A stretch of 64,000 bases of DNA from an uncultured Candidatus Saccharibacteria bacterium (lineage in GTDB: Bacteria > Patescibacteriota > Minisyncoccia > Phycocordibacterales > UBA5272). The translations under genes and the position numbers were made by a program. Every line of letters starts with the position of its first letter. Position 1 is the stretch's first letter. Of the stretch, positions 1-64,000 are shown piece by piece. The notes beneath the pieces were generated by a model. It saw nothing but the letters and a program-made list of their open reading frames with translations. It did not search any database and was not told the DNA's origin. The stretch spans positions 2,586-66,585 of the forward strand of contig CAYUDN010000002.1 in assembly GCA_964443675.1 (NCBI GenBank). Reading direction: 5' to 3'.

Positions 1-246
1 AGCGGTACGTTCAATAAAATCTTTTTCATTGCGGTTAACAATCATAAGATCACCTGTCCACTGTTGTTTAAAAGCACGAGAAGAACCTTCTATAATTCCC
101 ACCAGAAAACCACTCGTCGCAACAAGATTAAGAAAGGTGAGCATCATAATAAACACGATAAGCCCTGTTGCATAACGACTTGACCGCGTAACCTGTCTTA
201 CCGCAAGGAAGAACCCAAGTGATGCAGTGTTTAAAAATCGCTTCAT
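1..246 (-). CDS. ABC-transporter permease (FtsX/MacB-like), N-terminal 82 aa; gene runs off the window edge
   Basis: Reverse frame from ATG (rc of 244-246) reads MKRFLNTASLGFFLAVRQ...LIVFIMMLTFLNLVATSGFLVG, a typical FtsX-permease N-terminal TM1. It lies 8 nt downstream of the HlyD gene on the same strand, consistent with a macA-macB operon. Confidence 0.5.
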   Translation of the reverse strand, partial: MKRFLNTASLGFFLAVRQVTRSSRYATGLIVFIMMLTFLNLVATSGFLVGIIEGSSRAFKQQWTGDLMIVNRNEKDFIERTA

Positions 247-254
247 ATAAATAG

Positions 255-1877
255 TTAGTTAGTTTGCTTTTGTGCTTGTCGTACTGTCGTTGTAGGAGGC
301 ACAAGGATTTCATTTCCAATAAGACCTCTTGTAATCTCAATAAGCCCATCACCACCACGAACACCAAGCCCTACTTCTGTTGGGACTTCCTTACCTTCAC
401 CAAGAATACTTACAGAACCAACTTCTTGGGTGATAACTTTTACATATCGCGCAGGGATAGCAAGTACGTGGGATTTAGATTCAGTAATAATAGAAACATT
501 CGCGGTCATTCCTTGACGTACACGATCATCTTTACCAACAAAAGTAATAACCACTTTATACATTGGTACCGTGCCTTCTACTGTAGCACCAGGGGACATT
601 CTAGTTACTTTTGCAGGAAAGAGCACACTTTTCCCATACGCATCGAGAGTAATATCTACAGGTGCACCGACTTTTACTTTTACAATGTCAACTTCGGGAA
701 CCTTTGCCTCTACCTCAAAACCATCTGTTGCAAGCATAGAGATGACTGTCTTTCCACTTGTTACCGTCTCTCCGATAGAAAGCGCAACATCGCTCACCAC
801 ACCCGCAAACGGTGCAACAATCATGGTTTTACTAAGGCCAGATCTTGCTTGCGCAACCTGAGCTTCTGCCTGAGCAACAAGAGCCTGTTGTGCTTTTATC
901 ACATACGGATCGGTTCCTGCTTTAGTAAGTTCAAGATCTCTCATGGACTGATTGTAAGTATTTTTTGCGGTGATAAGAGAGCTTCGTTTAAGAGTAATGT
1001 CGGAAAACATAGAAGTCATAGAAGACTTAACCGTCGAAAGGGTTGTACGAACACCATCAAGTGAAGGATTGCTTACACTGCAAGAAAGGAGGAGGAGGTT
1101 AGAGATCGTATTCACCAAATCATTAGTGGCAAGTGCAGATTGATACGCAAGATCAAAAGCTTTGTCAATAGAATCATTAGAAGAAATAGAAGTAATTGTT
1201 GTACTTTTTGTTTGGAATGTAGCAAGTACATCTTCAAGACGTGTTCTCTTTTCTTCTAACTCCCCCTGAAGACGCTGGTCACAAGAGGTGAAAGAAAGTT
1301 GATATCTCCCATTGTTAAGCATAAATACTGAGGCAAATTTATTCTTAACCACATCCGCTGTTATTGCATCAACGTTCTGAATAGTGTCAGGAAGAGAGCT
1401 GTACGCCTGATCGAGCGAACTCTTTGCGTTCATTGCCACCTGTTCTTTGAGTGCAATTTCTTCTTTTCGTGCACCTTGCTGTAACTGCTCAAGTTTTGCT
1501 TGCGCATTAGAAAGACTTGCCTCTGCCTGAAGCAAAGAAGCTTGCGCGTCACCAGAAGAAAGAGTTGCCAAGGTTTGCCCTTGATACACCGAGTCTCCAG
1601 CTTTTACCCCAACATAGGCAACAGTTCCCAGTGTCTGAAAAGCAAGGCTTGCATCTTTTGAAGACTGAACCTGTCCAGATACACGAACATACTGCTTCAC
1701 CGTCTGATACTCAACCTGATGGGTATCGCCGATTGTTTTTGGGGAAGAAAACACCACAACACCCAAAATAACAACAAGAATTACAAACAAAAATGCCGTG
1801 TAAGTCTTATGTCGTGCAAAAAAAGTAATAGTGTTCTGATAAAATTGATGAATACGTACAAATAATGCTGAAGTCAT
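255..1877 (-). CDS. HlyD/MacA-family membrane-fusion (periplasmic adaptor) protein
   Basis: 540 aa with an N-terminal TM, long coiled-coil (QAEASLSNAQAKLEQLQQ...), lipoyl/beta-barrel segments, and a strong SD (AAGGAGGTGG) before the ATG. Confidence 0.8.
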   Translation of the reverse strand: MTSALFVRIHQFYQNTITFFARHKTYTAFLFVILVVILGVVVFSSPKTIGDTHQVEYQTVKQYVRVSGQVQSSKDASLAFQTLGTVAYVGVKAGDSVYQGQTLATLSSGDAQASLLQAEASLSNAQAKLEQLQQGARKEEIALKEQVAMNAKSSLDQAYSSLPDTIQNVDAITADVVKNKFASVFMLNNGRYQLSFTSCDQRLQGELEEKRTRLEDVLATFQTKSTTITSISSNDSIDKAFDLAYQSALATNDLVNTISNLLLLSCSVSNPSLDGVRTTLSTVKSSMTSMFSDITLKRSSLITAKNTYNQSMRDLELTKAGTDPYVIKAQQALVAQAEAQVAQARSGLSKTMIVAPFAGVVSDVALSIGETVTSGKTVISMLATDGFEVEAKVPEVDIVKVKVGAPVDITLDAYGKSVLFPAKVTRMSPGATVEGTVPMYKVVITFVGKDDRVRQGMTANVSIITESKSHVLAIPARYVKVITQEVGSVSILGEGKEVPTEVGLGVRGGDGLIEITRGLIGNEILVPPTTTVRQAQKQTN

Positions 1878-1939
1878 AGTATTAAAGAGTATACCACCTC
1901 CTTTTCATAACCCTTACTCGTCGTAACATTGGGATGTAA

Positions 1940-2230
1940 ATGAATCACCCCACGGCAAGCCGACGGGGTGATTCATTTGTTAAAAAAACAGCCGGATTTC
2001 ATTTTTATCAAGGTAATGGAATCCAGAAATATTTTGTTACGGGTCATGCCTATTCTATTTCTCGAGTCAATCCACAACAGCAAACTGTGAAAGTGGTTAA
2101 CCCCTGGGACACATCAAAACCAATAGAAATGAGTTTTGAGCAGTTTAAAGGTACTTTCACTGATATTTCAATCGTTGAAGTTGATGTTGAAAAGTTTTTA
2201 GACTATACAAGCAAGTATGCAGAAAAATAG
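1940..2230 (+). pseudogene. Calpain-like (peptidase C2) C-terminal fragment; 5' part with catalytic Cys is missing
   Basis: Contains GHAYSI and NPW motifs matching the calpain His and Asn catalytic region (GHAYSVT...RNPWG). Only ~60 nt separate it from the HlyD gene, so the Cys-bearing N-terminal half cannot be present. Confidence 0.4.
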
Positions 2231-2298
2231 TCTAAACAAGAGTAGGGTGAATTATTTCTGTGACACCTAAGTTCTAATACTGTCTACGACAGTACACC
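2231..2298. repeat. Cassette 3'-boundary element copy 1 (TCTAAACAAGAGTAGGGT...GTTCTAATACTGTCTACGACAGTACACC)
   Basis: The ~65-nt motif is repeated at 4434-4496 and 6046-6099. Its 3' core GTCTACGACAGTACACC is also at 3024-3053 and 4875-4904. Confidence 0.7.
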
Positions 2299-2382
2299 AA
2301 TCGATAACATCAATAAAATCAAGGGTTATTTTTTCTAGCCTTTCGCAAAAAACGATTAGGTTGGAAATGATACACTATAGAT

Positions 2383-3006
2383 ATGAAAAAAATTATCATT
2401 TTTGATTTTGACGGAGTGATTATTGATAGCTCAAAAGAGGCTTATAAGTTATTAAAAAAGGCATACCCTGATTTAAATCAAGTTCAATTCGAAAGTTTAT
2501 TTAGTGGAAATATATTTTCAGAATTACAAAAGTTTGGCAATCCTCAAATATCAATCGAGGATTTGCAAACGGAATGGAAGAATATTATTTCATTGCAAAA
2601 TGTTCGTCCACCGTTGGTAGAAGGAATAAAAGAAATTATTGAAAAACTAAATAAAGATTTTTTGCTTGTTATTAATACTGCTTCTGAAAAAGAAGTAGCA
2701 GAAAAGTTTCTACTAGAAAATAACCTAGACTACTTCAGTGGAATTTATGGTTCAGAAACCTCTAGAAGTAAGGTTGAGAAATTTAAAGTTATTTTTAGCA
2801 AACATAATTGTGAAGCAAAAGATTGTATTTTTATTACAGATACAATTGGTGATGTTGCTGAATCTTCTTCAGTTGATATAGCAACTATTTTAGTTTCGTG
2901 GGGGTATCAAAGTATTGAACTCTTTAATAGTGTGGGGCCAGATGTTGCTGCTATAGCAAACATACCAGTAGAACTTTTAACCAAGTTAGAAAATTTAACA
3001 AAGTAA
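2383..3006 (+). CDS. HAD-superfamily hydrolase (phosphatase)
   Basis: N-terminal MKKIIIFDFDGVIIDS (DxDG motif I), 207 aa. Confidence 0.8.
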   Translation: MKKIIIFDFDGVIIDSSKEAYKLLKKAYPDLNQVQFESLFSGNIFSELQKFGNPQISIEDLQTEWKNIISLQNVRPPLVEGIKEIIEKLNKDFLLVINTASEKEVAEKFLLENNLDYFSGIYGSETSRSKVEKFKVIFSKHNCEAKDCIFITDTIGDVAESSSVDIATILVSWGYQSIELFNSVGPDVAAIANIPVELLTKLENLTK

Positions 3007-3023
3007 TGTATTTTACTGAATCT

Positions 3024-3053
3024 GAGTTCTAATCCCGTCTACGACAGTACACC
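3024..3053. repeat. Cassette 3'-boundary core copy 2 (GAGTTCTAATCCCGTCTACGACAGTACACC)
   Basis: Exact 30-nt match to copies at 4467-4496 (1 mismatch) and 4875-4904. Confidence 0.7.
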
Positions 3054-3071
3054 GATGAATGATAACTAAAA

Positions 3072-3121
3072 ATCTCCTTGTAAATGAGGAGATTTTTAGC
3101 CTGCCTGTCCTACAAGGCAGG
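3072..3121 (+). terminator. Rho-independent terminator (ATCTCCTTGTAAATGAGGAGATTTTT) followed by a second hairpin CCTGCCTGTCCTACAAGGCAGG
   Basis: 7-bp stem plus T-run. The second hairpin is identical at 4950-4971, and the first has a structural equivalent of different sequence at 4924-4947. Confidence 0.6.
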
Positions 3122-3182
3122 TTACAACATTTTGCTCCCCTTTCGAGAAAAACACTTAGGTTGGAAATGGTATACTTTCGTA

Positions 3183-4433
3183 ATGTTAGAAAAAATATCA
3201 GAAGCTGTAAAAAACACAAATACTGAACTTGAAGATTTGGCTCTTATTGTTGCTAAAGAAATTAGAACTGCAAATGATTTAACCTTTGAACAAAGAAAAG
3301 AGCTTTTAGGATTGGTTAGAAAGTGGTCGAAATATGTGAAAGATAATGGAGTAGATCAATCAGATGTGCTTTCTGTGAGGTATCATTTACTTGAGTTTTC
3401 GAGGAAGAATTTTAAACATAATACTGAATTTGAAAAAGATGTTAAGTTGCAGAGTATTCCCGTGGATAATTTAGAGTTGCCAGATGGTTCGTTATTTAAA
3501 GATTACATAAATAGAAATTTTGAAGGTGGTGACATCTTTAGTGATGAACACACTGCAATCTATGGTGGAATCGCTCGACTTGCTCTTAAGTTACACGCTT
3601 CACAAAGTAATCCTAGTTATGATTTTCGTTTGATTGATTCTGAATTACCAATAAATGATGTTGACGTTATTGTGGATGACAAGAATGTAGGTAATAAATA
3701 TAAATCAGGTATTGCTGGCACAAGGGTCGTTGGAGACCTAGAAGAGTATTTGAAAGCGTATTACCAGACCGTTGAATGCACAATCAACCAAGCATTAATT
3801 TATAAAGGGGAGCTTTTGTATACTGAAAACGCTTTACAAGATAATACGACAGGAGAGCTTCGTTTTATTGAAAAAGATGAAACCCTTTTTAATCCAGATT
3901 CTATGGCCTTAGAAGATGGAAAAATATTTGTTACGGGCAAGGGGTTTTATAGGGCATTAGCTTACCTTCTAAGACATAAAGCACATAAACTTTCTCTTTA
4001 TCAAGATAATCTAGATTTTTTAAAGAAAAGTAAGTACACTTGGGCTTCTCCACTACCAAAGATTTTATTCCTTAAAGATGCAGAGGTCAGAAATAGAGCT
4101 ATTAACGAATGGCATAGTCTTGCTAGGAGTTTAGGGGTGACAACTAGCAGAAATCCTGAAGAATTCTTGGAAGAAATTATTTCTGAAAATCCTAGTATTG
4201 TAAATTACAATTTTAAAACTGAGGAAAATAATGCAGAAGAAATAAGGTGGATAATAAATCAATTTTTGAAATCGGGGGTTAGGAGTGTTATTCCAGACTC
4301 ATACCCAAAGGGAATGAGTAATGAGGTTGTTACTATTGATATACGAGAATTAGATGTCGAGGAACATGATTTGAGTAAGTTTTTTGAAAAAGTAAATTCA
4401 ACATTTAAAAATGCTCATTTTAATATAGTGTAA
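3183..4433 (+). CDS. Hypothetical protein (416 aa), cassette gene
   Basis: ORF with ATG at 3183 immediately after the conserved leader TTAGGTTGGAAATGGTATACT. The longer track ORF from 3084 would read through the repeat/terminator. No family is recognised with confidence. Confidence 0.55.
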   Translation: MLEKISEAVKNTNTELEDLALIVAKEIRTANDLTFEQRKELLGLVRKWSKYVKDNGVDQSDVLSVRYHLLEFSRKNFKHNTEFEKDVKLQSIPVDNLELPDGSLFKDYINRNFEGGDIFSDEHTAIYGGIARLALKLHASQSNPSYDFRLIDSELPINDVDVIVDDKNVGNKYKSGIAGTRVVGDLEEYLKAYYQTVECTINQALIYKGELLYTENALQDNTTGELRFIEKDETLFNPDSMALEDGKIFVTGKGFYRALAYLLRHKAHKLSLYQDNLDFLKKSKYTWASPLPKILFLKDAEVRNRAINEWHSLARSLGVTTSRNPEEFLEEIISENPSIVNYNFKTEENNAEEIRWIINQFLKSGVRSVIPDSYPKGMSNEVVTIDIRELDVEEHDLSKFFEKVNSTFKNAHFNIV

Positions 4434-4496
4434 ACAAGGGTAGAGTAAATTACTTTTGCATCATCTGAGTTCTAACCCCGTCTACGACAGTACACC
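4434..4496. repeat. Cassette 3'-boundary element copy 3
   Basis: AACAAGGGTAGAGTAAATTACTTTTGCATCATCTGAGTTCTAACCCCGTCTACGACAGTACACC. Confidence 0.7.
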
Positions 4497-4586
4497 ACGT
4501 AAATAGAGTAATAAAATCAGTGGTTATTTTTTGTACCTAATCGAGAATGATCGCTAGGTTGGAACCAGAATGATATAATTGAATAT

Positions 4587-4877
4587 ATGTCATTAGAATC
4601 ACCAAACCAAAATCCGCTTTCTGTAAGAGAAAAGTATTTATCAAAAGTCGATAAAGAAGGTTTCGTATATGTCGGTGATTTTTCAACTCAAGAATTAAAA
4701 CGACAATCAAAAAGTATTGCTTCATTTTTGGATGGAGAAGAAGGAACGGAACCAGATATAAATTTAGGTAACGGAATAAGATTTAAAGGATCTTCAGGAA
4801 ATTATTCAGATATGAAAGTGCACGTTGATGACCTTGAAGAGTTTATAAAGAGAGTAAGGAATTACTACGGAGATTAG
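4587..4877 (+). CDS. Hypothetical small protein (96 aa), cassette gene
   Basis: ORF preceded by a TATAAT-like -10 at ~4572. The stop codon TAG overlaps the start of boundary motif copy 4. Confidence 0.45.
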   Translation: MSLESPNQNPLSVREKYLSKVDKEGFVYVGDFSTQELKRQSKSIASFLDGEEGTEPDINLGNGIRFKGSSGNYSDMKVHVDDLEEFIKRVRNYYGD

Positions 4878-4904
4878 TTCTAATCCCGTCTACGACAGTA
4901 CACC
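4875..4904. repeat. Cassette 3'-boundary core copy 4
   Basis: TAGTTCTAATCCCGTCTACGACAGTACACC; overlaps the stop codon of the preceding gene. Confidence 0.7.
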
Positions 4905-4923
4905 AATCAATAAAAACTAAAAG

Positions 4924-4971
4924 TTCCCTTATTAAAGAGGGGGTTTTAGCCTGCCTGTCCTACAAGGCAGG
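4924..4971 (+). terminator. Terminator hairpin (TCCCTTATTAAAGAGGGGGTTTT) plus conserved hairpin CCTGCCTGTCCTACAAGGCAGG
   Basis: Stem-loop plus T-run. Same architecture as 3072-3121, with compensatory changes in the first stem. Confidence 0.55.
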
Positions 4972-5121
4972 TTACATATTTATGTACCCTTTAGCGAATA
5001 ACATGTAAAGTTGGAACTGCTTCATATTTTGCACATCATTTGCATTAAGGTATACAAACACAGATTCATACATGAAATAAACGTTAACTTAACACAAAAC
5101 TAAGTGTAATTTACGATTTTG

Positions 5122-5150
5122 TTGACATATTTACATAAATTTGCTATAAT
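5122..5150 (+). promoter_or_regulatory. Consensus sigma70 promoter TTGACA-17-TATAAT for the Fic gene
   Basis: TTGACA at 5122-5127 and TATAAT at 5145-5150. The ATG at 5165 implies a very short leader. Confidence 0.6.
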
Positions 5151-5164
5151 ACATGGTGTAAGTT

Positions 5165-6040
5165 ATGAAAAAAAATACTAAAAAGCTTCAAAAAATACTT
5201 GATTTAAAACAGAAGTATGACTCTCTTAAAAAAGGGAAGGATTCACTTTTAAACATTATCGAAGAAGTTGAACTTGCTGAGTCTGTGTATAATTCAAATG
5301 CTATAGAAAATTCGACACTAACTTTACCAGATACAGAAAAAATTCTTTTGGACCTTGAAGTGTCAAAGAACTATTCACTCCGTGAAGTCTTTGAAGCAAA
5401 AAACTTAGCGAGGGTATATGAATATATACGAAAGAAGAAAGATTCAATCATTCTTAATCAAGAAACAATATTGTTTATTCACTCATTATTACTAGGTGGT
5501 ATTAATGACGATATTGCTGGAAGGTTTAGAAAAGAGAACGAATATGTGCGAGTTGGAAAACATGTTGCACCCGCACCCGAGCATGTACTACGAATGACAG
5601 AGGTTTTACTTAACGAATACAAATCAGATCATACTACAAATATTTTTTCAAAAATCGCATATTTTCATCTTCAATTTGAAACAATACATCCATTTGTAGA
5701 TGGTAATGGTCGTATTGGTCGCGTGCTTATAAATTTACAACTTCAGGAATTTGGATATCCAAATATTATTATTCGAGATAAAGAGAAACATTTATATTAC
5801 AAAACCTTTTCTTATTTTAGAGACAAGAAATCTACAAAAGAAATGGAGCAAATTATCTACCTTGCTCTTTCTGAAGGGTTGAATAAAAGAATTGCATATT
5901 TAGAAAGTAGAAAAATAGTAACCCTCTCAGAGTATTCCAAGAAAAAGAAAGTACCGTTAGCCAATCTTATTAATCAGGGCAAACGTCAAACAATCGAAGC
6001 TTTTCGAGAAAAAGGGGTTTGGAAAATTGGGGTTAAATAA
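5165..6040 (+). CDS. Fic-family protein (AMPylator / adenylyltransferase-type) with an N-terminal inhibitory motif
   Basis: Canonical Fic motif HPFVDGNGRIGR. The N-terminal SNAIEN matches the (S/T)xxxE(G/N) auto-inhibitory helix motif of class II Fic proteins. Confidence 0.85.
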   Translation: MKKNTKKLQKILDLKQKYDSLKKGKDSLLNIIEEVELAESVYNSNAIENSTLTLPDTEKILLDLEVSKNYSLREVFEAKNLARVYEYIRKKKDSIILNQETILFIHSLLLGGINDDIAGRFRKENEYVRVGKHVAPAPEHVLRMTEVLLNEYKSDHTTNIFSKIAYFHLQFETIHPFVDGNGRIGRVLINLQLQEFGYPNIIIRDKEKHLYYKTFSYFRDKKSTKEMEQIIYLALSEGLNKRIAYLESRKIVTLSEYSKKKKVPLANLINQGKRQTIEAFREKGVWKIGVK

Positions 6041-6045
6041 TACAA

Positions 6046-6099
6046 TCTAAACAAGAGTAGGGTAAGTTACTTCTGTGTCACCTGAGTTCTAATCCCGTC
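6046..6099. repeat. Cassette boundary element copy 5 (truncated; diverges after CCCGTC); right end of the cassette array
   Basis: TCTAAACAAGAGTAGGGTAAGTTACTTCTGTGTCACCTGAGTTCTAATCCCGTC, then unique sequence leading into tpiA. Confidence 0.65.
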
Positions 6100-6172
6100 G
6101 TTGCAGAACAATCATATCGCACAAGATGTAATTTGAGGCGTGTTCTTAAGTCGTGATATACTTGCTTATATT

Positions 6173-6949
6173 ATGGCAAAAAAAATGACGCCGAGTATTG
6201 TCGGCAACTGGAAAGCGACACCAAAAACTCTCGATGAAGGTCTCAAATTCATCAAACAGCTCGAGAAAAAACTTTCAAAAACAAAAATAAAACTCCCAAA
6301 AAAGTCTTACTACTTAGCAGTTCCCGAAGTATTCATTACACCTCTTGGTGAAGAGGCTCTTTCTGGGCATATTGGTGCACAAACATTACACGGAACAACA
6401 CTTGGTCAAACTACCGGTGGTACCACACCAGAACAACTAAAGTCTGCCGGGGCCTCCTTCACCCTTGTTGGCCATAGCGAAGTAAGGAAAAGAGGGGAAA
6501 CCCAAGAAGAACGCAAAGAAAAAGTACTAAAAGCGCTCACCTCCAAACTCACTACCATTCTTTGTGTTGGGGAGCTTACTCGTGACAAAAACGGCAAATA
6601 TCTCGAGGCTCTTGAAAATGATGTAAAAGAAATTCTTCAAGATATTCCACGAGAAAGATTCTCTTATCTTATGATTGCCTACGAACCAATATGGGCAATA
6701 GGGGCATCAGTTCCGGCAACAGCAAATGAGTGCTTTGAAGCAGTAATCGCACTCAGAAGAGCTCTTGCATCACTTGCAGGAATCGACTACGCAAAAAAAG
6801 TACAAATCCTTTATGGTGGCACAGTAAAAGATGACAACGCAAAAGTATTTATTGAAGAAGGTGGAGTGGATGGTCTTCTCATAGGAAGATCATCTCAAGA
6901 ACTTTCTTCTTTCTTGTCGATTATTGAAGACGTACATCGTAACAACTAA
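6173..6949 (+). CDS. tpiA: Triosephosphate isomerase
   Basis: GNWK near the N-terminus, VGHSE, and IAYEPIWAIG active-site motif. Confidence 0.9.
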   Translation: MAKKMTPSIVGNWKATPKTLDEGLKFIKQLEKKLSKTKIKLPKKSYYLAVPEVFITPLGEEALSGHIGAQTLHGTTLGQTTGGTTPEQLKSAGASFTLVGHSEVRKRGETQEERKEKVLKALTSKLTTILCVGELTRDKNGKYLEALENDVKEILQDIPRERFSYLMIAYEPIWAIGASVPATANECFEAVIALRRALASLAGIDYAKKVQILYGGTVKDDNAKVFIEEGGVDGLLIGRSSQELSSFLSIIEDVHRNN

Positions 6950-6977
6950 CAGATACTTTTATTTTTCTTACCTAACC

Positions 6978-8105
6978 ATGAACACTTCTTGGAATGAACA
7001 CAGTGTGCCCGAACTTCATACCCTTAAAGGTAAGCGAGTGCTTATACGTGTTGACTGGAATATGCCAGTACAAGATGGAAAAATCGTTGACCTAAGCAGA
7101 TTCGATGCCACAACACCATTTATCCAAAAACTCATAGCAGTAGGTGCAAAAATTATCCTCATGACCCACTTTGGAGAAAAAGGAGGAACACTTCAGCCTG
7201 TTGCTGAACATGCAACCAAAACATTCCCCTCTATCACTTTCACACCATCATTTGACCTTACTGAATTGCATGCACTTTCTAATACTCTTAAAGAAGGTGA
7301 GGGAATGCTCCTTGAAAATGTTCGTCTTTTTCCTGGAGAAACCGAGAATGACCCTTCCCTTGCTGAAGCTTTTTCTTCTTTAGGTGATGTGTTTATTAAC
7401 GACGCTTTCTCTGTCTCTCACAGAAAACATGCGAGTGTTGTTGGTGTTGCTACACGCAAGCTTTCTTATTTTGGCCCAACATGTATGCGTGAGCTTGAGC
7501 ATCTTTCTAGAATTTTAGACCCCGTACAACCAGCGCTTCTTATTGTTGGTGGAGCAAAAATTTCTACAAAAATATCCCTTATCAAGCGCTATCTCGATAA
7601 AGGGGTTAAAGTATTTGTTGGTGGTGCTATGGTTCATAATATTTGGAAAGAAAAAGGTATAGAAATAGGCAAAAGTCTTTATGACTCAACATACAAACTT
7701 CCAGAAGGTTTTAGTAATCACCCGCTTCTCCTTACCCCAGTAGATGTTGTGCTTTCTAGTGGAGAAACAGTAGAGGTAACAAAAGTTCCAAAGGAAGAAA
7801 TGATTGTTGATTGTGGTAAAAAAACTGCAGAGATGCTCCACGGAATCATAACACTTTCAAATACTGTTATTGCAAATGGACCTCTTGGTCTTTATGAAAA
7901 AGGGTGGCTTCATGGAAGCGAACTTATTTTGACAGACCTTGCTCATGCAAAAGTTGCATCATACATCGGAGGAGGGGACACTGTGACTGTCGCTAATTCG
8001 CTTCACCTTCTTAACAACTTCACTTTCGTCTCGCTTGGTGGAGGGGCAATGCTTGATTTCCTTTCATCTGGTACACTACCTGGTATAGATGCTGTCACAA
8101 AATAA
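6978..8105 (+). CDS. pgk: Phosphoglycerate kinase
   Basis: RVDWNMP N-terminal motif, hinge and C-terminal GGGA(M/S) region, 375 aa. Start taken at ATG 6978 after the tpiA stop. Confidence 0.9.
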   Translation: MNTSWNEHSVPELHTLKGKRVLIRVDWNMPVQDGKIVDLSRFDATTPFIQKLIAVGAKIILMTHFGEKGGTLQPVAEHATKTFPSITFTPSFDLTELHALSNTLKEGEGMLLENVRLFPGETENDPSLAEAFSSLGDVFINDAFSVSHRKHASVVGVATRKLSYFGPTCMRELEHLSRILDPVQPALLIVGGAKISTKISLIKRYLDKGVKVFVGGAMVHNIWKEKGIEIGKSLYDSTYKLPEGFSNHPLLLTPVDVVLSSGETVEVTKVPKEEMIVDCGKKTAEMLHGIITLSNTVIANGPLGLYEKGWLHGSELILTDLAHAKVASYIGGGDTVTVANSLHLLNNFTFVSLGGGAMLDFLSSGTLPGIDAVTK

Positions 8106-8682
8106 CTCCTCATCTGTTATAGTAAGTGCAGGGGATCATGAAGCACTCAAAAAGCTTATTTTACAAGCAAAAAAGGGTGACTCTGGTGCTTTTAGTCAGG
8201 TGTACACAACGCTTTATGTTCCTCTGTACAGATATGTCATCTCCAAAAGTCATGACAGTGAGCTTGCTAATGATGTTTGTCAGCAAACGTTTCTCCAATT
8301 TTTTCAGGCTCTTGCATACTACGAACCAGAAAAATCTCCTCTTGCGTATCTTTTTACAATAGCAAAAAGACTGCTCATCAATCATGGAGAGAAAAAAACG
8401 TTTGAACCCTTTGACGAAGCACTTCTTGAGACTTTTAGCGATGATAAGGAAGATATCCTTGAAACCATTGATATCAAACACCTTTCAGACAAAGTTATCG
8501 AATTCTTGCCATCACTATCGACGGATGAACAAGATGTTATCCGGCTCTACTATTTCTCAGAGTTTACCTATAAAGAAATAAGTGACATTATCGAAAAAGA
8601 AGAGGTCTACATTCGAAAAATCAAAGAGCGAGCACTCAAAAAACTCCGCATTCTCACCAAACATCTCTATGACAACCACTAA
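8089..8682 (+). CDS. ECF-type RNA polymerase sigma-70 family factor
   Basis: Region 2-like segment (FSQVYTTLYVPLYRYV...) and region 4 HTH (LSTDEQDVIRLYYFSEFTYKEISDII...ERALKKLR). The exact start is uncertain. Confidence 0.75.
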   Translation: MLSQNNSSSVIVSAGDHEALKKLILQAKKGDSGAFSQVYTTLYVPLYRYVISKSHDSELANDVCQQTFLQFFQALAYYEPEKSPLAYLFTIAKRLLINHGEKKTFEPFDEALLETFSDDKEDILETIDIKHLSDKVIEFLPSLSTDEQDVIRLYYFSEFTYKEISDIIEKEEVYIRKIKERALKKLRILTKHLYDNH

Positions 8683-9013
8683 TCACGGACAATCACATAT
8701 CGAAATGGCTTTAGCTATGTATAAGGAGAACGTATCGCCGTCAGAACAACGTCTTCAAGTAATACTTTCTCAAATACCAGAGCAACAAAACCTTAAAGAG
8801 GGACGTGCGGTACGTTCCCCGTATAGATGGCTAGCCATTACACAAGTTGCAACACTTTTTGCTATCATAGTTGCAGTGCTTCCTGCTTCAATCGGAGAAA
8901 TCCGTGACGCATATAACAATCCGTACTACGAAACCGATAAGCAAATAGAAGCCTTTGAGCAGCAAATAGATAACGAAGATACTCTCAAAAACCTTGTTGA
9001 TTACTCCTTATAA
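8669..9013 (+). CDS. Small single-TM protein overlapping the sigma-factor stop; candidate anti-sigma factor
   Basis: ATG at 8669 overlaps the sigma stop. One TM helix (WLAITQVATLFAIIVAVLPASI). Position after an ECF sigma gene suggests an anti-sigma role, but no diagnostic motif is present. Confidence 0.35.
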   Translation: MTTTNHGQSHIEMALAMYKENVSPSEQRLQVILSQIPEQQNLKEGRAVRSPYRWLAITQVATLFAIIVAVLPASIGEIRDAYNNPYYETDKQIEAFEQQIDNEDTLKNLVDYSL

Positions 9014-9025
9014 CAACTACTGCCT

Positions 9026-9631
9026 ATGAAATTACACACCAAAAAAATCATCATCTCTTTGTTGCTCGTATTTCCTCTTTCCGGATACGCACTTGATGAT
9101 CAGACAACACTTCAACCATCACAAAAAGAAATAAAAAAGGAGAAAAAAGAAAAACTCTTTTTGAAGAATGACCAAGAAGTAGTTGAGGTACAAGAAGAAA
9201 CTACAGAAGCATCACCCTCTGATGAGATGCAAGACTTTACTTTGTGTTCCCAACAAGCAATAGAAGAAAGGGACACGAGAATCGCTGCCTCAAGAACCCT
9301 CTACAATCAAGCAATGAACAACGCGCTTCAGGAACGCAAACGTAACGAAAAGCTTGCGGTAGCTATTAAACAAGACGATGAAAAAAAGTCTGCAATCAAA
9401 AAATCTGTAGAATCCTACAAAACACTTGCAAAATCAGCTCAAAGTAGTCTCACTTCCGCAAGAAAAGAAGCCTGGAAAAACTTTGAAGATAACCTCGAAG
9501 CATGTAGAACTTTACAAAATCCTAAAGACAAGCAAGCAGATGAAGACGTGCAAGGAGGAGAAACAAATACCCTAAAAGAAGATACCATAAAAGATACCAT
9601 TTTGAACACCATAAAATCTCTTTTCAACTAA
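9026..9631 (+). CDS. Secreted K/E-rich coiled-coil protein, hypothetical
   Basis: Signal peptide MKLHTKKIIISLLLVFPLSGYA, then charged low-complexity sequence. Confidence 0.45.
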   Translation: MKLHTKKIIISLLLVFPLSGYALDDQTTLQPSQKEIKKEKKEKLFLKNDQEVVEVQEETTEASPSDEMQDFTLCSQQAIEERDTRIAASRTLYNQAMNNALQERKRNEKLAVAIKQDDEKKSAIKKSVESYKTLAKSAQSSLTSARKEAWKNFEDNLEACRTLQNPKDKQADEDVQGGETNTLKEDTIKDTILNTIKSLFN

Positions 9632-9648
9632 ATCAATACTACGCACTC

Positions 9649-9688
9649 AGACAATAAAACGAAGGGTAAACCCTTCGTTTTATTGTCT
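9649..9688. terminator. Perfect 18-bp palindromic hairpin (AGACAATAAAACGAAGGGT AAA CCCTTCGTTTTATTGTCT)
   Basis: Perfect inverted repeat with a 3-nt loop, lying between two convergent genes. Confidence 0.7.
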
Positions 9689-9710
9689 TAAAAAACACAA
9701 CCTTCTGATT

Positions 9711-9870
9711 ATACCATCTCCAACTAAGGCTTCCGAGTATATAGGTGTCTATACTTTTTAGCGAAAAACAAGTCGGAACACGAATCATATAGATATATGA
9801 AGAGTGTGAGACGAGGTTTTGCAGCAAAAAGTATAACCACTTGTTCGGAATGGTTAGTTGGAGATGGTAT
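9711..9870. repeat. 160-bp element bounded by a 17-bp perfect inverted repeat (ATACCATCTCCAACTAA / TTAGTTGGAGATGGTAT), extendable to an interrupted 26-bp stem; candidate structured RNA or MITE
   Basis: The arms are at 9711-9727 and 9854-9870. The adjacent GGCTTCCGA / TCGGAATGG extends pairing. Internal complementary segments AACAAGTCGGAA and ACTTGTTCGGAA are present. The right arm overlaps the xth stop codon. Confidence 0.5.
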
Positions 9871-10649
9871 TATATCGCAAGTACAAGCTCTGTTGGTGCA
9901 TGATCACTCCCTTCAAAAGTATCGAGAATTGCTGCGTTGGTTTGTTTTTCTTGAAGCAGCCCACTAAGTGACTTACTCACAAAAATATAATCTATTCTCC
10001 ACCCAACATTCCTTTCTCTCGCTCGCGTCTTTTGGTCCCACCAACTATATCGCACCTCGGTAGGATGAAGTGTTCTAAAGGTATCAATAAAACCTTCTTG
10101 TATCACACGGTCAACCCAAGAACGCTCAACAGGAAGGAATCCTATATGTGTGCTATTTTCTTTTGGTCGCGCAAGGTCGATTTCGTTATGGGCAACATTA
10201 AGATCGCCACAAAAAATAACACGTGGATTTTTTTTCTCAAGACGCTTTACATAGACAAGAAACTCATCATAGTAAGCAAGTTTAAACTTAAAGTGCTCTT
10301 CATCACGACCACCGTTTGGGAAATATGCAGTAACAAAAATAAAGTCATCAAAGTAAAGCGTGAGACATCTTCCTTCTGTGTCAAAAGCTTCTTTTCCTAA
10401 ACCGTACACAACCTTCTTCGGCTCCTTCTTTGTATACACAGCAACACCAGAATACCCTTTGCGTTCTTTTGCACTATCGAAGTACGCATGATACGAGTAA
10501 GGGGAGGTAAGCGCCTCGTCCAGTTGCTCCTTGTTTGCTTTGGTTTCTTGAATAGCAACAATATCTGCATTAAGCGCAAGAAGTCTATCAAATGCACCTT
10601 TTTTGTAACAAGCACGAATGCCGTTTACATTGTAAGAAAGAATTTTCAT
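9870..10649 (-). CDS. xth: Exodeoxyribonuclease III (AP endonuclease)
   Basis: MKILSYNVNGIRA...IQETK...FCGDLNVAH...SDHAP: full set of Xth/APE1 family motifs. Confidence 0.9.
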   Translation of the reverse strand: MKILSYNVNGIRACYKKGAFDRLLALNADIVAIQETKANKEQLDEALTSPYSYHAYFDSAKERKGYSGVAVYTKKEPKKVVYGLGKEAFDTEGRCLTLYFDDFIFVTAYFPNGGRDEEHFKFKLAYYDEFLVYVKRLEKKNPRVIFCGDLNVAHNEIDLARPKENSTHIGFLPVERSWVDRVIQEGFIDTFRTLHPTEVRYSWWDQKTRARERNVGWRIDYIFVSKSLSGLLQEKQTNAAILDTFEGSDHAPTELVLAI

Positions 10650-10778
10650 GAGGAAAAATATGTAAAACGAAGTTTATAAAAAAAAGACAAGAAGTATGTA
10701 ACCGTGATTAGTATAAGTATAACTTCTTGCAGGCAAAAGAAAAAGGCGGGGCAATTGATGCCACGCCATAGGTACACC

Positions 10779-11201
10779 TCATAAGGTGTACACAATATCG
10801 TACAAGGAACCGTTCTTTGTAAAGACAAGATAATGTTCACCTTCCTTAACTTCAAGGATATGTGCAACAACTCCTGTCTTAAGATCCTTGATAGGATGTG
10901 GAATGCGTCCGTTAACAAAAAACCCAGGGTATTGATCGTACCACAAGGAGTACGCTACTGGATTTTCTAGAGGTTCACCCTTCTCACAGATCTTTGTCAC
11001 TGTAACCGTTCCACAAACAAGTTTGAGGGCACGAGGAACAAAGGGACTTACAATAGGGACCCTAACCACCTTAGAGTATGGTGATTCTTTCTCTATACTC
11101 GGCCGAACAAAGTCGCCTACCTGTCCTGCAAAACCAGATGAAAAATCAGACTCCGGCGGAAGTGTAACAGGAAGTCCGCCACCCTCATTTACTTTTGCCA
11201 T
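10779..11201 (-). CDS. Hypothetical protein (140 aa)
   Basis: ORF starting MAKVNEGGG. No recognised family. Confidence 0.4.
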   Translation of the reverse strand: MAKVNEGGGLPVTLPPESDFSSGFAGQVGDFVRPSIEKESPYSKVVRVPIVSPFVPRALKLVCGTVTVTKICEKGEPLENPVAYSLWYDQYPGFFVNGRIPHPIKDLKTGVVAHILEVKEGEHYLVFTKNGSLYDIVYTL

Positions 11202-11277
11202 AGCAAAACTCCTCAAAAGACCAAACAAGATCAACACTACAGTACAACTATCACTTTGTCAACAAACTTCTTAATTC

Positions 11278-13200
11278 TTATCGTTCATTAGTAATTGAAG
11301 TTCCGGTCTCTACATAAATTCTCTTCTTCGCTTCCTTCTCTCCACAAGAAAGATGAACATCAAGTGTGCTCCCTACCTCAACGGTCTTTTGTCCTGATGT
11401 CATCCAATCACCTCCTTCATGCTCTTTCGTGAGAGTGGTAAGGGATTCTTTTATTGTTCTTGATTTAACACCATCCTCTATATCAACTTTTTGTTCCTCA
11501 AAAATCGCATTGAGATCGTTCACCGCCTCACGCTGCACCGCCGAACATCCTGACTTTGAACACACAGGAGAAGCAAAAAGGGTACACGTTGAGGTAGGGA
11601 AGTGTATGGACCAGTTGATTACTGTCTTTTGGTTAGGAAGAAGTGTTCTTGGAGAAATAAGAAGGAACACCTCTGGTGAAGGAAGATTCGTTGCATGAAA
11701 ATATTTAACCACAGGAGAACTTACCCTGTCGCTTCGTAAACAAGTAGCACTATAATTTCCTGTTATAGAAAGAGGCACTCGAACAATTTCTTTGTATACA
11801 CCAGTAGCAACTGCTACACCGGTATCTGTGTTTACCACTTTATATGCATCCGAACCAGAACACTCAAGCTCCATCGCGCCTTGTGTCGAATAATATTCAC
11901 CAACAAGATGAACATGTTTAACTTCTGGCATTACACACACCTGAAGACTCTCACTCCAAACACCTGGTGCGCACGTTGTTCCAAAAGTTCCTTCAGCGAT
12001 TTTTCCGGTAGAATCATATAACTCAACCACATAAGGTTCTTCTCTGTACCGAAGCTCTTTCTGTAAACCACCAGACTGTCCTGAGCCAAGAACAACAACC
12101 ATATCGTTAAGAGGCATACGCGCTTCCACTTGTCCTACACTTTGTTTTGCTGACCAAGCAATATGTATCGGGCAAGACTTTTTATCTCCCTCAATACTAC
12201 AAGATCGACTAAGCACCACATTACCAAAAAGTTGACGACATTTACTTCCATCCCAGATAGGCTTATCACCCTGACAAAGAGCTTTAACGGTTGATGTTGC
12301 AGTAATATCTGGCTCAATACATCTATTAAGAGAATAATTCCATACCGCAGTTGGAGAAGTGCAGTACACAGGGTAACAATTAGTAACATCAACGGCGTCA
12401 CACACAGTAGCACTAACAGAAGAACTATTTGATTTATTTGAAGTAAAAGTATTTACAGAAGAGAGAAAGTCGTTAGTTACCACAACCTGCTCACCACCAA
12501 CAGAATAAACACCTTCTCCTTCTTTGGTACGTAACGGTGTCTGGGCAAACCAGGCAGCAAAACGAGATTCTTTGCTTTTTTTGTTTTTAAAAAGACGCAA
12601 TAGTTCTCTTTCTACTTCTTGTGGAGAAGTTGTCTTGGTAATGTTAGCAACTACAAACATGAGCGACCCTTTTGTGTACCCTTTTGGGGTTACAAAGAAG
12701 ACCGATGAGTACAACTCTTCGCTTGTTGTATTCTTAAAAACAATCTTACAGTCGAAACCATCCTCAACCTCTTCATAAAAAGGGACATCCACTCTCTGTG
12801 TACAAGTAAGATCTCCTTTTGTTGCTTCACTAAAAGGGTACTCCCTAAGAAGGATCTGGTAATTTGCAAGGTTTTGTAACACCTCTGCTTTGGTGGCACT
12901 TTGTGTCACTTCGGCAAAAATAATTCTATGTGCTGGGTTTTGGTTTTCGCACACATATGCAACAGACTCTTCAGTATCACCTTTTTCTCCACAATACACT
13001 CGAACGGTGTTGTCGAACTCTTTTGTAAGCCCCAACGAATAGTGATAGTGAGAAAGTAAAAATCGATCAATTGTGCTACTTGTAGCTTCCAAAGAAGTGG
13101 TAATCATATCTTCCTTTGTTATTACAAAAGAAGATATGTACAACAAGAAAGCTACGAGTACTATACCGCCAAGAGAAAACCACACGATCAACTTGTTCAT
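11278..13200 (-). CDS. Membrane-anchored Cys-rich extracellular protein, hypothetical
   Basis: N-terminal TM anchor (LIVWFSLGGIVLVAFLLYISSFVI) followed by a ~600-aa domain with many Cys residues. Confidence 0.5.
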   Translation of the reverse strand: MNKLIVWFSLGGIVLVAFLLYISSFVITKEDMITTSLEATSSTIDRFLLSHYHYSLGLTKEFDNTVRVYCGEKGDTEESVAYVCENQNPAHRIIFAEVTQSATKAEVLQNLANYQILLREYPFSEATKGDLTCTQRVDVPFYEEVEDGFDCKIVFKNTTSEELYSSVFFVTPKGYTKGSLMFVVANITKTTSPQEVERELLRLFKNKKSKESRFAAWFAQTPLRTKEGEGVYSVGGEQVVVTNDFLSSVNTFTSNKSNSSSVSATVCDAVDVTNCYPVYCTSPTAVWNYSLNRCIEPDITATSTVKALCQGDKPIWDGSKCRQLFGNVVLSRSCSIEGDKKSCPIHIAWSAKQSVGQVEARMPLNDMVVVLGSGQSGGLQKELRYREEPYVVELYDSTGKIAEGTFGTTCAPGVWSESLQVCVMPEVKHVHLVGEYYSTQGAMELECSGSDAYKVVNTDTGVAVATGVYKEIVRVPLSITGNYSATCLRSDRVSSPVVKYFHATNLPSPEVFLLISPRTLLPNQKTVINWSIHFPTSTCTLFASPVCSKSGCSAVQREAVNDLNAIFEEQKVDIEDGVKSRTIKESLTTLTKEHEGGDWMTSGQKTVEVGSTLDVHLSCGEKEAKKRIYVETGTSITNER

Positions 13201-13272
13201 ATTGACAAGTATAACAATACTGCATACTTCTCACCGAACATAACAGGGGATAACAACGGAAGCAACAATACT

Positions 13273-14226
13273 CTATTCTTCTTTTTTCTTACGATGAAAC
13301 TTCTCATACTGATCTCTTAAGAACTTATTCGTTACATTGGTATAAATTTGTGTTGTTGCGATAGACGCATGTCCAAGCATCATCTGCACGGTGCGGAGGT
13401 CAGCACCATTGTAAAGAAGGTCGGTTGCGAACGAGTGACGAATTACGTGCGGAGTACATTTCTTTGCAATACCAACACGTTCTGCATACTTCTCTACAGT
13501 ACGCTCAACACTGCGAGGAGTGAGACGTATTGACTCTTCTTTTTCAATACGAGCATGTGCACGAGGGGAATGATCCACAAACATCGCTTCATCAATATCA
13601 ACACGCTCTTTCAGGTATGCTTTTACTGTTGCAAGTGCACTGCCAGAAATAAACACTACGCGAATCTTCCCACCTTTTCCTCGAATAGAAATTTCACCAG
13701 AAGAAAGATCACAATCTCGATCAAGCGAACAAAGCTCCGAAACACGAAGCCCGGTAGAAAAGAGAAGTTCTAGCATCGCCTTATCTCGAAGTCCCGCAAT
13801 AGTACCCACATCTGGAGCAGAAAGAAGCGATAGAAGCTCTTTCTCAGAAATAAGATCGAGTTCTCTTTGGGAAGTTTTGGCGAGTTCGATCTTCTCTGGA
13901 TCATAGCCTTCCACTCCACGTTTTCGAATATATTTTAGAAAGGCACGAAGAGCGATAAGGTGGTAATTCTGTGTTTTTTTGTCGAGAGTTTCTTGTGCTT
14001 GACCTTTCTTCATCTCTCGTGCAGGGAAACGGTTAAGAAAGATACGATATTCACGCATCATTTGTTCAGTAATTGCGTGTGGTGTTACTACGCTATACTT
14101 CGTCTCTGCAAACTCAAGAAACCTTGTTAAGTAATGGTCGTAGTTACGTACCGTGAGCGCGCTTCTACCTTTTTCGATTTCGATATATTGTAAAAAATCT
14201 TGTTTAAGAGAAAAGAGGGAGGGCAT
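13273..14226 (-). CDS. xerD: Tyrosine site-specific recombinase, XerC/XerD family
   Basis: N-terminal SAM-like core-binding domain. Catalytic domain carries R...HxxR...Y motifs (LRVSELCSL, HVIRHSFATDLL, LGHASIATTQIYTNV). Confidence 0.85.
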   Translation of the reverse strand: MPSLFSLKQDFLQYIEIEKGRSALTVRNYDHYLTRFLEFAETKYSVVTPHAITEQMMREYRIFLNRFPAREMKKGQAQETLDKKTQNYHLIALRAFLKYIRKRGVEGYDPEKIELAKTSQRELDLISEKELLSLLSAPDVGTIAGLRDKAMLELLFSTGLRVSELCSLDRDCDLSSGEISIRGKGGKIRVVFISGSALATVKAYLKERVDIDEAMFVDHSPRAHARIEKEESIRLTPRSVERTVEKYAERVGIAKKCTPHVIRHSFATDLLYNGADLRTVQMMLGHASIATTQIYTNVTNKFLRDQYEKFHRKKKEE

Positions 14227-14296
14227 GGCTAAAGACTAAAATAAAAAAGATTTATCAATACAATCTAAGTATACAATTAAACTATATAAAAAAAGA

Positions 14297-14321
14297 AACC
14301 GAAGGCAAAGCCTTCGGTTTG
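14297..14321 (-). terminator. Hairpin AAACCGAAGGC-AAA-GCCTTCGGTTT with a T-run on the minus strand
   Basis: 11-bp GC-rich stem followed (on the minus strand) by CTTTTTTTATA. Sits after the GHKL ATPase gene. Confidence 0.65.
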
Positions 14322-14334
14322 TTACTCTTTCATG

Positions 14335-15993
14335 TTATCGCTTCATCAGCATCATCTTCACAAAGTCGTCAACTGCCAACTCTGCAAAAGCTTGTGCCGT
14401 CTCTTGTTGGTTGGGAGACATGAGCGCAACACGAAGAGCGGAAATGATAATCTTCTGATAGAGGTCTCGAACCTTTGCGTCAGAAGTGTCTACCATTTCC
14501 ACAAGAGGATGTGTTGGATTGATTTTCAAACACACCGATTCTGGGTTAAAGAACCAAAGCTTCGAACCAAGGTCATCAGACACCACGTGGAGACCAGAAG
14601 AATGTCCGCGAACAACTTTTCGCTCGCTACCTTTCCCAACCACAACAACGGGATGATGTGCCTTTTTCTCGTCTTTTGTTCCTGGTTCTGACTTCTTTGC
14701 AGCACTTTTACCCCTACGAATAGGAGTAACGTTTTTGCCAGTCATTCCAAAACCAGTAACATCGGTTCCTGGGAGATCTACGTGTCCGATGCCAACACTA
14801 CCGAACTTTGCGTTCACAAACAACGAAGCAAAAGGTGAGGTGTCTTTTTTCAGAAAGTCACCAATCTTAAGAAGAGCTTCTTCGACCAGAACCTGGTGAC
14901 GAACAGCTTCTCGTTTTGCCTTCTCATCGTTGTAGTACGTCGACCCGATGGTTTTGTACCAAGTGTCGACAGCACACGCAAGCGCAAGCTGAGCATCACC
15001 TTCTTCAAATCCTTTACGAGAGGACCGAAGGACGAGATTCTCTGCCAAGATTTCACCCTGGAACATTCCAGAAGCAATCGCCGTTTTTGTCTTCTCGTCG
15101 AGCATCCGATAAAACGATCCCTCGTTAAGCCGGTCAGCACGAAGAGGGAGACGGAACGGGTTCGACTGGGAACCGACACCGATACGAAGTGGCCCCTTAT
15201 GGCCTACAGGAGCAAGATAGAACATCACCTCGACTTTTCCTGCTGCTTCGTCGTCAAACACCCACACGGGGAGCTCTTTCCCTTCGAACTTTTTTGCTTT
15301 GAAGGTCTGTTCTGTGCGTTTTCCTTCTTCAATGACAACAACCTTTATGGAAGTTCCCAGAGAAGCGAGTTTTGCACCATACTCAATCTGCACTTCAGAC
15401 TTAAACTGATCGAAGTCAAAGCGACGCTTCACCTTGTCAGTAGTCAATCCGTACATCTTTACTTGAGTACGCCACCACACAGACTCACGGTAGGAGGTGC
15501 CTTTTTGTTTTGGGGTCCTTCCATCTTCGTGAGCAAAAGAAGGTTCTGGTTGGTTGTAAAAAGGCCACCCTTCTTCTTTTGTCTCAAACATCTTCTTACG
15601 ATCAAACTCATACGACTGGTACACATGCCCAGTCGAAGCAGTAATGATTTCAAAAGATGCATGAATAGAGAGCGGACTAACCATCCCAAGACCAAACCGT
15701 CCATAACGATCACCTCTACCGCCTTTTACCGACCTCCCAATCGACTCAAGCGCTTCGTGAACGATTTTGCTGGACATGCCAGCACCGTTGTCAAAAAACG
15801 ACACTTCACCGGAGTCAAGGTCAACAATCAGCAAAATACTTGTTGCACCTCCTGACTCAAGATCAACGGCGTTTTGCAACAACTCCTTGTACACCGGTAC
15901 CGCTGTCGGGTACACCTCAAGTGCTCGTTCCAACAATCCTCCACGATGACCCTTTGCAAAGATCACCTTCTTCCCAGACTTTTCAGCCACCAT
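14335..15993 (-). CDS. Bergerat-fold (GHKL / HATPase_c-type, MORC/sacsin-like) ATPase, 552 aa
   Basis: N-box ELLQNAVD, G1 box DNGAGM, G2 box GRFGLG. SD AAGAGGAG precedes the ATG. Only a 12-nt gap separates it from the upstream gene. Confidence 0.7.
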   Translation of the reverse strand: MVAEKSGKKVIFAKGHRGGLLERALEVYPTAVPVYKELLQNAVDLESGGATSILLIVDLDSGEVSFFDNGAGMSSKIVHEALESIGRSVKGGRGDRYGRFGLGMVSPLSIHASFEIITASTGHVYQSYEFDRKKMFETKEEGWPFYNQPEPSFAHEDGRTPKQKGTSYRESVWWRTQVKMYGLTTDKVKRRFDFDQFKSEVQIEYGAKLASLGTSIKVVVIEEGKRTEQTFKAKKFEGKELPVWVFDDEAAGKVEVMFYLAPVGHKGPLRIGVGSQSNPFRLPLRADRLNEGSFYRMLDEKTKTAIASGMFQGEILAENLVLRSSRKGFEEGDAQLALACAVDTWYKTIGSTYYNDEKAKREAVRHQVLVEEALLKIGDFLKKDTSPFASLFVNAKFGSVGIGHVDLPGTDVTGFGMTGKNVTPIRRGKSAAKKSEPGTKDEKKAHHPVVVVGKGSERKVVRGHSSGLHVVSDDLGSKLWFFNPESVCLKINPTHPLVEMVDTSDAKVRDLYQKIIISALRVALMSPNQQETAQAFAELAVDDFVKMMLMKR

Positions 15994-16005
15994 TACTAAC
16001 TCCTC

Positions 16006-16776
16006 TTAGTTAAGTTCTCGATAGGCACGTTCACTGCACAACCTTGCAAGAAGGTTCTTCAAGTCAAAGATACTCTTTTGTCCTGCTACTTCACGAAGAA
16101 ACCTTCTATCCTCTTCTGTTGTTGAAGCATCACAGTAGAACTGTGCAAAGTCAGTCAAATTTGAAACCAAAGAAGCAAACCTTTCTGCTCTTTTTCTTGC
16201 CTCTTCTTGAGTAACACTTTTCTCAGGAACCTCTGTGTTTGTAACACTAACAGTTTCTGGTTCAGGTTGTTGTACTGCTAGAGAGTCTTGAAGATACCTC
16301 TCCACAACACCTCTAAGCTCAAACAAAGAGTCTTTCTTCTTCTTTATCATGTTCCGAACACTATCCGGAACAGTATCAACGATAAGCTTGAGTTCTTCTC
16401 TATGTCTATCAGGAAGGAAACGGACACCGCGAACATGGAGCAAAAAGCTTTCTCGTACGGTTGCTGTATCAACGAAAAACTCAAGCCCTTTACCAGAAAC
16501 AGCAAAGAGTTGGAGGAGTTCCATTGAAACTTCTTCTTTTGCAACCACTCCAAAAGGAACAGGAATACCACAGAAGTCAAGAAAGATCGCAATCCTCAAA
16601 AGAGTCGACATTACTGCCGTCTCTTCTTTTTCAATGATCTTAACAAGACGGTATCTATGAATACCTACAGCCTTAGCGAACAAAAGAAGTTGGTCTGGTG
16701 TAAGTGCTTTTTGTAGCAAAAACAACCCTTCAAAAATTGACGTCTCAATGGACGTCTCTTGGCGTGCGTTTGTCAC
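16006..16776 (-). CDS. Hypothetical protein (256 aa) co-transcribed with the GHKL ATPase
   Basis: GTG start preceded by AAGGAG with a 7-nt spacer. No recognisable family. Confidence 0.5.
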   Translation of the reverse strand: MTNARQETSIETSIFEGLFLLQKALTPDQLLLFAKAVGIHRYRLVKIIEKEETAVMSTLLRIAIFLDFCGIPVPFGVVAKEEVSMELLQLFAVSGKGLEFFVDTATVRESFLLHVRGVRFLPDRHREELKLIVDTVPDSVRNMIKKKKDSLFELRGVVERYLQDSLAVQQPEPETVSVTNTEVPEKSVTQEEARKRAERFASLVSNLTDFAQFYCDASTTEEDRRFLREVAGQKSIFDLKNLLARLCSERAYRELN

Positions 16777-16848
16777 AATAAATCTCCTTGTAAAAGAACT
16801 CTTTCTTACCCTAACGCAACCCTACCACAAATAAACAAAAAGTCAAAC

Positions 16849-16873
16849 AAACCGTCCTTGTTGAGGACGGTTT
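16849..16873 (-). terminator. Hairpin AAACCGTCC-TTGTTGA-GGACGGTTT
   Basis: 9-bp stem. On the minus strand it is followed by a T-rich tract. Separates the HTH gene from the downstream pair. Confidence 0.55.
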
Positions 16874-16883
16874 AGTATAACTA

Positions 16884-17294
16884 TTATTTTCTTTTTACTT
16901 TCTCCTTTTGATGAAGAAGGTGGTTCCAGTCTTCGTTAGGAAATTGCCTTTTCATAAGAAGAACCCATCGTTCAAAGGAATGCTTAGACCCTTCCTCTGA
17001 AGACACTTCGCCATCTTCGCTTCTGTGAAGCTTCTTTTGTGCAATACACACAAGTGCTTGTAGGTCTTCTTTGGTAATTTCCTTTCTCGAAAGAGTATGG
17101 TTAAACAAAAGAACTTTAATTGCCTCATCTCCAAATACATCAAGAAGACAGTACAAAGCTTGCGTTGAGGCCTTATGTCCAGCAACATCTGATTCGTTAT
17201 GACTCACACTAGAACCAGTGCAACCAAGAAGAGCAGACAGTTCTCGAACTGTAAGACCTAACCTGTGCCTTCTGATAGCTTTAAAGGTACCCAT
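16884..17294 (-). CDS. XRE-family helix-turn-helix transcriptional regulator
   Basis: N-terminal MGTFKAIRRHRLGLTVRELSALLGCTGSSVSHNE (Cro/C1-type HTH). GGAG SD 5 nt upstream of the ATG at 17294. Confidence 0.6.
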   Translation of the reverse strand: MGTFKAIRRHRLGLTVRELSALLGCTGSSVSHNESDVAGHKASTQALYCLLDVFGDEAIKVLLFNHTLSRKEITKEDLQALVCIAQKKLHRSEDGEVSSEEGSKHSFERWVLLMKRQFPNEDWNHLLHQKEKVKRK

Positions 17295-17550
17295 AACTTC
17301 TCCTTTGTATTCAAAAAAACACCAAAGAGAGTGCAAGAGATATACTACACCAAACACTCTCCTTCTCAAAACAAAAAGATATTACTTCCTGAAAGAAAGT
17401 AAACATCGCTCAAGATACCTAATAATACACAATGAAAAAGAGTAACGTATAGTTATTTTTTAAGCTGTATACCAATCCGTGGAACGGTTTACAAAACTTT
17501 ACCAGTGTGTTAGTGTAAAAAGTAAGTGTTCTTAACTACGGAGATAGACC

Positions 17551-18690
17551 ATGTCGAGTGACAAACCTTTTGCAAAGAAGGCGGAACAGTGTTTCAAAAA
17601 AATCCTTAGCGTTCGCAGTCTTTATAACGCTGATGTTATTTACAGAATGGTTAATACTGGTGACGTTGAATGGAAAGACCTTTCTTTTGGAGAAAAAGAA
17701 CTTGAACAGAAAGTTCTTAGTATCTACCTAGCTGAAGCAGAAAAGTGCTTCGAAAAACTTAAGACGGGTGTTACCATCTTTCCTGCCACCGAGATCCAAA
17801 AACTCATCGGAAAGGGTGCAATTTCTTGGGCCATGTTGTCGTTTTCACAGGAAGAACTCGCACATGAACAACAGTCTGTTCATGTAAGAAGAGCGGAGCG
17901 TTTCTTTGCGAAGCTACAACAACGAAAGTCTGTTCAAGAGCATATCAACCTTCTTCGTGGAATGATTAAGGAGCAGGTCATAACATGGCCAATGCTCTCT
18001 TTCACAGAAAAAGACTTCCTAAAGGAGGAAAGGGCTGCTCACCTTGAACTGATTGTTCCTGTCTATAACGATGCAAAAAGTAACGGGTACGAAACCCTTA
18101 AGCATTACACAACAATGCTCAAGGTCAGGAACCTTGTTGATGGCGGAGTCCTTAATTGGGGAGATTTGCCGTTTTCCAAGAAAGACTTCGAGGCTGTTTT
18201 CCAAGCAAAAACAAACAAGAAACCTTCCCGTGTGGGGAGCTCTCTTGTAACACAAATCACTCGAGCGGAACCGTTTAGGGCGAAGGAGCTTGAAAAACGT
18301 ATTTGTGGAATGGTCAATGAGGGGAAATTCGGCTGGGAGGACATTGACACCACAAAAGAGGCACTTAGCAAAGAGGTTTTGAAGAGGGCTGTCCACTATG
18401 CAACTCGTCACTTTGAGTCACTGAAAAGAACTCAGAGTCCGGAACGTCATCTGTTGGCAATCCGATCACTCTTTGATCATGACCTCGTAACATGGGGAGA
18501 CCTTCCTTTCACAGAAAAAGATCTCTACAAACAAGAACGGTGTGCCTACACCAGAATTGCAGAAGATCACTTTTCTGCCATGAAAAGTGGGGTTACTTCT
18601 TCACCTGAAAAGATCCTTAACCTGGTTCGCCAAGGTAAGGTAAGATGGTCCTGGCTTACTTTCAGTGAAGAAGACATGGCATCCGTTTAA
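17551..18690 (+). CDS. Protein composed of seven tandem ~55-aa repeats with a conserved Trp motif, hypothetical
   Basis: Recurrent [VI]xWxxL[SP]F[ST]x[KE][DE][LF] motif: [91 protein letters not shown]. Confidence 0.6.
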
Positions 18691-18848
18691 ACAGCAGCGA
18701 GTGCCTAGAAATGCCGGATTTCCTTTATTATAAAAGGATCTGGCATTTTTTATATAACACATATCAAAAATACTTTTGTACAAGAAAATACAAAAATAGG
18801 GTGAAAAAGAAGGTGGTGGTCCGGTCAAAATCATCAACCAAAAAGGGC

Positions 18849-18877
18849 TTGCTTTTTTCAAAAAAGTATGATAGAAT
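18849..18877 (+). promoter_or_regulatory. Sigma70-type promoter TTGCTT-17-TAGAAT with TG extended -10, upstream of rpsO
   Basis: TTGCTT at 18849-18854, TGATAGAAT at 18869-18877. Confidence 0.55.
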
Positions 18878-18899
18878 ATACCCCATAGTTATTAATAGT

Positions 18900-19163
18900 A
18901 TGCTTACACCGAAGAAAAAGGCTATTGCCATCAAAAACGTTCAGATTCACGAAAAAGACACCGGTTCTCCTGAAGTACAGGTTTCTATTTTGACAAAAAG
19001 AATCAACGAACTTACTGGTCACCTTAAGACACATGCAAAGGATAATCACTCACGTCGAGGACTTATCCAAATGGTTGCTGACCGACGATCACATCTCAAG
19101 TATCTCGAAGGCACCAACAAGAAGCGTTATAACGCACTTGTTACCAAACTTGGTCTTAAGTAA
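18900..19163 (+). CDS. rpsO: 30S ribosomal protein S15
   Basis: 87 aa, ...[36 protein letters not shown]...: close match to the S15 consensus. The track ORF begins further upstream; the ATG at 18900 fits S15 length. Confidence 0.9.
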
Positions 19164-19172
19164 TTACTTTGT

Positions 19173-19200
19173 ATGCGCTGCCTCTTACGAGGCAGCGCAT
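19173..19200 (+). terminator. Hairpin ATGCGCTGCCTC-TTAC-GAGGCAGCGCAT after rpsO
   Basis: 12-bp perfect stem. Confidence 0.6.
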
Positions 19201-19414
19201 ACTACTTTTAAACACCCTTTCTCTAAAGGGGTATAGTATACTAAACTATAGTTTCTTTTTTTAATAATTATCGCTCTTTTGTGAGCAAAGGACGTCTTCT
19301 TATATATTTTTCTGAATATACCTCTAGCAACTTTTATGTTCTTAGTGTTGGCATTAGATACAACACAGCTATATATTCTAAAACCTAAAGGGTAACGTCC
19401 ATAAAATACTTTAT

Positions 19415-20062
19415 ATGTCAGTTATAAAACACAGCGATCAGCGTGTTGCTATTTTTATCGATACACAAAATCTCTATCACAGTGCAAAAAATTTATATAA
19501 TACAAAAGTAAACTTCGGTGCCATCATGGAAACCGCGCTCGCAAAGCGTAAGCTCATCCGCTCTATCGCGTATGTAATTACTACAGAAGCAGGGGACGAG
19601 ACCCAATTTTTCGAAGCACTTACTAAACTTGGCATCGAAACCAAAACCAAAGATCTTCAAATCTTTTATGGTGGCGCCAAAAAGGCAGACTGGGACGTTG
19701 GACTTGCGGTGGACGCAATACGTCTTGCACCAAAAGTTGACACTATAGTACTTGCAACAGGGGATGGGGACTTCGTGCCTCTTGTTACATTCCTCAAAGA
19801 ACACTTTGGAGTGCAAGTAGAAGTCATTTCTTTTGGACGATCCTCTTCCACAAAACTCCGCGAAACCTGTGAAGACTTCATTGATATGTGTGACCATCCA
19901 GAAAAGTACCTCATCGGCTATCGTGTACGAAGACAGGGGAGCGTTGCAAAAAAACAACGACCTCATCCAAAAAAGATTACAAAAAGGGTAACAAAAGAGT
20001 TCTCTGATGAAGATCTTGGTATTTTTAGCGGAGAAACACCACCACCAGAGACACTTGAATAA
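19415..20062 (+). CDS. NYN-domain (LabA/PIN-like) putative ribonuclease
   Basis: VAIFIDTQNL, DVGLAVDA and ATGDGDFVPL motifs typical of NYN/LabA proteins. Confidence 0.8.
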   Translation: MSVIKHSDQRVAIFIDTQNLYHSAKNLYNTKVNFGAIMETALAKRKLIRSIAYVITTEAGDETQFFEALTKLGIETKTKDLQIFYGGAKKADWDVGLAVDAIRLAPKVDTIVLATGDGDFVPLVTFLKEHFGVQVEVISFGRSSSTKLRETCEDFIDMCDHPEKYLIGYRVRRQGSVAKKQRPHPKKITKRVTKEFSDEDLGIFSGETPPPETLE

Positions 20063-20076
20063 CTAAAGACAAAACT

Positions 20077-20964
20077 GTGCACACATCCTCATGTTGCACA
20101 GTTTTTTCTGATACACTACTAACTATCATGGTACCAAAAGTAGAAACCTTCGAACACAATATTGCAGAAGAAATAAAACACAGAGAGGCCTCTCTTACAG
20201 AAATTTCTGCGGCCTCTAATGATGTTGGTAACAACCAAACAGAACTTGATTCCATAAAAAGAAATAAGATTATCATTATAGGATCTCTTACTGTGCTTAT
20301 AGTTACTATTTTTGGATTTGGTGCACTTGGATATATATATCTACAAGACACGACAGCATCAAAAGAAACACCTCAAACCCAAACAACACCAAGTCAGACA
20401 AAGTCCTCAGGTTCACTCGCTTCTCTCTCAAAAACACTAGACGAAGCCATTGGAAGTTACACAAAAAACGTCGACAAAAAAGATCGTGGCTATGTAATTA
20501 CCCTTACTTCCTACACACATGTATTTGCCTACGTGACAAGAAATGAAGACTCTTTTATTGAAGAACTTGCGTCACTTTTTCCTCCACAAAAACAAGCACT
20601 CCAACAACCAAAAGAGACACCAAAACAGCCTGCAAATGTTACTGCCGGCACCTCAACAACAAAAGCAACAACCACCACAGCTACTTCTTCTATAAAAATA
20701 ATCAAAAAACAACCTTCAAGTACCTCAACATCAGTGTCAACAATAACAACTGCGACACAAACACCACAACAAGAACAACCTGTTATAGACCTCCCCTTGG
20801 CGGCAACTTCTTCCTATTCTGATCTTACTATCGCTAACCAAAATATGCGTGTATGGAACAAGGGGGACAAGCAAGTTGTGTATGCTTTTGTTGGCATTAC
20901 CGCCCTTCTTATCTCAGACACACCAGAGGGGATACTTGCTCTCAAAGGTGCTATACTCAAATAA
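20077..20964 (+). CDS. Membrane-anchored S/T/Q-rich low-complexity protein, hypothetical
   Basis: One TM (IIIIGSLTVLIVTIFGFGALGYIYL). Start may be the internal Met at 20128. Stop overlaps the comM start (TAATG). Confidence 0.4.
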   Translation: MHTSSCCTVFSDTLLTIMVPKVETFEHNIAEEIKHREASLTEISAASNDVGNNQTELDSIKRNKIIIIGSLTVLIVTIFGFGALGYIYLQDTTASKETPQTQTTPSQTKSSGSLASLSKTLDEAIGSYTKNVDKKDRGYVITLTSYTHVFAYVTRNEDSFIEELASLFPPQKQALQQPKETPKQPANVTAGTSTTKATTTTATSSIKIIKKQPSSTSTSVSTITTATQTPQQEQPVIDLPLAATSSYSDLTIANQNMRVWNKGDKQVVYAFVGITALLISDTPEGILALKGAILK

Positions 20965-22520
20965 TGAGTGTTGCAACAATAGGCTGTGCCCACATTGTCG
21001 GACTTCACGCAGAGAAAGTAGCGGTTGAGGTCGATGTATCTTCTGGGTTATATGCTTTTTCTATTGTAGGACTTCCTGACAAGGCAATTGACGAAAGTAA
21101 GGATCGGATTATTGCTGCTCTTAAAAATAGTGGCGCAAAGAACCCAAAAACAGAAAACCAAAAAGTTATTGTCTCGCTTAGTCCAGCGAATACCAAAAAA
21201 GAAGGTTCTCATTTTGATATTCCAATTGCTCTTGCATATCTTGTTGCATCTAAACAACTTGCTCCACGACACAAAACAGAATGGTTCGTTGGTGAACTTT
21301 CTTTAACTGGAGAAATACTTCCCATGAAAGGGGTGCTTCTTGTTGCAGAGTTAGCAAAAAGGACAGGTATCTCTGCTCTCTACGTACCAGAAGCAAACCA
21401 AGAAGAGGCTGCGCTTATTGAAGATCTTAATGTGTACGGATGCAAACATCTAAGCGATCTCGTGCTTCATCTTGGGGGAACATTAGAAAAAAACCAAAAA
21501 GTGGTAAGTCTCTCCAAAACACCACCGACTCCTGTAACATACACAACCCCTCAGTACGTAACTGATTTTAAGGATATTAAAGGACAAGAAACAGCAAAAC
21601 GAGCGCTTGCAATCGCAGCTTCCGGTGGCCACAACATTGCGCTCTATGGACCACCAGGAACAGGCAAAACAATGCTTGCACGCGCCTTCACCGGCATTCT
21701 GCCACCACTTAACAAAGAAGAGGCACTTGAGGTTACCCGCATTCATTCTCTGTCTGGAAAAGAAACAACAATTATTACCCATCCACCACTACGCAGTCCT
21801 CACCACACCGCATCGTATGTATCTCTTGTTGGGGGAGGAACAACACCACGACCAGGGGAAGTAACACTCGCACACAAAGGTGTGCTTTTCCTTGATGAGT
21901 TTCCTGAATTTGATAAACAGGTTATAGAGTCACTTCGTGAACCATTAGAAGAAGGGCATATTACTGTTTCTCGTGCAAAAGGCTCTTACACTTTTCCTGC
22001 TTCTTGTACTCTTATTGCATCAATGAACCCTTGTCCTTGTGGGTATCTTGGAAGCAAACACAAACGCTGTGTGTGTAAACCTTCCGATATCGACCGTTAT
22101 GCCCGCAAACTCTCTGGTCCAATCATGGATCGTATTGATATGTGGGTTCCTGTACTTCATGTTGAGTACAAAACACTTTCTGAAAGTGAAGAAGGAGAGG
22201 AAAGTAAAGATATTAAAACAAAAGTAATGAAGGCGCGAAACTTCGCACAACAACGTTTTATTAAAGAAGGAAATCATACGCTTACCAAAAACAAAGACAT
22301 GTCGGCAAAAGATATTGCAAAACATGTTGTTTTGGAGGGGAAAACCTTAGCGCTTATGCAACAACTTGCAACCTCGTACACACTTTCCCCTCGTGCATAT
22401 CACCGTGTTCTTAGGCTTGCAAGAACAATAGCGGATTATCGCGAATCACCACAAGTAGAAGAAGTGGATATTTTAGAAGCTTTTCAGTATCGTCCTAAGT
22501 TATATCAAGATAGACTGTAA
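20964..22520 (+). CDS. comM: Mg-chelatase-like AAA+ ATPase YifB/ComM
   Basis: N-terminal Lon-like domain (VGLPDKAIDESKDRI), Walker A LYGPPGTGKTML, Walker B LFLDEF, and Cys cluster CPCGYLG...CVC. Confidence 0.85.
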   Translation: MSVATIGCAHIVGLHAEKVAVEVDVSSGLYAFSIVGLPDKAIDESKDRIIAALKNSGAKNPKTENQKVIVSLSPANTKKEGSHFDIPIALAYLVASKQLAPRHKTEWFVGELSLTGEILPMKGVLLVAELAKRTGISALYVPEANQEEAALIEDLNVYGCKHLSDLVLHLGGTLEKNQKVVSLSKTPPTPVTYTTPQYVTDFKDIKGQETAKRALAIAASGGHNIALYGPPGTGKTMLARAFTGILPPLNKEEALEVTRIHSLSGKETTIITHPPLRSPHHTASYVSLVGGGTTPRPGEVTLAHKGVLFLDEFPEFDKQVIESLREPLEEGHITVSRAKGSYTFPASCTLIASMNPCPCGYLGSKHKRCVCKPSDIDRYARKLSGPIMDRIDMWVPVLHVEYKTLSESEEGEESKDIKTKVMKARNFAQQRFIKEGNHTLTKNKDMSAKDIAKHVVLEGKTLALMQQLATSYTLSPRAYHRVLRLARTIADYRESPQVEEVDILEAFQYRPKLYQDRL

Positions 22521-22560
22521 TCTAGATACTAGGCTACAAGCTTACAGAGGGTAAATCGTA

Positions 22561-22589
22561 CAAGAGCGACGCCTACGGCGTCGCTCTTG
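22561..22589. terminator. Bidirectional hairpin CAAGAGCGACGCC-TAC-GGCGTCGCTCTTG between convergent comM and the M23 peptidase
   Basis: 12-13-bp GC-rich stem. Confidence 0.6.
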
Positions 22590-22631
22590 TGTTGTGTCTG
22601 GTATCTGTAGTCTGTGTTCTGCGATCTAACT

Positions 22632-23663
22632 TTAGAACGGATTCTTCGCTCCACGAACTTCGAAGTGAAGGTGTGGGCCAGTGGATCGTCCAGTATTACC
22701 AAGTTCTCCAATTTGTTCACCCTGAGCAACGGTTTGTCCAGAAGTTACATACACTGCGCGCAGGTGGGCGTAGACTGTTTGTATTCCTTTCTCATGAGTA
22801 ATAATAATCAACCCACCGTATCCACCATTATAACCACTAGCTTTAGCAACGATTACTTTTCCTTGTGCTGCTGCAAAAATAGGAGTGCCTGGAGTTGCGG
22901 CAATATCAATTCCGTTGTGCCCGTGTATTCCCTGTGTTCTTATACCACCGTTAACAGGACGTGTTAAGAACCCGCTTGGTGTACTTTGTGTATATACATC
23001 AAGAATCTTAGATTTTTTAGTTTTTGTACTCTTGGTAGTCTTTGTAGAAGAAGGAATAATTTCTATTTCTCCGTCTGGAACAATCACTACATCGCCGACT
23101 GCGAGTTTTGCATCTACATCAATACCGTTGTATGTTGCCATATCAGCAACATCTGCTTTATATCGCTTCGCAACAGAAAGCATTGTATCACCTTTACGTA
23201 CTGTGTGCTTAATACCGGTAATAGGAAGGATAATAAGAGTGTCGCCTTTAGCAATTGAACGTGACGTAAGGTTGTTCGCCCACATAATTGTATTCACAGA
23301 AACACTAAAAAGTCTCGCAACCTCTTCAATGGTGTCACCTTTTTTCACCTCATACACACTAATAGTGTCCGAAACAGGGAAGTCAACGTCTTCCGTCGAA
23401 ACACGAAGAGCTCCAGACACCGCCTGAAGAGATTCTTGGTCTTGTGTAAGAGGCACATCAGCTCCTTCTGTTGTTGTGCCGTCAACAACAGTTGGTTTGA
23501 AGAGATCCATGGTCTGAGTTGTCGCAAAAACCTTCTGATTGTCTTCTTTTTCTTTAGAAGAAATAAAAATGGTCTTGAATTTATCAGTAAATGTTGCGAT
23601 AACTCCCGCATGAAGTGAGAACGGAGAAAGAAGCACAAACACACCCATAACACCAAGAAACAT
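22632..23663 (-). CDS. Secreted peptidase M23 with two LysM domains
   Basis: Signal/TM N-terminus. Two LysM repeats (VKKGDTIEEVARLFSVSVNTI..., VRKGDTMLSVAKRYKADVADM...). M23 motifs HxxxD (GIHGHNGIDIAA) and HLHFE. Confidence 0.85.
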   Translation of the reverse strand: MFLGVMGVFVLLSPFSLHAGVIATFTDKFKTIFISSKEKEDNQKVFATTQTMDLFKPTVVDGTTTEGADVPLTQDQESLQAVSGALRVSTEDVDFPVSDTISVYEVKKGDTIEEVARLFSVSVNTIMWANNLTSRSIAKGDTLIILPITGIKHTVRKGDTMLSVAKRYKADVADMATYNGIDVDAKLAVGDVVIVPDGEIEIIPSSTKTTKSTKTKKSKILDVYTQSTPSGFLTRPVNGGIRTQGIHGHNGIDIAATPGTPIFAAAQGKVIVAKASGYNGGYGGLIIITHEKGIQTVYAHLRAVYVTSGQTVAQGEQIGELGNTGRSTGPHLHFEVRGAKNPF

Positions 23664-23914
23664 CTGTGACGCTTTAAGTAAGCGTTTTTGAGGATCTACT
23701 ACGATAGCAGGTAAAGATTAAAGAAACCAAATTCTTAGTACCTTTAAGAAGAAATAAGAGCAGTAAACAAAATAAGTCTTATTTCAAGAATTTTCTCCCT
23801 TTGGGAGGACTTCTCTATAATACCAAAATAATGAGCATGGTTCAAGAAACCAAATTCGCTAAACATGTGGAGAAGTCAGATAAAATACTTATATAGTAAG
23901 GTATACTTTGGTAT

Positions 23915-26900
23915 ATGAGATATCAAGGAGATGGAGAAGATGGGCGTTTTGATAATGCTCGTGATAATGCTCGCCATATAAGAAAAGGAGGTCGAGGGAG
24001 ATCACAAGAAGAAGAACTTCCGAACGGAAGAAAACCAAAAAAGTCATTCCCTAGAGGAGGGCCTGGTGATGTTTTTGGTTCTGGTCCACTAAATACAAAC
24101 GAACAAACTCCTTCAATTCCAACATCGGAACCATCACCAGACCAGATACCACAAAACCACAACCATGATAAAGTGGTGCCGGGAAAAACCACAACAGAAC
24201 CAGTGGCAACCACCGCTCCTCAACAGCAACAAACCGCTGGACACACTGACAGAGGACGGAATGAAAGGCAACCAGGAACATTTCGTAGTAACACAGAAAA
24301 AAGGGGGGCTCCTCTTCGTGTAGACGGTATCCGACCAAACCGTGAACAAGATAAAGAGCTCCAAAAAACAAAAAATAGTCTCCGTACAACACTTAACGCA
24401 CTGGCATCGAGACTTTCTACTTCGATCCAAATGCTTAATGATAACACCCCCGAAGAAATAGATGAGACCTTTAACCATGTTTCTAACGAAATTCTTGGAG
24501 AAATTAAAGGTCTTCTTCATGTACTTAACACAAACTCAACACGTGAAGATATTCAAACTGTTCAAAAAAAAGTTGATGCTCTAAAAAGTGACATTGAGGA
24601 TATTTATACAAAAACATCTCTTCTTGTCGGTTCTCCGATGTTAAGAAAGGCCGCGGCACGAGTTATTGAAAGAGTATCTATACTAGAAACCTTGTCAGGA
24701 TTAAGTGATATAACTATTCCTGACCATGAAGAGCTTCAAGGAAAGGTAGACAGAATCGCTCACTATATCGAATCACCCCTTGAAGAAACAGCTCCAAGAA
24801 TCGTTGCCCTCTTTGTAGAAGAAGTAGAAAATACCCTTTCTTCTCTTGAGCGTGCAGCAATAGCCCAGATTTTTGTTACCCTAAATACAGCTATTACTGG
24901 TATTACTTCTTCCTACCAAAAAGGGGAAATCAAAGAAGATACTTACAAAGAAGCAATTGCTCGAGGAAAAAATATTGAATCAATTCTTGGCGAATACCCA
25001 CTCAACGGAGAAAAACTCCTTAGCAATCTAACACCACTTCTTGAACTTCGTGAAAAAATAACACCAAAAGACATAGCTACAATCAAAGACAGAGTTGCTT
25101 CCTTAGAACCTGGACAAATAAACAACAAAGAGAAGGAAAAGCTTGAGATACTGCAAGCACTTCTCCCTCTTTCGAGAAAGTTTTACACTCTTTCAACAAC
25201 CTACACCTCGTTACTTCCTCATCTACGTGAGGGTGATAAACTAGACGGTCTTCAAGAACAACTTACTTCACTTCTTGCACAACTCGACAAAGAGCCAGAT
25301 CATCAAACCTTAGTTGCGTTCAAAGAACATCTCGAGGAGTTTGATTCACGAATGACGACTCTTAAAAAAAGACTAGAAAAGGGAGAATCCGAAGACGTGA
25401 GTGGAGACAAAAAAATAGCCACACCTCCTGCTGATGTACTACAAAAAAGTACAAGCGTAACTGCTGAAGAAAAAGCGGCACTCCGTAACACCCCTCCGCA
25501 AGACGAGCCATCACAAACAACAAGAGACAGCGCACCACAGACACAAGATCCTTCTACTGTAGCAAAGCAACCAAAAGAGCAAGATTTACCGACTAAAGAA
25601 GTGCCTACTTTTGTAGAAGGAGAACCTAAAACCCCTCAACAAGGAGGAGATGCTGCAAGCGACGTAACCGCTACACCAAACAAAACCGCCGCACAACCAC
25701 CACAAGAACAGATTGTACAGAAGCAAGTAAGGGAAACCTCTTCTTTGTTTGCTTCACTTATTCCACAAATTCAATCAACGCTTCCAGTTCTTACCAAAGA
25801 GAGTCAAGCTACTCTACGTCGCCAACTTGAAGAATGTTTTACATTACGATCATCTGTAACACAAAAAGGAGCCAAAGAAGAGCATCTTGTTGCTTCTTAC
25901 GAAAAAGCTGTTCAAGAACTACGCAGTCTTCTCTCTTCTTTGTCAGAAGAAATAAAAAACTCAAAAGAGCTTAAAAAAGAAAACGCAGAGACCTCTCCGG
26001 TTGCACCTCAAAATCCAAACACTTCTTCCAAAAAAGCAGTATTGCGACCGAAAGAAGGTAATGCTGCTCGAGTAGAAACCAAAGACCCGACACTTATCTA
26101 TAAACAAGCACTCCAAGCAAATCCTTACAGACACCTTGCTACACAAAAAAGAGAAACAGAAGCAATGTTCTCACAACTTTCTGGGGATTCTTTCTATAAC
26201 AAAGGTGCAGAGGTTCGCAAATCACTTAAGTTAAGTGATGCTTATTTTGACAAATATAAAAAGAGTCCTCAGGAATTCGAAGCTACCTACATTGAAAGAA
26301 GAGGTGAATACACAGAAGAACAGAAAGAAGCAATCAATGAAGCACTGATTCGTTTTATTCAAGACCTTTCGGAAAGAAGTAAGCTTTTTATTCATGAAAA
26401 GAAAGAGATTGAAGAAGAGAAAAATGGAACCAAAGAACTTATTCCTCAAGCACAACTCAAGATAGAAGGGTTTAACAAAAAAATAAAAGAACTTAGCGCA
26501 GAAATTCTTCGTCTTGCCAAAAAACTCCCGCTAGAAAAACAAAAATATATAGCGGCAGAGCTTGTTATTGCAAAAGAAGAAGTAAAAGAACTTATTCAAG
26601 AGAATCCTGCAACACCCGCATCTTCTGTTCCTGTTACCGAAGAAGCCTCTTCGAACTCTACACTAACACAAGCAGACGCTACACCGAACAAAGAGCACCA
26701 AGCCCCAGAGGCAACCACAATAACAAAATCACAAGAGGGGGTGCAAGGAGTAGCACAAGAAAAACCACAAGAGGTACCTACTGTTGAGTCGGAACAAAAA
26801 CCAAAAAGTCCTGAGACTCTTAAGACAATGAGAGAGAAGGTAGAAAAACTCCTCAACACCCGTCTTACCCGTATCACTTCCACCATTAAAGAACGAGGTG

Positions 26901-27433
26901 CAGTACTGAGAGCTCTTGCATTTGCTGTTATTACAGGGTCTAGCGCCTTAGGAGTAAAAACATATCAAGATATAACAAAAACTAAACAAGAACAAACAAA
27001 AACTATTGCAGGTCTTACTTCTTGGAGAGATCTTGCACAAGGACCTCTTATAAAAGATTTTCAAAAGGATCTTCTTGATAATAATCTTTCCTTTGCTGAA
27101 ATTATTAAAAAACATGCACCAGGGATTAATCTTAACCCAAACAATCCGAGCGAAATGAGTGCAATAGAGTCAATAGATGTCGACAAGCTCCTTAAAGACC
27201 AGAACTACCTGCAACATCTTTCTAAAGAACAGAGGAACGAGCTTTGCTCTATTGTGATACTGGCACAGACTATTGCACAAAATGTTGACGCAGACAAAGT
27301 AACAAAACCAGGATTCGTTCCTAACAAGTTCTACTTTACCTCACCTTTAATGACATTACGAGATTTTGTTGCGGGGGCAAAAGAAGTCGGAACCAAAAAG
27401 GATCTTGAGGAAGAAAAACTTAAAAAAGTATAA
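23915..27433 (+). CDS. Large (1172 aa) low-complexity coiled-coil protein, hypothetical
   Basis: Long uninterrupted ORF with native codon bias, E/K/Q/T/P-rich with heptad-like segments. No enzymatic motifs seen. Confidence 0.5.
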   Translation: MRYQGDGEDGRFDNARDNARHIRKGGRGRSQEEELPNGRKPKKSFPRGGPGDVFGSGPLNTNEQTPSIPTSEPSPDQIPQNHNHDKVVPGKTTTEPVATTAPQQQQTAGHTDRGRNERQPGTFRSNTEKRGAPLRVDGIRPNREQDKELQKTKNSLRTTLNALASRLSTSIQMLNDNTPEEIDETFNHVSNEILGEIKGLLHVLNTNSTREDIQTVQKKVDALKSDIEDIYTKTSLLVGSPMLRKAAARVIERVSILETLSGLSDITIPDHEELQGKVDRIAHYIESPLEETAPRIVALFVEEVENTLSSLERAAIAQIFVTLNTAITGITSSYQKGEIKEDTYKEAIARGKNIESILGEYPLNGEKLLSNLTPLLELREKITPKDIATIKDRVASLEPGQINNKEKEKLEILQALLPLSRKFYTLSTTYTSLLPHLREGDKLDGLQEQLTSLLAQLDKEPDHQTLVAFKEHLEEFDSRMTTLKKRLEKGESEDVSGDKKIATPPADVLQKSTSVTAEEKAALRNTPPQDEPSQTTRDSAPQTQDPSTVAKQPKEQDLPTKEVPTFVEGEPKTPQQGGDAASDVTATPNKTAAQPPQEQIVQKQVRETSSLFASLIPQIQSTLPVLTKESQATLRRQLEECFTLRSSVTQKGAKEEHLVASYEKAVQELRSLLSSLSEEIKNSKELKKENAETSPVAPQNPNTSSKKAVLRPKEGNAARVETKDPTLIYKQALQANPYRHLATQKRETEAMFSQLSGDSFYNKGAEVRKSLKLSDAYFDKYKKSPQEFEATYIERRGEYTEEQKEAINEALIRFIQDLSERSKLFIHEKKEIEEEKNGTKELIPQAQLKIEGFNKKIKELSAEILRLAKKLPLEKQKYIAAELVIAKEEVKELIQENPATPASSVPVTEEASSNSTLTQADATPNKEHQAPEATTITKSQEGVQGVAQEKPQEVPTVESEQKPKSPETLKTMREKVEKLLNTRLTRITSTIKERGAVLRALAFAVITGSSALGVKTYQDITKTKQEQTKTIAGLTSWRDLAQGPLIKDFQKDLLDNNLSFAEIIKKHAPGINLNPNNPSEMSAIESIDVDKLLKDQNYLQHLSKEQRNELCSIVILAQTIAQNVDADKVTKPGFVPNKFYFTSPLMTLRDFVAGAKEVGTKKDLEEEKLKKV

Positions 27434-27442
27434 CATTACACT

Positions 27443-27730
27443 ATGAACTTCGATGAACTCTACCAACAACTTGTACAAGACTTTAACCTCTCTGACCTTG
27501 AAGAAGCAGATAAAGAGGAGATGCTTCTTGAGATTGCAAAAGCGATACAGAAGCAGTTTCTTTTTGATGTGTACGAAATTATAGGAGAAAAGTCTTTTGA
27601 CGCACTACAAGCGTCAGCAACGATGGGAGAAGAATTCTATGCCACAACCCTTAAGCATATCCTTCCTAACTACGAAGAGGTGTTCCAAGAATCAAGAAAG
27701 AAAGTAGTGGAAGCGTTCAATAAGGAGTAG
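27443..27730 (+). CDS. Small acidic hypothetical protein (95 aa)
   Basis: ORF directly after the large protein, followed by a terminator. Confidence 0.3.
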   Translation: MNFDELYQQLVQDFNLSDLEEADKEEMLLEIAKAIQKQFLFDVYEIIGEKSFDALQASATMGEEFYATTLKHILPNYEEVFQESRKKVVEAFNKE

Positions 27731-27757
27731 ATACTTCACATTTAGTAAGTAGAGGTT

Positions 27758-27798
27758 GGAATACAAGAGGGGCACCTACGGTGCCCCTCTTGTATTCC
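27758..27798 (+). terminator. Hairpin GGAATACAAGAGGGGCACC-TACG-GTGCCCCTCTTGTATTCC
   Basis: 18-bp stem. Shares the CAAGAG...CCTACGG...CTCTTG pattern with the hairpin at 22561. Confidence 0.65.
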
Positions 27799-27841
27799 TT
27801 ACTCCTCATTCTTTATTCCTTCATGCTACACTACTCCTACC

Positions 27842-29779
27842 ATGCCCAAATCTGTATCTCTTAACCAAGCACAACAAGACGCGGTTCTTTGTACTGAAGG
27901 GCCGCTTCTTATCGTAGCTGGTGCTGGTGCAGGCAAAACAAAAACCCTCACCGAGCGTATTGTAACCATTATCAAGAAGGGCGCTGACCCTCGCAACATT
28001 CTTGCGGTTACTTTTACCAACAAGGCCGCCAAAGAAATGCGTGAACGTATTATCGGAAGATTAGAAGAGGAGCATGTGATTGAAAAAGAAAATCCTTATC
28101 ATCACACTCCGGTGATTAAAACTTTTCACTCCCTTGGTCTTATGATGCTTTCTGAACAGTCAGACAAGCTTGGTCTTCTTCGGCATCCAACTATTTTGGA
28201 TCAAAGCGACTCTTTGTCTATTATCAAACGCGCAGTAGAACAACTCGGCCTTGATCCAAAGATCAATGACCCTTCTAAGATTCGCACTATTATTAGTAGA
28301 GAAAAAGGAGACTTCGTAAGCCAATCTGAATATCAGAAAAAAGTTGCAACAGCACAAATGGATATTGTAGCAACAGTATGGCGTATCTACGAAGAAGAGC
28401 TAAAGCGTCAACGAGCAGTTGATTTTGATGATCTTATTGTACGAGCAGTGTACATGCTTGAAGAATACGAAGAAATCAGAAAATACTATCAGCACCGCTT
28501 CAAATATATTCATGTTGATGAGTACCAAGATACCAACGGTGCACAATATGCCTTCATAAAACTTCTCGTGAACAATGACACTAACAATATCTGTGTAGTG
28601 GGGGATACGGATCAGAATATTTATAGTTGGCGTGGCGCAAACATTCGCAACATTCTTAACTTCGAAAAAGACTTTCCTGGGAGTAAGGTAGTGCTTCTCG
28701 AAGAGAACTACCGCTCAACAGGTAACATCTTAGCACTTGCAAATACCGCAATCAAAAAGAACACCGTACGCACCGAAAAAAATCTTTTCACCTCACAAGG
28801 AGAAGGGGACAAGATAGACATCAAACCATGTTGGGACGAAGAAAGCGAAGCGCAAATGCTCGCACGTTCTTGTAAGTCACTCATAAAAGAAGGTGTTAAT
28901 CCAGAAGAAATCGCAATACTCTATAGAGCTAACTTCCAGTCACGTATTCTAGAGGAAGGATTTCTAAAAGAAAATGTTCCTTACAATCTTCTTGGTACCA
29001 AATTCTTCGAGCGTAAGGAGATCAAAGATGTAATGAGTTATCTTCGTGCTGCACTTAATCGAGAATCACAAGCAGACCTTCGTCGAGTATTCGAAACCCC
29101 TAAACGTGGTATTGGTAAAGTAACCATCGCGAAGCTTTTTGCAGGAGAAGAGCTCTCTGGCAAAGTGAGCGAAAAAATCAACCACGTCTTCACTTTTCTT
29201 GATACTATTATCGAACGACTAAAAACAGAACCACTTTCCCATGTTATTTCTATGATTATTGTTGATTCTGGTATGGAAAAAGAAATGCTTGAAGGGTCAA
29301 GTGAAGATAGGGAACGACTCGAAAACGCTCGAGAGCTTGTATCACTTACTGTTCGTTATGATGGACGAGATGGTATGGAAGCGCTCACTGAATTCTTAGA
29401 AGAAACCTCTCTTCAGTCCGATCAAGACAATGATACCAAAGAAAAGAACGGTGTGCGTCTCATGACCATCCACGCAAGCAAAGGACTTGAGTTCAACTAT
29501 GTCTTTGTGACAGGACTTGAGCAAGATCTTTTCCCTCACAAAAATATTGGCAATCGTAAAAGAAGTAAAGAAGAGGAGGAAGAAGAGCGCAGACTTTTCT
29601 ATGTTGCAGTTACTCGTGCACGAACCCATCTCACTCTTTCATACGCTGAACTTCGTACTATTTTTGGACAAAAACAAATTAATGCACCGAGTGAATTCTT
29701 AGAAGACGTTGATGAAGCAATTAGTGAACATCACGATTTGTATTACAAAGAAGGCGGTGGCGCAGTAGTGTATATTTAA
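27842..29779 (+). CDS. UvrD/PcrA/Rep-family ATP-dependent DNA helicase
   Basis: Motif I AGAGAGKTKTL, AVTFTNKAAKEMRERI, motif II VDEYQDTN, GDTDQNIYSWRGA and C-terminal motifs. Confidence 0.9.
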   Translation: MPKSVSLNQAQQDAVLCTEGPLLIVAGAGAGKTKTLTERIVTIIKKGADPRNILAVTFTNKAAKEMRERIIGRLEEEHVIEKENPYHHTPVIKTFHSLGLMMLSEQSDKLGLLRHPTILDQSDSLSIIKRAVEQLGLDPKINDPSKIRTIISREKGDFVSQSEYQKKVATAQMDIVATVWRIYEEELKRQRAVDFDDLIVRAVYMLEEYEEIRKYYQHRFKYIHVDEYQDTNGAQYAFIKLLVNNDTNNICVVGDTDQNIYSWRGANIRNILNFEKDFPGSKVVLLEENYRSTGNILALANTAIKKNTVRTEKNLFTSQGEGDKIDIKPCWDEESEAQMLARSCKSLIKEGVNPEEIAILYRANFQSRILEEGFLKENVPYNLLGTKFFERKEIKDVMSYLRAALNRESQADLRRVFETPKRGIGKVTIAKLFAGEELSGKVSEKINHVFTFLDTIIERLKTEPLSHVISMIIVDSGMEKEMLEGSSEDRERLENARELVSLTVRYDGRDGMEALTEFLEETSLQSDQDNDTKEKNGVRLMTIHASKGLEFNYVFVTGLEQDLFPHKNIGNRKRSKEEEEEERRLFYVAVTRARTHLTLSYAELRTIFGQKQINAPSEFLEDVDEAISEHHDLYYKEGGGAVVYI

Positions 29780-29787
29780 AACAACAA

Positions 29788-29813
29788 GGGCGGACGTCTA
29801 CCGACGTCCGCCT
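29788..29813. terminator. Hairpin GGGCGGACGTC-TACC-GACGTCCGCC between convergent genes
   Basis: 10-11-bp GC stem. Confidence 0.6.
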
Positions 29814-29819
29814 GTTCAC

Positions 29820-30251
29820 TTATCCTTTCCTCTTCTTCCACCACACCTTCATAAGAAGGTAACATGATGCAGGAAGATCAAAGATGAGAAACCATGCAAA
29901 AAACAAAAGGAACATTACAGACAAAAACATATACATCCTTCTAACAAAAAAACTTTTTATCGATGGCTGGGTATCCTTGATACTCTCAGCAATCACTAGA
30001 ATAATGCTGGAGAAAAACCCTTCTGGTACTTGCACCTTTAGGTCAGTATGTAGCACTTCTCCAATAATCCAGTGACGAAAGAAGAGTGAAAATACCCCAA
30101 GAGATACCACAAGCAACGTCACAGTGATGTGGTTTTCTATCGAAAAAAACGGGTGCAACTTTTCAAGCTGAGTAAGAACAGCTCTGTATAGCAACAAACT
30201 CACCATACACAAGAACAACACCGCAAGAATGTTTTTCGTGGTACGCCACAT
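29820..30251 (-). CDS. Small integral membrane protein (about 4 TM), hypothetical
   Basis: Hydrophobic segments separated by short loops; lies downstream of the lipoprotein gene on the same strand. Confidence 0.4.
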   Translation of the reverse strand: MWRTTKNILAVLFLCMVSLLLYRAVLTQLEKLHPFFSIENHITVTLLVVSLGVFSLFFRHWIIGEVLHTDLKVQVPEGFFSSIILVIAESIKDTQPSIKSFFVRRMYMFLSVMFLLFFAWFLIFDLPASCYLLMKVWWKKRKG

Positions 30252-30363
30252 ATCGTATCCTCCAAACAGAAGTTCAACCTTTCACACTCTATACCAGAGT
30301 ATGGCAGAAGTCAAAACAAACATCGCCCCACCGAAGTGGAGCGATATTGTCCGGAAAGAGTAC

Positions 30364-31542
30364 TTACATCTTCCTCTTTCCGAACTCATAAAGAGCAACC
30401 AGGTTCACGTGCGTCTTATCCGCATAGAACCTGATGTTCTTTGGGTATGCACGGGTCATCCCTCCCCGCATACCAGTATTAACCCATCTGGCAGTTGCTT
30501 TGTATGCATGCCCTGGGGAGTGGTGGGCAGCGGCAACAAACATCACCATTTCGTCCTGGAAGCTGTTGTGCTTCGCAAGAAGAGTGGTAACACCTTTGTC
30601 ACTCAAGAACCCTGTCATTCGCAGAATGTTGTGCACCGCAAAGTACACCGCAGCAACATGATGCTGATCTCCTTCGAGATACACCACCGAGTCCGGGATC
30701 TTAACACCACCATCACGAACGAATCCGTTCACAATAGAGGCACCTTCTGTTGCTTCTTCATCTTTCCGAAGAGCAAAGGAGGTGAACTGATAGAACCCAA
30801 GCGACAGCATATCGTCATGCTTGGCAGGGGTATGCATCAGGTACGAAACCCCAGCATTCCGAAGCAGCATGTCCAGGTAAGGAACATTGAGTCGTGCGTC
30901 ACCGGGCAAAAGCTCTGTCATGCCGTACGCAATGAAGTCCTTCCCTGTAAGGTTCCTCACAATCTGCTTTGCGAGTTCGCAGCGGCGTGCATCAACGGGG
31001 TGCTTCTTATTCTTTGCGTACCGTGCACAGAGCTTCTGCCAATCAATGGACTTCTTAGCATCCTTTACAACACTGTCGGTAACAAAGATAAATTCAGAAA
31101 GAGTGCTCTTCTTCCTGTCACTTTGCATGTACCGGTCAAGGACGTAAGAAGTCTTCCCAAGAGTCGAATCCGACACGTTCTTGCGAAGAACCTTGTCGTT
31201 CCACATTGATGCCATGACAGCATCAAAGGACACATCAACAAAGCGGGGAAGCACAGCTCCTTGTTTGGGAAGTCCGAGGTGTGTGGCATAGAAGTCACTA
31301 ACCTTGGAACGAACCTGAAGGAGTGGCGCAAGGTCGATATGCACCTTTTGATTCTTTGTGGCCTCCTTCACTCCGTTGGCGGCAGCTGAAGCTGCCTCAC
31401 GCATCTCGTCTCGTGTTTGAGGACGAGAAGCGGTCGACGAAGGTATGGATGGCGACGAAACAGTAGAACCTTCTTGTTTTGAGCAACCAACCAAGGTCAC
31501 CACAACAAGAAGAAGGTGCAGGGCGTAATTGCGAATGTTCAC
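30364..31542 (-). CDS. Lipoprotein, hypothetical (GC-elevated gene)
   Basis: GTG start with GAGGAG SD gives MNIRNYALHLLLVVVTLVGCSKQ (signal peptide plus lipobox LVGC). The track ORF starts 27 codons upstream without a signal peptide. GC about 48-50% by eye. Confidence 0.5.
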   Translation of the reverse strand: MNIRNYALHLLLVVVTLVGCSKQEGSTVSSPSIPSSTASRPQTRDEMREAASAAANGVKEATKNQKVHIDLAPLLQVRSKVSDFYATHLGLPKQGAVLPRFVDVSFDAVMASMWNDKVLRKNVSDSTLGKTSYVLDRYMQSDRKKSTLSEFIFVTDSVVKDAKKSIDWQKLCARYAKNKKHPVDARRCELAKQIVRNLTGKDFIAYGMTELLPGDARLNVPYLDMLLRNAGVSYLMHTPAKHDDMLSLGFYQFTSFALRKDEEATEGASIVNGFVRDGGVKIPDSVVYLEGDQHHVAAVYFAVHNILRMTGFLSDKGVTTLLAKHNSFQDEMVMFVAAAHHSPGHAYKATARWVNTGMRGGMTRAYPKNIRFYADKTHVNLVALYEFGKRKM

Positions 31543-31644
31543 AACATCTCCTCTATCTAAAAGAATGGGTAAAAACAAACAACAATCAATATCTATTATA
31601 TCACAAAACTTGATAAAAGTCAATGACTGTGCTACACTCCTTAC

Positions 31645-32439
31645 ATGTATTCTCCTCGTCCAAAAAAGTCCCTTGGTCAGAACTTCTTAACCTCAATTCC
31701 TGCACGCAAAAAAATGATAGAAGCGGGGGAAGTTACTTCGCGTGACACAGTGCTTGAAATTGGTCCAGGAAAGGGATTTCTTACTGAGGAGATTCTTCTT
31801 ACTGGTGCAAATGTGGTAGCACTTGAAAAGGATCAGGAACTTATTCCTTTTCTTCAAGAAAAGTTTAAGAGTAGCAGTAACTTCTCTTTACTTCATGGCG
31901 ACGTGCTTACTTTTGACCCAAACAATGAAAGGCAGCTCACTTCGACCTACAAAGTTGTTGCTAATATTCCTTACTACATAACAGGTGCAATCCTCTCTCA
32001 TTTTCTTGCACACAAACACAAACCAACATGTATGGCAGTGCTTGTACAAAAAGAAGTGGCAGAACGTATCTGCGCTCACAACAACAAAGAGTCCCTTCTT
32101 TCTCTTTCTGTCAAAGTGTACGGTACCCCAAAACTTTTTTATAAAGTGAACAAAGGAAGCTTCAATCCTATTCCAAAAGTCGACTCAGCAATTCTCCAGA
32201 TTAAAGACATTTCTTCGAACAACTTCCACAACAACACTCATGAAGCAACATTTTTCCGTCTTATCCATGCAGCATTCGCACACAAACGCAAGTTCGCGCT
32301 TTCTAATATTGAAGTAGTATTTAAGGGACGAGATATTCGCACACTATTCCAACAACTATCTCTTAGCGAGAAAGTTCGTGCTGAAGATGTTACACTCCCT
32401 GTATGGCTTTCTCTTTCTTTGAAGCTTTCTACACAATAG
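31645..32439 (+). CDS. rsmA: 16S rRNA (adenine1518/1519-N6)-dimethyltransferase
   Basis: SLGQNFL, EIGPGKGFLT (SAM-binding), VVANIPYYIT. Confidence 0.9.
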   Translation: MYSPRPKKSLGQNFLTSIPARKKMIEAGEVTSRDTVLEIGPGKGFLTEEILLTGANVVALEKDQELIPFLQEKFKSSSNFSLLHGDVLTFDPNNERQLTSTYKVVANIPYYITGAILSHFLAHKHKPTCMAVLVQKEVAERICAHNNKESLLSLSVKVYGTPKLFYKVNKGSFNPIPKVDSAILQIKDISSNNFHNNTHEATFFRLIHAAFAHKRKFALSNIEVVFKGRDIRTLFQQLSLSEKVRAEDVTLPVWLSLSLKLSTQ

Positions 32440-33779
32440 TAGTTATTCTACTTGTGTATTTTTTTCTAAAAAAAAGCACTCACTACTTTGGCAAACGACT
32501 TGTTCTCCATTGGGTACTCTTTGGGTTCTTAGTGAATGCTTTTGGTCTCTCTTGGTTGTATACAACCTACCCAATATCGTGGCTACCGGAAGGGTGGGTA
32601 CTACAACTTACAGGAATCTTTACTCTTCATATGATTCTTTCGATAAGTGTTACTCCTGCGTATGCACTCCTTGCGCTTTTGAACAAACCGTACCCACAAA
32701 CATTTCTTCCTTTTGTGTTTGGTGGACTCCTTACCGTTGCGGAAGGGATACGTTCACTTCTTTTATCATTACTATATCTCGGAGAAGGAACAACTGTTGG
32801 TTTTCATTTTAATGCCGGCACCATTGGGAATGCGCTCTCGAGTACACCTCTTGTGGAATTCGCATACTTTGGAGGAACCTTTGCGCTCACTTTCACACTT
32901 GGATACTTAGTCTATTGTCTTTGTGATAAAAAAAGGTACGTCTTCTATGTGTGGCATATTTTTGCAGTTGCGATTTTTCTTGCAGTCACCCACTATCTTA
33001 TTCCAGTAACCACCCCTCCACAAAAGATCACTGTGGGGGTTATCACTGTTGACACACCAGACGAGGCAACTGAAGAAAAAGTTTTTCTTTCTTACACAAA
33101 GAGCATCTCTCGTGTCTATGAACTCACAAACCTTTTTGCTTCTTCATCTCCAACAATCATAGTGTATCCAGAAGATACACGCTTCATTGACACCCTTCCA
33201 AAAGAAACCAGCAAAGAAATCAGGGGGGTATTCCCGACAACGCTTTTTGTTGATGGTTCTGTATATCCACACTCAGGTAAGTTTTCTAATGTATCGGTAT
33301 TTATGTATCCAACCAAAGAGAAGTTTGTTGCTCGTGGCAAAGAGTTCCTTATGCCATTCAATGAATACATTCCTTACTTTTTCTCGCACCTTATCACTCT
33401 CTTTATTCCTCAAAAGGAGATAGCTACCTACAAAGCAAAACATACCTTTATCCCACTTCATACAACAAAAGTAATTACCGTTAACGGTCTTCGAGTAGCA
33501 ACACTTATTTGCTCTGAACTACTTTCTTATGAAGTGTTGTCTTCTCTAAAACAAGAACGTCCTGATATTGTTCTCTATCAATCTAGACTACAAATTTTCC
33601 ATAACAACCCTTGGTTTGTAATGCACTTGAGATCTTTTTCAAAAGTTGCCGCAGCGCAACTTCGTACCACAATGGTAAGCAGTTCTAACGGCGCTCCTTC
33701 CTATTTTATTTCACCGCACGGAACTATTATTGATAGTTTGCCTCCCGGTTTCTCTGCAACGCTCTACACCATCAAATAG
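32403..33779 (+). CDS. lnt: Apolipoprotein N-acyltransferase-like protein (multi-TM N-terminus plus CN-hydrolase domain)
   Basis: About 6 N-terminal TM helices. The C-terminal domain carries Cys in ATLICSELLS, resembling the Lnt catalytic ICYE context. Overlaps the rsmA end. Confidence 0.6.
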   Translation: MAFSFFEAFYTIVVILLVYFFLKKSTHYFGKRLVLHWVLFGFLVNAFGLSWLYTTYPISWLPEGWVLQLTGIFTLHMILSISVTPAYALLALLNKPYPQTFLPFVFGGLLTVAEGIRSLLLSLLYLGEGTTVGFHFNAGTIGNALSSTPLVEFAYFGGTFALTFTLGYLVYCLCDKKRYVFYVWHIFAVAIFLAVTHYLIPVTTPPQKITVGVITVDTPDEATEEKVFLSYTKSISRVYELTNLFASSSPTIIVYPEDTRFIDTLPKETSKEIRGVFPTTLFVDGSVYPHSGKFSNVSVFMYPTKEKFVARGKEFLMPFNEYIPYFFSHLITLFIPQKEIATYKAKHTFIPLHTTKVITVNGLRVATLICSELLSYEVLSSLKQERPDIVLYQSRLQIFHNNPWFVMHLRSFSKVAAAQLRTTMVSSSNGAPSYFISPHGTIIDSLPPGFSATLYTIK

Positions 33780-33818
33780 TAACTGTAAGTAATCCACTCT
33801 TTTAAAAAGAATGGATGA

Positions 33819-34775
33819 GTGCCTATAGTCTTCTTGCGATATACTACAAAGTATATGGAACCAAATGCAATGACAACTAAAAAAGCGCTTCTTGTGGTCG
33901 GGGTGCTTATCTTTTTATTACTTACAACAATGGTGATTCCTGCCAAATACATTGGGGTTACCCCTCAAAAAACAACAGGGATTATTCTTTTGGATGATGG
34001 AGCGATTACCGCTTTAGCCAAAGACAAGAACCGTAACGGAAACCCTGATTGGAGAGATTTACTAAAAGATAACACAAATATCCAAGAACCTCTTACAGCC
34101 CAAACACCAATAGACCCCGCCACCCAAAAAGAACTTGATGACCCCAACAATCTCACCGCATCTTTCGCTAAGAACCTATATACTGCAGCCACCTATGCTA
34201 GCCAAAATGGTGGACTCACCGAAGATGAACAAGCAGCGCTTGCAAGTCAGTTAATTGAGGGGGAGGGTGCCAAAATAACTGTGAAGGTGTACACACTGAA
34301 GGATCTTCATCTTGTAAAGAACGAATCAGAAACATTCATCACTTCTTACGGTAACAATCTTGGCGTTCTCTACAAAAAAGCTGTTGATGAGAAACTTAAC
34401 TCGGACGATACCGTAATACTTAAAGCGTACACAACAAACCAAGACTCTTCTGTTTTGGAAGCGCTCGTAGTAAAAAAGAATAGTTTAGAGACAATGATTT
34501 CTAAACTTATCACTCTTGATGTACCGTACTCTGCAGCAATTTACCATCTTCGTATGCTAAACGAACTCTCAAAGTATAAAAGTGTTGTAGAAAATCTTTC
34601 CACAGCAGAAATCGATCCTATGCGCGCAGCAATAGCAACTAGAGAATATTTTCCGGCACTGAAAAGCGTGAATGGTTCTTTTATTGCAATTGTTGAGTAT
34701 TTTATTAACCAAAAGATCACCTTTACACCGAGCGATCCTGGTGCAATTCTTATGAAAGGGTATACTTCTAAATAA
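33819..34775 (+). CDS. Membrane-anchored hypothetical protein
   Basis: N-terminal TM (ALLVVGVLIFLLLTTMVIPA), then an extracytoplasmic domain. Confidence 0.4.
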   Translation: MPIVFLRYTTKYMEPNAMTTKKALLVVGVLIFLLLTTMVIPAKYIGVTPQKTTGIILLDDGAITALAKDKNRNGNPDWRDLLKDNTNIQEPLTAQTPIDPATQKELDDPNNLTASFAKNLYTAATYASQNGGLTEDEQAALASQLIEGEGAKITVKVYTLKDLHLVKNESETFITSYGNNLGVLYKKAVDEKLNSDDTVILKAYTTNQDSSVLEALVVKKNSLETMISKLITLDVPYSAAIYHLRMLNELSKYKSVVENLSTAEIDPMRAAIATREYFPALKSVNGSFIAIVEYFINQKITFTPSDPGAILMKGYTSK

Positions 34776-34784
34776 TACATCTGT

Positions 34785-36488
34785 ATGAAAAAATATTTAA
34801 ACGTCTTCCTTGTTTTAGGACTAATCTCTTCTTTCATAGGACAAGTTTTTGCATCTGGCGCGATTGCTGGAGCTACAGAAATTACCCAACTACTAAATAA
34901 CGGGGAGCTTCTTGGTGTCAACGTATCTTCTGGAGCAACAGCAATTTCTTCAAATATCTCTGCTGTGGATGCCACCATCGGAAGACCTCTTGTTACCATG
35001 ATGATAAACACCGCTCAACAAAAAGCAGCAAAAGATATTGTTAGTTGGGCAAACGGTGGTTTTAAGGGTGATCCTCTTATTATAAGTGACCCTGGTAAAT
35101 ATATTGGTGACGCAGCTCTCGCTCAAGTTAAGCTTGGATTAGGAAGCCTTCCAAAAAACAGCCCATATTCAGATAGTATTTTTAATAGCCTGGTCGGACA
35201 ATACAAAGACTCTGAAGATCTTGGTGCAAAAATAAACTCTATCACGCAATCAAATATTCCTTCCCTTGTCCAAAAAAACTTTTGTACTGATAGCTCTCTT
35301 ACAGAAAACGCGGTAGCATCTCTTGGGGGAGATATGGCTTCTATTGATCCGAAAGCTCTTCAACAAAAAAAGAAGGAGTTAAAAGACTATGCTTGTAACG
35401 GAAACCCGAACACTGATCAGAAGCTTGCTGCACGTCTGACTGATATTCAATCACAAAACGCTTCTGTTGGTGGATGGGACTCCTGGCTTGCAAAGACCGG
35501 TGGAGATAACGCATACACCAAAAAAGTTCTTGCGACTAACGAAATCAATGCAAAAGCAGCAGCAGAAAAAGATAAGGCACAAAAAGAAATCTACCAAGGA
35601 GCAGGTCCTGTAAGTCAAACCAAATGTCTTAAAACTTCTACAGTAACCAAAACAGGCGAAACTCCTATTTGTGAACCTGGACAAAAGGTCACCCTAACAC
35701 CAGGTAAAACTGTTGCAAGCTCACTTGATAGATCGGCAAACTCTGGTATTGACCGTCTTACTCGTCTCCAAGGAGAGGGTCTTGCTGCGTTTATAATGGA
35801 AAAAGCTATGTCCAGCTTAGTAAGCGGACTTAACTCTGCTTTTAATGGAAGTCAAGGTGGATCATCTTCTGGTTCTAACAACAACCAAACAACTACTGTA
35901 ACCTCTAAATCTCCTCCGACTCAAGACCTTGCTGGAGACGAAGACACAAAAACAGCAATAACTTCTCCTGTTTTTAAAATGCTTGAAAATTCTCAAAGCA
36001 CTTTTGACAGCTTGGAGTCTGTTGATACAGAGTACCTAGCAGAAGTGAACACCTATGCCACAAAGATAGCATCAGGAAAGTCTTGTTATGATTCTCTCAT
36101 CGAAAACAAAACAGTTACTCCTGATAACCCGCAAGTTGTTGCAGCATACTCATTTTATGAAGACCGTCAAAATAGAATCGATATTGTTAAAAGCGCTCTC
36201 ACTCAAGAATTAAAAAAGTTAGCAAATGCAACACAGCTTATAACCACTACAAAAACAAAGCTCAAAGAAACCAACTCTTCTGAAGAAATTAACACCCTTT
36301 ATAACAACTACACTAAAGAAGTAGAAAAAGGGGAGTATCCAACGATAGAGACTTTAGGAAAAAGAAAGGGGGAGTACTCAAAAACAAAAGCGGATATTAA
36401 AAACGATAAAGATGTCGACACTTATCAAACAACTTGTAACCAGATGGGAGGTAATAGTAATGATAATGGCGGGGCAGGTGGAGCATAG
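34785..36488 (+). CDS. Secreted protein (567 aa), first gene of the T4SS-like cluster
   Basis: Signal peptide MKKYLNVFLVLGLISSFIGQVFASG; Cys pairs; no recognised catalytic motif. Confidence 0.5.
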   Translation: MKKYLNVFLVLGLISSFIGQVFASGAIAGATEITQLLNNGELLGVNVSSGATAISSNISAVDATIGRPLVTMMINTAQQKAAKDIVSWANGGFKGDPLIISDPGKYIGDAALAQVKLGLGSLPKNSPYSDSIFNSLVGQYKDSEDLGAKINSITQSNIPSLVQKNFCTDSSLTENAVASLGGDMASIDPKALQQKKKELKDYACNGNPNTDQKLAARLTDIQSQNASVGGWDSWLAKTGGDNAYTKKVLATNEINAKAAAEKDKAQKEIYQGAGPVSQTKCLKTSTVTKTGETPICEPGQKVTLTPGKTVASSLDRSANSGIDRLTRLQGEGLAAFIMEKAMSSLVSGLNSAFNGSQGGSSSGSNNNQTTTVTSKSPPTQDLAGDEDTKTAITSPVFKMLENSQSTFDSLESVDTEYLAEVNTYATKIASGKSCYDSLIENKTVTPDNPQVVAAYSFYEDRQNRIDIVKSALTQELKKLANATQLITTTKTKLKETNSSEEINTLYNNYTKEVEKGEYPTIETLGKRKGEYSKTKADIKNDKDVDTYQTTCNQMGGNSNDNGGAGGA

Positions 36489-36499
36489 GGTAAGACAAT

Positions 36500-36600
36500 A
36501 GATAACAGACACGCTTCGCTAAAGATAAAAGAAAGGGTGGCCGCTTCGCGGCCACCCTTTCTGTATTCTATAAGCGAAGCGATCTGTTGTCTATAGCGAA
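36500..36600. repeat. Intergenic palindromic element copy 1 (nested hairpins around GAAAGGGTGGCCGCTTCGCGGCCACCCTTTC)
   Basis: The central 13-bp perfect GC-rich stem is at 36531-36561. The outer pairing CGCTTCGCT / AGCGAAGCG is at 36512-36520 and 36573-36581. Related copies lie at 40455-40575 and 41085-41165. Confidence 0.65.
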
Positions 36601-36711
36601 GCATGTTTGTTGTCTGTATTCTATATATCTACGCTCTATTATTTCTTTTTCCGTCTTTCACCCAACACCTGCTACCTATTACCTATCACCTATTCATGCT
36701 ACACTACAATC

Positions 36712-39648
36712 ATGCGAAAATTCTCGGTTTTTCTTTGTATCATAACTCTTTCTATCGCTCTTTTTGGTGGGTTTTCTACAATAAAAACATCTGGTGTTGT
36801 TTCAGCTCAAACAAGAGAAAACTTAAATAAATCTACTTATACACACGAAATCGCACAACAACAAGTTCTAAACTTGTTTGATTCTTACCAAAATAATGCA
36901 ATAAACTTTTTAATAGAACAGACAAAAGGATTTACTTCGCAACAAGGAATGGCGGAGGCGAAGGCGCTTGAGGAACTCAAACCAAAACTTACTGCGCTTA
37001 TTTTACAATCTAAAAATATTTATTTAGAAAACTATGATAAATCCTTACCGCCTTGGACAGCACAAATAAACGCAATATCAAAATTACAAGCTTTTTTTGG
37101 TCCCGGTTTTGCAAATTTACGAGTAACATCTAAAGCTGCTGGACTTCTTGCGGTCACTGAAACCTTTAAAGGTAACATAAGGACTGAATTAGAGATAGCG
37201 AAAGCCGTAGAAAGAGGGGAAGGAAGTGGAAACCTAACTTCAAGCACAACTTCTGTAGAGAATGCTGCGAAAACAGTTGCTGCTATTAAAGAAAAATCCG
37301 ATAAAGGAAAATGTACTTTTTGGAACTGGACCATCTCTGATTGTATTTCTGAAGGAGTAACTTGGATTATTAAAGTTGTTTTCCTTCAAATCGCCGGATA
37401 TCTTGTATGGCTCACCGCCAACATGTTCAACTACGCCATGCAATTCGGGGTGCTTGAATTTGCAAAATGGGCACCTAATACTCTTTATCCAATATGGATG
37501 ATAGTAAGGCAAACCATTTCCTTGGTCTTACTTTTTATTGGTATCTATGTGGGGATTTTGTATATCACTGGAGATAACCGTGGTAATTTTGAGCGTTATC
37601 TTCCTTGGTTTGTTATCTTTGCTTTATTTGTTAACTTCTCCTACCCTCTTACAAGAACAGCTATTGATATTTCTAATATCGTAACACTCAAAATGTATGC
37701 AGCAACAATGGGAGAACAAGCGTTATCTGCTAGTATTACCTCCAAAGATACTGCGGGTTTTTTGATCCTACAACGACTCGGTCTTGATAATCTTATTACA
37801 AGCGCAACAGCAGACAGTGCATCAAAAGCGGGAACGAATCTCTATAATTCTATAGACTCTATTCCTGGTGCACTTATTGCGGTAGTGTTTGTGTTCTATA
37901 CCGCATATGTCTTTTTTATGGTAACAGCACTTCTTGTTATGAGAACTGTTGCTCTTGTGTTTATTACCATCGCCTCTCCAATACTTCTTATTGATTCTGT
38001 TATTCCTCTTCTTGGTGATAAAGCAAAAACTGTTCGAGGATTGTTTGTTTCACAACTTTTTGTGGCTCCAGTGTTTGTTATTTTACTTTCGATAACTCTT
38101 AGTTTTATGCAGGTCTTTAGTACACTTAACACTTCATTAACAGGAGCAGCAAAAGGTTCCGGGGAAAGCTCAATAGTTACCTTCTTCAATATCTTGATCA
38201 TGCTCGTAATGCTCACTATTACAGTAAAAGTAACAAAAAGTACCGCCGGCTCTCTTGGGGAACAAGCAACGGAATGGATGGGAAAGGTTGGAGGGTTTGC
38301 AACAGGGGGTGTTGGGGCGCTTGGCCGACAAACACTTGGAAGAGCGGCTGCCAAGTTACGTGACAGCAAGTGGGTAGAAAGGAATCAGAATTCGTTTATT
38401 GGAAGACGAGCGTACGACCTTAGTAACTCCGTTGCGAAGAGTAGCTTTGATCTTCGTAACTCTTCTGTGGTTGCAAAAGGTGCTGGTATGCTTGGTTCAC
38501 AAGGTGGACTCTTTAAGGGTGGAATGGGGCAGGGCGCAAAAACAAACTTTGATGACACTTCCAAAAAACGACAAGAAAAAATCGATGCACGTCTTACAAG
38601 AATCCAAACAAGACATGAGCGCGACGAATATGAAAAGGATGACAAAGGAAAAATTGTCTATGATGCAAACGGCCTTCCAAAAATGAAACACAGAAAGGGG
38701 GATGTTGATCAAGCTGGTGTTGAAGCACGAGACCGTTATGTAGAAAACAAGGGTTCACTTTTTGGTCTTAGTGGTCTCACTGCAAAACAAAAAGAGGAAA
38801 TGGATCAAAAACTCATCGATCAAAAAGAAAAAGAGAGGATGGAAGAATATGGAAAACTAAAAACAAAAGAACAGAAAGCAGCTTACATCGCCAACCTTTC
38901 TCAAGAACTAGAAAAAATAAAAAAAACAAAAGGAGAAGAAAACCTTACTTCTGTTGATGCACGAACTGTCGTAAGTGTACTTCAAAAACTTACCAAACAA
39001 GAAAAAGACAAGCTTGATTCTGGGGCTGCTTACCGTGAAGCGTATAACGAATACAAAAACCTAGAAGACCTTGGGGATGGTGGCAGAAAGATGCGAGAAT
39101 TCTTTGGCAACCAACCAAAAGAAGTGCAAGATTACATTCTTGCAAAAGATCATGGTGAAGCGTTAAAAGATAACGAAAAAATAACAAAACAAAACGAAGA
39201 CAAGGCTTACAGAGAAGCAACTCTACAAAACCAACGAGATGCGGTACAAGCACAAAGAGAATCAACAGAAGTACAAAGAAAGCTCACTGAGGCGCTTAAT
39301 AATAAACAAAACGAGGAAGCAGGAGGAACAACACCTTCTGATAAAGACACAAGAAGGGACAACCCTAACTTCGATACAAGTGGAATGACCTTAGAAACAG
39401 AACGTGCTGCGGAAGCGCGTGTTAGTGGCAAAAAAGAGGAAGAACCTGTTGGAAAACCTGTAAGCTTTGCTTCTACTTCTTCTGGTGGATATGGTGCAAC
39501 GACAGTTACTTTTACCCCACCACAAACTTTTGCTTCACGAATGCAAAAACGAGGAGGCCAGGGGTCGCCTTCGACAGTAACAACTACCACTCCTCCAAAA
39601 AATAATCCTAATACAGAGGCGGAACCGGTAGAGGAGGAAGTTGTGTAG
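36712..39648 (+). CDS. VirB6/TrbL-like polytopic membrane protein with a long charged C-terminal tail
   Basis: Signal peptide, N-terminal extracytoplasmic domain, cluster of about 6-7 TM helices (aa ~240-560), then K/E/Q-rich tail. Architecture and position next to VirB3/VirB4 fit Gram-positive VirB6 analogues. Start taken at ATG 36712. Confidence 0.5.
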   Translation: MRKFSVFLCIITLSIALFGGFSTIKTSGVVSAQTRENLNKSTYTHEIAQQQVLNLFDSYQNNAINFLIEQTKGFTSQQGMAEAKALEELKPKLTALILQSKNIYLENYDKSLPPWTAQINAISKLQAFFGPGFANLRVTSKAAGLLAVTETFKGNIRTELEIAKAVERGEGSGNLTSSTTSVENAAKTVAAIKEKSDKGKCTFWNWTISDCISEGVTWIIKVVFLQIAGYLVWLTANMFNYAMQFGVLEFAKWAPNTLYPIWMIVRQTISLVLLFIGIYVGILYITGDNRGNFERYLPWFVIFALFVNFSYPLTRTAIDISNIVTLKMYAATMGEQALSASITSKDTAGFLILQRLGLDNLITSATADSASKAGTNLYNSIDSIPGALIAVVFVFYTAYVFFMVTALLVMRTVALVFITIASPILLIDSVIPLLGDKAKTVRGLFVSQLFVAPVFVILLSITLSFMQVFSTLNTSLTGAAKGSGESSIVTFFNILIMLVMLTITVKVTKSTAGSLGEQATEWMGKVGGFATGGVGALGRQTLGRAAAKLRDSKWVERNQNSFIGRRAYDLSNSVAKSSFDLRNSSVVAKGAGMLGSQGGLFKGGMGQGAKTNFDDTSKKRQEKIDARLTRIQTRHERDEYEKDDKGKIVYDANGLPKMKHRKGDVDQAGVEARDRYVENKGSLFGLSGLTAKQKEEMDQKLIDQKEKERMEEYGKLKTKEQKAAYIANLSQELEKIKKTKGEENLTSVDARTVVSVLQKLTKQEKDKLDSGAAYREAYNEYKNLEDLGDGGRKMREFFGNQPKEVQDYILAKDHGEALKDNEKITKQNEDKAYREATLQNQRDAVQAQRESTEVQRKLTEALNNKQNEEAGGTTPSDKDTRRDNPNFDTSGMTLETERAAEARVSGKKEEEPVGKPVSFASTSSGGYGATTVTFTPPQTFASRMQKRGGQGSPSTVTTTTPPKNNPNTEAEPVEEEVV

Positions 39649-39690
39649 TGTTTTGTGTACAATTGTGAGCGGTACGTTATACTTACTCTT

Positions 39691-40437
39691 ATGGATACTC
39701 CTTCCTATATTGCTAAAAATACTGAGGAACTTTTTGACAAAGCTCCTAGTTATATACAAAACCTTATCCTTAACGGAGAAGTTGACGCTGTTGTGCTTAC
39801 TCTTGCAAACAACTACAAGCTAACTGTTACAGAACAAGCAAAACTTTCAGATATTATTAGTTTTATTTTGATTGGAGCAATAGAGCCTGGTAACGTTGTA
39901 GAAGCACTACAAGATATGGTTGAAACAACTCCAGAAACAGCACTTCATATCGCAGAAGACCTAGAACATTCTATCTTAGAAAAAGCACGTCTTTCTCTTT
40001 TTAAACCACAAGGTGATGTAAAAGTACTTGAGTATCAAGGAGAAAAAACAAAAGATGAACTACGAAAAGAAATTCTTGATACTACTAAACGTGACTCTGG
40101 CCTTAAGAATAACCAAGCAACGCCTAACCCAAGCGCAAAAAAAACAACAGTCATTGCTCCAGGGTCACGCTCCCAACTTCTCGAACAACTTCAAGTGCTT
40201 AGCTCTATCCCTAACGATGAAGAAATCGCTGCACGTCTTTCCCATATTCAAGAACAAATAGAAACCATAAAAAAACAAGAGGAGGATAATAGTCTTAATT
40301 CACAAATAGCCCTCAAAAGCTTTATGTTTGGAGAAAAAGGTAAAGAAATTGCAGACCCAACAATCAAAAGAGCTACCTACAGTGTTGCACCAACACATTA
40401 TAATGTTGATCCTTACAGAGAAATAGCAGAAGAGTAA
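39691..40437 (+). CDS. Hypothetical cytoplasmic protein in the T4SS-like cluster
   Basis: ORF with Met at 39691 (track start 39655 overlaps the VirB6-like stop). Confidence 0.4.
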   Translation: MDTPSYIAKNTEELFDKAPSYIQNLILNGEVDAVVLTLANNYKLTVTEQAKLSDIISFILIGAIEPGNVVEALQDMVETTPETALHIAEDLEHSILEKARLSLFKPQGDVKVLEYQGEKTKDELRKEILDTTKRDSGLKNNQATPNPSAKKTTVIAPGSRSQLLEQLQVLSSIPNDEEIAARLSHIQEQIETIKKQEEDNSLNSQIALKSFMFGEKGKEIADPTIKRATYSVAPTHYNVDPYREIAEE

Positions 40438-40454
40438 GGGTTAAAAACAGGTAC

Positions 40455-40575
40455 GCTTCGCTATTAGACAACAGATGAAAGACTCGCTTCTCTAAAGAGC
40501 ACAGATAAAGGATGACCGCTTCGCGGCCACCCTATGTATTTGTCTGTAGTCTGTATTCTATTAGCGAAGTAAGTC
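40455..40575. repeat. Intergenic palindromic element copy 2 (degenerate: GGATGACCGCTTCGCGGCCACCC)
   Basis: ACGCTTCGCTATTAGACAACAGA ... GGATGACCGCTTCGCGGCCACCC ... TATTCTATTAGCGAAG. Two mismatches in the 5' half of the stem relative to copies 1 and 3. Confidence 0.6.
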
Positions 40576-40632
40576 TATCACCTATGTTCTGGTATCTATT
40601 TATCTGTTATCTGTCCATGATATACTTACTTT

Positions 40633-41058
40633 ATGCAATTTCGAGTACCACAATTCATTGATATTGAAGATAAAGTAATCGGACCTTTAACTCTAAAGCA
40701 GTTTGGGTACACTTTAGGTGCAGGAGGTTTCTCATTCCTTATTTGGACCTTTATCCCTATTCATTTTTTGGCGGTTATTTTTATTATTCCAGTAGCAGGA
40801 CTCTTTCTTGCTCTTGCTTTTGTGCAATTTAATAACAGGCCTTTTGGTGCTCTTCTTGAAAGCGCTTTCTCTTATTTTACTAGTGCAAAAATATACACAT
40901 GGAAACAACCTGAACCAGAAAAAATGGAAACTTCTGTTGATCACGTGATCGCATCCACACAAAAAGAAATGATTATAGAAAAAACAAATAGGGATAGAAT
41001 ACATGACATTTCTCTTGGTCTTGATGTGTTCGAAAAAAGTAATGCAAAAGAAGAGTAG
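40633..41058 (+). CDS. VirB3/PrgI-like small membrane protein
   Basis: 141 aa. N-terminal FIDIEDKVIGPLTLKQFGY followed by two TM helices. Position immediately upstream of VirB4. Confidence 0.45.
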   Translation: MQFRVPQFIDIEDKVIGPLTLKQFGYTLGAGGFSFLIWTFIPIHFLAVIFIIPVAGLFLALAFVQFNNRPFGALLESAFSYFTSAKIYTWKQPEPEKMETSVDHVIASTQKEMIIEKTNRDRIHDISLGLDVFEKSNAKEE

Positions 41059-41084
41059 GGGGTAGAAAATAGATACACTTCATT

Positions 41085-41165
41085 ACAGACAACAGAATAC
41101 AGACAAATACACAGGGTGGCCGCTTCGCGGCCACCCTGTGTATTCTGTAAGCGAAGCGGTCTTTT
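41085..41165. repeat. Intergenic palindromic element copy 3 (CACAGGGTGGCCGCTTCGCGGCCACCCTGTG)
   Basis: Perfect 13-bp stem at 41110-41140, followed by GTATTCTGTAAGCGAAGCG as in copy 1. Confidence 0.65.
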
Positions 41166-41216
41166 ATCTGTGTTCTATATATCTACCATCTTATTCTTCT
41201 TCTTTCCTCTTTTCTC

Positions 41217-41858
41217 TTGTATACTACAACAAGTATGGCACAAGGAGCATCAAGTCAACAATTCGTACCAATAGAACGTGTTCGTGATGGGGTAGTCGTC
41301 TTAAAAACCGGAGAACTTCGTTCGGTTCTTATTACCAACTCTCTTAACCTTGGACTAAAAAGTGAAGACGAGCAACAGGCGGTACTTGTTCAGTTCCAAA
41401 ACTTTCTCAACTCTCTTGATTTTCCTGTTCAATTTTTTATTGAATCAAGAAAACTTAACATAAAACCTTATATAGAAATGCTTCAAGAAAGAAGTAAGGA
41501 GGTAAAAGAGGATCTTCTTAAAATTCAAATACATGAGTACATGGGATTTATTACCAAGTTTACCGAGGAAAGCAATATTATGACAAAACACTTTTTTATT
41601 GTTGTTCCTTACTTCAACCCTTCTGCACAAGACATTTCTCCTACTTCTGTGTTTTCTGGAACACTCAAAAACAATATGGGTAAAAGTGACGTTTTTGAAA
41701 CAGCAAGAACACAACTAGAGCAAAGAACTCTCACGGTAATACAAGGACTTTCTCGTTTTGGTATACGAGCACAACGTCTTGGTACAGAGGAAGTTATAGA
41801 GCTTTTTTATAAACTTTTTAATCCAAGCGAAGGTACACATAATGCACCTAAAGTATAA
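41217..41858 (+). CDS. VirB4/TrbE N-terminal domain, separated from the ATPase part by a single in-frame TAA
   Basis: VVLKTGELRSVLITNSLNLGLKSEDEQQAVLVQFQNFLNSLDFPVQFFIE resembles the CagE/TrbE/VirB4 N-terminal domain. Same reading frame as 41862-43688, with TAA at 41856-41858. Confidence 0.7.
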   Translation: MYTTTSMAQGASSQQFVPIERVRDGVVVLKTGELRSVLITNSLNLGLKSEDEQQAVLVQFQNFLNSLDFPVQFFIESRKLNIKPYIEMLQERSKEVKEDLLKIQIHEYMGFITKFTEESNIMTKHFFIVVPYFNPSAQDISPTSVFSGTLKNNMGKSDVFETARTQLEQRTLTVIQGLSRFGIRAQRLGTEEVIELFYKLFNPSEGTHNAPKV

Positions 41859-41861
41859 TAT

Positions 41862-43688
41862 ATGGGACTCTTTGATTTTTTATCACCAAAAACAACAACA
41901 CCATCAGCTTCTCCTGTAACTCCCGTTCTTCCTGAGCAGGTGTACAAAATCGCAGAAATGCAATTAAAGGATATTATTGCACCAAGCGCTCTTGAAATAC
42001 AATCAAAATCTCTTAACCTTGGCACTACTATTGTTCGTTCTTTTTTTGTTATCTCGTATCCTCGTTTTCTTACCGATAGCTGGCTAAGTCCTATAATTAA
42101 CTTGGATAAAGTTTTTGATATAGCTATTCATGTTACCCCACTTAACACAGGGGAGGTTATGAAAACTTTTCAACGTAAAGTTGCAGAAGTAGAAAGCCAG
42201 ATCATGTCTAGAGACGAAAAAGGTCTTGTTCGTGACCCTTCTTTAGATGTTGCGTATCAAGACCTTGAAGATCTTCGTGACGGACTTATTCAAGCGCAAG
42301 AAAAAATGTTTGAAGTTTCTTTATACATAACTCTCTATGGAACAACTAACGAAGAGCTTGATAAAGCTGAAAATGAAATAAAAAATATTCTCGAAAGTAG
42401 ACTTGTATATGTAAAACCAGCCCTTTTCCAACAAGACACAACATTTCTCTCCACACTTCCTCTTGGTGTAGATACTGTTCAAATAAAAAACAAACTTAAC
42501 ACTTCACCACTTTCTTCTTTCTTTCCGTTTGTTTCTTTTGATCTTTCATCTGATAGGGGTATTTTGTACGGACTAAACCGCCACAACGGAAGTCTTATTC
42601 TTTTTGATCGATTCTCTCTTGAAAACTATAACTCTATAGTGTTCGCAAAGTCGGGTTCTGGAAAAAGCTACTTCACTAAACTAGAAATCTTACGTACACT
42701 CATGTTCGACACAGAGGTAATCATCATCGACCCTGAACGTGAGTACGAGTTCCTTGCAGAATCTGTTGGTGGTCGATATTTTGACATCTCTTTGGTCGGT
42801 GAACACCACATTAACCCATTTGATCTTCCTCACCCAACAGAAGATGAATCACCTTCTGAGGTGCTTCGTTCAAATATTGTAAACCTTGTAGGACTCTTCC
42901 GTGTCATGCTTGGAGGTCTTACCCCTGAAGAAGATGCAATTATTGATCAAGCTATTACCGAAACGTACGCACTCAAAGATATTAATGGGGATACAGACTT
43001 CACACAACTCGAACCACCCCTTCTTTCTGATTTTGAAATGGTGCTTACTGGTATAGACGGCTCAGAAAGTCTTGTTCAAAGACTAAGCAAATACACCAAA
43101 GGTACTTGGTCTGGATTTCTTAACCAGCCATCTAATGTTGATATCAATAAAAAACTTGTTTGTTTTTCTATTCGAGACATGGAAGATGAACTTAAGCCTG
43201 TTGCAATGTATCTTATTACTCACTTTATTTGGAACGCAGTACGTAAAACATTACGTAAACGTCTTCTTGTGGTAGATGAAGCGTGGATCATGATGAAAAA
43301 TGACGACACAGCATCATTCCTTTTTGGTCTCGCAAAACGTGGTCGTAAATATTATCTTGGACTTGCAACTATTACTCAAGACGTAGGAGACTTTCTTAAA
43401 TCTCCATACGGACTTCCAATTATTACCAACTCTTCTATTCAAATCCTTCTTAAACAATCTCCTTCTTCTATTGATATTGTTCAAAAAACCTTCAACTTAA
43501 CCGATGAAGAAAAGTTCCTCCTTCTAGAATCTGGAGTAGGGGAAGGAATTTTCTTTGCAGGTCTTAAACACGTAGCCATCAAAGTGGTTGCTTCTTATAC
43601 CGAAGACCAGATTATTACAAGTGATCCTTCACAACTCCTTAAGATTCAACAAATGAAAGACGAAGTTGCTCAGTCAAAATCAGTATGA
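41862..43688 (+). CDS. VirB4/TrbE-family type IV secretion ATPase (C-terminal ATPase portion)
   Basis: Walker A FAKSGSGKSYFTK, Walker B LLVVDEAWIMM, and C-terminal motifs typical of VirB4. Confidence 0.85.
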   Translation: MGLFDFLSPKTTTPSASPVTPVLPEQVYKIAEMQLKDIIAPSALEIQSKSLNLGTTIVRSFFVISYPRFLTDSWLSPIINLDKVFDIAIHVTPLNTGEVMKTFQRKVAEVESQIMSRDEKGLVRDPSLDVAYQDLEDLRDGLIQAQEKMFEVSLYITLYGTTNEELDKAENEIKNILESRLVYVKPALFQQDTTFLSTLPLGVDTVQIKNKLNTSPLSSFFPFVSFDLSSDRGILYGLNRHNGSLILFDRFSLENYNSIVFAKSGSGKSYFTKLEILRTLMFDTEVIIIDPEREYEFLAESVGGRYFDISLVGEHHINPFDLPHPTEDESPSEVLRSNIVNLVGLFRVMLGGLTPEEDAIIDQAITETYALKDINGDTDFTQLEPPLLSDFEMVLTGIDGSESLVQRLSKYTKGTWSGFLNQPSNVDINKKLVCFSIRDMEDELKPVAMYLITHFIWNAVRKTLRKRLLVVDEAWIMMKNDDTASFLFGLAKRGRKYYLGLATITQDVGDFLKSPYGLPIITNSSIQILLKQSPSSIDIVQKTFNLTDEEKFLLLESGVGEGIFFAGLKHVAIKVVASYTEDQIITSDPSQLLKIQQMKDEVAQSKSV

Positions 43689-44656
43689 AAATAAAAAAAA
43701 AATTACTTTTTGTTTTTTTAACCACCTCAACTTCTTTTCTTTTTGTTTTTGCTCAAATATCATCAACAATATCATTATCACCAGAAAACCCAGAACCAAA
43801 TAGTACTGTAGAACTCACTCTTGAAAGTTACTCCTTTGACACAGGAACAGCTATGATTACTTGGAAAGTAAACAATAAGATTGTTGCGCAAGGGCAGGGT
43901 GTTGATTCTTACTCACTACCAACAGGTTCTGTTGGTCAATCTACAAAAGTTACCGTGAGCGCAATAACAGGGGACGGTAGTGCAATAGAACAAGAAGTAG
44001 TAGTTACTCCGTCTTCTGTTTCTCTTTTATACGAAGCACCAAAAAGTTATACACCTCTTTTATATAAAGGAAGATCTCTTCCTGGTGACGGAGCTCTTTT
44101 TACTGTTACCGCCTTTCCTCAAATAAGTGAAAATAATACTATTGTTCCACCTTCTTCTTTAGCATACACCTGGTATCTAAATGACTCCATAATGCAAAGT
44201 TACTCTGGGGTAGGTAAACAGTCTGCAGAACTTCGTATTGATTACTTAAGATCAAAAAATACTGTACGTGTTATTGTTCGTAGTCAAAAAGGAAATATTG
44301 CTTCAAAAACAATTACTGTACAACCACATGAACCAATGCCTCTTCTTTATCTTTATGATCCGATTTTTGGTTCCATGTTTACACAACTTGTAGGAAAACG
44401 TTTCGAAACAATAAAAGATTTTACTCTATCTCTTGAACCTTTTTATGTAACACAGGAAGATGAGGGTGACTCATCGGAATATACATGGTTTTTGGATGGA
44501 CTACTTTCTACACCAAGTGATGGGAGGGTTCTTGGGTTCCACCCAAAAGAAAATAGTTACGGAATAAAAAATTTAACTATTAAAGTGTATGGTGCTGATA
44601 GAAGACTTCAACAAACAGAATTAGAAACTGAGATTCTTTTTGATACAAGAAAATAA
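43685..44656 (+). CDS. Secreted beta-rich protein, hypothetical T4SS-associated
   Basis: Signal peptide MKIKKKLLFVFLTTSTSFLFVFAQ. Start overlaps the VirB4 stop (ATGA). Confidence 0.5.
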   Translation: MKIKKKLLFVFLTTSTSFLFVFAQISSTISLSPENPEPNSTVELTLESYSFDTGTAMITWKVNNKIVAQGQGVDSYSLPTGSVGQSTKVTVSAITGDGSAIEQEVVVTPSSVSLLYEAPKSYTPLLYKGRSLPGDGALFTVTAFPQISENNTIVPPSSLAYTWYLNDSIMQSYSGVGKQSAELRIDYLRSKNTVRVIVRSQKGNIASKTITVQPHEPMPLLYLYDPIFGSMFTQLVGKRFETIKDFTLSLEPFYVTQEDEGDSSEYTWFLDGLLSTPSDGRVLGFHPKENSYGIKNLTIKVYGADRRLQQTELETEILFDTRK

Positions 44657-44670
44657 CACTTTATATCTTT

Positions 44671-45495
44671 ATGATAAACGTTTCTTATACAGCCCTCGAA
44701 CAATCTTCACTCACCACACTAGGAATACAGTCAGTTTCTTTTAATAGTGGTAATACTTCTTTCTTTTCTGTTATTAGTTTTTTAATGATGCTTTCTTTTA
44801 TTGCGGTTGTTGGTGTTGCTTCTATCATGATAGTAAAAGGGGGAATGTTGCGTATGAAGGCTTCGGAAGAGTCAATACGTTCTTCTAACGAAGTGTTTAG
44901 ACGTGTGGTATTTGGTGTTCTTGGTGTTTTTAGTTTGTTTATTATTATTACCACTATTAATAGTGGGTTAATTACTGGAGATATTGACTTGGGTAAGTTA
45001 AGGGTGGGGTCGTCAGTCGGAACACCATCTACTGCGACTAAAGAAGCTGCTCAACCTCCAGCAAAAGCCGCAAATGCACCGAGCACAGGTTCAGCAAGTT
45101 GGACAAAAGCAATTCAGCAAGACCCAGAAATAAGAGCGCAGCTAAAAAATAACTCCATCTCTGTTAACAAACCAGCATGCACGAGTGAAGGAGCTTCTAG
45201 TTGTACAACTGTTGGAGGGTTACATAAAGACACAATAGATATGCTTATTTCTTTAAGGAAATCTTGTAGCGGAGAAATAGAAATAACAGGGGGAACAGAA
45301 AATGGACACAGGTCTCACGGTATTGATAAAACACCTGTTGATCTTAGTATAAAGGATGGAACACTGAATGCTTGTATTGAAAAGTTTTCAACCGGTCCAA
45401 ATGTTGGAACTTGGTGTAAAAGAACCTTTACCTCTTTTGGATATATTTTTTGTGACGAGAATAGTGCAACACCGCACTGGCATGTGTATAAGTAA
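44671..45495 (+). CDS. Membrane-anchored (two-TM N-terminal module) protein with a C-terminal putative peptidoglycan peptidase-like domain
   Basis: The N-terminal 110 aa are identical to the N-terminus of the 46833 gene. The C-terminus has GG...SH...D and HWH, reminiscent of VanY/M15-type zinc peptidases (weak). Confidence 0.5.
   Translation: MINVSYTALEQSSLTTLGIQSVSFNSGNTSFFSVISFLMMLSFIAVVGVASIMIVKGGMLRMKASEESIRSSNEVFRRVVFGVLGVFSLFIIITTINSGLITGDIDLGKLRVGSSVGTPSTATKEAAQPPAKAANAPSTGSASWTKAIQQDPEIRAQLKNNSISVNKPACTSEGASSCTTVGGLHKDTIDMLISLRKSCSGEIEITGGTENGHRSHGIDKTPVDLSIKDGTLNACIEKFSTGPNVGTWCKRTFTSFGYIFCDENSATPHWHVYK
44691..45011. repeat. 321-bp direct repeat copy A (identical, one mismatch, to 46847-47167)
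   Basis: Nucleotide-level identity covering the shared N-terminal module of two genes. Confidence 0.85.
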
Positions 45496-45535
45496 CAACA
45501 TTACAGCTATATAATAACCTGCTATACTTACTAGT

Positions 45536-46831
45536 ATGGAAAGTTCTAGTAATAAAAGGATTCTTATTTTGGTTGGTTTTACTCTTTTTTTTGTTATCAT
45601 TGTTCTCGTTTGGTATTTTTTCTATGCAAAACCAGTAATAGACCCAACAAACAACACCACAAGAGATGTAAAGAAAGTTAAAGATCTACCTCCTGGTTTT
45701 CAGTTTATAGAAAAAATCTGGAAAGGTGATCAAACCACAACAACAAAAACAGAAATCATAGATCCTCTCAGTAAACCACTTATTCATGTATGGGATCGTG
45801 GAGCAACAGGAATGTACTTCACCTCCATTCCAATACTTCAAGAAATTAACGCCACAACAACAGAAGGTACAACAACAATTACTGTAAAGAAAACAATTCA
45901 CGCAACATCAAGCGTTCTTATGTTTGTGGACACATTAACAGGGTATGTGTATGGATATGTATTAGATACAGGGAAAATATTCCAAATTACCAACACTTCT
46001 CTTCCTGGAATATCTGATGCGTACATTTGGAACAGTGGTAGAAAAATAATTCTACGTTATATAGATCAAGAAAAAAATAATATTGTCGGAGTTATTGCAA
46101 CTATTGGGACTATTAATCAAAACACAGAACCTTTACCTTTACAAAATATCAAATACCTTAACTCAGAAGTTACTTCTGTTGCGGTTAATAAAACAAAAAC
46201 AGAAGCATCATATATGGTAAGCACAGAAAAAGGAAGTTCTGTGTATACCACAGACGGCGACACTTCTCGTTTTGTTGTTTCTTCTCCTTTTAAAGAATGG
46301 GATCTTTCTTATGGTGGTAATACACTTTACGTAACACCAAAACCTTCTGCGTATGTAGAAGGAAGTACTTTTTCTCTTCCGTATTTTACCTCTGAAATAA
46401 ACAATAAAACAGGTCTTCTGTCTAACCCTGGTGTTTTTGGTGTACTGCTTAGTAGTATGTGGACAGATGACGGGTTACGTACTTTCTTTTCTTCTCATGG
46501 GAATATTTCTGTGCTTCCAATAAAAACACTTGCTACTAAATGTGTTTGGGGTCGCACCTCGTTTGTTGTATGCGCAGTACCAAGAGAACTTCCTGGATAC
46601 ACAGAAGGTCTTCCTGATGATTGGTATCAAGGAAGATACTCTTTTTCTGATGATCTTTTTATTGTTAACCAAAACAATAATGAAAAGTACATGTTATATT
46701 CTTTCTCACAAGAGGATGGAGATTTTGATATTTCTTCTATAGAAACAAATATCGATAACACATTGTATAGTTTTATTAATCAAACAGATCAAAATCTCTG
46801 GCTTCTTAACTCTAACTTACTTGGTGACTAA
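45536..46831 (+). CDS. N-terminally anchored extracytoplasmic protein, hypothetical
   Basis: TM anchor ILILVGFTLFFVIIVLVWYFF; T/N-rich extracellular domain. Confidence 0.45.
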   Translation: MESSSNKRILILVGFTLFFVIIVLVWYFFYAKPVIDPTNNTTRDVKKVKDLPPGFQFIEKIWKGDQTTTTKTEIIDPLSKPLIHVWDRGATGMYFTSIPILQEINATTTEGTTTITVKKTIHATSSVLMFVDTLTGYVYGYVLDTGKIFQITNTSLPGISDAYIWNSGRKIILRYIDQEKNNIVGVIATIGTINQNTEPLPLQNIKYLNSEVTSVAVNKTKTEASYMVSTEKGSSVYTTDGDTSRFVVSSPFKEWDLSYGGNTLYVTPKPSAYVEGSTFSLPYFTSEINNKTGLLSNPGVFGVLLSSMWTDDGLRTFFSSHGNISVLPIKTLATKCVWGRTSFVVCAVPRELPGYTEGLPDDWYQGRYSFSDDLFIVNQNNNEKYMLYSFSQEDGDFDISSIETNIDNTLYSFINQTDQNLWLLNSNLLGD

Positions 46832-46832
46832 A

Positions 46833-47816
46833 ATGATTGAATACAAAGCCCTCGAACAATCTTCACTCACCACACTAGGAATACAGTCAGTTTCTTTTAA
46901 TAGTGGTAATACTTCTTTCTTTTCTGTTATTAGTTTTTTAATGATGCTTTCTTTTATTGCGGTTGTTGGTGTTGCTTCTATCATGATAGTAAAAGGGGGA
47001 ATGTTGCGTATGAAGGCTTCGGAAGAGTCAATACGTTCTTCTAACGAAGTGTTTAGACGTGTGGTATTTGGTGTTCTTGGTGTTTTTAGTTTGTTTATTA
47101 TTATTACCACTATTAATAGTGGGTTAATTACTGGAGATATTGATTTGGGTAAGTTAAGGGTGGGGTCTGGTGATGCTATAACAACAAACAACCTCACCAC
47201 TAAAGAGGTAACAACTTCTTCCAAATCTACCTCTGGAGCAGTTAATGCAGGGTGTCAGAGCAAAGAAATAGTAATTCAAAATATTCAAAACAATGATGCG
47301 TGTAAAGGGGTAAGCTGTTCTGCGTTATTTGGTTGTAATTATTCTTCCTATTTAGCAACCATAGAAAAATATACATCTGGTGATCAAGAGTTAAGAAAAA
47401 TGGCAATTGTAACACTTTGTAAAGAATCAAAAGGTGTACTAACAGCAAATAATAAAAACCCTGACGGAACCTATGATTGTGGTGTTATGCAAATCAACCA
47501 AAAAGATCCTTGTCCTGCTTCGTATGATGTAGATGCTAATATTCAACAAGGAATTAATAAACTACGTTCTCTTAAAAATAATACAAACCAGACATATCCT
47601 GGTTTTCCACGGTGGGGAGGTGTTTTTGCTTCATATAATTGCTGTAGTAATGGAACAGCACCGAACAGTGCAAGTAATGATTGCAACACATCTTCTGGTT
47701 TTCCTGGAAGTGTTCCTAAATGGGGTTGTCCTATTAATCCTGGGGATGGACAATTTAATATGTGCACCGTAAAAAATTACACCTGTGACCTTGTAAAATG
47801 TATGGAGCAGTTATAG
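46833..47816 (+). CDS. Membrane-anchored lytic transglycosylase (VirB1-like SLT domain) sharing its N-terminal module with the 44671 gene
   Basis: SLT family-1 signature: catalytic ES in CKESKG and GVMQIN downstream. N-terminal two-TM module identical to the 44671 protein. ATG at 46833 (track start 46821 is TTG). Confidence 0.6.
   Translation: MIEYKALEQSSLTTLGIQSVSFNSGNTSFFSVISFLMMLSFIAVVGVASIMIVKGGMLRMKASEESIRSSNEVFRRVVFGVLGVFSLFIIITTINSGLITGDIDLGKLRVGSGDAITTNNLTTKEVTTSSKSTSGAVNAGCQSKEIVIQNIQNNDACKGVSCSALFGCNYSSYLATIEKYTSGDQELRKMAIVTLCKESKGVLTANNKNPDGTYDCGVMQINQKDPCPASYDVDANIQQGINKLRSLKNNTNQTYPGFPRWGGVFASYNCCSNGTAPNSASNDCNTSSGFPGSVPKWGCPINPGDGQFNMCTVKNYTCDLVKCMEQL
46847..47167. repeat. 321-bp direct repeat copy B
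   Basis: See copy A at 44691-45011. Confidence 0.85.
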
Positions 47817-48530
47817 CTATCTGAGATGTGCTAATTTGTTCTTCATATACACATCAAGAACATAACTTATTATATTACTCACTGTCCAGTAAAGTGCTAG
47901 TGCAGCGGGAAGGAAGAGTGCTGAAATAGTTAAAATAGCAGGAAGCACATACACCATCTGAACTTTCATAGATTTCATAAAGTGATCCTGGAAAGATTCC
48001 TCTTTTCCTTCTGTCTTCGAACCTATATCAACTGTTTGACGCTTTGCAAGCATGAACGCTGAAACACCAGACAAAATAGCAATGATGGTATTTTTTTGAG
48101 TAACATCAAAAAGACCAAACGCATGAGTATGTAGTGTTTCAGGGAAACTAACAAAAGAATATATTGACTGTGGGTCATTAAATAACCCTTTAGAAAACAC
48201 AAAGTAAAGTGCGAAAAATATTGGTATTTGTAACACCACTACAAAAATACTAGAAAAAGGATTAATGCTATTTTTTTTATATATCTCCACCATTTGTTTA
48301 GAAGCAAGGGCTGGATCCTTTTTTTGCACTTCTTTTATTTTTTCAAACTCTGGTTGTATTTTCTTCATCATGTACTGTGTACGAAGCGCTGACAAATTAA
48401 GAGGAAGAAGTATTCCTTTTACAATAAGAGTAACCAGTACAATAGCGGTACCAATATCATGAAGAGGGACCACTGTAAGGACAATAACAATAAGATTATA
48501 AATTGGTTCGTAGAAAAAAGTATGGAACAT
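47817..48530 (-). CDS. yidC: Membrane protein insertase YidC/Oxa1 (short form)
   Basis: Multi-TM protein with the conserved TM1/loop region (IVLVTLIVKGILLPLNL...KIQPEFEKIKE). Lies in the rpmH-rnpA-yidC arrangement. Confidence 0.85.
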   Translation of the reverse strand: MFHTFFYEPIYNLIVIVLTVVPLHDIGTAIVLVTLIVKGILLPLNLSALRTQYMMKKIQPEFEKIKEVQKKDPALASKQMVEIYKKNSINPFSSIFVVVLQIPIFFALYFVFSKGLFNDPQSIYSFVSFPETLHTHAFGLFDVTQKNTIIAILSGVSAFMLAKRQTVDIGSKTEGKEESFQDHFMKSMKVQMVYVLPAILTISALFLPAALALYWTVSNIISYVLDVYMKNKLAHLR

Positions 48531-48532
48531 AA

Positions 48533-48847
48533 TTACTGTAGTGTAGCAAATGCCTGCATTAGTTGATACTGTAGTTGTTCATAAGAAGAAGTTAGACAAG
48601 TACTTTTTGGGTATATTAAAAAGTGTCCTATTTTAGACGGTTGTACTCGCTCAAGAACACTATACACCCTTCTTCTTATTTTTGAACGTAGTACTGCTTT
48701 TTTTATTGTTTTTTTAGAAATAACACAAGCGTATTTAACTTCATTACCTTGTATATACGCCACGTCACATACTGTACCACGAAAAAAGACTTTAGGACGT
48801 TGTCCAGAAAAGTCTTGTTTCGTAAGTCTTTTTGTTTTTGGTACCAT
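48533..48847 (-). CDS. rnpA: Ribonuclease P protein component
   Basis: 104-aa basic protein (KKTIKKAVLRSKIRRR, cf. RnpA KKxxxAVxRNRIKR), positioned between rpmH and yidC. Confidence 0.65.
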   Translation of the reverse strand: MVPKTKRLTKQDFSGQRPKVFFRGTVCDVAYIQGNEVKYACVISKKTIKKAVLRSKIRRRVYSVLERVQPSKIGHFLIYPKSTCLTSSYEQLQYQLMQAFATLQ

Positions 48848-48880
48848 ATACGCAAAAACGTATCTCTTTACTAATAGAGA

Positions 48881-49015
48881 TTACACGGAAAGTTTCTTTC
48901 TTCCTATGGTTCGACGTCGAGAAAGCGTTTTACGACCTCCTTTTGATGCCATACGAACAAGGAAACCATGTGTTGTTGCTCGTTTCTTTTTCTTTGGATT
49001 GTATGTAATTGACAT
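48881..49015 (-). CDS. rpmH: 50S ribosomal protein L34
   Basis: Reverse-strand translation [44 protein letters not shown] matches the L34 consensus. Not in the ORF track because it is under 60 aa. The track + ORF 48906-49175 is rejected. Confidence 0.85.
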
Positions 49016-49126
49016 GGCGCCATTCTACAACAAAAAAACTTTAAAAGCAAACAAATCTTTTTACAGCACCTTAACTATATCGTCAAGTTGTTTTGATTTA
49101 TTTGACGTGTATACTAACAGATACCT

Positions 49127-50464
49127 ATGGACTACTCACAACTTTGGAATAGTGCTTTATCTCAGATCGAGATAGAACTTTCTCGAGTTAATTTTAATAC
49201 ATGGTTCAAAAACACAAGAATCATTGACTATAAAGAAGGGGAGGTAACTATTGGTGTTCCTAATGAGTTCGTAAAGGATTGGCTTAATCAAAAATATCAC
49301 AAATTTATTCTTCGTATTTTACGCACCATACACGAAGGTGTTCGTTCTGTTGTGTTTACTGTCGTCAAACCAGAAACCTTGCAGAAAAAATCTCAAACTA
49401 TTTCTATAGTAGGACAACCACTTCCTCTTAATGATCTTTATATTAATAAAGATGACGGCCTTAACCCACGATACACCTTTGAAAATTTCATTGTTGGCTC
49501 TTTTAACGAAGTTGCTTACGCTTGTTCACAAGCAGTAATTAATGGACTTGGTATTATTTATAACCCTCTCTTTATTTATGGAAACACCGGGCTTGGAAAA
49601 ACTCACCTTCTTCAAGCAGTAGGGAATACAATAAAGAAAAAATATCCTGAACGAAAAATTTTCTATACCTCTCTTGAGAAGTACTACATGGATTATGTAA
49701 ACGCTACAAATCTTAATAAAATAAATAGCTTTAAAGAAAAATATCGTAAATTTGATGTTTTTATAATGGATGATATTCAGTTTATTAATGGAAAAGAAAG
49801 AACACAAGATGAATTATTCCATCTTTTTAACTCTCTTTATGAGATGAATAAACAGATTATCTTTTCTTCAGATAAACACCCTAATCTTATTCAAGGACTT
49901 GAGGATCGTCTTAGATCACGTTTTAATCACGGAATGATTGTTGACGTGAATATCCCTTCCATGGAATCAAGACTTGCTATTCTTCAAATAAAAACAAAAG
50001 AATATCGAGAAAAAATTCCACACGAAGTATTGCAATATATCGCTGAGTCAATTCAAGGTAACATTCGTGAACTAGAAGGAGTTATGACTTCTATCCTTGG
50101 ACATATTCAAGTAAAACAACAAGTAGTCACCCTTCTTGATGTAAAAAACCTTCTCAAAAACTCAGTACGTGCTAAGAAAAGTATTTCTATTCCTGAAATA
50201 GTAAAGATTATTTCTGATTATTACCATATTCCTGATGTATATATTTACAACAAAACAAGACGAAAGGATGTAGTAAAACCACGACAAATTGTAATGTACA
50301 TCTTGCGTGAAGATTTTGATATCTCATACCCAATGATTGGAGACAGATTAGGAGGAAGAGACCACACCACAGTAATACACTCGTATGAAAAAATTAAAGG
50401 GATGGTTAAAGAAAACCCACAACTTAGTAGAGAAATAGAAGACATTAGAGCAATGTTGGTGTAA
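49127..50464 (+). CDS. dnaA: Chromosomal replication initiator DnaA
   Basis: AAA+ Walker A NPLFIYGNTGLGKTHLL, sensor motifs, and C-terminal DNA-binding domain (...VMYILREDFDISYPMIGDRLGGRDHTTV). Confidence 0.95.
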   Translation: MDYSQLWNSALSQIEIELSRVNFNTWFKNTRIIDYKEGEVTIGVPNEFVKDWLNQKYHKFILRILRTIHEGVRSVVFTVVKPETLQKKSQTISIVGQPLPLNDLYINKDDGLNPRYTFENFIVGSFNEVAYACSQAVINGLGIIYNPLFIYGNTGLGKTHLLQAVGNTIKKKYPERKIFYTSLEKYYMDYVNATNLNKINSFKEKYRKFDVFIMDDIQFINGKERTQDELFHLFNSLYEMNKQIIFSSDKHPNLIQGLEDRLRSRFNHGMIVDVNIPSMESRLAILQIKTKEYREKIPHEVLQYIAESIQGNIRELEGVMTSILGHIQVKQQVVTLLDVKNLLKNSVRAKKSISIPEIVKIISDYYHIPDVYIYNKTRRKDVVKPRQIVMYILREDFDISYPMIGDRLGGRDHTTVIHSYEKIKGMVKENPQLSREIEDIRAMLV

Positions 50465-50789
50465 AAATATCTTTACTACACCACGATAAAGAATAATTAT
50501 TATTATTTTACTACCTTATATGGCAAAGCTTAACATCTTTGTATTGTAGACTCTTTTATAGGTATGTGAATAACTATGTGGATAAATAAAGAACAGTATA
50601 TGAATAACTCTTTTTTTATTCACAGCACCTTTAGTAAAAAACCCACCTTGTACACAACTAAGACTAGGTAATAAAGGTTCCAGTTAATATGAATTAATAA
50701 AAAAATCCTTATATAATAATACTTTTATACTATTTCCACACCATCCACAGACCTATACTTAGTATTATATTTTATATATACTAGTAACT
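50465..50789. other. Putative oriC: AT-rich dnaA-dnaN intergenic region with DnaA boxes
   Basis: TGTGAATAA (50565-50573), TGTGGATAA (50577-50585, perfect reverse complement of TTATCCACA), TTATTCACA (50616-50624), TTTCCACAC / ATCCACAG (50733-50750). Very AT-rich tract 50750-50789 is a possible DUE. Confidence 0.55.
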
Positions 50790-51878
50790 ATGAAATTCGA
50801 ATGCAAAGGAGAGGTATTTATTAAAGCGGTACAGCAAGTAGCACGTGCACGTAGTAAAACACAGTCACAACAATCACTTCAAGATATACATTTAGAAATA
50901 ACAAACCATCTTCTCACTCTTCGTGCAACTAACTTGGAATTATTTTGCGAAAAGAGTATTCCTGTAAAAGGGGTTGTGAACGGAGCTTGTTTACTGCAAG
51001 GAGAAACATTACTCCGTATTCTTTCTACCTTTAGTACAAGAGATACAACATTTACTTGCGAGATTGTTGGAGGTGTTTTTGTTATTACTACTGAAAAAGG
51101 TGTTATTGAGATCAAAACAACCCCTTACGAAGATTTTCCAACACTTCCATCACAAGGTGAACTTATTGGAACACTTCCAAAAGAAACAATTATCTCTCTT
51201 ATTAAAGAAGTTTCTTTTTGTTCCGCGACAACAGATATTAAGCCAGAAATTTCTTCTGTGTTTGTGTACACAAAGGATACCTCTATTATTAGTGTTTCAA
51301 CTGATTCATATCGTTTAGCAGAAAAGGTTGTTCCTAATGAAAAAGATCTTGATTTCTCGTTTCTTTTACCAGAAAAGCATATAGGGGAAGTTCTTCAAAT
51401 TATTAACGAAGAAGAGGGTGATATAACTCTTTCAAGAAGTAATAATATTGTAACGTTAACAGGACAAACAGTAACATTATCTATTCATACTATTACAGGT
51501 CATTTCCCTGATTATAAACAACTTTTTCCAAAAGAATTTACAACCACAGTAACTATACCAAAAGAGGATCTACAAAAAGCACTCACTCTAACAACATTTT
51601 TTAATGATCAGTATTCTGAAGTGGAGTGTATGTTTACAGGGGATGTATGTACAGTACATAGTAAAAGTGAAAAAGTTGGACAAGTTACCCACTCTGTTTC
51701 TATTACTAAAGAGGGTGAAGATATTGAAGTGAAGTATAATAACCGTTTTTTCTTAGAGGTTTTTCCTTATATAGAAGGGGACATGATTACCTGTTCATTT
51801 ACAACATCGAACCGTCCAATGTTTATACAAGGCAATAAAGATATTACATTTACATATCTTTTAATGCCGCTTAGATAA
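50790..51878 (+). CDS. dnaN: DNA polymerase III beta subunit (sliding clamp)
   Basis: 362 aa, three-domain clamp; typical N-terminal MKFECKGEVFIKAVQQV. Confidence 0.95.
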   Translation: MKFECKGEVFIKAVQQVARARSKTQSQQSLQDIHLEITNHLLTLRATNLELFCEKSIPVKGVVNGACLLQGETLLRILSTFSTRDTTFTCEIVGGVFVITTEKGVIEIKTTPYEDFPTLPSQGELIGTLPKETIISLIKEVSFCSATTDIKPEISSVFVYTKDTSIISVSTDSYRLAEKVVPNEKDLDFSFLLPEKHIGEVLQIINEEEGDITLSRSNNIVTLTGQTVTLSIHTITGHFPDYKQLFPKEFTTTVTIPKEDLQKALTLTTFFNDQYSEVECMFTGDVCTVHSKSEKVGQVTHSVSITKEGEDIEVKYNNRFFLEVFPYIEGDMITCSFTTSNRPMFIQGNKDITFTYLLMPLR

Positions 51879-51880
51879 TC

Positions 51881-52108
51881 ATGGAAAACAATCTTTTTAC
51901 AAAATATCTTACTTATATACATGCTTCAGAAAAAGAAAAAAAGGCACTATGTGACGAGATTTGTAAAAAAACTGGAGTAGATATTACTCCAGAAGAGATT
52001 CAGTTACAAAAGAAAAAAGTAACCTTAAGAATATCTTCTGTTAAAAGAAGTATTTTACTACAAAGAAAATTAGAAGAACTTCTTATTTCTCTTGGATATT
52101 CGTTATAA
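51881..52108 (+). CDS. Small hypothetical protein (75 aa) downstream of dnaN
   Basis: Short ORF in the conserved post-dnaN position. Sequence not diagnostic. Confidence 0.3.
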   Translation: MENNLFTKYLTYIHASEKEKKALCDEICKKTGVDITPEEIQLQKKKVTLRISSVKRSILLQRKLEELLISLGYSL

Positions 52109-52133
52109 AAATTAACTACAGTTCAATTATTAT

Positions 52134-54311
52134 TTACTGAACTGTAGTGGTTGCTATTTCTACTACCGGTGATTGTATGGTGTTTTGTTGTAATGTTTGA
52201 TTACAAGGAAGTGAATTAGTAGTCATCCATTTCTGTAACGCGTTTTCCCATAAATAGTACTGAGAATCAGAGGTAGGTGATAATGGGTAGTTTCCATTAG
52301 GTGAGTCTTTTATTACAGAAGCAAGAATAGTATGCACTCCATTTTCTGAACAATAAACACCTCTTAGGATTGGTTTTGTTGCGGTGTTAGGAAGAGGTTC
52401 TGGAAAGTATTCTATTTGTGTTCCTGATAATGCTTCATTCATTGCTTTTCTCCATACAGGAGCAAGAACAAACCCTGCAGTTCTTTTGTCTATCGGAGTA
52501 TTATCATTGTTACCAGCCCACATACCGATAACTAGAGAAGGTGTGTATCCAATAACCCACACATCACGATAATCGTTAGTGGTACCAGTCTTAACAGCAA
52601 CAGGTCTATCTTTGAAGTATAGGGCAGAATTTGCCCCATAGGAAGGTGTTCTTGCTACATTGTCACTTAGTACACTAGAAATTAAAGAAGTAGTGTTTTC
52701 TGGAAGAACTTCCGTTTCTGAAAGAGTGAACTTTTGCAAAATACTATCATCTTGATCACGGATTTCAAGAATCCCTTGCTGTTTGTGATAAATTCCATTA
52801 TTAGCAAAAACTCCATATGCGTTAGTGAGTTCAAGAAGAGTTACTTCTCCTCCACCAAGCACTAATGATAAACCGTATCGAGCTGGATCATTAATAGTGG
52901 TAAGCCCCATTGATTGCGCAAGAGAAACAGTAGAAGATAGACCTGTCAGATAGAGTAGTTTTACTGCTGGTATGTTAAGTGATTGTGCAAGAGCATCTCG
53001 AAGTGATATAGGCCCTCTAAATTTACCGTCATAATTTTCTGGCATGTAACACATGGAATCATCTGTTCCTTGTAAAGGTTTTCCGTATGCGTCACACAGT
53101 GAACTGAATTGTGTAGGGATATCAAAAAGAACTGTTTCTGGTGTATATCCTTGAGAAAATGCTTGTGCGTAGACAATGGGTTTAAAGGAAGAACCTGGTT
53201 GTCGTGGTGCTGTTGCAATATTGAATTGTCCTGGTATTTCTGTATCAAAAAAATCCCTTGACCCAACCATAGCAAGGATTTGTCCTGTTCTTGGATCTAT
53301 TGCCACAAGGGCAGAGTTACGAGCTTTATATTTTTTTTCATTTTCTAAAGCTCCTTCTTTTACAATATCTTCAAGTTTTTTCTGTAAATCATAATCAATA
53401 GTAGTAATTACTTTTAACCCTCCATTTTGTACCATATCTACCCCATACTTATCCTCTAAATATTCTCTTATATACATAACAAAATGCATCGCTTTTCCAC
53501 TATTTGAAACATCTTTTGAAAAAGTTACCTGCTCTTTTTGTGAAATATCTTTTTGTTCTTTGGTGATATACCCAAGTTCGTACATACGCTCAAGAACAAG
53601 ATTTTTTCTTTTTTCTAAAGCGTCTTTATGTTTTCCGTATGGTGAATAATATGTTGGAGCTTGTGGAAGTGCTGCTAAATACGCAGCTTCTGTTAAAGTG
53701 ACTTCTTTTGCGTGTTTACCAAAATAGGTAAGAGAAGCTTCTTCTACACCATAAATTGTTCCACCGTATGGACTTTCGTTGAGATAGATTTGTAGAATTG
53801 TGTCTTTAGAAAGTTCACGGTCTAATTTTATAGACAAAAGAATCTCTTTTATTTTACGAGAAACAGTTTTTTCTCTTGTGAGAAGTGCATTTTTGATAAC
53901 TTGTTGATCTATTGTTGAACCTCCTTGACTGTAACCACCAGAAGTAATGTTTACAAATATTGCTCTAATAAAAGAAGTTGGTCTAAAACCGTAATGTTCA
54001 TAAAAGTGAGCATCTTCAATAGAGATAGTTGCTTGTTGTATATAACTGTTAATATCTTCAATAGGGACTACTGTTCTTCGTACATTGTCATGTATGTTGT
54101 ATAACACTGTTTTTCCTGTTCTGTCGTAAATTTTTGTTGAATTTGCAATATTTCGGTTTTCGAAATTGTTAAAATCAGGAAGTTGTATAGAGGCAAGCCA
54201 TGCAACAAACAAAGCAACAGCAACTACTACAAAAGAAAAAAGTACTAAAAATAACTCCTTAAAAAGTCTTCTAACCGCTCGTTTTTTTCTCTGCACATGA
54301 TAATCCGACAT
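52134..54311 (-). CDS. Class A penicillin-binding protein (PBP1A; transglycosylase/transpeptidase)
   Basis: GT51 motif ISIEDAHFYEHYGF, transpeptidase SxxK (PGSSFKP), SxN and KTG(T) motifs. Start taken at Met 54311 just before the TM anchor. Confidence 0.9.
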   Translation of the reverse strand: MSDYHVQRKKRAVRRLFKELFLVLFSFVVVAVALFVAWLASIQLPDFNNFENRNIANSTKIYDRTGKTVLYNIHDNVRRTVVPIEDINSYIQQATISIEDAHFYEHYGFRPTSFIRAIFVNITSGGYSQGGSTIDQQVIKNALLTREKTVSRKIKEILLSIKLDRELSKDTILQIYLNESPYGGTIYGVEEASLTYFGKHAKEVTLTEAAYLAALPQAPTYYSPYGKHKDALEKRKNLVLERMYELGYITKEQKDISQKEQVTFSKDVSNSGKAMHFVMYIREYLEDKYGVDMVQNGGLKVITTIDYDLQKKLEDIVKEGALENEKKYKARNSALVAIDPRTGQILAMVGSRDFFDTEIPGQFNIATAPRQPGSSFKPIVYAQAFSQGYTPETVLFDIPTQFSSLCDAYGKPLQGTDDSMCYMPENYDGKFRGPISLRDALAQSLNIPAVKLLYLTGLSSTVSLAQSMGLTTINDPARYGLSLVLGGGEVTLLELTNAYGVFANNGIYHKQQGILEIRDQDDSILQKFTLSETEVLPENTTSLISSVLSDNVARTPSYGANSALYFKDRPVAVKTGTTNDYRDVWVIGYTPSLVIGMWAGNNDNTPIDKRTAGFVLAPVWRKAMNEALSGTQIEYFPEPLPNTATKPILRGVYCSENGVHTILASVIKDSPNGNYPLSPTSDSQYYLWENALQKWMTTNSLPCNQTLQQNTIQSPVVEIATTTVQ

Positions 54312-54366
54312 TTGTCTATAGTACCATAAACTTAAATAAAAGATACCTCTATGGTAGTATAACAAT

Positions 54367-55560
54367 ATGGAAAAAATAATCACTGATGAAAAACGTATAG
54401 AAGAACTTCTCACAAGAGGTGTTGAAGATATTTTTGTAAAAGAGGACCTAAAAAAAGCTCTTCTTTCTGGTAAACAACTTCGTATTAAATTTGGTATTGA
54501 TCCAACCGGAGCTCGTATTCATATAGGGAGAGCTGTTCCACTTCGTAAACTTCGAGAATTTCAAAGATTAGGTCATCAAATTGTTTTAATTATTGGTGAT
54601 TTTACGGCGCAAGTTGGTGACGCTTCCGATAAAACCGATAAACGTCCAATGCTTACAAGGGCACAAATCGATGAAAATCTTAAAGATTACAAGAGTCAGA
54701 TTTCTAAAATTCTTGATATTACAAAAACAGAGTTTGTGTACAATAATGACTGGCTCTCTAAATTAACTTTTGGTGATCTTACTACTCTTGCGGAATGTTT
54801 TTCTGTACAACAAATGCTTGCACGTCGTAATTTTAAAGATCGTTACGATAATGGTGTAGAAATATCTCTTCGTGAATTCTTATACCCGATTATGCAAGGG
54901 TATGATTCTGTTGCAGTTAAAGCAGATGTTGAAGTTGGTGGTTTTGATCAGTTGTTTAACTTAAAAGCAGGAAGAGTGATTCAGGAATATTATGGCATGG
55001 AAAAGCAAAATATTGTTACCTTTCAAATGCTTGAAGGAACAGATGGAAGAAAAATGTCCACTTCATGGGGGAATATTATTTCGATCGTTGATGACCCTTC
55101 TACTATATTTGGAAAAGTGATGGCGGTTAATGATGAGTTATTGATCAAGTACTTTTTACTTTGCACAGATCTTTCTCTTGAAGAAATCCAAAACATAGAA
55201 CTTGATTTACAAAAAGGAGTTAATCCTAAAGAAATTAAAATGCGCCTCGCTCTTGAATTAGTAACTCTTTATCATAATGAAAAAGAAGCAGCACTCGCTA
55301 AACATTCTTGGGTAGAGGCTTTTGAAAAAGGTGGTATCCCTGATGAGGTTCCAACGATTACTGTGGAAGATGGAAAAGAGCTTGGTGATATTCTTGTTGG
55401 AGAGGGGGTTGTTTCTTCAAAAACAGACTGGCGTCGCCTTGTACAAGATACTGCAGTTACTGATATGGAAAAAGGTGTTATTACTGACAATAAAGTGATT
55501 GCTTACAATGGAATCTTTAAAATTGGTAAAAAAAGATTTGTAAAAATAGTTGTAAGTTAG
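54367..55560 (+). CDS. tyrS: Tyrosine--tRNA ligase
   Basis: HIGH-type motif (ARIHIGRAV), GGFDQ, KMSTS, C-terminal S4-like RNA-binding segment. TrpRS is not fully excluded. Confidence 0.8.
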   Translation: MEKIITDEKRIEELLTRGVEDIFVKEDLKKALLSGKQLRIKFGIDPTGARIHIGRAVPLRKLREFQRLGHQIVLIIGDFTAQVGDASDKTDKRPMLTRAQIDENLKDYKSQISKILDITKTEFVYNNDWLSKLTFGDLTTLAECFSVQQMLARRNFKDRYDNGVEISLREFLYPIMQGYDSVAVKADVEVGGFDQLFNLKAGRVIQEYYGMEKQNIVTFQMLEGTDGRKMSTSWGNIISIVDDPSTIFGKVMAVNDELLIKYFLLCTDLSLEEIQNIELDLQKGVNPKEIKMRLALELVTLYHNEKEAALAKHSWVEAFEKGGIPDEVPTITVEDGKELGDILVGEGVVSSKTDWRRLVQDTAVTDMEKGVITDNKVIAYNGIFKIGKKRFVKIVVS

Positions 55561-55594
55561 GTGTTAGATAACAGGTTACAGGTGTTAGGAATAC

Positions 55595-55637
55595 AAAAAA
55601 TGCGCGACCACTTTATGGTCGTGCATTTTCTGTTTCT
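55595..55637. terminator. Hairpin ATGCGCGACCA-CTTTA-TGGTCGTGCAT plus T-rich tract
   Basis: 11-bp stem with one mismatch, followed by TTTTCTGTTTCT. Lies between tyrS (+) and the minus-strand ruv operon. Confidence 0.55.
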
Positions 55638-55669
55638 AATATCTAAAGTCTAATACCTAACATCTTGTC

Positions 55670-55861
55670 TTACCAGTACCCCTCATCGTTTGCAGCGAAT
55701 GCGATATCGATCTCATCTGCTTCTTCATCTTCTTCATCTTTTGATGCAGAAAAATCATCCTCTTCTTCGACTTCAATAAACACATCTTCTTCTTCAAAGA
55801 CCGCCTCGAGTGCGTCTGGATTTAAATCTCCTCCTTTTGGTTCTTCTTCTTCGATAAGCAT
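55670..55861 (-). CDS. Small highly acidic protein (63 aa), hypothetical
   Basis: MLIEEEEPKGGDLNPDALEAVFEEEDVFIEVEEEDDFSASKDEEDEEADEIDIAFAANDEGYW lies downstream of ruvC on the same strand. The opposite strand reads as poly-Ser, so the true coding strand is uncertain. Confidence 0.3.
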   Translation of the reverse strand: MLIEEEEPKGGDLNPDALEAVFEEEDVFIEVEEEDDFSASKDEEDEEADEIDIAFAANDEGYW

Positions 55862-55941
55862 ACGTACTGTAGAAATATTACTCTAAATGTATCAAAAAGA
55901 TATCATCTAATAAAAATCTATGCAAGTGTAGCTATAAACAC

Positions 55942-56451
55942 CTATAAAAGTCCTTGTAAAACAAGACTATTTTTCTTATTTGCGCTATGGGTAAGCGCTA
56001 TTGCGATTGCATCTATTTCATCATCAAGTGTTTTTGAGACAATTTTTTGTTTAAGAATTCTTTCAACCATAAGGGCAACATCTTCTTTTGATGCGCGTCC
56101 GTTTCCTGTAATCGCTAGTTTAATTTGCGGAGGGGAATATTCATGAAGTTTTGCTTGATGAATGTGTGCAAGGTAGATACAAAGTCCACGAACTTCGGCA
56201 ACAGTAATAACAGTCTTTTGGTTTTTTGTAAAAAAAAGTGTCTCAATAGCAATATCGTGTGGTTGGTATTTTTTGAGTATAGAAGTAAGTTCTTTACCAA
56301 TATGTAGAAGACGCTCTTCAAAGGAATTGGTTCGTGTAGTGATAATACAAGTAGAATACACTAAAGTCTCTTGAGTTCCTTCTTTGTCGATAATTGCGAT
56401 ACCAAGACGGTCAAAACCAGGATCAATACCAATAATACGAAGAGGTGACAT
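55942..56451 (-). CDS. ruvC: Crossover junction endodeoxyribonuclease RuvC
   Basis: MSPLRIIGIDPGFDRLGIAII... RNase H-like fold motifs. Start at Met 56451, adjacent to the ruvB stop. Confidence 0.85.
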   Translation of the reverse strand: MSPLRIIGIDPGFDRLGIAIIDKEGTQETLVYSTCIITTRTNSFEERLLHIGKELTSILKKYQPHDIAIETLFFTKNQKTVITVAEVRGLCIYLAHIHQAKLHEYSPPQIKLAITGNGRASKEDVALMVERILKQKIVSKTLDDEIDAIAIALTHSANKKNSLVLQGLL

Positions 56452-56452
56452 G

Positions 56453-57436
56453 TTATTTTTTAAACTTTTCCATTGCTTTTGATGTAGCTTTTCTTCCTCG
56501 TGGCGTTCTTTCAATCATTCCAATTTGGAGAAGGTATGGTTCTGTAACATCCGCAATAGTTGCTTCCTCTTCTCCTGTTGCTGCAGCAAGAGTATTAAGT
56601 CCAACAGGTCCCCCATTGAACACATTTACAAGACACTCAAGAATAATTCTTTCAGAAATACCAACACCAAATTCATCAATTTCAAGCAAAGAGAGAGCTA
56701 TATCAACAACCTCCTTATCTATTTCTGCTTTATGTACTTGTGCATAATCTCGAGCACGTTTGAGATAATAGTTAGCAATACGTGGAGTGAAGCGAGAACG
56801 TTTTGCGATTTCGTGAGCCGCATCTACAGGAAGATCTGTTCCGAGAAGTTTCGCGTTATTGGTAACAATGGTAGCTATTTCTTGTTCTGTGTAGTATTGC
56901 AAACGATATACTCCACCAGAAAAACGTGATCGAAGCGGTGCAGAGAGTAACGATATGCGAGTTGTGGCGCCGATTAAAGTAAAAGGAGGAAGATCTAGTT
57001 GTATTGTTCTTGCTGTTGGACCTTTACCAATTACAATATCAAGCTTACCTGACTCCATCGCAGGGTAAAGCACCTCTTCAATCATTTTATTAAGACGATG
57101 AATTTCATCAATGAACAACACATCACCAGGAGAAAGATTGGTGAGTATTGCTGCAAGGTCTCCAACCTTCATAATCGCAGGCCCACTAGAAAGCTTTAGA
57201 TTACTTCCAAGCTCTTTTGCAATAAGATGAGCAAGAGTTGTTTTACCAAGTCCTGGTGGACCATAAAGAAGAATGTGCTCTGGTGGAGTTTTGCGCTCCT
57301 TTGCTGCAGTAAGAAGAATATGGAGGTTTTTTTTGATAACTTCCTGACCAATATAATCAACAAAAGACTCCGGTCGGAGTGCGCTATCGAGATGTCTTGT
57401 TTCTTCAAGAGAAATAGTATGAGGTGTGTCTTTCAT
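56453..57436 (-). CDS. ruvB: Holliday junction branch-migration ATPase RuvB
   Basis: Walker A LYGPPGLGKTTLA, Walker B VLFIDEIHRL, sensor and winged-helix C-terminus. Confidence 0.95.
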   Translation of the reverse strand: MKDTPHTISLEETRHLDSALRPESFVDYIGQEVIKKNLHILLTAAKERKTPPEHILLYGPPGLGKTTLAHLIAKELGSNLKLSSGPAIMKVGDLAAILTNLSPGDVLFIDEIHRLNKMIEEVLYPAMESGKLDIVIGKGPTARTIQLDLPPFTLIGATTRISLLSAPLRSRFSGGVYRLQYYTEQEIATIVTNNAKLLGTDLPVDAAHEIAKRSRFTPRIANYYLKRARDYAQVHKAEIDKEVVDIALSLLEIDEFGVGISERIILECLVNVFNGGPVGLNTLAAATGEEEATIADVTEPYLLQIGMIERTPRGRKATSKAMEKFKK

Positions 57437-57457
57437 GGAAAGGAAAATAGAGAGGTG

Positions 57458-57485
57458 TTGACAAAAGTTTATAGTATGCTATAAT
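57458..57485 (+). promoter_or_regulatory. Near-consensus sigma70 promoter TTGACA-16-TATAAT with no ORF downstream (orphan)
   Basis: TTGACA at 57458-57463, TATAAT at 57480-57485. The next ~240 nt on the + strand have no ORF; the next gene (pilB) is on the opposite strand. Confidence 0.5.
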
Positions 57486-57734
57486 CGTCTCATCGCTTGT
57501 GAAAGTGCTACTCTGTTGAAACAATAAGAACCTATATATCTCTAAACAGCCGAGGCTTTCCTCACTTTCTAATTTGAAGGACGATCTGGTTGCACTCGTT
57601 GTCTCTGTGTCTATCCTTACAAAGGAAAGATCTTCACCAAGGGGTTGCTTAGAGGTATATGGGTTTTTCTTTTTGTATAAAGCTTTATTATGTTGTTTTT
57701 ATAAAAGCACCACAAGTCTTTATTAAAAGTAACA

Positions 57735-59465
57735 CTATTCTGAGCCGTAAAGATCAACTACGTGACTAATCTCATCGAAAGAAGTCACCCCGTCTAACAT
57801 TTTTAGTATAGCATCTTCACGAAGTGATGGAATTTTTTGATTTTTTGCAGCAGTACGAACCTCTCTTTCACTAGGGTTAGATACAAGTGTCATTTCTATT
57901 TCTGGTGTCATTACTACCGCCTCAAATATTCCAATGCGGCCTTTGTATCCAGTACCACCACAGGCATCACATCCAGGTGAGTGGTAGAGGGTGTATACCG
58001 GTGAAGGTGTGTGTCCGTTCATAGAACTAGACTTACCAGATGTTTTCATATCTCCTAGTATTGTGGTGATAACACGAGATTCTTTTTCGTTGGATTCATA
58101 CACTTCTTTACACTCAGTGCAAAGTTTACGCACAAGACGTTGTGCAAGTGCAATAGAAAGAGCCCCAGCGATTACTTTTGGATTAACTCCAAGATCGATA
58201 AGTCTTGGAATGGTGCCTGCTGCGTTATTGGTGTGAAGAGTGGAGAACACTAAGTGACCAGTAAGGGCAGCGTTCACTGCGACTTTTGCGGTGTCTTCGT
58301 CACGGATTTCACCAACCATAATCACATCAGGATCTTGTCGAAGTGCTGCACGAAGTCCGGCCACAAAGGTATACCCTTTATCTTCTTCTACTTGTGTTTG
58401 GGTTAGTCCTTCAAGATGATACTCAACAGGATCTTCAATGGTAATAATTTTTACTTCAGGGTTGTAGACATGATGAAGGAATGCATAAAGAGTGGTTGTT
58501 TTACCTGATCCTGTTGGGCCTGTGGTGAGAATAATACCGTGTGGTTTACCAAGTGCATACATAACCGCTTCACGCAAGGTGTCAGGAAAGGCGATTTTAC
58601 CAAGATCGCTTACTGTGTTACGTGGATCAAGAATACGCATTACAAAACTTTCCCCGTAGTTACCAGGCACAAGAGAAACACGGATATCAACCTCCACTTC
58701 ACCAAGGTTAACACTGAACCTTCCGTCTTGAGCTTGTGAAGAATTTGAAAGTTTAAGACCAGAGAGAAGTTTGAGTCGGCTGGTAATATTTTTTTGAAGG
58801 GAAGTAGTAATAAAAGCAATATCTTCAAGTGCTCCGTTGATGCGATATCGTAAACGCACCTTATCTTCTTCTGGTTCGATATGAATGTCACTTGCCGAAA
58901 ACTTAAGCGCCCCAGCCATAATAAGCTCAATAAGTCTTGTGGTTTTGTAAAGAATCTGTGCACCAACCATTTGATCAAAAAAAGCAGTGAGTTCTTGCGT
59001 TGTTTCGAAATGTTGCATGAGTTCATGCATTTTTTCTTCAGTAAGCTCAAGCATGCCACTTTCTACTTTTGAAGCATGAGTAAGATCTTGATAGCGTGCA
59101 AGCACATGGTCTAAAGATGCATGAGAACAAAGGAAAAGAAGAAGCTTTGTTCCTTTATCTTCTATTGGTTTAAGAACAGGTTCTAGTTTTTCAAGAGAAG
59201 GGGAGACGGTTGCGATATAAAGTTTGCGACCAACAAGTTTAAAAGCAACCACACCCGCATCACGCGCTTCTTCTTCGTGAAGATACTGCATTGCGTCTGG
59301 TTCTGGTGCAATACCACGAAGATCGATGTAGGGGAGGTTATATTTATCAGAAAGAACTTTTATTAATTCCTCCTCCTCTTCTTTATGAAGAGCAAGGAGT
59401 TTCTCATTTTGTTTTTCATCATCAAAGAGTATTGTCATGTTTGTAGTATAGCTCAAAGAACACAA
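57735..59465 (-). CDS. Type II/IV secretion / type IV pilus assembly ATPase (GspE/PilB family)
   Basis: N-terminal T2SSE_N-like domain, Walker A ILTTGPTGSGKTTTL, Asp box, Walker B, His box, and the tetracysteine motif (CxxC...CxxC). Confidence 0.9.
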   Translation of the reverse strand: MCSLSYTTNMTILFDDEKQNEKLLALHKEEEEELIKVLSDKYNLPYIDLRGIAPEPDAMQYLHEEEARDAGVVAFKLVGRKLYIATVSPSLEKLEPVLKPIEDKGTKLLLFLCSHASLDHVLARYQDLTHASKVESGMLELTEEKMHELMQHFETTQELTAFFDQMVGAQILYKTTRLIELIMAGALKFSASDIHIEPEEDKVRLRYRINGALEDIAFITTSLQKNITSRLKLLSGLKLSNSSQAQDGRFSVNLGEVEVDIRVSLVPGNYGESFVMRILDPRNTVSDLGKIAFPDTLREAVMYALGKPHGIILTTGPTGSGKTTTLYAFLHHVYNPEVKIITIEDPVEYHLEGLTQTQVEEDKGYTFVAGLRAALRQDPDVIMVGEIRDEDTAKVAVNAALTGHLVFSTLHTNNAAGTIPRLIDLGVNPKVIAGALSIALAQRLVRKLCTECKEVYESNEKESRVITTILGDMKTSGKSSSMNGHTPSPVYTLYHSPGCDACGGTGYKGRIGIFEAVVMTPEIEMTLVSNPSEREVRTAAKNQKIPSLREDAILKMLDGVTSFDEISHVVDLYGSE

Positions 59466-59498
59466 TACAAAGAGTGGAAACCTGTAAAGAAAAGAGTA

Positions 59499-59526
59499 TT
59501 GACAAATCTATATTTTTTGATATAAT
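59499..59526 (+). promoter_or_regulatory. Consensus sigma70 promoter TTGACA-16-TATAAT upstream of a GC-rich secreted-protein gene
   Basis: TTGACA at 59499-59504, TATAAT at 59521-59526. Confidence 0.55.
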
Positions 59527-59581
59527 AGTAGTTAGAGCTGACACATGGGTGTTAGCAAAAACTTTACAAAGGAACATCACC

Positions 59582-60325
59582 ATGTTTGCAACCCGTTTGC
59601 TTTTCACCACTCTCCTTTCTTTGGTTTCTGTGGCGACTTTCGCTCAGAATTTCCAATCTGTGCCGAGCGGGAATGGGGGGATTTACTACTGGCAGACGTC
59701 GCCTGGACCTTCGGTTTCCCAAGTGACACTGATTCGAGAGATTCAACCACAACTCCCGTTCTTGTACCAGCGACAAATGCCTCAACTTTGGGGACAGGGT
59801 GGTATCCAACCTGGATGCCAACTGGTACGAGCGGATCTTTGGAGTCGTATTGCTAATGGTGCCAAGGAAGCATTCTTGGATTCATTGGTGGGAGGGCTTA
59901 CAGGTGCGGTCTCTGATCGCATCAACCGCACAGGTGGACACTGGACCAATATCGGTCTTCATTCTGGACTCGCGGTTGGATTCCTTCAAGGGTCCAGGGA
60001 GCAGTACACGGTGATTTGTCCTAAGGTTGACGACCAAAAACCTGTCATCGGTCAAGGTTCTTGTGTGGTTGGTGGAGAGAACATTGGTAACACCTCTGAG
60101 GAGACTTGTCTCCGTATCAGGAAGCGTTTGACCAAAAATTCCTCTCAGAAGACCTACGATGGTCCACCAAAGGTTGTGAACGATCACACTTGCGCGGTTC
60201 TCGACGAGAAACAGCGTGTCCTTGCTGACTTTCTCGACAAGAACCGCAACCCAAAAGGGATAATGGTTACTTCCGATGAGAGATGTAAAGAGGAGAGGGA
60301 AAACTTCTCCAACAGTTTTCGATAA
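59582..60325 (+). CDS. Secreted protein, GC-rich paralogue 1 (hypothetical)
   Basis: Signal peptide MFATRLLFTTLLSLVSVATFA. C-terminal CAVLDEKQRVLADFLDKNRNPKG...CKEERENF shared with the next gene. Atypical GC3-rich codon usage. Confidence 0.5.
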   Translation: MFATRLLFTTLLSLVSVATFAQNFQSVPSGNGGIYYWQTSPGPSVSQVTLIREIQPQLPFLYQRQMPQLWGQGGIQPGCQLVRADLWSRIANGAKEAFLDSLVGGLTGAVSDRINRTGGHWTNIGLHSGLAVGFLQGSREQYTVICPKVDDQKPVIGQGSCVVGGENIGNTSEETCLRIRKRLTKNSSQKTYDGPPKVVNDHTCAVLDEKQRVLADFLDKNRNPKGIMVTSDERCKEERENFSNSFR

Positions 60326-60343
60326 AACCTATCGACGACACCC

Positions 60344-60375
60344 AGACCCTGCCACAAAGCAGGGTCTTGACTTTT
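60344..60375 (+). terminator. Hairpin AGACCCTGC-CACAAA-GCAGGGTCT plus TTTTTT; overlaps the promoter of the next gene
   Basis: 9-bp stem and T-run. TTGACT...TATACT promoter-like elements immediately follow or overlap. Confidence 0.6.
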
Positions 60376-60469
60376 TTAATATTTCGTGTATACTTATATA
60401 TAAGTTTCCTAAAGTTTAATACTTAAGGAAAACGAAGTTCTCTATAACCGCTCAAAATCGGAGGAATCC

Positions 60470-61291
60470 ATGAGCATTTTCAAAACCCTGATTCTTGCTG
60501 CACTTGTTGCCGTTTCGGCAAACATCCACGCTAACGCCGTGGTTCCGCCTTTGGCAGCGGCAAGTGCTCCAACGCTTTCCGCTGCAGCAGAGGCTCGTGA
60601 CTCTGTCATGGAGGTTTGTCTCAAGATCAAAAAACTGCGCGATACCGCAAAAAGTGACAAGGTTGCGGTGGTCGACAAGGGGCCTCTTTTGCAAGAAGCA
60701 TTGGAATCCGAGCGCCGTCTTGGACTCTCTTGTTCTGGTAGCGGGAAAGCGGCAGCAAAACCACACCCTTCCTCGGACAACGCTGCGGTGCTTGCACAGC
60801 TTCGGTTGGACCTTCAGCAGGCTCGCGAAGCATTGGCTTTGAAGACGAAAACTGACGAGCAGGAGTCTCAAAAGGTCAAAGGGTTGGTTTCCGCGACCGG
60901 TGACAAACTGGTTGAGTGCGGGACCCAGTCGCGAATTGTGTATGTCGGCAACGACGGACAGATGTATGCGACCTGTAAAGGAACCGCAGACGAAATCTTT
61001 CGTGCCCCTCCTCCAGCACCGGTCCCAGCTCCGCACGTGGTCGTAGTTCAACCAGCGAACATCCACCAACTCGGTGGTGTTGCAGTGGTGTCACAAACGA
61101 CGCCTACTCCGACCATTCAACCACAACCCCTGAACTACCCTTGTAAGGTGGTTGATAAGAACAAGAAAGTTCTCGCTGATTTTCTTGACAAGAATGCCAA
61201 CCCATACGGTTTGGTGGCGAAGACAGACATTCAATGCAAGGAAGCGCGTGAACGCTTCATTCAGGAGAATCGTTACATTTTCCTGTATTAA
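60470..61291 (+). CDS. Secreted protein, GC-rich paralogue 2 (hypothetical)
   Basis: Signal peptide MSIFKTLILAALVAVSANIHA. Strong SD GGAGG. C-terminal CKVVDKNKKVLADFLDKNANPYG...CKEARERF paralogous to the preceding gene. Confidence 0.5.
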   Translation: MSIFKTLILAALVAVSANIHANAVVPPLAAASAPTLSAAAEARDSVMEVCLKIKKLRDTAKSDKVAVVDKGPLLQEALESERRLGLSCSGSGKAAAKPHPSSDNAAVLAQLRLDLQQAREALALKTKTDEQESQKVKGLVSATGDKLVECGTQSRIVYVGNDGQMYATCKGTADEIFRAPPPAPVPAPHVVVVQPANIHQLGGVAVVSQTTPTPTIQPQPLNYPCKVVDKNKKVLADFLDKNANPYGLVAKTDIQCKEARERFIQENRYIFLY

Positions 61292-61310
61292 ACCCCTTTG
61301 TTGGGGTGAA

Positions 61311-61343
61311 AAGACGCCCTTAAAAAGGCGTCTTCTTTTTTCT
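61311..61343 (+). terminator. Hairpin AAGACGCC-CTTAAAAA-GGCGTCTT plus TCTTTTTTCT
   Basis: 8-bp stem followed by a T-run. Confidence 0.65.
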
Positions 61344-61419
61344 AAAAACAGCACTTGACAAGTGGGTAGTATTTATAGTATAATATAGAGACTTTATTGT
61401 AAAAAGTAGTATTAAGAAT

Positions 61420-63990
61420 ATGAAAAAAATTATTAACAAATATTTTGTCACAGCAACCCTCTTTGTAGGAGTTTTGTTTGTTCAGGGTACTTTTCTTGTA
61501 AATGCCGAGTATGACGGCTGGGGAACCGATGTAGTCGACACCAACAACAACGGATGGGGTATTTCTACTGTTGATACATCTAACAATGGTTGGGGAATCT
61601 CTACCGTTGACACTTCTAATAACGGATGGGGTATTTCTACCGTCGACACCAACAACAATGGATGGGGTGTTTCTACTGTTGATACATCTAACAATGGTTG
61701 GGGGATCTCTACTGTTGATACTTCTAATAACGGATGGGGTATTTCTACCGTCGACACCAACAACAACGGATGGGGTGTTTCTACTGTTGATACATCTAAT
61801 AACGGTTGGGGGAATACTACAATCAACACAAGTGGATGGGGTAATACCACTATTCCTTCATATTCTTATACTCCTTCTTACTCCTACACACCTTTTGGTT
61901 TTTCTGGTACCACATACGGAAACACTGTTACTAATATTGTATGTTCAACAGGAACTCTTGTGAACGGTCAGTGTGTTAATACTGTTACAGGTAATATTGT
62001 TACCGTTACTTCTTGTCCTTCAGGAACAGTGGTGAATGGTTCAAATTGTGTGAGCACTGTTAATGGAACTATTGTTACTCGTATTAGTTGCCCTTCAGGA
62101 ACAACACTTAATGGTAACTCTTGTATTAAAACAGTGAGTGGTACTGTTGTTACACAGATTATTTGTCCTTCTGGATCTTCTCTTGTGAATGATAAGTGTA
62201 TCAGTACAGTAACTGGAACAATGGTTACGGTTACTAGTTGTCCAACAGGGACAACACTCAGTGGTACTAATTGTATTAGTAATGTGAATGGTACTGTGGT
62301 GACTCGTGTTAACTGTCCAACAGGAACCACTCTTACGAATGGTCAATGTGTTAACAATGTTAACGGAACAGTGGTTACTAATATCATCTGTCCTTCTGGA
62401 TCAACTCTTACTAACGGTCAGTGTATTAATAATGTGAACGGCACCGTAGTTACAGTAACCAATTGTCCATCAGGTACCACTCTTAGCGGCAATCAGTGTA
62501 TCAACAATATTAACGGTACCGTTGTTACTAACATCAACTGTCCAACAGGAACCACGCTTACCAACGGTCAATGTGTTAACAATGTTAACGGAACAGTGGT
62601 TACTAATATCATCTGCCCTTCTGGGTCAACTCTTACTAATGGTCAGTGTCTTAACACAATTACCGGGGCTGTGGTTACTACTACAGTATGTCCTTCTGGA
62701 TCTTCTCTTGTGAACGGTCAATGTATCACTACAATCACCCCACCAGTAACAACTGTTACTAACTGTCCTTTTAACACCGTATATCGCAACGGATCTTGTC
62801 AGCAGATTGTTAACCCTCCAGTAGTGGTTAACCAGACCTGTTGGGATGGTTCAGTAATTTCTGCTTCGGCAACCTGTGCACCTCAGTACAAAATGTGCGC
62901 CAACGGTACAAGTGTTCCTGTGCATCAACCATGTTATACCACACCAGTATCGACACCAACCTTTGTTACCCCAACAGTGATTACCTTTAACAATGTGGTA
63001 ACTAGTATTGCTACCCAAATTACTTCAACCAGTGGTCGCTGTAATGGAATCGGTCTTGTTGCAAACAACGCCCGCTCAACAGGATGGTTTGAGTATGGAG
63101 ATTCTCCTTCTCTTGGTAAAACAACCGCTTCTGCTGTTATTGGTTCTGCCCCAACTTCTCCTTTCTCAAATGTGCTCGCTAACCTTAAACCTTCAACAAG
63201 ATATTATTGTCGTGCGGTTATGCAGAATGAACATGGTCTTGTAAAAGGTGAAATTGTAAGTTTTGTTACCACAACTAAAGAGGTGAAGTACGTGCAACCT
63301 GTTGTGGTAAAACCTGTAACAACCACAACTACTAAAAAAGTAGTTACAAAAAAGAATGACATTACCTGTTCTGATGGAAGTACTGTTGTAGTAAAGAATG
63401 AAGCAACAGCAACACTTCTTGCTGAAGGTCAGAAACTTATCGCTCTTCAAATTGAAAAAGTTGACGGTAAACTTGCACAAGGTAACACTGTTCACTATAA
63501 AGTGATGTACCGAAACCTTTCAGAAGTTCGTGTGCATAATGTGGTAGTAAAAGTAACTCTTCCTCAAGAGGTGTCATTTGGTGGTGCAACCGCAGGTAAC
63601 TTCGATGAAGGAACAAGAACCCTTACTCTTAACCAAGAAGGCGTTGATCCTTACACTGACAATGCAATTCTTATCACAGGAGTAGTTACAAAAGATGCTC
63701 CCCTTGGAAAAACAATCGTTGCAAATGTATATACACAATACACCGTTCCTGGAACTCCTACCCAAGATGAGGTGAGCGCCTATGTTGTCGGTTCAATTGT
63801 TCCTGATACCACAATCAACAATCAGGATACAGGAGCAAAGAAAGTTGTTGGTGTTGCTTCTGCACATAGCTTTATGCCAAATAGTCTTATTGAATGGCTT
63901 GCGCTTATCGCTATACTCTTTATCATCTTTATTTTAGGAAGAAGTATCTATGCTTCTTATAAGGATGATGAGGGTGATAAACACCATTAG
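61420..63990 (+). CDS. Large surface protein with two tandem-repeat families and a C-terminal TM anchor
   Basis: Signal peptide. About 8 copies of the 13-aa repeat NNGWGISTVDTS(N). About 11-16 copies of a 25-aa Cys-pair repeat (CPSGTTLTNGQCVNNVNGTVVTNII). C-terminal hydrophobic anchor LIEWLALIAILFIIFILG followed by charged residues. Confidence 0.6.
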   Translation: MKKIINKYFVTATLFVGVLFVQGTFLVNAEYDGWGTDVVDTNNNGWGISTVDTSNNGWGISTVDTSNNGWGISTVDTNNNGWGVSTVDTSNNGWGISTVDTSNNGWGISTVDTNNNGWGVSTVDTSNNGWGNTTINTSGWGNTTIPSYSYTPSYSYTPFGFSGTTYGNTVTNIVCSTGTLVNGQCVNTVTGNIVTVTSCPSGTVVNGSNCVSTVNGTIVTRISCPSGTTLNGNSCIKTVSGTVVTQIICPSGSSLVNDKCISTVTGTMVTVTSCPTGTTLSGTNCISNVNGTVVTRVNCPTGTTLTNGQCVNNVNGTVVTNIICPSGSTLTNGQCINNVNGTVVTVTNCPSGTTLSGNQCINNINGTVVTNINCPTGTTLTNGQCVNNVNGTVVTNIICPSGSTLTNGQCLNTITGAVVTTTVCPSGSSLVNGQCITTITPPVTTVTNCPFNTVYRNGSCQQIVNPPVVVNQTCWDGSVISASATCAPQYKMCANGTSVPVHQPCYTTPVSTPTFVTPTVITFNNVVTSIATQITSTSGRCNGIGLVANNARSTGWFEYGDSPSLGKTTASAVIGSAPTSPFSNVLANLKPSTRYYCRAVMQNEHGLVKGEIVSFVTTTKEVKYVQPVVVKPVTTTTTKKVVTKKNDITCSDGSTVVVKNEATATLLAEGQKLIALQIEKVDGKLAQGNTVHYKVMYRNLSEVRVHNVVVKVTLPQEVSFGGATAGNFDEGTRTLTLNQEGVDPYTDNAILITGVVTKDAPLGKTIVANVYTQYTVPGTPTQDEVSAYVVGSIVPDTTINNQDTGAKKVVGVASAHSFMPNSLIEWLALIAILFIIFILGRSIYASYKDDEGDKHH
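61525..61855 (+). repeat. Tandem 39-bp coding repeats (13-aa NNGWG(I/V)STVDTS units)
   Basis: Near-identical 39-nt units visible directly in the nucleotide sequence (…aacaatggttggggaatctctaccgttgacacttct…). Confidence 0.8.
61940..62760 (+). repeat. Tandem ~75-bp coding repeats (25-aa Cys-x-SGTTL-x-NGQC units)
   Basis: Recurrent tgtcc(t/a)tc(t/a)gg...aacggtcagtgt... units. Protein repeats CPSGSTLTNGQCINNVNGTVVTV etc. Confidence 0.75.
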
Positions 63991-64000
63991 TCATCCGCGT

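Follow-up and report, generated by a model that had tools for sequence, protein, structure and literature searches.

The window, i.e. the whole stretch of 64 kb that was analysed, contains between a macA-like gene and tpiA an island of five genes on the + strand. The first of these (cassette 0, 1940..2230) is the remnant of a calpain-like (Peptidase_C2-related) gene without a promoter of its own, and its product shows a weak Pfam match to the C-terminal part of PF00648. An earlier note on this DNA had described the gene as 5′-truncated, which was borne out by its homologues: residues ~18-90 align with the C-terminal ~75 residues of proteins mostly 340-780 aa long, which match only by their C-termini. 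Cassette 1 (2383..3006) encodes a HAD-family hydrolase of 207 aa (PF13419 HAD_2, E = 1e-16). The 416-aa protein of cassette 2 (3183..4433) is predicted to be a divergent class-II nucleotidyltransferase resembling CCA-adding enzymes. It carries the invariant motif GGIARLALK...NDVDIVVDD, and its AlphaFold2 model (pLDDT 82) has its best PDB matches in the CCA-adding enzymes 3h39, 6qy6 and 5hc9 (probability 0.89-0.99; E only ~3e-3, TM ~0.3); only 16 homologues were found, every one of them in CPR bacteria. Cassette 3 (4587..4877) encodes a 96-aa protein with no match in Pfam, NCBIfam or PADLOC, and a near-identical C-terminal coding end of this gene precedes a repeat copy at position 1236 of locus L011. 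Cassette 4 (5165..6040) encodes a Fic-domain protein of 291 aa (PF02661, E = 2e-21; PADLOC PDC-S04/SoFic). The five self-contained cassettes originally proposed were recovered as tandem units, with four of the five being complete.

Each ORF is directly followed by a 28-nt core, GTTCTAAYCCCGTCTACGACAGTACACC, present in four full copies and one truncated copy on the + strand, in agreement with the proposal of tandem single-gene units bounded by a conserved motif. No further copy was found elsewhere in the 64-kb window, and the number of chance matches expected by shuffling was 0.00 for the 28-mer and 0.05 for a 16-mer. Copy 1 (2271-2298) is the variant GTTCTAATACTGTCTACGACAGTACACC with two mismatches (TACTG for TCCCG), identical to a copy in L016 at 4109; copy 2 (3026-3053) is canonical with no mismatches, copy 3 (4469-4496) is a TAAC variant, and copy 4 (4877-4904) is canonical and shares one base with the stop codon of the 96-aa gene. 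The truncated copy (6084-6099, GAGTTCTAATCCCGTC; core part GTTCTAATCCCGTC at 6086-6099) forms the right end of the island: as had been noted, the motif is cut off before tpiA, the core being broken at position 13/14 and the tpiA promoter directly adjoining. Upstream of the core an optional 5′ extension of ~40 nt, termed A-head (TCTAAACAAGRGTAGGGT...), was likewise found in the three copies described before, all on the + strand: at 2231-2270 (direct-repeat family D2), at 4428-4468, where its GTAAAC includes the stop codon of the 416-aa gene, and at 6045-6085 in front of the truncated core. The A-head also occurs 3′ of unrelated genes in at least 12 other loci.

The spacers, all read on the + strand, alternate in type (A-B-A-B-A, the last being truncated). 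The A-type tails with their cassette promoters are located at 2299..2382 (promoter TTAGGTTGGAAATGATACACT at 2346-2366) and 4497..4586 (CTAGGTTGGAAC...TGATATAAT), and 143 nt around the first of these spacers are 73% identical to 4422-4564. The first B-type tail (3054..3182; fold z = -4.6) comprises a terminator hairpin (3066-3099), a second hairpin (~3100-3122), a GTACCC-like box and the promoter TTAGGTTGGAAATGGTATACT (3156-3176), and it aligns with the DNA 3′ of genuine tRNA-His genes, to which it is homologous. In the second B-type tail (4905..5164) the hairpins at 4917-4949 and ~4950-4972 are followed by a degenerate generic promoter, AAGTTGGAACTG, and then by a sigma-70-type promoter belonging to the Fic gene (TTGACA-17-TATAAT, 5122-5150). 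The terminator stems of the two B spacers differ (CTAAAAATCTCCT.../CTAAAAGTTCCCT...) and the second hairpins are identical, as observed previously; this second hairpin is missing from the B-tails of other loci and is specific to this genome. The structural conservation that had been suggested for the motif region did not hold up, the downstream terminator being a convincing hairpin and the only one. The core is not an RNA, because neither core nor head hairpin showed a significant fold (z -0.9 to +1.3) or covariation and no Rfam family matches the core. The common leader in front of the ORFs proved to be real; it is a promoter of the host's type (GGTTGGAAnTGnTATACT, extended -10 box 6-9 nt before ATG), and the promoters of macA and tpiA are of the same type.

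Cassette arrays in CPR bacteria

Non-redundant copies of the core numbered 48 in 25 contigs, in arrays of up to five, and their hosts (Paceibacteria, Nomura-, Taylor-, Sacchari- and Gracilibacteria) represent at least five CPR lineages; no viral copies were found. The island is a truncated piece of a kind of cassette array that has not been described before and is present across the ultra-small CPR bacteria, being widespread yet rare in CPR/Patescibacteria. Within any one locus the copies always have the same orientation, and a co-oriented ORF lies at most 80 nt upstream of 41 of the 48 copies, the preceding ORFs belonging to about 31 unrelated families. The frequency of the top base is 0.95 across the 28 nt, a value inflated by the collection of copies through similarity to the core itself, compared with 0.47-0.48 in the flanks.

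The cargo of the arrays includes HAD, GNAT, HIT and NADAR proteins, D-Ala-D-Ala ligase, aldose epimerase, MauE, a Cu-oxidase-like protein, nucleotidyltransferases and many unknowns, with the CCA-adding-enzyme-like protein being the most recurrent. The suggestion of a defence or toxin hotspot did not hold for this mixed cargo, in which defence models matched the Fic protein alone. The core is apparently dispensable for expression, as judged from gene content, because L038 retains a 92%-identical 416-aa gene from which the core has been lost.

Homology to tRNA-His and the insertion between macA and tpiA

The core mimics the 3′ end of tRNA-His from the T-loop to CCA (last bases ...ACACCA). In six contexts (L002/21, L010/28, L017, L020, L025 and L038/39) the array begins at a tRNA-His gene, which lies directly upstream in the same orientation, and the tRNA-His 3′ end together with ~130 nt downstream aligns with the core, the B-tail (terminator) and the promoter. 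The 30-mer regarded in the earlier note as a possible recombination site stands as a candidate boundary site, not as an isolated novel one, being a tRNA-His 3′-end mimic with homology extending further downstream. The cores differ from the local tRNA-His 3′ end and contain TCTACGACAGTAC where tRNA-His has ATAGGCAC; a functional tRNA would therefore not be restored. This non-tRNA sequence is common to classes whose own tRNA-His genes differ. In L002, L017, L020 and L038 direct and inverted tRNA-His 3′ fragments as well as short insertions flanked by direct repeats were found at tRNA-His.

The GC content of the island is ~0.32 (0.29-0.35) vs. ~0.41 (0.39-0.46) in its flanks. In three relatives without the island the distance from tpiA to the macA-like gene is 76-127 nt; comparison of this junction, as had been proposed, revealed the empty site of an insertion. 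No core copies were found in 52 kb of these relatives. The insertion had also been thought to be site-specific; since the island starts within an ORF on the left and stops within a core on the right, and no target-like sequence was found at the insertion point, the macA/tpiA insertion was not itself site-specific. The island looks like an ectopic, ragged-ended fragment of an array that normally resides at the tRNA-His 3′ end. A 4.2-kb array piece would have been inserted by an illegitimate event between the divergent macA and tpiA promoters, probably arriving by a route other than boundary recombination.

Cassette sharing between genomes, breakpoints and recombinases

The comparison of units across genomes, proposed as a check of mobility, revealed that the same units recur with other neighbours. 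The Fic cassette is found in L014 (1553-2428) with 93.8% amino acid identity and different neighbours, the identity of the aligned regions being high only from the Fic promoter onward, and the 416-aa protein is 92% identical in another genome with different neighbours. A 437-aa cassette is identical through the core in five loci; immediately beyond GTACAC(C) its copies part and continue as tail A, as tail B or as unrelated DNA. Two of its upstream neighbours are confirmed to differ (L018, L022), and a third, in L008, is suggested by a tail identical over 75 nt. Structural breaks concentrate at core positions 11-17: the core is broken at 13/14 in the window, behind C11 in L035 and behind C17 in L023, and L004, L013 and L014 carry a 55-nt insert exactly between T13 and C14. 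In this long form of the core the insert holds a stem closed by a GCAA loop. Tails exchange their terminator part irrespective of the gene on either side (L018 vs. L022; window vs. L038), and breakpoints between closely related cassettes vary. Variable breakpoints and mosaic tails are the pattern of homologous recombination in conserved stretches, not of a single crossover site.

In line with the earlier note, the island contains no integrase, and no attC-like fold was detected. The sole tyrosine recombinase in the window (13273-14226) is XerC/D-like and occupies the same syntenic position in relatives without the island. No recombinase adjoins any array in 41 loci (350 kb), most of which span at most 8 kb and place a distant recombinase out of range; the only recombinases seen were syntenic housekeeping Xer proteins and, in L035, a large serine recombinase at tRNA-Leu, 5 kb away. 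L017 has a recombinase fragment 3 kb upstream of tRNA-His. Neither an integrase pseudogene nor a hallmark-gene remnant was found in the 350 kb, no excision product or circular form was seen in the loci examined, and no dif-like site was found in the 64-kb window. The dyad symmetry of the core is unconvincing (read as 11-6-11, the arms agree at 6/11 positions by visual count).

Proposed recombination at the core and alternative explanations

The preferred explanation, to which a probability of about one half is assigned, is recombination at the pseudo-tRNA-His core by an enzyme provided in trans, overlaid by homologous recombination, with the window copy being ectopic. A unit consists of a host-type promoter, one gene (occasionally 2-4), the optional ~40-nt head, the 28-nt core and a terminator tail. 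Arrays usually reside directly 3′ of a genuine tRNA-His gene, whose 3′ end, terminator and downstream promoter were probably the prototype of the repeated boundary module. Units would be gained, lost and exchanged through recombination at this boundary, the core most likely serving as recombination site and the agent most likely being a site-specific recombinase that recognises the core and has its gene elsewhere in the genome; tRNA-His would take an attI-like and the core an attC-like role. RecA-type homologous recombination within conserved core/promoter stretches would reshuffle the modules afterwards. Counted against this explanation are the lack of a recombinase adjoining any array, the unconvincing dyad symmetry, the lack of excision products or circles and the variable breakpoints, and further ddl, normally a housekeeping gene, which lies between cores in some arrays, and the HIT gene, which is found with a core in L016 and without one in L007.

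It is possible, if on balance doubtful, that the cassettes move without any recombinase. The boundary module (head, core, terminator and promoter; ~150-200 nt) would then have arisen by duplication of the tRNA-His locus and subsequent divergence; one gene plus one module, on a circle or on DNA taken up by the cell, would integrate by RecA crossover anywhere in the module, adjacent direct repeats would recombine for excision, and the 28-nt core would be kept identical as an approximately minimal block for efficient recombination, raising the chance of capture. Natural competence of CPR bacteria would count in favour of this proposal, as do the homology to the tRNA-His locus reaching ~130 nt past the core, the variable breakpoints and mosaic boundaries with tail types swapped independently of both neighbours, and the lack of a recombinase linked to any array. 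Modules are moreover homogenised within arrays, the extra hairpin occurring only in the two B-tails of the window and three near-identical tails in L016. However, conservation falls abruptly from 95% to about 50-60% at both edges of the 28-mer, and with only ~70% similarity the tails are ill suited to homologous recombination; the five copies of the 437-aa cassette part exactly where the core ends on its 3′ side, discontinuities are concentrated at the core centre, and core identity across CPR classes would be hard to keep without a sequence-specific reader.

Rather improbable is a history in which ordinary integrase-carrying elements, such as tycheposons or other islands targeting tRNA genes, repeatedly entered tRNA-His and were mostly deleted, leaving their cargo between att remnants. 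The anchoring of arrays at tRNA-His, the 3′ fragments and repeat-flanked insertions in L002, L017, L020 and L038 and the decayed boundaries in L038 would fit such scars, and tycheposons are documented to accrete in tandem, with partial tRNAs (10.1101/2020.12.28.424599), but the cores do not copy the tRNA-His 3′ end of their own locus (TCTACGACAGTAC for ATAGGCAC) and share one non-tRNA sequence across classes with differing tRNA-His genes. The units are also uniformly tiny, nearly all single-gene and each equipped with a promoter, and the 350 kb lack integrase and hallmark remnants as well as viral copies.

The position of the core, always between stop codon and terminator on the coding strand, could instead point to a cis-acting 3′-UTR element, i.e. 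a tRNA-like mRNA-end signal (core with or without head) for 3′ processing, stabilisation or tagging that travels with genes, arrays being a by-product. The resemblance to the tRNA-His T-loop and 3′ end including CCA, the long form with its GCAA-capped stem and the CCA-adding-enzyme-like protein as most recurrent cargo agree with this idea, which is nevertheless very unlikely given the lack of fold, covariation and Rfam match, a T-stem that is unable to form, the persistence of the 416-aa gene (L038) and the HIT gene (L007) without a core, and the clustering at tRNA-His, which it leaves unexplained. A REP- or MITE-type dispersed repeat, clustered here by accident, would likewise be short, intergenic and at gene 3′ ends, but can practically be dismissed, as every copy of the 64-kb window lies within the 4-kb island with none in 52 kb of three relatives, the core is not palindromic, and copies are strictly co-oriented with genes and one another.

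Among known systems, the Acinetobacter dif modules (IMEX) are similarly small, with one to few genes and without their own recombinase; they have 28-bp sites as boundaries and depend on a host-encoded enzyme for their shuffling (PMC13141974, PMC6449649), and the core, too, has 28 nt readable as 11-6-11. However, pdif sites alternate in orientation (C/D, D/C), possess conserved XerC/XerD arms (...CGTATAA-N6-TTATGTTAAAT) and resemble chromosomal dif, whereas the cores are all direct repeats, lack such arms and resemble tRNA-His. Tycheposons of Prochlorococcus share with the arrays a tRNA gene that seeds a variable island, partial-tRNA-like repeats separating successive units, and streamlined genomes with few classical mobile elements (10.1101/2020.12.28.424599). 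They differ by an inward-facing integrase, replication hallmark genes and several kb of cargo, compared with units of 0.4-1.5 kb without hallmark genes, and their repeat is a copy of the tRNA end and not a non-functional mimic.

Sedentary chromosomal integrons and CALIN likewise consist of co-oriented, tandem, mostly single-gene cassettes, each followed by a recombination-site-like repeat, with diverse, horizontally shared cargo of mostly unknown function and a fixed chromosomal anchor; in CALIN, which are attC clusters without integrase, an adjacent integrase is missing as well. Unlike integrons, the arrays have no IntI, a promoter per cassette in place of the shared Pc promoter, and a tRNA gene in place of attI as anchor, and their repeat is conserved by primary sequence and across classes, whereas attC is a folded hairpin with R''/L''/L'/R' boxes and integron repeats are species-specific. 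In the minimal mobile elements of Neisseria, cassettes are swapped via natural transformation and homologous recombination between conserved flanks without a dedicated recombinase; these flanks are conserved genes and not a 28-nt element with a terminator-promoter module, and these elements are not known to form tandem arrays. What the CPR arrays would have in common with them is the exchange of gene cassettes without a dedicated recombinase.

Cassette organisation of the island between macA and tpiA

The 28-nt boundary motif (core), GTTCTAAYCCCGTCTACGACAGTACACC, was found by sequence match on the + strand of the 64-kb window at start positions 2271, 3026, 4469 and 4877, with two mismatches to the Y-degenerate pattern in the copy at 2271 and none in the other full copies, and a truncated 16-mer of the core was located at 6084-6099 (+ strand). 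No core copies were present in the rest of the 64 kb, and 0.00 matches were expected from dinucleotide shuffles. The repeated boundary motif reported in the earlier note was thus confirmed as four full copies and one truncated copy, all on the + strand. The island ORFs are, in order, a 96-aa remnant, a HAD hydrolase, a 416-aa protein, a 96-aa protein with no assigned function and a Fic protein. The remnant is 5′-truncated, since its similarity is confined to the C-terminal ~75 residues of proteins with lengths of mostly 340-780 aa. Two spacer types alternate between the genes. Type A comprises a ~40-nt 5′ head (TCTAAACAAGRGTAGGGT...), the core and a T-rich tail, while in type B the core lies directly behind the stop codon and is followed by a strong terminator hairpin and an identical second hairpin. 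The two type B copies have terminator hairpins with different stems (fold z = -4.0 to -4.6).

Upstream of every island gene an extended -10 promoter, GGTTGGAAnTGnTATACT, is located only 6-9 nt from the ATG, so that each cassette has its own promoter, with a terminator after the preceding core; the promoters of the macA-like gene and tpiA are of the same type. The cassette promoters TGnTATACT were observed at window 2346-2385, 3156-3185 and 4555-4589 and likewise in related loci. With the promoter ending so close to the ATG (6-9 nt) and no recognisable Shine-Dalgarno sequence, the sequence suggests that the cassette mRNAs are leaderless.

The GC content is 0.29-0.35 for the island and 0.39-0.46 for its flanks. 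For the comparison of the junction, long contigs of relatives with macA-like homologues of 65-70% identity were used, in which the wider synteny Xer...sigma70-pgk-tpiA / macA-FtsX-ABC...NusA is conserved. In three of these relatives (L031, L032 and L033/34) only 76-127 nt lie between tpiA and the divergently oriented macA-like gene next to it, and the 4.2 kb of the window therefore represent an insertion between two promoters. Of the earlier proposal of a site-specifically assembled island at this place, the insertion was borne out by the empty sites and the site-specificity was not, as both ends are ragged (the left one inside an ORF, the right one at core position 13/14) and no tRNA or core-like target is present at the insertion place. 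For the same reasons the island looks like a fragment of a larger array, probably landed by an illegitimate event. The intergenic DNA of the relatives (65-70% aa identity) is too diverged to be aligned for the exact insertion point. A perfect 14-bp inverted repeat, AAATGAATCACCCC-N13-GGGGTGATTCATTT (window 1938-1978), coincides exactly with the left junction and extends over the nominal start of ORF1; with an A-run behind it, it is no canonical terminator on either strand, and a hairpin of this kind is absent from the empty sites of the relatives. In one relative (L033/L034, 1-1344) a Cas1 gene and an IS605 OrfB-type (TnpB-like) gene adjoin the syntenic Xer gene, and different genes occupy this position in the lineage of the window.

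Recurrence of core and cassettes and their link to tRNA-His

An exact 22-mer search among 185,579 species genomes returned 18 contigs, and 9 more contigs were matched in metagenomes. The 18 contigs are labelled as Paceibacterota/Parcubacteria, Nomura-, Taylor-, Sacchari- and Gracilibacteria, with one contig of a 'Gammaproteobacteria' MAG (L018) as the sole exception. The latter (CAZGHY010000029.1, uncultured Gammaproteobacteria MAG) carries two cores and one cassette 99% identical to CPR contigs; it probably belongs to a CPR genome and was misbinned. The core had no match in either of two scans of viral contigs, and a phage attP origin was rejected on this ground. When up to 5 mismatches were allowed (<= 5), 48 non-redundant core copies were collected from 25 loci. 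They are co-oriented within every locus, with at most five copies per array (L016) and three each in L005, L007, L020 and L022. A co-oriented ORF ends <= 80 nt upstream of the core in 41 of the 48 copies, and these ORFs represent ~31 unrelated protein families. Over the 28-nt core the top-base frequency is 0.95, a value somewhat inflated because copies were collected for their likeness to the core; it drops to 0.69 in the upstream extension of 8 nt (T.ATCTGA) and to 0.47-0.48 beyond that.

The motif search in other genomes thus bore out that the content bounded by the core is variable, and the cassette genes themselves recur in different genomes beside different neighbours. The Fic gene of the window has 93.8% aa identity to the copy in L014, and the 416-aa gene up to 92-93% identity to copies in L003 and L038; its family (29-93% identity) is also represented in L005, L023 and L025, and in L025 and L038 the gene is the second one after tRNA-His. 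A 437-aa Cu-oxidase-like gene is shared by L012, L018, L022 and L024 (78-99% identity), with only its 3′ end in L027, and a ~97-aa family was found in five loci. At strain level, exact-protein look-ups matched only the same strain, in short contigs broken at repeats.

Directly downstream of tRNA-His(GTG), and on the same strand, the array starts in L002/21, L010/28, L017, L020 and L025, where the tRNA gene belongs to a conserved Val-Arg-Leu-His tRNA cluster with a pseudouridine synthase and ribosomal protein L19 as its other neighbours. In L038/39 tRNA-His lies directly upstream of an array with decayed boundaries. Anchoring at tRNA-His hence occurs in six independent contexts; the arrays of the window, L018 and L022 are located away from it. 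In an alignment of the tRNA-His 3′ end with the spacers (A2), this end and ~130 nt downstream are homologous to the core, the B-type tail and the cassette promoter, the downstream part reading ...CACACCA/AT (the slash marking the tRNA end), terminator hairpin, GTACCC box and GGTTGGAAnTGnTATACT promoter. On the 5′ side of ACACCA, the core together with its CTGAG flank is similar to the variable-loop/T-arm region of tRNA-His (CTCAGTTC(gggttc)GAATCCCG versus CTGAGTTC------TAATCCCG). The acceptor strand ATAGGCAC of tRNA-His corresponds to TCTACGACAGTAC in the core, which is homologous to the tRNA-His 3′ region and not a copy of it. The homology in A2 together with the replaced acceptor strand identifies the core as a non-functional mimic of the tRNA-His 3′ end including CCA, and its position relative to terminator and promoter is that of the real tRNA-His end. 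A genuine tRNA or tmRNA was rejected, as ARAGORN detected none in the window (no tRNA genes in 1-64000) and the T-stem cannot form.

A hairpin and, behind it, an inverted tRNA-His 3′ fragment often come after real tRNA-His ends and after cores alike. Such fragments lie just past the terminator at 1096-1117 and 1860-1905 in L016, at 6496 and 8096 in L020, at ~110-160 in L038, and in L017, L026, L006 and L001; several contain a hairpin between the T-stem part and the acceptor-strand part, e.g. TTCAAATCCCAC-GTAACAATG...CATTGTTAC-TGATAGGCAC. Genuine direct and inverted tRNA-His fragments are present at the anchors, and the anchor of L017 contains short inserts between direct repeats of the tRNA end; the tRNA-His locus is a recombination hotspot. 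Additionally, a ~100-nt conserved non-coding stretch, GTCCGGAGTATGTTT.TCTAGCAAG..GAAACGAC...GAGGAGCGGGAGGCGAGAA.TTTTTGTGACGACAAAAA.TTACTTGTCGAAGA.ATTCC, is common to the otherwise unrelated array loci L017 (~2500-2640, original coordinates) and L035 (~9650-9800), and no Rfam match to it was obtained in the scan of L017.

Proposed recombination at the core and alternative readings

The preferred reading, to which a probability of about 0.5 is given, is that of mobile cassettes whose boundary core would be recognised in trans as a recombination site. Docking would take place primarily at tRNA-His, the cassettes would be reshuffled by homologous recombination between conserved modules, and the island of the window would be an ectopic, truncated piece of an array. 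Structural discontinuities at core positions 11-17 bear on this reading and are of four kinds. The truncated core of the window ends directly after CCCGT(C); a long form has a conserved insert of 55 nt, ACCACARGGGTATTRCTWAAAACATAGTCGCAAGRCTCCTTGTTTTRAGGGAAT, placed precisely between T13 and C14, in L014 (1207-1290), L004 (~3190-3290) and L013 (~3955-4000, a truncated copy); core variants of L035 break after C11; and the core of L023 has an insert after C17. In this small sample the breaks hint at the pattern expected if an enzyme nicks there. The 55-nt long form may stem from a single ancestral event; in L014 its insert folds as a stem of 9 bp around a hairpin with a GCAA cap (z = -2.9), a fold not kept in L004.

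According to the main rival, the same architecture is kept purely by RecA-type recombination via the portable tRNA-His-like homology, a reading considered unlikely on balance. The breakpoints between cassettes, which are evidence that the units move, bear on both readings. L018 and L022 show no relationship upstream of the core, agree fully within it and are 95-100% identical through the 437-aa cassette, and the five copies of this cassette are identical through the core and diverge directly after GTACAC(C), continuing with an A-type tail, a B-type tail or unrelated DNA. The tail of L008 is identical to that of L022 over 75 nt but has a third, different cassette upstream. The left boundary, however, is not fixed: the first ~60 nt of the tail, containing the terminator, are only ~70% identical between L018 and L022, followed by ~100% identity; the tail upstream of the 416-aa gene is B-type in the window and A-type in its 92% twin in L038; and between the Fic genes of the window and L014 identity is high only in the segment bounded by the Fic promoter and the beginning of the head. 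Core, terminator and promoter-plus-gene thus assort as separate modules. This assortment indicates recombination within conserved stretches, a signature of homologous recombination, which the preferred reading of a core recognised in trans also includes as its reshuffling step.

An improbable alternative is that elements carrying an integrase inserted one after another and that the arrays are their decayed remains. In a phmmer search with XerD, Hin, the Xer of the window and a large serine recombinase against six-frame ORFs of 41 loci (350 kb), no recombinase was found within or next to any array, and the finds comprised the syntenic Xer, a large serine recombinase in L035 and a recombinase fragment in L017. 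The fragment (of a large serine recombinase, 5877-6683) lies 3 kb upstream of tRNA-His, and the L035 enzyme abuts tRNA-Leu 5 kb from a cassette, within a small element with a Phage_CRI replication gene. This ~3.5-kb element (L035 14562-18012, also in L036 and L037) has genes for proteins of 165 and 56 aa, for a Phage_CRI-type replication initiator and for a 556-aa large serine recombinase, the last abutting tRNA-Leu(tag), and it resembles an integrative element of plasmid or phage type from a CPR bacterium. A hidden recombinase beside tRNA-His was rejected, the neighbours being the pseudouridine synthase and ribosomal protein L19. The sole tyrosine recombinase of the window (13273-14226, 7 kb from the array) scores 233 bits to XerC/XerD versus 109 bits to integron integrase. 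This XerC/D-like recombinase is a conserved housekeeping neighbour and not part of the island, because it is syntenic in relatives that have no array, and the earlier statement that the island contains no integrase was upheld; none of the related array loci has an adjacent IntI-type enzyme either.

A signal in the 3′-UTR RNA is a very improbable explanation of the core. The 5-bp hairpin of the A-type head is 85% paired, with covariation no better than in controls (74/500 shuffles as good), and no significant fold was obtained for the core, alone or joined to the head, on either strand, whether as DNA or as RNA (z from -0.9 to +1.3). The central pseudo-palindrome TCCCGTC-TAC-GACAGTA shows 0 compensatory changes, and neither the island nor the cores of seven related loci matched an Rfam 15 family (E <= 1). 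The notion of a structured motif was not borne out for core or head, and the conservation of the core resides in sequence, not in structure. Moreover, the core was lost behind the 92%-identical 416-aa gene of L038, which retains the head, and the HIT gene of L007 lacks a core that its 88% homologue in L016 possesses; as both genes persist, the core is dispensable for gene expression. Based on the fold, covariation, Rfam and core-loss results, an attC-type site or attC-like hairpin is disfavoured together with a structured 3′-UTR RNA, and a core read as sequence by a protein appears to be favoured. A REP/MITE-type dispersed repeat, in its genome-wide REP form named beforehand as a refutation, is scarcely credible, as copies are confined to arrays in the 64 kb of this genome and in the related loci and form no significant palindrome.

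Relation to known systems and cassette content

Integrons are marked by an adjacent IntI tyrosine recombinase, attC hairpins kept in structure and promoterless cassettes expressed from a common Pc. The arrays resemble them in being co-oriented, with mostly single-ORF cassettes and a content that varies between genomes, and behave like sedentary integrons/CALINs, but are devoid of these three defining features (IntI, attC fold and promoterless cassettes). A tentative formulation is a Patescibacteria analogue of integrons, in which the tRNA-His 3′ end would be the primary attachment site and the 28-nt pseudo-tRNA-His end the cassette site. An unlinked recombinase, either a host enzyme or a member of an unrecognised family, would cut near core positions 11-14, and promoter-equipped single genes would be moved between classes.

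In dif modules/IMEX the 28-bp site consists of a XerC arm (11), a spacer (6) and a XerD arm (11), and adjacent sites alternate in orientation (PMC13141974). The 28-bp length and the lack of an own recombinase are shared with the arrays, whereas the core arms are unlike the pdif/dif consensus (Table 1 of PMC13141974) and the cores are direct repeats in every locus. A Xer/dif system was rejected given the housekeeping, syntenic Xer, a core unlike pdif and the lack of a dif-like site in the window, where no match to the pdif/dif consensus, from which the host dif may differ, rose above chance. The core length is compatible with 11-6-11, and a non-canonical Xer site is possible. Tycheposons form tRNA-seeded tandem islands and encode a site-specific integrase and replication hallmark genes (10.1101/2020.12.28.424599). 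Seeding at a tRNA gene is common to both (in the six contexts, not in the window, L018 or L022), but the arrays carry neither integrase nor hallmark genes, and their repeat is not a true tRNA copy. Elements of this class also have units flanked by partial 3′-end copies of the target tRNA; on the side of the arrays stand a core homologous to the tRNA-His 3′ region and the genuine tRNA-His fragments at the anchors.

As far as the literature search shows, the array has not been described previously: no paper contains the motif, none was found on CPR cassette arrays or tRNA-His islands, and literature searches on CPR mobile elements brought up nothing relevant. Cassette arrays as a kind are already known, and the odds of a new recombination platform are put somewhat below even. 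CPR bacteria (Patescibacteria) account for a large share of bacterial diversity, have genomes of ~1 Mb with few recognisable mobile elements, and acquire genes in ways that are poorly understood. The conserved, easily searchable core would offer a direct handle on their flexible gene pool, tagging horizontally exchanged, self-expressed single genes at a defined anchor (tRNA-His), and would supply the existing genetic systems of Saccharibacteria with a natural model for pairing a landing pad with cassettes. If the platform reading is true, genes would be captured across classes of ultra-small, mobile-element-poor bacteria. If a dedicated enzyme reads the core, it would constitute a new site-specific recombination system; if there is no such enzyme, the arrays would be an unusually clear case in which portable homology is all that maintains a cassette system.

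The cargo comprises HAD, two Fic, GNAT, FtsK-gamma-domain, aldose epimerase, NADAR, HIT, D-Ala-D-Ala ligase, MauE, Pol-beta nucleotidyltransferase and Cu-oxidase-like proteins as well as many unannotated ones. The suggestion of a defence or toxin hotspot was not sustained by this mixture of accessory genes (~31 families), the annotated ones being metabolic or of unassigned function. The most recurrent cargo, the 416-aa protein (window 3183-4433), belongs to a family with only 16 members among 5.8 billion proteins and contains a GG.AR...D.D nucleotidyltransferase signature. CCA-adding enzymes were the only matches of its structure model (pLDDT 82) with any confidence, at weak E-value and TM-score, and the protein, which is not a recombinase, is predicted to be a CCA-adding-enzyme-like nucleotidyltransferase. 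A role as mobility enzyme was rejected on this likeness and on its location in L040, in a glycan-synthesis cluster without cores. Its rank as top cargo of arrays that mimic a tRNA 3′ end may be accidental or may point to a function connected with the ...ACACCA ends. The gene for D-Ala-D-Ala ligase, which usually belongs to the housekeeping set, is located between or beside cores in three genomes (L016 3124-4083, L020 8756-9730 and L013 363-1301). The three array-associated ligases have 76-78% aa identity to one another and are either native genes trapped in arrays or ddl genes exchanged as a cassette.

Follow-up and report, generated by a model that had tools for sequence, protein, structure and literature searches.

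Gene organization of the locus

The window analysed here, a stretch of 64,000 nucleotides from an uncultured Candidatus Saccharibacteria bacterium, contains four minus-strand genes encoding a tyrosine recombinase, a GHKL (Bergerat-fold) ATPase, a second protein upstream of it that we call the partner, and an XRE-type HTH protein (Table 1). All four were found where a preliminary description had placed them, and the GTG start of the partner gene with its AAGGAG Shine-Dalgarno (SD) sequence was confirmed. The partner stop codon occupies 16008-16006. The good SD claimed for the ATPase is the GAGGAG in the short gap that follows, and the two genes are thus predicted to be translationally coupled, as had been proposed.

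Table 1. Coordinates of genes and signals at the locus, counted from the first nucleotide of the window
Feature	Position	Strand	Remarks
Tyrosine recombinase gene (Xer-type)	13273..14226	minus	317 aa
Intrinsic terminator hairpin, bidirectional	14296..14320		11-bp stem and T-run; terminator scan and sequence
GHKL (Bergerat-fold) ATPase gene	14335..15993	minus	552 aa; ATG at 15993
Intercistronic gap partner/ATPase	15994..16005	minus	12 nt; contains GAGGAG
Partner gene	16006..16776	minus	256 aa; GTG start
Shine-Dalgarno AAGGAG	16784..16789	minus	7 nt before partner GTG; direct sequence reading
XRE-gene terminator (hairpin and T-run)	16848-16874		terminator scan
XRE-type HTH gene	16884..17294	minus	136 aa from ATG with AAAGGAG SD

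Each unit had been credited with its own hairpin terminator. This holds for the XRE gene and the ATPase, but the terminator scan found none 3' of the recombinase. The hairpin behind the ATPase gene is the predicted end of the partner-ATPase operon, which it would separate from xer. The preliminary description had also considered the whole module, and the ATPase and partner in particular, to be GC-elevated relative to nearby housekeeping genes of about 35% GC. GC and GC3 statistics limited the elevation to the ATPase gene (47.5% GC, GC3 0.45), compared with 39.3 ± 4.4% GC and a GC3 of 0.30 ± 0.08 for the genes of the window. The partner (41.2%), XRE (40.4%) and recombinase (42.1%) genes are typical of the window, and the immediately flanking genes have 37-44% GC.

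The separately terminated XRE-type gene upstream is present with its terminator, and its product matches HTH_31 just under the Pfam threshold (26.1 bits, cut-off 27; E 1.1e-5). It had been counted as part of the module. By tblastn, however, the gene was detected only in the window and in the identical contig L001. It is therefore specific to the source genome and lies outside the conserved module.

The partner and ATPase genes form a conserved two-gene unit

The gene pair was compared at 15 loci. In all of them (15/15) the two genes were adjacent and co-oriented, with the partner directly upstream; their spacing in the other loci was 10-40 nt, or they overlapped. A third protein of ~85 aa was added in 8/15 loci. 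The contexts were otherwise unrelated and included a ribosomal operon, ATP synthase, GroEL, DnaA/DnaN, GyrA and ClpB. The ATPase and its upstream gene thus stay together in unrelated genomic settings. Judged from these sequences, the conserved unit is two genes, partner then GHKL ATPase, with the XRE gene and the recombinase as bystanders. The neighbours of the pair are housekeeping genes and not defence islands. In the 15 loci, effectors such as nucleases, helicases or methylases were neither fused to the pair nor consistently adjacent to it.

The ATPase family comprises at least 334 clusters (50% identity, E<=1e-30), all unnamed. Among the 150 clusters listed, matches were near-full-length and in a single stretch, except for three shorter fragments. 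The family had no convincing match in PADLOC, in Pfam beyond HATPase_c_3, in the PDB or in the literature. The earlier supposition of an undescribed pair is therefore supported: the operon is a previously undescribed accessory module that occupies different sites in many uncultured bacteria.

Domain structure of the ATPase and comparison with known GHKL proteins

The three GHKL boxes noted earlier in the ATPase are the N-box ELLQNAVD (residues 37-44), the G1 box DNGAGM (68-73) and the G2 box GRFGLG (98-103). Pfam HATPase_c_3 matched residues 35-140 with 36.8 bits against a cut-off of 25 (E 4.9e-9). N-box, G1 (DxGxG), G2 (GxxGxG) and domain match together place the protein, by its sequence, in the GHKL superfamily. 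Conservation was measured over 153 family members. The N-box residues E37, N41 and D44 were 99% conserved, D68, G70, G72, K90, G98, G101 and G103 at least 95%, and R326, which lies past the GHKL domain, was invariant. Catalytic competence is predicted from the conserved key motif residues and from the fold model, which matched GHKL-plus-transducer proteins.

The GHKL domain extends over approximately residues 20-150. Behind it come a putative transducer-like alpha/beta region reaching to about residue 330, a long helix (333-382), a basic, disordered linker rich in Gly and Lys (397-466) and, at residues 467-552, a conserved C-terminal domain. The conserved residues listed for this part of the protein are H446, P448, R458, S465, G467, N492 and H495. 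The C-terminal domain is novel, and no fused effector domain was recognisable in the ATPase or the partner. The AF2 model reached only moderate confidence (pLDDT 69). Its best Foldseek matches in the PDB were Hsp90 N+M and GyrB 43-kDa fragments, with alignments of about 370-460 columns for nearly all top matches and TM-scores of 0.3-0.46. Past residue ~130, a profile search and hhalign with MutL and HtpG found no sequence-level matches.

The ATPase had been placed outside the MutL, gyrase and histidine-kinase families. This assignment stands, and the check for grouping with MutL came out negative. MutL is the best profile-to-PDB sequence match (E 3.4e-8), has an hhalign probability of 96.7% over the N-box and G1/G2 region and is of similar overall length, and the two proteins would share a dimeric GHKL clamp logic. 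However, the alignment with E. coli MutL covers residues 31-122 only, DNA_mis_repair and MutL_C gave no Pfam hit (E<=0.1), there is no MutS context, and the ATPase is accessory rather than core. Hsp90 resembles it in structure, with the N+M domains as top matches (E 4e-12) and an invariant Arg after the GHKL domain. In contrast to Hsp90, the ATPase has no HSP90 Pfam hit and no middle or C-terminal domain signature, TM-scores were only 0.3-0.4, and the hhalign match to HtpG is limited to about residues 23-117. NCBIfam scores were 18 bits for HtpG (cut-off 371) and 29 for the 'HSP90 family protein' PRK14083 (cut-off 455). Sacsin models likewise stayed below their cut-offs (PF25794, 17.5 versus 32.8 bits; NF047352 ATP-binding domain, 37.3 versus 50).

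The MORC and paraMORC proteins are GHKL-plus-S5 families whose predicted roles lie mostly in restriction and defence (Iyer, Abhiman & Aravind 2008; PMC2292703). The ATPase is similar to their prokaryotic members in its N-terminal GHKL domain with intact ATP motifs, its putative transducer-like domain and its family-specific conserved C-terminal extension, and the distribution of the pair is sporadic and mobile-looking. A MORC2 profile matched residues 20-129 (E 1.6e-6). In contrast to MORC/paraMORC, none of the 15 loci places an SFII helicase, a nuclease or a methylase next to the pair, the obligate partner of the ATPase is an all-alpha protein with a putative HTH, and the similarity is limited to the first ~110 residues of the ATPase, where it is no better than to MutL/HtpG.

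A search of PADLOC-DB v2 with the ATPase yielded only weak N-terminal GHKL matches and none that was substantial. The best was TmtA of Tiamat (22.9 bits, residues 36-107 only). The BbrUII/HgiDII restriction enzymes (REase_II 12.3 bits in PADLOC, BbrUII 18.3 bits) and MzaB (11.4 bits) showed weak N-terminal similarity. The idea common to TmtA, MzaB, BbrUII/HgiDII and VcSduA/paraMORC3 is a GHKL ATPase that controls a conflict system. Defence against phage by a Shedu nuclease fused to a GHKL domain is on record (PMC12137116). These known proteins differ in being much larger or nuclease-bearing, as with the PD-(D/E)xK domain of Shedu (PMC12137116). None of their partner genes is present beside the ATPase, and no effector domain was detectable here.

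The partner protein

The partner is all-alpha. A putative HTH-like domain of the Cro/C1 (XRE) type lies at its N-terminus, followed by a helical middle part, a disordered and variable linker (about residues 170-187) and, at the C-terminus, a conserved motif of three helices (R224, R228, I236, F237, L246, C247, A251). Its length varies between 220 and 464 aa across the family. The AF2 model was helical throughout (pLDDT 83), and a PDB fold search with it returned nothing better than E=0.48. An extended partner profile matched XRE-type HTH structures (3op9, E=0.0033; weaker for 3bs3, 0.083, and P22 C2, 0.28). When 17 members were searched against Pfam, HTH_3 was found in two (best 1.8e-4) and HTH_17 in three; the partner of the window itself had no Pfam HTH match. 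PADLOC-DB v2 contained zero matches to the partner.

The pair is an accessory insertion beside a chromosomal Xer gene

In the source genome the pair sits as an accessory insert between two housekeeping genes, xer and rpsO. In 32/47 related loci without the pair, xer abuts rpsO. The pair was present in 0/80 related contigs found through the NYN neighbour and is absent from the same locus in the nearest relatives, L016 and L017. L017 and L002 are equally close to the window (ComM 72% versus 68%), but of the two only L002 has the pair. The topology of the ATPase tree, ((window, L002), (L003, L006)), is at odds with the flank similarities, and identity is 42-65% for the pair compared with 68-90% for the flanks. 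Other non-housekeeping flank genes (x295, x_9026) also diverge to 40-53%, and fast evolution is therefore not specific to the pair. The GC3 of the ATPase exceeds the locus mean in 14/15 hosts, being the top ORF in 10. We consider the pair accessory because of its absence from L017, the conflict between tree and flanks, and the raised ATPase GC3. A minority of genomes vary at the xer/rpsO junction, and the other inserts there are ordinary genes (TrmB, HTS, MgsA, FKBP).

The tyrosine recombinase adjoining the ATPase gene is real, with a Phage_integrase match in Pfam (E 1.6e-39), a SAM-like N domain, a catalytic domain, and the catalytic residues R, K, HxxR and H..Y visible in the translation. 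Its full-length alignments with the XerC, XerD and XerA models score about 218-233 bits (XerC 233, XerD 233). Values under the equivalog cut-offs of NCBIfam (220-335 bits), as here, are to be expected in a divergent lineage. The order ExoIII-xer-rpsO-NYN-ComM is kept across dozens of related metagenome contigs, and Xer identity among the relatives L002, L003 and L017 is 80-85%, like that of other housekeeping flanks. By sequence and by its conserved place beside rpsO, the recombinase is assigned to the chromosomal Xer of the lineage. Its earlier casting as the integrase of an element was rejected, as relatives without the pair have the syntenic Xer beside rpsO.

Possible functions of the pair

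By analogy with known GHKL proteins, our tentative best guess is that the pair acts in genome conflict as a DNA clamp operated by ATP and guided by the HTH. The ATPase would dimerise via its GHKL domains upon ATP binding, as do MutL, MORC, Hsp90 and GyrB, and its basic flexible linker and C-terminal domain may touch DNA. The conserved C-terminal helices of the partner would attach it to the ATPase, and its putative Cro/C1-type HTH would serve in DNA recognition or sensing. Such a complex would most likely function in genome conflict and not in core metabolism: it would restrain or sense foreign DNA, or else work for a mobile element. Since neither a nuclease nor any other effector domain can be recognised, the complex may act by clamping or silencing, or by recruiting an unlinked factor.

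A bolder version, which we regard as unlikely, holds that the pair with the optional ~85-aa protein is the founding example of a widespread effector-less GHKL system, in which foreign DNA is silenced or immobilised by an ATP-operated, MORC-like clamp that the HTH adaptor loads onto it. Prokaryotes would then have their own counterpart of the MORC silencing of eukaryotes, circulating by frequent horizontal exchange, and such exchange would account for the GC3-enriched ATPase gene.

The housekeeping neighbours, the generic N-terminal GHKL matches in PADLOC and the lack of an adjacent effector speak against a role in conflict. The DNA-maintenance genes near the pair would also fit a nucleoid role. 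The pair would then be a lineage-variable system that structures the host's own chromosome (compaction, segregation or topology) and does not act in conflict, with the HTH adaptor loading the GHKL clamp; we consider this rather unlikely. Xer is a neighbour in the window, L002, L003 and L006; ParB_N genes lie just downstream in L097 and L098, the latter also with DnaA/DnaN/HU; GyrA is found in L100, and ScpA/ScpB, DnaG and RpoD in L010. GHKL domain, transducer, long helix and basic linker resemble MORC-type DNA compactors, and the two conserved ends and flexible linker of the partner recall an adaptor. However, small genomes are rich in information-processing genes, and such neighbours are therefore expected by chance. 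The xer adjacency is a single inherited event, and ParB_N occurs in only 2/15 loci. The absence of the pair from L016, L017 and the NYN-anchored contigs, its incongruence with the flanks and the persistently foreign-looking ATPase GC3 also argue against chromosome maintenance.

It is improbable that the pair is toxin-antitoxin-like or regulatory (HipBA-like), with the HTH partner as an autoregulating repressor or antitoxin that neutralises a GHKL kinase/ATPase, or an Hsp90-like chaperone with its co-chaperone. A putative XRE-type HTH protein directly upstream of, and translationally coupled to, an enzyme gene would agree with the former; the Hsp90 fold match, the weak NCBIfam matches to 'HSP90 family protein' and the sacsin ATP-binding domain, and R326, which presumably recalls the catalytic arginine of the Hsp90 middle domain, would agree with the latter. 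However, the partner is far larger than typical antitoxins and has its own conserved C-terminal domain, and the ATPase lacks a kinase substrate domain or HisKA. The HtpG alignment ends after the first ~95 GHKL residues, and neither a sporadic distribution nor a GC3 anomaly is expected of a chaperone.

That the pair is the cargo of an integrative element using the adjacent recombinase, or an Xer-exploiting (IMEX-like) insertion at dif beside xer, is largely refuted and highly unlikely: the 4.7-kb insert does immediately adjoin the recombinase gene at a junction that varies, but the synteny is ancestral and exists without cargo, Xer is as conserved as its housekeeping flanks, 11 other loci have the pair without any recombinase, and the att-like direct repeats that had been suggested were not found, no repeat pair bracketing 14227-18896. 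A conserved 15-nt motif (ATGTCGCACAATATT) at the xer 5' region of about 35 related loci could point to such an insertion; it is found singly beside xer at each locus and does not bracket inserts, and in the window half of it is deleted.

The partner and ATPase genes form a conserved operon

The four minus-strand genes that the preliminary description had claimed for this part of the window were confirmed in the sequence. They encode an XRE-type HTH protein, a partner protein, a GHKL ATPase with the motifs ELLQNAVD, DNGAGM and GRFGLG, and a tyrosine recombinase. The claimed Shine-Dalgarno sites and the coupling of the partner and ATPase genes were also confirmed: the partner stop codon lies 12 nt from the ATPase ATG, and a GAGGAG can be read inside this gap. 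Two claims held in part. Of the terminators proposed for each unit, a terminator scan detected those after the XRE and ATPase genes, and none 3' of the recombinase gene. Elevated GC was found in the window for the ATPase gene (47.5%, GC3 0.45; mean of the window genes 39.3 ± 4.4%, GC3 0.30 ± 0.08), while the genes for the partner, the XRE protein and the recombinase resemble their neighbors (40-42% GC). The original observation was thus largely real.

Features of the window and of the compared loci
Feature	Location	Strand	Details
XRE-type HTH gene	window 16884-17294	minus	136 aa from ATG preceded by AAAGGAG
Terminator after XRE gene	window 16874-16848		strong hairpin and T-run
Partner gene	window 16006-16776	minus	256 aa; GTG start, AAGGAG 7 nt 5' of start
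GHKL ATPase gene	window 14335-15993	minus	552 aa
Terminator after ATPase gene	window 14320-14296		strong hairpin and T-run
Tyrosine recombinase gene	window 13273-14226	minus
Antisense ORF	window 14896-15855	plus	319 aa, in phase with ATPase gene
Remnant of 15-nt element	window 14255-14275		degenerate
15-nt element	L017:9435-9449
Two genes between xer and ExoIII-type nuclease	window 10779-13200	minus	640 aa and 152 aa
Repeat protein gene	window 17551-18690	plus	379 aa, between XRE gene and rpsO
GC-rich patch	window 30200-31650
GC-rich patch	window 59470-61300
~85-aa protein gene	L005:106-378
~85-aa protein gene	L007:1443-1721
~85-aa protein gene	L008:8939-9187
~85-aa protein gene	L009:65-334
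~85-aa protein gene	L096:1809-2057
~85-aa protein gene	L097 about 9860-10130
~85-aa protein gene	L098:1671-1982
~85-aa protein gene	L100:4930-5211
ParB_N-domain gene	L097:10144-10941
ParB_N-domain gene	L098:5689-6621

We compared 15 independent loci (the window and, on other contigs, L002, L003/L004, L005-L010 and L095-L100). In all 15, a homologue of the window partner (220-464 aa) was located directly upstream of the ATPase gene in the same orientation, and the two genes often overlapped or were separated by at most about 40 nt. The surrounding genes differ between lineages and include rpsO and xer, the S8-L6-L18-S5-SecY ribosomal operon, ATP synthase, GroES/GroEL, DnaA/DnaN/HU, GyrA, ClpB or RpoD/DnaG. 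A word-indexed search recovered just eight ATPase relatives and two partner relatives. The exhaustive profile search yielded at least 334 ATPase family clusters at 50% identity (E ≤ 1e-30). Among 150 family matches listed, all were near-full-length, single-stretch and about 485-630 aa, except for three shorter fragments. The sampled family members were without a name or labelled 'hypothetical protein', and no publication describing the partner-ATPase family turned up in literature searches. The conservation in 15 of 15 loci, the differing contexts and the literature result support the earlier suggestion that the two genes are an undescribed system and are conserved together. The partner and ATPase genes thus constitute a real, translationally coupled and conserved operon from a sizeable undescribed family, a new GHKL subfamily having a novel obligate partner.

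The XRE regulator had been counted as part of the module. Neither its gene nor that of the adjoining 379-aa repeat protein has a counterpart in any other of the loci, and this assignment was given up. The XRE protein itself matched HTH_31 slightly below the Pfam cut-off (26.1 bits), and a relationship between it and the partner was ruled out (hhalign probability 0.1%). Recombinase and XRE gene are unrelated neighbors of the pair, and the case shows that such adjacency may be mere coincidence.

A conserved protein of about 85 aa is encoded beside the pair in eight of the 15 loci and is absent from the window. It belongs to an unannotated family with the motif (S/T)(I/V)TFSL..W....PQxGQ....L....Y.RGWRA, for which no Pfam match was found. 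Its gene lies 5' of the partner gene in seven loci, usually overlapping it or at most ~30 nt upstream, and 3' of the ATPase gene in L097. The three-gene version in L096 (the 26-kb JGI contig Ga0071116_1001328) is situated amid about twenty genes on one strand (47-458 aa), none of them with a Pfam or PHROGs match. This contig may be a mobile element or a virus of an uncultured host.

Architecture of the two proteins

The ATPase passed the Pfam check for HATPase_c_3 with 36.8 bits. In its AF2 model (pLDDT 69), the GHKL domain is followed by an alpha/beta region, a helix of ~50 residues (333-382), a disordered basic Gly/Lys-rich linker (397-466) and a confidently predicted C-terminal domain (467-552). 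The best PDB fold matches were Hsp90 N+M domains and GyrB 43-kDa fragments (TM 0.3-0.46), nearly all aligned over about 370-460 columns. As modeled, the ATPase has a GHKL-plus-transducer architecture. Sequence matches were confined to the N-terminal ~100 residues of this GHKL domain (to about residue 120), a region that MutL, HtpG and MORC2 match about equally well. ATP-binding and hydrolysis residues were essentially invariant over 153 relatives, as were R326, W345, H404, R458, G467 and N492. Judged by sequence, the GHKL active site is intact.

The C-terminal domain matched no Pfam family. Its profile gave a sole, marginal PDB match (E = 0.0097), to phosphatidylserine synthase 3hsi in its non-catalytic tail. 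An HNH-like C-terminal nuclease with a His/Asn motif was considered and rejected, since conservation of H464 and H469 does not extend to the wider family and Pfam returned nothing. A viral origin was likewise rejected: the IMG/VR scan gave nothing beyond generic GHKL N-domains, the BFVD fold search gave generic GHKL proteins (rIIA, topoisomerases, Hsp90), and the L096 context had no PHROGs match.

The partner model was all-helical (pLDDT 83), and a PDB fold search with it reached E = 0.48 at best. Matches to Cro/C1-type HTH proteins were obtained with an extended partner profile against PDB, in the rank order 3op9 (E = 0.0033), 3bs3, P22 C2 and CylR2, and individual family members matched HTH_3 and HTH_17. 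The best-conserved stretch comprises the C-terminal ~60 residues, with the motif F(T/S)xEDRxxLRxxxGQxxIFxLKNxLxRLCSExA.

Relation to known systems and possible function

Central machines acting on DNA and proteins, such as MutL, MORC, topoisomerase B subunits and Hsp90, are GHKL-plus-transducer ATPases. For the prokaryotic offshoots, helicase and nuclease neighbors have until now pointed to restriction-type systems. Domain signatures exclude MutL, Hsp90, sacsin, topoisomerase VI-B and histidine kinases for the ATPase, which bears out its initial placement outside the MutL and histidine-kinase families. The nearest architecture is that of paraMORC, which combines GHKL and S5 domains with a family-specific C-terminal extension and is sporadically distributed (Iyer et al., PMC2292703); the ATPase family resembles it in having a GHKL domain, a transducer-like region in the model, a C-terminal extension and a sporadic distribution. 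However, the helicase, nuclease and methylase neighborhoods that define paraMORC (PMC2292703) are missing around the pair, and sequence cannot group the ATPase with paraMORC. Tiamat TmtA, MzaB, the BbrUII/HgiDII enzymes and GHKL-Shedu, a GHKL-bearing defence nuclease (PMC12137116), have the generic N-terminal GHKL domain alone in common with it.

We tentatively propose that the ATPase would act as an ATP-operated dimeric clamp, that the partner would be an HTH-bearing DNA-recognition or adaptor subunit docking via its conserved C-terminus, and that the complex may act in genome conflict. This reading is possible and is put no higher because it is backed neither by an effector domain nor by a defence-island context or a PADLOC match, and because several neighbors fit a nucleoid role equally. 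Defence is used here as a hypothesis. A role in nucleoid maintenance has a modest chance of being correct; Xer, ParB_N (twice), GyrA and DnaA/DnaN as neighbors are equally compatible with it. The ParB_N-domain genes lie 350-440 nt 3' of the ATPase gene in two otherwise different loci, of which L098 is origin-proximal, since HU, DnaA, DnaN and DciA are also encoded there. A TA-like, regulatory or chaperone pair we consider quite unlikely. Because the family has a different obligate partner and lacks a recognizable effector, it could reveal a new use of a GHKL clamp. To our knowledge, few defence systems are recognized in little-studied, small-genome uncultured bacteria; a defence or silencing function would add a mechanism there.

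The pair was inserted at the xer-rpsO junction

The recombinase aligned over its full length to the XerC, XerD and XerA models (about 230 bits) and is this lineage's chromosomal Xer. With the NYN-domain neighbor protein as anchor, 80 related metagenome loci (59-83% identity) were collected. The gene order ExoIII-xer-rpsO-NYN-...-ComM was repeated across them, and xer and rpsO were at most 325 bp apart in 32 of the 47 loci holding both genes. Neither ATPase nor partner was present in any of the 80. Since relatives keep the xer-rpsO order without the pair, the 4.7-kb interval in the window is an insertion into an ancestral junction. That the pair is cargo of an integrative element using the adjacent recombinase, as had been suggested, can hardly be correct given the ancestral ExoIII-xer-rpsO synteny and the absence of att-like direct repeats flanking the insert in the window. 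A defence hotspot at this junction was also rejected, as the other, smaller inserts encode unknown proteins or ordinary ones (TrmB, homoserine O-succinyltransferase, MgsA, FKBP).

An element of 15 nt, ATGTCGCACAATATT, is conserved in ~35 related loci, at the xer start codon or within about 160 nt of it. Each locus has a single copy, in either orientation, and in some loci this copy overlaps the start codon. The variant GTCGTACAAT lies between ATPase and xer in L002 and L006, and the window holds an apparently half-deleted remnant (ATTGTA^TAC). A Xer operator and a dif-like site are candidate roles for the element. Insertion by an IMEX/dif route was rejected, because the element is single per locus, does not lie on both sides of inserts and, in the window, survives in half-deleted form. 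A second variable spot lies between xer and the ExoIII-type nuclease. One of its two genes encodes 640 aa, with numerous Cys residues and a hydrophobic segment at the N-terminus, and the other encodes 152 aa; neither has a Pfam match or a counterpart in the syntenic L002 and L003.

Accessory distribution and elevated GC3

The related locus L017 lacks the pair, with xer and rpsO 121 bp apart, and is as close to the window as L002, which carries the pair (ComM 72% versus 68%, NYN 84% versus 85%). The pair is accessory in this genome. In the ATPase tree, the window grouped with L002 and P0003, a further sequence, and L003 with L006. These two syntenic clades are 42-45% apart, the same distance as to clades from non-syntenic genomes. 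Unlike this tree, flank proteins place L003 and L006 nearer the window than L002. Identity among relatives was 42-65% for the ATPase and 39-45% for the partner versus 68-90% for housekeeping flanks; two non-housekeeping flank genes were as divergent as the pair. The pair behaves as if mobile.

Module GC exceeded that of the flanks in 15 of 15 loci. In 14 of the 15, ATPase GC3 exceeded the mean of the locus, and in 10 no other long ORF had a higher value. In L005, for example, it reached 0.71 versus 0.36 ± 0.05 beside ribosomal-protein genes. The elevation was independent of host GC (0.39-0.54) and weaker in the partner gene. Repeated transfer from a GC-richer pool and GC-biased gene conversion are candidate causes. 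An overlapping antisense gene was rejected as the cause: in none of the 15 loci was the in-phase antisense ORF longer than in synonymous shuffles. From these synonymous-codon shuffles, the antisense ORF in the window is a by-product of TTA, CTA and TCA avoidance in the ATPase gene rather than a conserved overlapping gene.

In two more GC-rich patches of the window (48-53% GC, GC3 0.47-0.52), both strands contain long ORFs, and no ORF among them matches Pfam. The 379-aa protein matched no Pfam family and was not found outside this genome; it is built from repeats, about seven in number and each roughly 50 aa long, with the motif (V/I)xW.(D/M)L(S/P)F(S/T)EK(D/E)(L/F), and its gene has a GC3 of 0.42.

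Follow-up and report, generated by a model that had tools for sequence, protein, structure and literature searches.

The window analysed here, a 64,000-nucleotide stretch of DNA, carries a compact group of type IV secretion system (T4SS)-like genes beside the replication origin, which raises the question of what kind of machine these genes encode. An earlier note, made from the sequence alone, had proposed a monoderm/CPR-style T4SS, possibly non-conjugative. The monoderm/CPR style was borne out by our analysis, and the literature is in line with the system being non-conjugative. We consider it reasonably probable that these genes represent, in Paceibacteria, the non-conjugative T4SS that Patescibacteria carry on the chromosome and inherit vertically, a system derived from monoderm MPF-FATA conjugation machinery and working as proposed below. 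This kind of system is already known and was published in 2023–2025 (PMC12102498, PMC10633639, PMC12857230); the note was largely right in its interpretation but had missed that the whole arrangement was already published. Possibly new is that the sole pilin-like modules are fused to wall-degrading domains and are near-identical within a genome through gene conversion.

The cluster consists of 11 or 12 co-directional genes (33819/34785–47816) between ksgA and yidC-rnpA-rpmH-dnaA-dnaN. All the ORFs named previously are present on the plus strand and tightly packed, but the start given for the cluster, 34785, was too late: the conserved cluster begins with a 318-aa gene (33819–34775, plus strand), whose position is kept in 35 of 80 related loci, making it the conserved first cluster gene after ksgA. 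Its product is anchored in the membrane by one N-terminal transmembrane helix, found no match in Pfam or PDB searches, and has a weak TSP3-like Ca-binding motif (family consensus against TSP3_bac, 1.5e-4, below threshold). The other flank is formed by yidC (47817–48530), rnpA (48533–48847) and rpmH (48881–49015), all on the minus strand, followed by dnaA (49127–50464) and dnaN (50790–51878). Three DnaA boxes lie at 50565–50624, and the cumulative GC skew has its minimum at 44–52 kb. The claimed position beside the origin and this flank were thereby confirmed, as was a PilB/GspE gene outside the cluster (57735–59465, minus strand). A ComM-like Mg-chelatase ATPase is also encoded in the window. 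Among window ORFs of at least 150 aa, no relaxase or T4CP Pfam domain was found, in keeping with the reported absence of a relaxase and VirD4, and no VirB8-like (NTF2) component was identified in the cluster. Most genomes do encode VirD4 homologues, generally a long way from virB4 (PMC12102498), and a coupling-protein gene may lie beyond the window.

The motor of the system is a VirB4 ATPase (41862–43688, plus strand), which matches the CD1110 family model NF045971 at 374.5 bits (1e-111; curated cut-off, 325) and Pfam P-loop_TraG at 3e-25. The closest solved structure is 4AG5 (4.8e-41), with TrwK at 2e-8, and the Walker A (KSGSGKS) and Walker B (LLVVDEA) motifs are both present. The protein is thus a true monoderm-type T4SS VirB4, as had been called, and an FtsK/HerA identity was rejected. 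Directly upstream lies a TrsD-like gene (41235–41858, plus strand), found in 79 of the 80 loci, whose TAA stop codon is followed 3 nt on by the VirB4 ATG. It encodes a stand-alone VirB4 N-terminal domain, with matches to NF041427 TrsD/TraD (4.5e-8) and to the N-terminal region of VirB4_plasma (residues 102–233, 7.7e-12), both below the curated whole-protein cut-offs. The small membrane protein predicted to be VirB3/PrgI-like (40633–41058, plus strand) exceeds the Pfam threshold for PF12666 (1e-8, 36 bits against a cut-off of 27), and its gene is present in 77 of the 80 loci.

The call of a VirB6-like protein (36709–39648, plus strand) was correct as to its polytopic nature and long charged tail, while the TrbL/VirB6 profile was matched only below threshold and through relatives. 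After its signal peptide come an ecto-domain of some 200 aa, about seven hydrophobic segments (residues 217–506) and a 359-aa C-terminal tail of which 36% is charged; W263, R267, N309, S311, D320, N323 and R412 are invariant in the family alignment. Sub-threshold matches to PF04610 were obtained for 6 of 36 family members (best, 3e-4), and the consensus core aligned with positions 25–212 of the 215 in this profile (3.6e-4, 20.8 bits; cut-off, 25.9). The window protein itself had no direct family match and none among PDB sequences. The acidic 260-aa protein encoded next (39655–40437, plus strand), apparently by a gene translationally coupled to the VirB6-like gene, lacks clear transmembrane helices and any Pfam match; its homologues in 18 close loci are 55% identical at the median, and in more distant loci it is barely detectable.

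Three further accessory proteins are secreted or anchored. A 567-aa Cys-containing protein with a signal peptide (34785–36488, plus strand) occurs in 13 close loci and in a small number of distant loci; its sole match was NCBIfam TrbJ (2.2e-4, residues 3–59, mostly the leader region), and its family profile matched no PDB sequence. The start of the gene for a secreted 323-aa protein with a signal peptide (43685–44656, plus strand) overlaps the VirB4 stop codon, and this gene lies directly 3' of VirB4 in 74 of the 80 loci. Judging from its sub-threshold matches, which were confined to Ig_3, BiPBP_C, PKD and the phage Hoc protein, it probably consists of Ig/PKD-like beta-sandwich domains. A 431-aa protein with an N-terminal transmembrane anchor (45536–46831, plus strand), whose gene was found in 56 of the 80 loci, was modelled with AF2 as a beta-propeller (pLDDT, 85.5; pTM, 0.76) that is probably seven-bladed; Foldseek against the PDB returned generic WD40 and other propellers (approximately 1e-7; TM-scores, 0.45–0.59). 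A VirB8-like identity was rejected, since the model is not an NTF2/VirB8-like fold.

The remaining two proteins had both been regarded as membrane-anchored peptidoglycan hydrolases, a reading that missed a shared VirB2-like module duplicated at 99% DNA identity. Each is a membrane protein with two transmembrane helices, and the two modules are the only VirB2-like ones in the window. Carrier A (44671–45495, plus strand) consists of a T4SS_pilin hairpin (residues ~25–111), a disordered linker (105–140) and a Cys-rich alpha/beta domain (141–274) with conserved E210, H213, D224 and H271; its AF2 model reaches a pLDDT of 77 over the whole chain and exceeds 90 in each of the two folded parts. The C-terminal domain had no match in Pfam, PDB or Foldseek searches and belongs to no recognisable family or fold; we treat the protein as a candidate hydrolase. 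Carrier B (46833–47816, plus strand) joins the module through a linker to an SLT/goose-lysozyme-like muramidase domain and is the VirB1 analogue that had been expected. It scored 19–21 bits against SLT (cut-off, 21.3), 9 of 10 orthologues matched SLT (best, 2.7e-10), and the family profile matched goose-type lysozyme (5.8e-6) as well as EtgA. The motifs E-S, G-[LV]-M-Q and Y-N are invariant, corresponding in carrier B to E202-S203, G221-V-M-Q224 and Y272.

Sequence comparison through relatives shows that both carriers start with a divergent T4SS_pilin module (PF18895). The window module gave no direct PF18895 match in Pfam even at E-values up to 10. An HMM made solely from distant relatives recognised it at 68 bits, the consensus of these relatives matches PF18895 at 1.9e-14, and 57 of 94 relatives match PF18895 themselves. 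In 61 loci, VirB4 is followed downstream by a gene with a pilin module. The module is encoded by a 300-nt direct repeat (44686–44985, plus strand) that is 99% identical to 46842–47141. Among the two-carrier genomes compared at the DNA level, 8 of 9 pairs of modules are at least 97% identical, the remaining pair being 84% identical, and three further pairs share 95–100% protein identity. Because modules compared between genomes are only 38–53% identical, these data indicate that gene conversion homogenises the modules within most genomes having both carriers, the 300-nt repeat being the conversion tract in the window. If so, both modules would have to be compatible with one common partner or polymer.

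The intergenic gaps of the cluster also contain a GC-rich palindromic hairpin, GGGTGGCCGCTTCGCGGCCACCC, at 36530–36562, with further copies at 40509–40533 and 41105–41145; all three lie in T4SS gaps, for which the chance expectation is 0. A 54-nt promoter-like repeat comes after the first copy (36605–36658) and again after the third (41159–41212). This hairpin sequence was not found in the 80 related loci, and terminator-like hairpins of other sequence occur 3' of the 567-aa gene in several close relatives.

Relatives were present on at least 582 genome contigs, and the locus comparison covered 80. All 80 belong to Patescibacteria and share a common gene order, uvrD-ksgA-[cluster]-yidC-dnaA-dnaN-pbp1, which is kept across many Paceibacteria lineages. 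VirB4 was 71–93% identical in all 80 loci. At matched distance its median identity was 73%, against 50% for DnaA, 47% for KsgA, 35% for YidC and 30% for DnaN; this higher conservation points to strong purifying selection on the cluster ATPase and to vertical inheritance.

The gene set, comprising a split VirB4 (TrsD-like protein and ATPase), PrgI/VirB3, an extended VirB6-like protein and secreted or anchored accessories with Ig-like and beta-propeller domains, allows a working scheme to be proposed. By analogy with known VirB3, VirB4 and VirB6, PrgI would attach a hexamer of VirB4 to a membrane platform formed by the VirB6-like protein. The pilin hairpins of the two carriers bear extracellular C-terminal domains, one an SLT/lysozyme-like muramidase and the other Cys-rich with conserved His, Asp and Glu. 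VirB4 may extract these modules from the membrane and assemble them, as with VirB2 elsewhere, so that wall-degrading domains would be displayed on the surface of the cell or on a short structure resembling a pilus. Peptidoglycan would thus be opened for assembly of the apparatus and probably also at host-cell contact. To our knowledge, polymerisation of a pilin with a 130–200-aa C-terminal domain has no precedent. Going by Tn-seq in Saccharibacteria, the system would serve a host-dependent lifestyle, through molecule exchange or uptake, rather than plasmid transfer; epibiotic growth of a Saccharibacterium requires the T4SS and its pilin array (PMC10633639; PMC12857230).

The pilin module could be nothing more than a two-helix membrane anchor. 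Both carriers would then be ordinary VirB1-type hydrolases cutting the cell's own wall for the channel, without a pilus or enzyme display, which we regard as possible though rather unlikely. PrgK, TraG and TcpG of Gram-positive T4SSs are N-terminally anchored hydrolases of this type. Membrane anchoring and the combination of SLT and peptidase domains are established for Gram-positive VirB1 analogues (summarised in PMC12102498), the module carries SLT or NlpC/P60-like Cys-His domains in related loci, which is the classic VirB1 domain pair, and the lack of a direct PF18895 match in the window points the same way. However, the homology with T4SS_pilin through relatives covers the full-length profile, and in distant loci the module stands alone or carries non-enzymatic cargo (coiled coils, Cys-rich domains), which better suits a carrier or pilin; nor would a plain anchor obviously need identity between paralogues.

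We find it improbable that the cluster imports DNA or nucleotides in the manner of archaeal Ced or Helicobacter ComB, feeding a cell unable to make nucleotides. Nucleotide synthesis is indeed missing in Patescibacteria (PMC10633639), the window lacks a relaxase and T4CP and contains PilB and the ComM-like ATPase, and VirB4 has a weak partial match to CedB (NF041017, 1e-9, 37.5 bits). That score is far under the cut-off of 700, however, and the match is attributable to the ATPase fold common to both proteins; no CedA-like or ComB-specific component was recognised. In addition, competence in Saccharibacteria needs type IV pili and ComEC, and comEC deletion is viable whereas the T4SS is essential (PMC12857230). 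Least probable, and in our view very unlikely, is a degenerate integrated conjugative element left near the origin by chance. VirB4 is of the conjugative monoderm type and a tyrosine recombinase gene is present in the window (13273–14226), but the latter lies 20 kb off with housekeeping genes between. The cluster genes are all intact and tightly packed, with a GC content like that of the surroundings. In 80 loci drawn from across the class the cluster has the same neighbours on the chromosome, and its ATPase is more strongly conserved than DnaA.

Taken as a non-conjugative Patescibacteria T4SS, the cluster resembles the MPF-FATA conjugative systems of Firmicutes (pCF10 Prg/Pcf, pIP501 Tra, CTn2 CD1110 family) in its CD1110-family VirB4, PrgI, TrsD-like protein (as in pGO1) and membrane-anchored SLT hydrolase. 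In contrast to these systems, it does not lie on a mobile element; searches revealed no relaxase, T4CP or VirB8-like (NTF2) protein, and VirB2-like modules, absent from Gram-positive systems, are present. These modules share with Gram-negative VirB2/TrbC pilins and PF18895 a hydrophobic hairpin of two helices joined by a positively charged loop, and differ in the lack of a direct Pfam match, in a conserved non-hydrophobic N-terminal stretch of ~30 aa in place of the signal peptide, and in the linker and 130–200-aa folded domain that they bear.

The T4SS of the Saccharibacterium Southlakia epibionticum ML1 (SEML1_0006–0019; Wang et al. 2023, Cell, PMC10633639) likewise combines Gram-positive-like subunits with VirB2-like pilins, lacks a recognisable relaxase or coupling protein among its clustered genes, and has hydrolase genes downstream of virB4. 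It has an array of six sequence-divergent free pilins, whereas here two near-identical modules are each fused to an enzyme-like domain; the two bacteria belong to different classes, and it is for the ML1 system that essentiality has been shown. Quinonero-Coronel et al. (2025, Microb Genom, PMC12102498) described a Patescibacteria VirB4 clade with TrsD, PrgI, VirB6 and VirB2-like pilins, rare relaxases, a VirB1 linked to virB4 in Paceibacteria, and a dnaA/dnaN/rnpA/ksgA/rpmH neighbourhood. The window cluster shares with this arrangement its chromosomal location, MPF-FATA ancestry, TrsD upstream of virB4, PrgI/VirB3, VirB6-like, VirB1-like and VirB2-like elements, the absence of a relaxase and all five neighbouring genes, and the differences are not essential. 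Features beyond that description are the union of the VirB2-like module with the VirB1-like domain in a single protein, the concerted evolution of the modules within genomes, and the conserved presence of a beta-propeller protein and an Ig-like protein in the cluster.

The 608-aa protein encoded at 41862-43688 scored 374.5 bits against NCBIfam NF045971 (VirB4-like conjugal transfer ATPase, CD1110 family; cut-off 325) and matched Pfam P-loop_TraG at 3e-25. Its closest solved structure is 4AG5, the C-terminal domain of a Gram-positive Thermoanaerobacter VirB4 (4.8e-41), behind which TrwK of R388 ranks at 2e-8. Matches to HerA/DUF87 were much weaker than those to the VirB4 family, and thus the ATPase does not group with FtsK/HerA, part of the outcome that the earlier note had named as refuting its T4SS-like reading; judged by these matches, the protein is unambiguously a VirB4 of the monoderm (FATA) type. 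Directly upstream, 41235-41858 (+) encodes a TrsD-like stand-alone VirB4 N-domain (TrsD/TraD, 4.5e-8; VirB4 N-terminal region, 7.7e-12), which was found in 79 of the 80 nearest related loci. In the window, the two genes share a reading frame, with only TAA TAT between them before the ATG (41856-41864); a fusion of TrsD to VirB4 by read-through of the stop codon was rejected because the frames differ in most relatives. The VirB3/PrgI-like protein claimed previously was recovered at 40633-41058 (+), which exceeds the Pfam threshold for the PrgI family (PF12666, 36 bits; cut-off 27).

The gene at 36709-39648 (+) encodes a protein with a signal peptide, an ecto-domain of ~200 aa, ~7 hydrophobic segments and a tail of 359 aa with 36% charged residues, a layout that agrees with the "extended VirB6" mentioned in a review (PMC12857230). 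No direct match was found in Pfam or NCBIfam, and a profile search of PDB sequences with the family returned only low-complexity matches to the tail. TrbL/VirB6 was matched by six of the 36 members of the family alignment built from the loci (best 3e-4), and the membrane-core consensus aligned with nearly the whole profile at 3.6e-4, its 20.8 bits lying below the cut-off of 25.9. We consider the VirB6-like call probable but not established.

Among the window ORFs of at least 150 aa, no Pfam domain of a relaxase or of a VirD4- or TcpA-type coupling protein was detected, as the earlier note had stated for the 64 kb. A VirB8-like protein (NTF2 fold; PrgL/TraM/TcpC type) was sought with profiles of the anchored 318-aa protein at the upstream end of the cluster (33819-34775; found in 35 loci) and of the secreted 323-aa protein that directly follows VirB4 (43685-44656; 74 of 80 loci), and neither found one; the latter gave only sub-threshold Ig/PKD-like matches. 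The best-placed candidate for a VirB8-like fold, the anchored 431-aa protein (45536-46831; 56 of 80 loci), was ruled out by its AF2 model (pLDDT 85.5, single TM helix), which matched many propellers in Foldseek at ~1e-7. The protein is predicted to be a beta-propeller, probably a seven-bladed one, and not the missing VirB8. The predicted propeller and the Ig-like protein would be two conserved accessory members absent from current models. A VirB5/TrbJ-like role for the secreted 567-aa protein (34785-36488) was unsupported, its sole signal being an NCBIfam match of 2.2e-4 on the leader region, and its profile found no match among PDB sequences.

The genes between ksgA (31645-32439) and yidC (47817-48530, - strand) are co-directional, tightly packed and on the + strand, and rnpA, rpmH (48881-49015), dnaA and dnaN also flank the cluster. 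Between dnaA and dnaN, the interval 50565-50624 holds three DnaA boxes, among them the sole perfect box of the window, and the minimum of the cumulative GC skew falls at 44-52 kb; therefore, the cluster ends ~2.7 kb from the likely origin, and the position beside yidC-rnpA-rpmH-dnaA described previously is confirmed. One genome per species was scanned for VirB4 relatives, which occurred on at least 582 contigs, and the best 80 were compared. By similarity ranking, these 80 are all Patescibacteria records with 71-93% identity, mostly labelled as Paceibacterota or Parcubacteria lineages; the few other CPR labels look like mislabels. The window DnaA clusters at 90% or more with proteins of Paceibacterota MAGs. 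The order uvrD-ksgA-[cluster]-yidC-(rnpA)-dnaA-dnaN-pbp1 recurs in almost every one of the 80 loci that is long enough to show it.

Across the 62 more distant loci (L019-L080), full-length VirB4 had a median identity of 73% (range 71-76), against 54% for TrsD, 50% for DnaA (49127-50464), 47% for KsgA, 39% for PrgI, 35% for YidC and 30% for DnaN; choosing loci by VirB4 similarity somewhat favours the VirB4 value, but the gap is still large and the range narrow. Sequence conservation across these 62 loci is markedly higher for the VirB4 ATPase than for the replication initiator, which provides a measure of constraint. Plasmid or ICE carriage was not found, the same housekeeping neighbours being present across the 80 loci. 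Judged by conservation and neighbourhood, the cluster is a core, vertically inherited locus under strong constraint and not a mobile element.

A shared module, overlooked previously, lies at the N-termini of two proteins of 274 and 327 aa, designated as carrier A (44671-45495) and carrier B (46833-47816), both of which have folded C-terminal domains. The module, ~110 aa long, comprises two long hydrophobic helices and a positively charged loop and is modelled as a helical hairpin; no other pilin module was found among window ORFs of at least 40 aa. A profile of the carrier family retrieved 2145 cluster representatives (E <= 0.001) among 1.84 billion proteins. Pfam T4SS_pilin (PF18895) was matched by 57 of 94 distant relatives, exactly at the module position (best 7.4e-13), and TrbC/VirB2 by two of the 94; the consensus of the relatives' modules matched PF18895 at 1.9e-14 (53.9 bits; cut-off 26.6). 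An HMM built from relatives with the window protein left out gave 68 bits for both window modules. Because the window module itself has no Pfam match in a direct scan, its assignment as a VirB2-like T4SS_pilin through relatives is transitive, but by these scores solid.

Both modules are encoded by a direct repeat of 300 nt (44686-44985 and 46842-47141, 99% identical). Within genomes, the first 230-360 nt of the two carrier genes share at least 97% identity in eight of the nine two-carrier genomes, the window included, and 84% in the remaining one, whereas between genomes the modules share just 38-53% protein identity. Paralogous modules with 95-100% protein identity and different C-domains also occur in another three genomes, of which two are more distant. 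Near-identity within genomes against divergence between them points to repeated gene conversion confined to the module, and this clear signature implies a need for the modules to fit one another. An assembly artefact was rejected as the source of the repeat, since independent assemblies repeatedly show paralogous modules that are nearly identical.

The earlier note had read the two carriers as membrane-anchored peptidoglycan hydrolases, one of them SLT-like, and this stands for carrier B. Carrier B scored 19-21 bits against SLT, just below the Pfam cut-off of 21.3; nine of ten orthologues matched SLT (best 2.7e-10), and the family profile matched goose-type lysozyme (5.8e-6) and also the T3SS muramidase EtgA. 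E202-S203, G221-[LV]-M-Q224 and Y272-N are invariant in the family. By these family matches, we take the SLT/lysozyme-like character of the C-domain to be real. The hydrolase claim was weaker for carrier A, whose C-domain had no match in Pfam, in PDB sequences (searched with a single sequence and two profiles) or in Foldseek against PDB and BFVD. It has conserved cysteines and is modelled as a compact alpha/beta domain (pLDDT > 90); almost all members of the wider family share E210, H213, D224 and H271. A LAS/M15 zinc peptidase (LAS-fold H-x(n)-D plus H-x-H) was proposed from motif order alone and rejected, the Pfam, PDB and Foldseek searches being negative; hhalign of the C-domain against a second motif-similar family from related loci gave a probability of < 1%. 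In related loci, the positional counterpart of carrier A has the same N-terminal module followed by a predicted NlpC/P60-like Cys-His domain, which would give indirect support to a wall-directed role for carrier A. Some relatives, such as P0317, combine the pilin module, a carrier A-type C-domain and SLT in one protein.

In 61 loci, a pilin-module gene is found downstream of VirB4. The close clade of the window typically has enzyme-like cargo on the module; outside it, the cargo varies or is absent. In other Paceibacteria, where cargo types were read from the sequences alone, the same module appears to carry NlpC/P60-like Cys...His domains (L016:12793-13611, L057:13757-14839, L054:3479-5206), a family with the pattern TE(A/G)(F/Y)PP...H...C(H/Q)...C(V/I/F)D...HF(S)(V/I)Y (L044, L045, L047, L061, L069), long Ala/Gln-rich coiled coils (L053, L073, L075, L078) or small Cys-rich domains (L024, L025, L048).

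Within the cluster, a GC-rich palindrome with a UUCG-type loop, GGGTGGCCGCTTCGCGGCCACCC, occurs in three copies (36530-36562, 40509-40533 and 41105-41145), confined to the intergenic gaps of the T4SS cluster. Two copies are followed by a shared promoter-like stretch of 54 nt (36605-36658 and 41159-41212), and the start codons (ATG) of the VirB6-like and TrsD genes come just 7-12 nt after a -10-like TACACT or TATACT, a spacing that points to very short leaders. A conserved regulatory role for the GC hairpins was rejected, as the copies are identical within this genome only and absent from the 80 loci.

Elsewhere in the window, the stretch 11278-17369 (-) encodes a tyrosine recombinase (13273-14226) adjoining a GHKL-type ATPase protein (HATPase_c_3, 14335-15993), a 640-aa protein without a Pfam match (11278-13200), a 256-aa protein and an HTH protein (16884-17369), with GC content up to 0.456 at 14-16 kb; it may be an integrated or defence island. 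A low-GC stretch (2000-6100; 0.32-0.33) holds a 449-aa ORF without a Pfam match (3084-4433) and a Fic/DOC protein (5165-6040). Large ORFs of 1172 aa (23915-27433, between an M23/LysM peptidase gene and uvrD) and 856 aa (61420-63990) have no meaningful Pfam match. At 30229-31623 (GC 0.46), in the uvrD-ksgA gap, ORFs of 326 aa (+) and 419 aa (-) overlap on opposite strands; the former has no Pfam match, and neither has a counterpart in related loci. The separate PilB/GspE ATPase noted previously is present at 57735-59465 and, with a ComM-like Mg-chelatase-family ATPase (20853-22520), is typical of the type IV pilus/competence set of these bacteria, distinct from the T4SS.

The model that follows builds on observed features: gene content and its conservation, the absence of conjugation genes from the vicinity, the module-plus-cargo architecture and gene conversion. 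By analogy with established T4SS biology, PrgI/VirB3 would hold a hexamer of VirB4 at the VirB6-like platform, and the ATPase would pull pilin-type hairpins out of the membrane; the machine would thereby bring the pilin-module proteins to the cell surface or beyond it, together with the muramidase and the other enzyme-like domain that they carry. Peptidoglycan would be opened for the assembly of the machine itself and probably also at host contact. Among T4SSs, that of Patescibacteria is the only one known to be indispensable to the cell that carries it. In a Saccharibacterium, Tn-seq showed that epibiotic growth requires the T4SS and its pilin array (Wang et al. 2023, PMC10633639), and these genetics suggest host-dependent life rather than DNA transfer as the overall purpose.

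The main rival is that the hairpin merely anchors ordinary VirB1-type assembly enzymes. We consider a DNA import machine and a decayed ICE far less probable. The CedB model scored the window VirB4 at 37.5 bits (cut-off 700) and no partner protein of DNA-import T4SSs (CedA/ComB) was recognised; import is disfavoured because competence in Saccharibacteria uses type IV pili and ComEC (PMC12857230), and decay because the locus is fixed in the chromosome across the 80 loci. Returning to surface placement of the pilin-module proteins, a bolder and in our judgement unlikely extension is that Paceibacteria assemble subunits with covalently attached, interchangeable cargo into a VirB2-type filament or a membrane-extracted array, giving an enzyme-decorated pilus that breaches the host wall at contact, with gene conversion keeping the modules of one genome identical so that all cargo fits one polymer. 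The cargo types predicted so far include muramidase, Cys-His peptidase-like, Cys-rich enzyme-like, coiled-coil and small Cys-rich domains. If pilin modules do carry cargo out of the membrane, this would be a new way of enzyme delivery by a T4SS; the two carriers, with their defined predicted extracellular domains, can be expressed and assayed on peptidoglycan.

Compared with conjugative MPF-FATA T4SSs, the window cluster has no match for their relaxase, coupling protein, VirB8-like protein or plasmid/ICE carriage. Published work describes a monophyletic Patescibacteria VirB4 clade nested in MPF-FATA, in which TrsD is the most frequent partner, along with PrgI/VirB3, VirB6 and VirB2-like pilins, VirB1 homologues with linkage to virB4 occur chiefly in Paceibacteria, relaxases are near-absent, T4CP genes usually lie far from virB4, and the T4SS of Paceibacteria and Microgenomatia lies near dnaA, dnaN, rnpA, ksgA and rpmH (Quinonero-Coronel et al. 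2025, PMC12102498). Features of these systems found in the window are a FATA-type VirB4, a separate TrsD, PrgI/VirB3, a VirB2-like module, a cluster free of relaxase and coupling protein, and the dnaA/dnaN/rnpA/rpmH/ksgA neighbourhood. A 2025 review recognises these systems as a new branch of the T4SS superfamily (PMC12857230). The earlier interpretation as a Gram-positive/CPR-style, possibly non-conjugative T4SS was mostly right, and since systems of this kind have been published, the locus is a new instance and adds no new kind. No mention of pilin-hydrolase fusions was found in the literature searched. The predicted hairpin topology fits VirB2/TrbC pilins, but those are small, processed, polymerising proteins, whereas here folded C-domains are attached. 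The pilin arrays of other Patescibacteria classes are divergent, with 25% identity on average (PMC12102498), and thus the concerted behaviour of window-type modules, near-identical within a genome, differs from that of the published arrays; with their fusion and concerted evolution, the pilin modules extend this branch modestly but in a way that can be tested.
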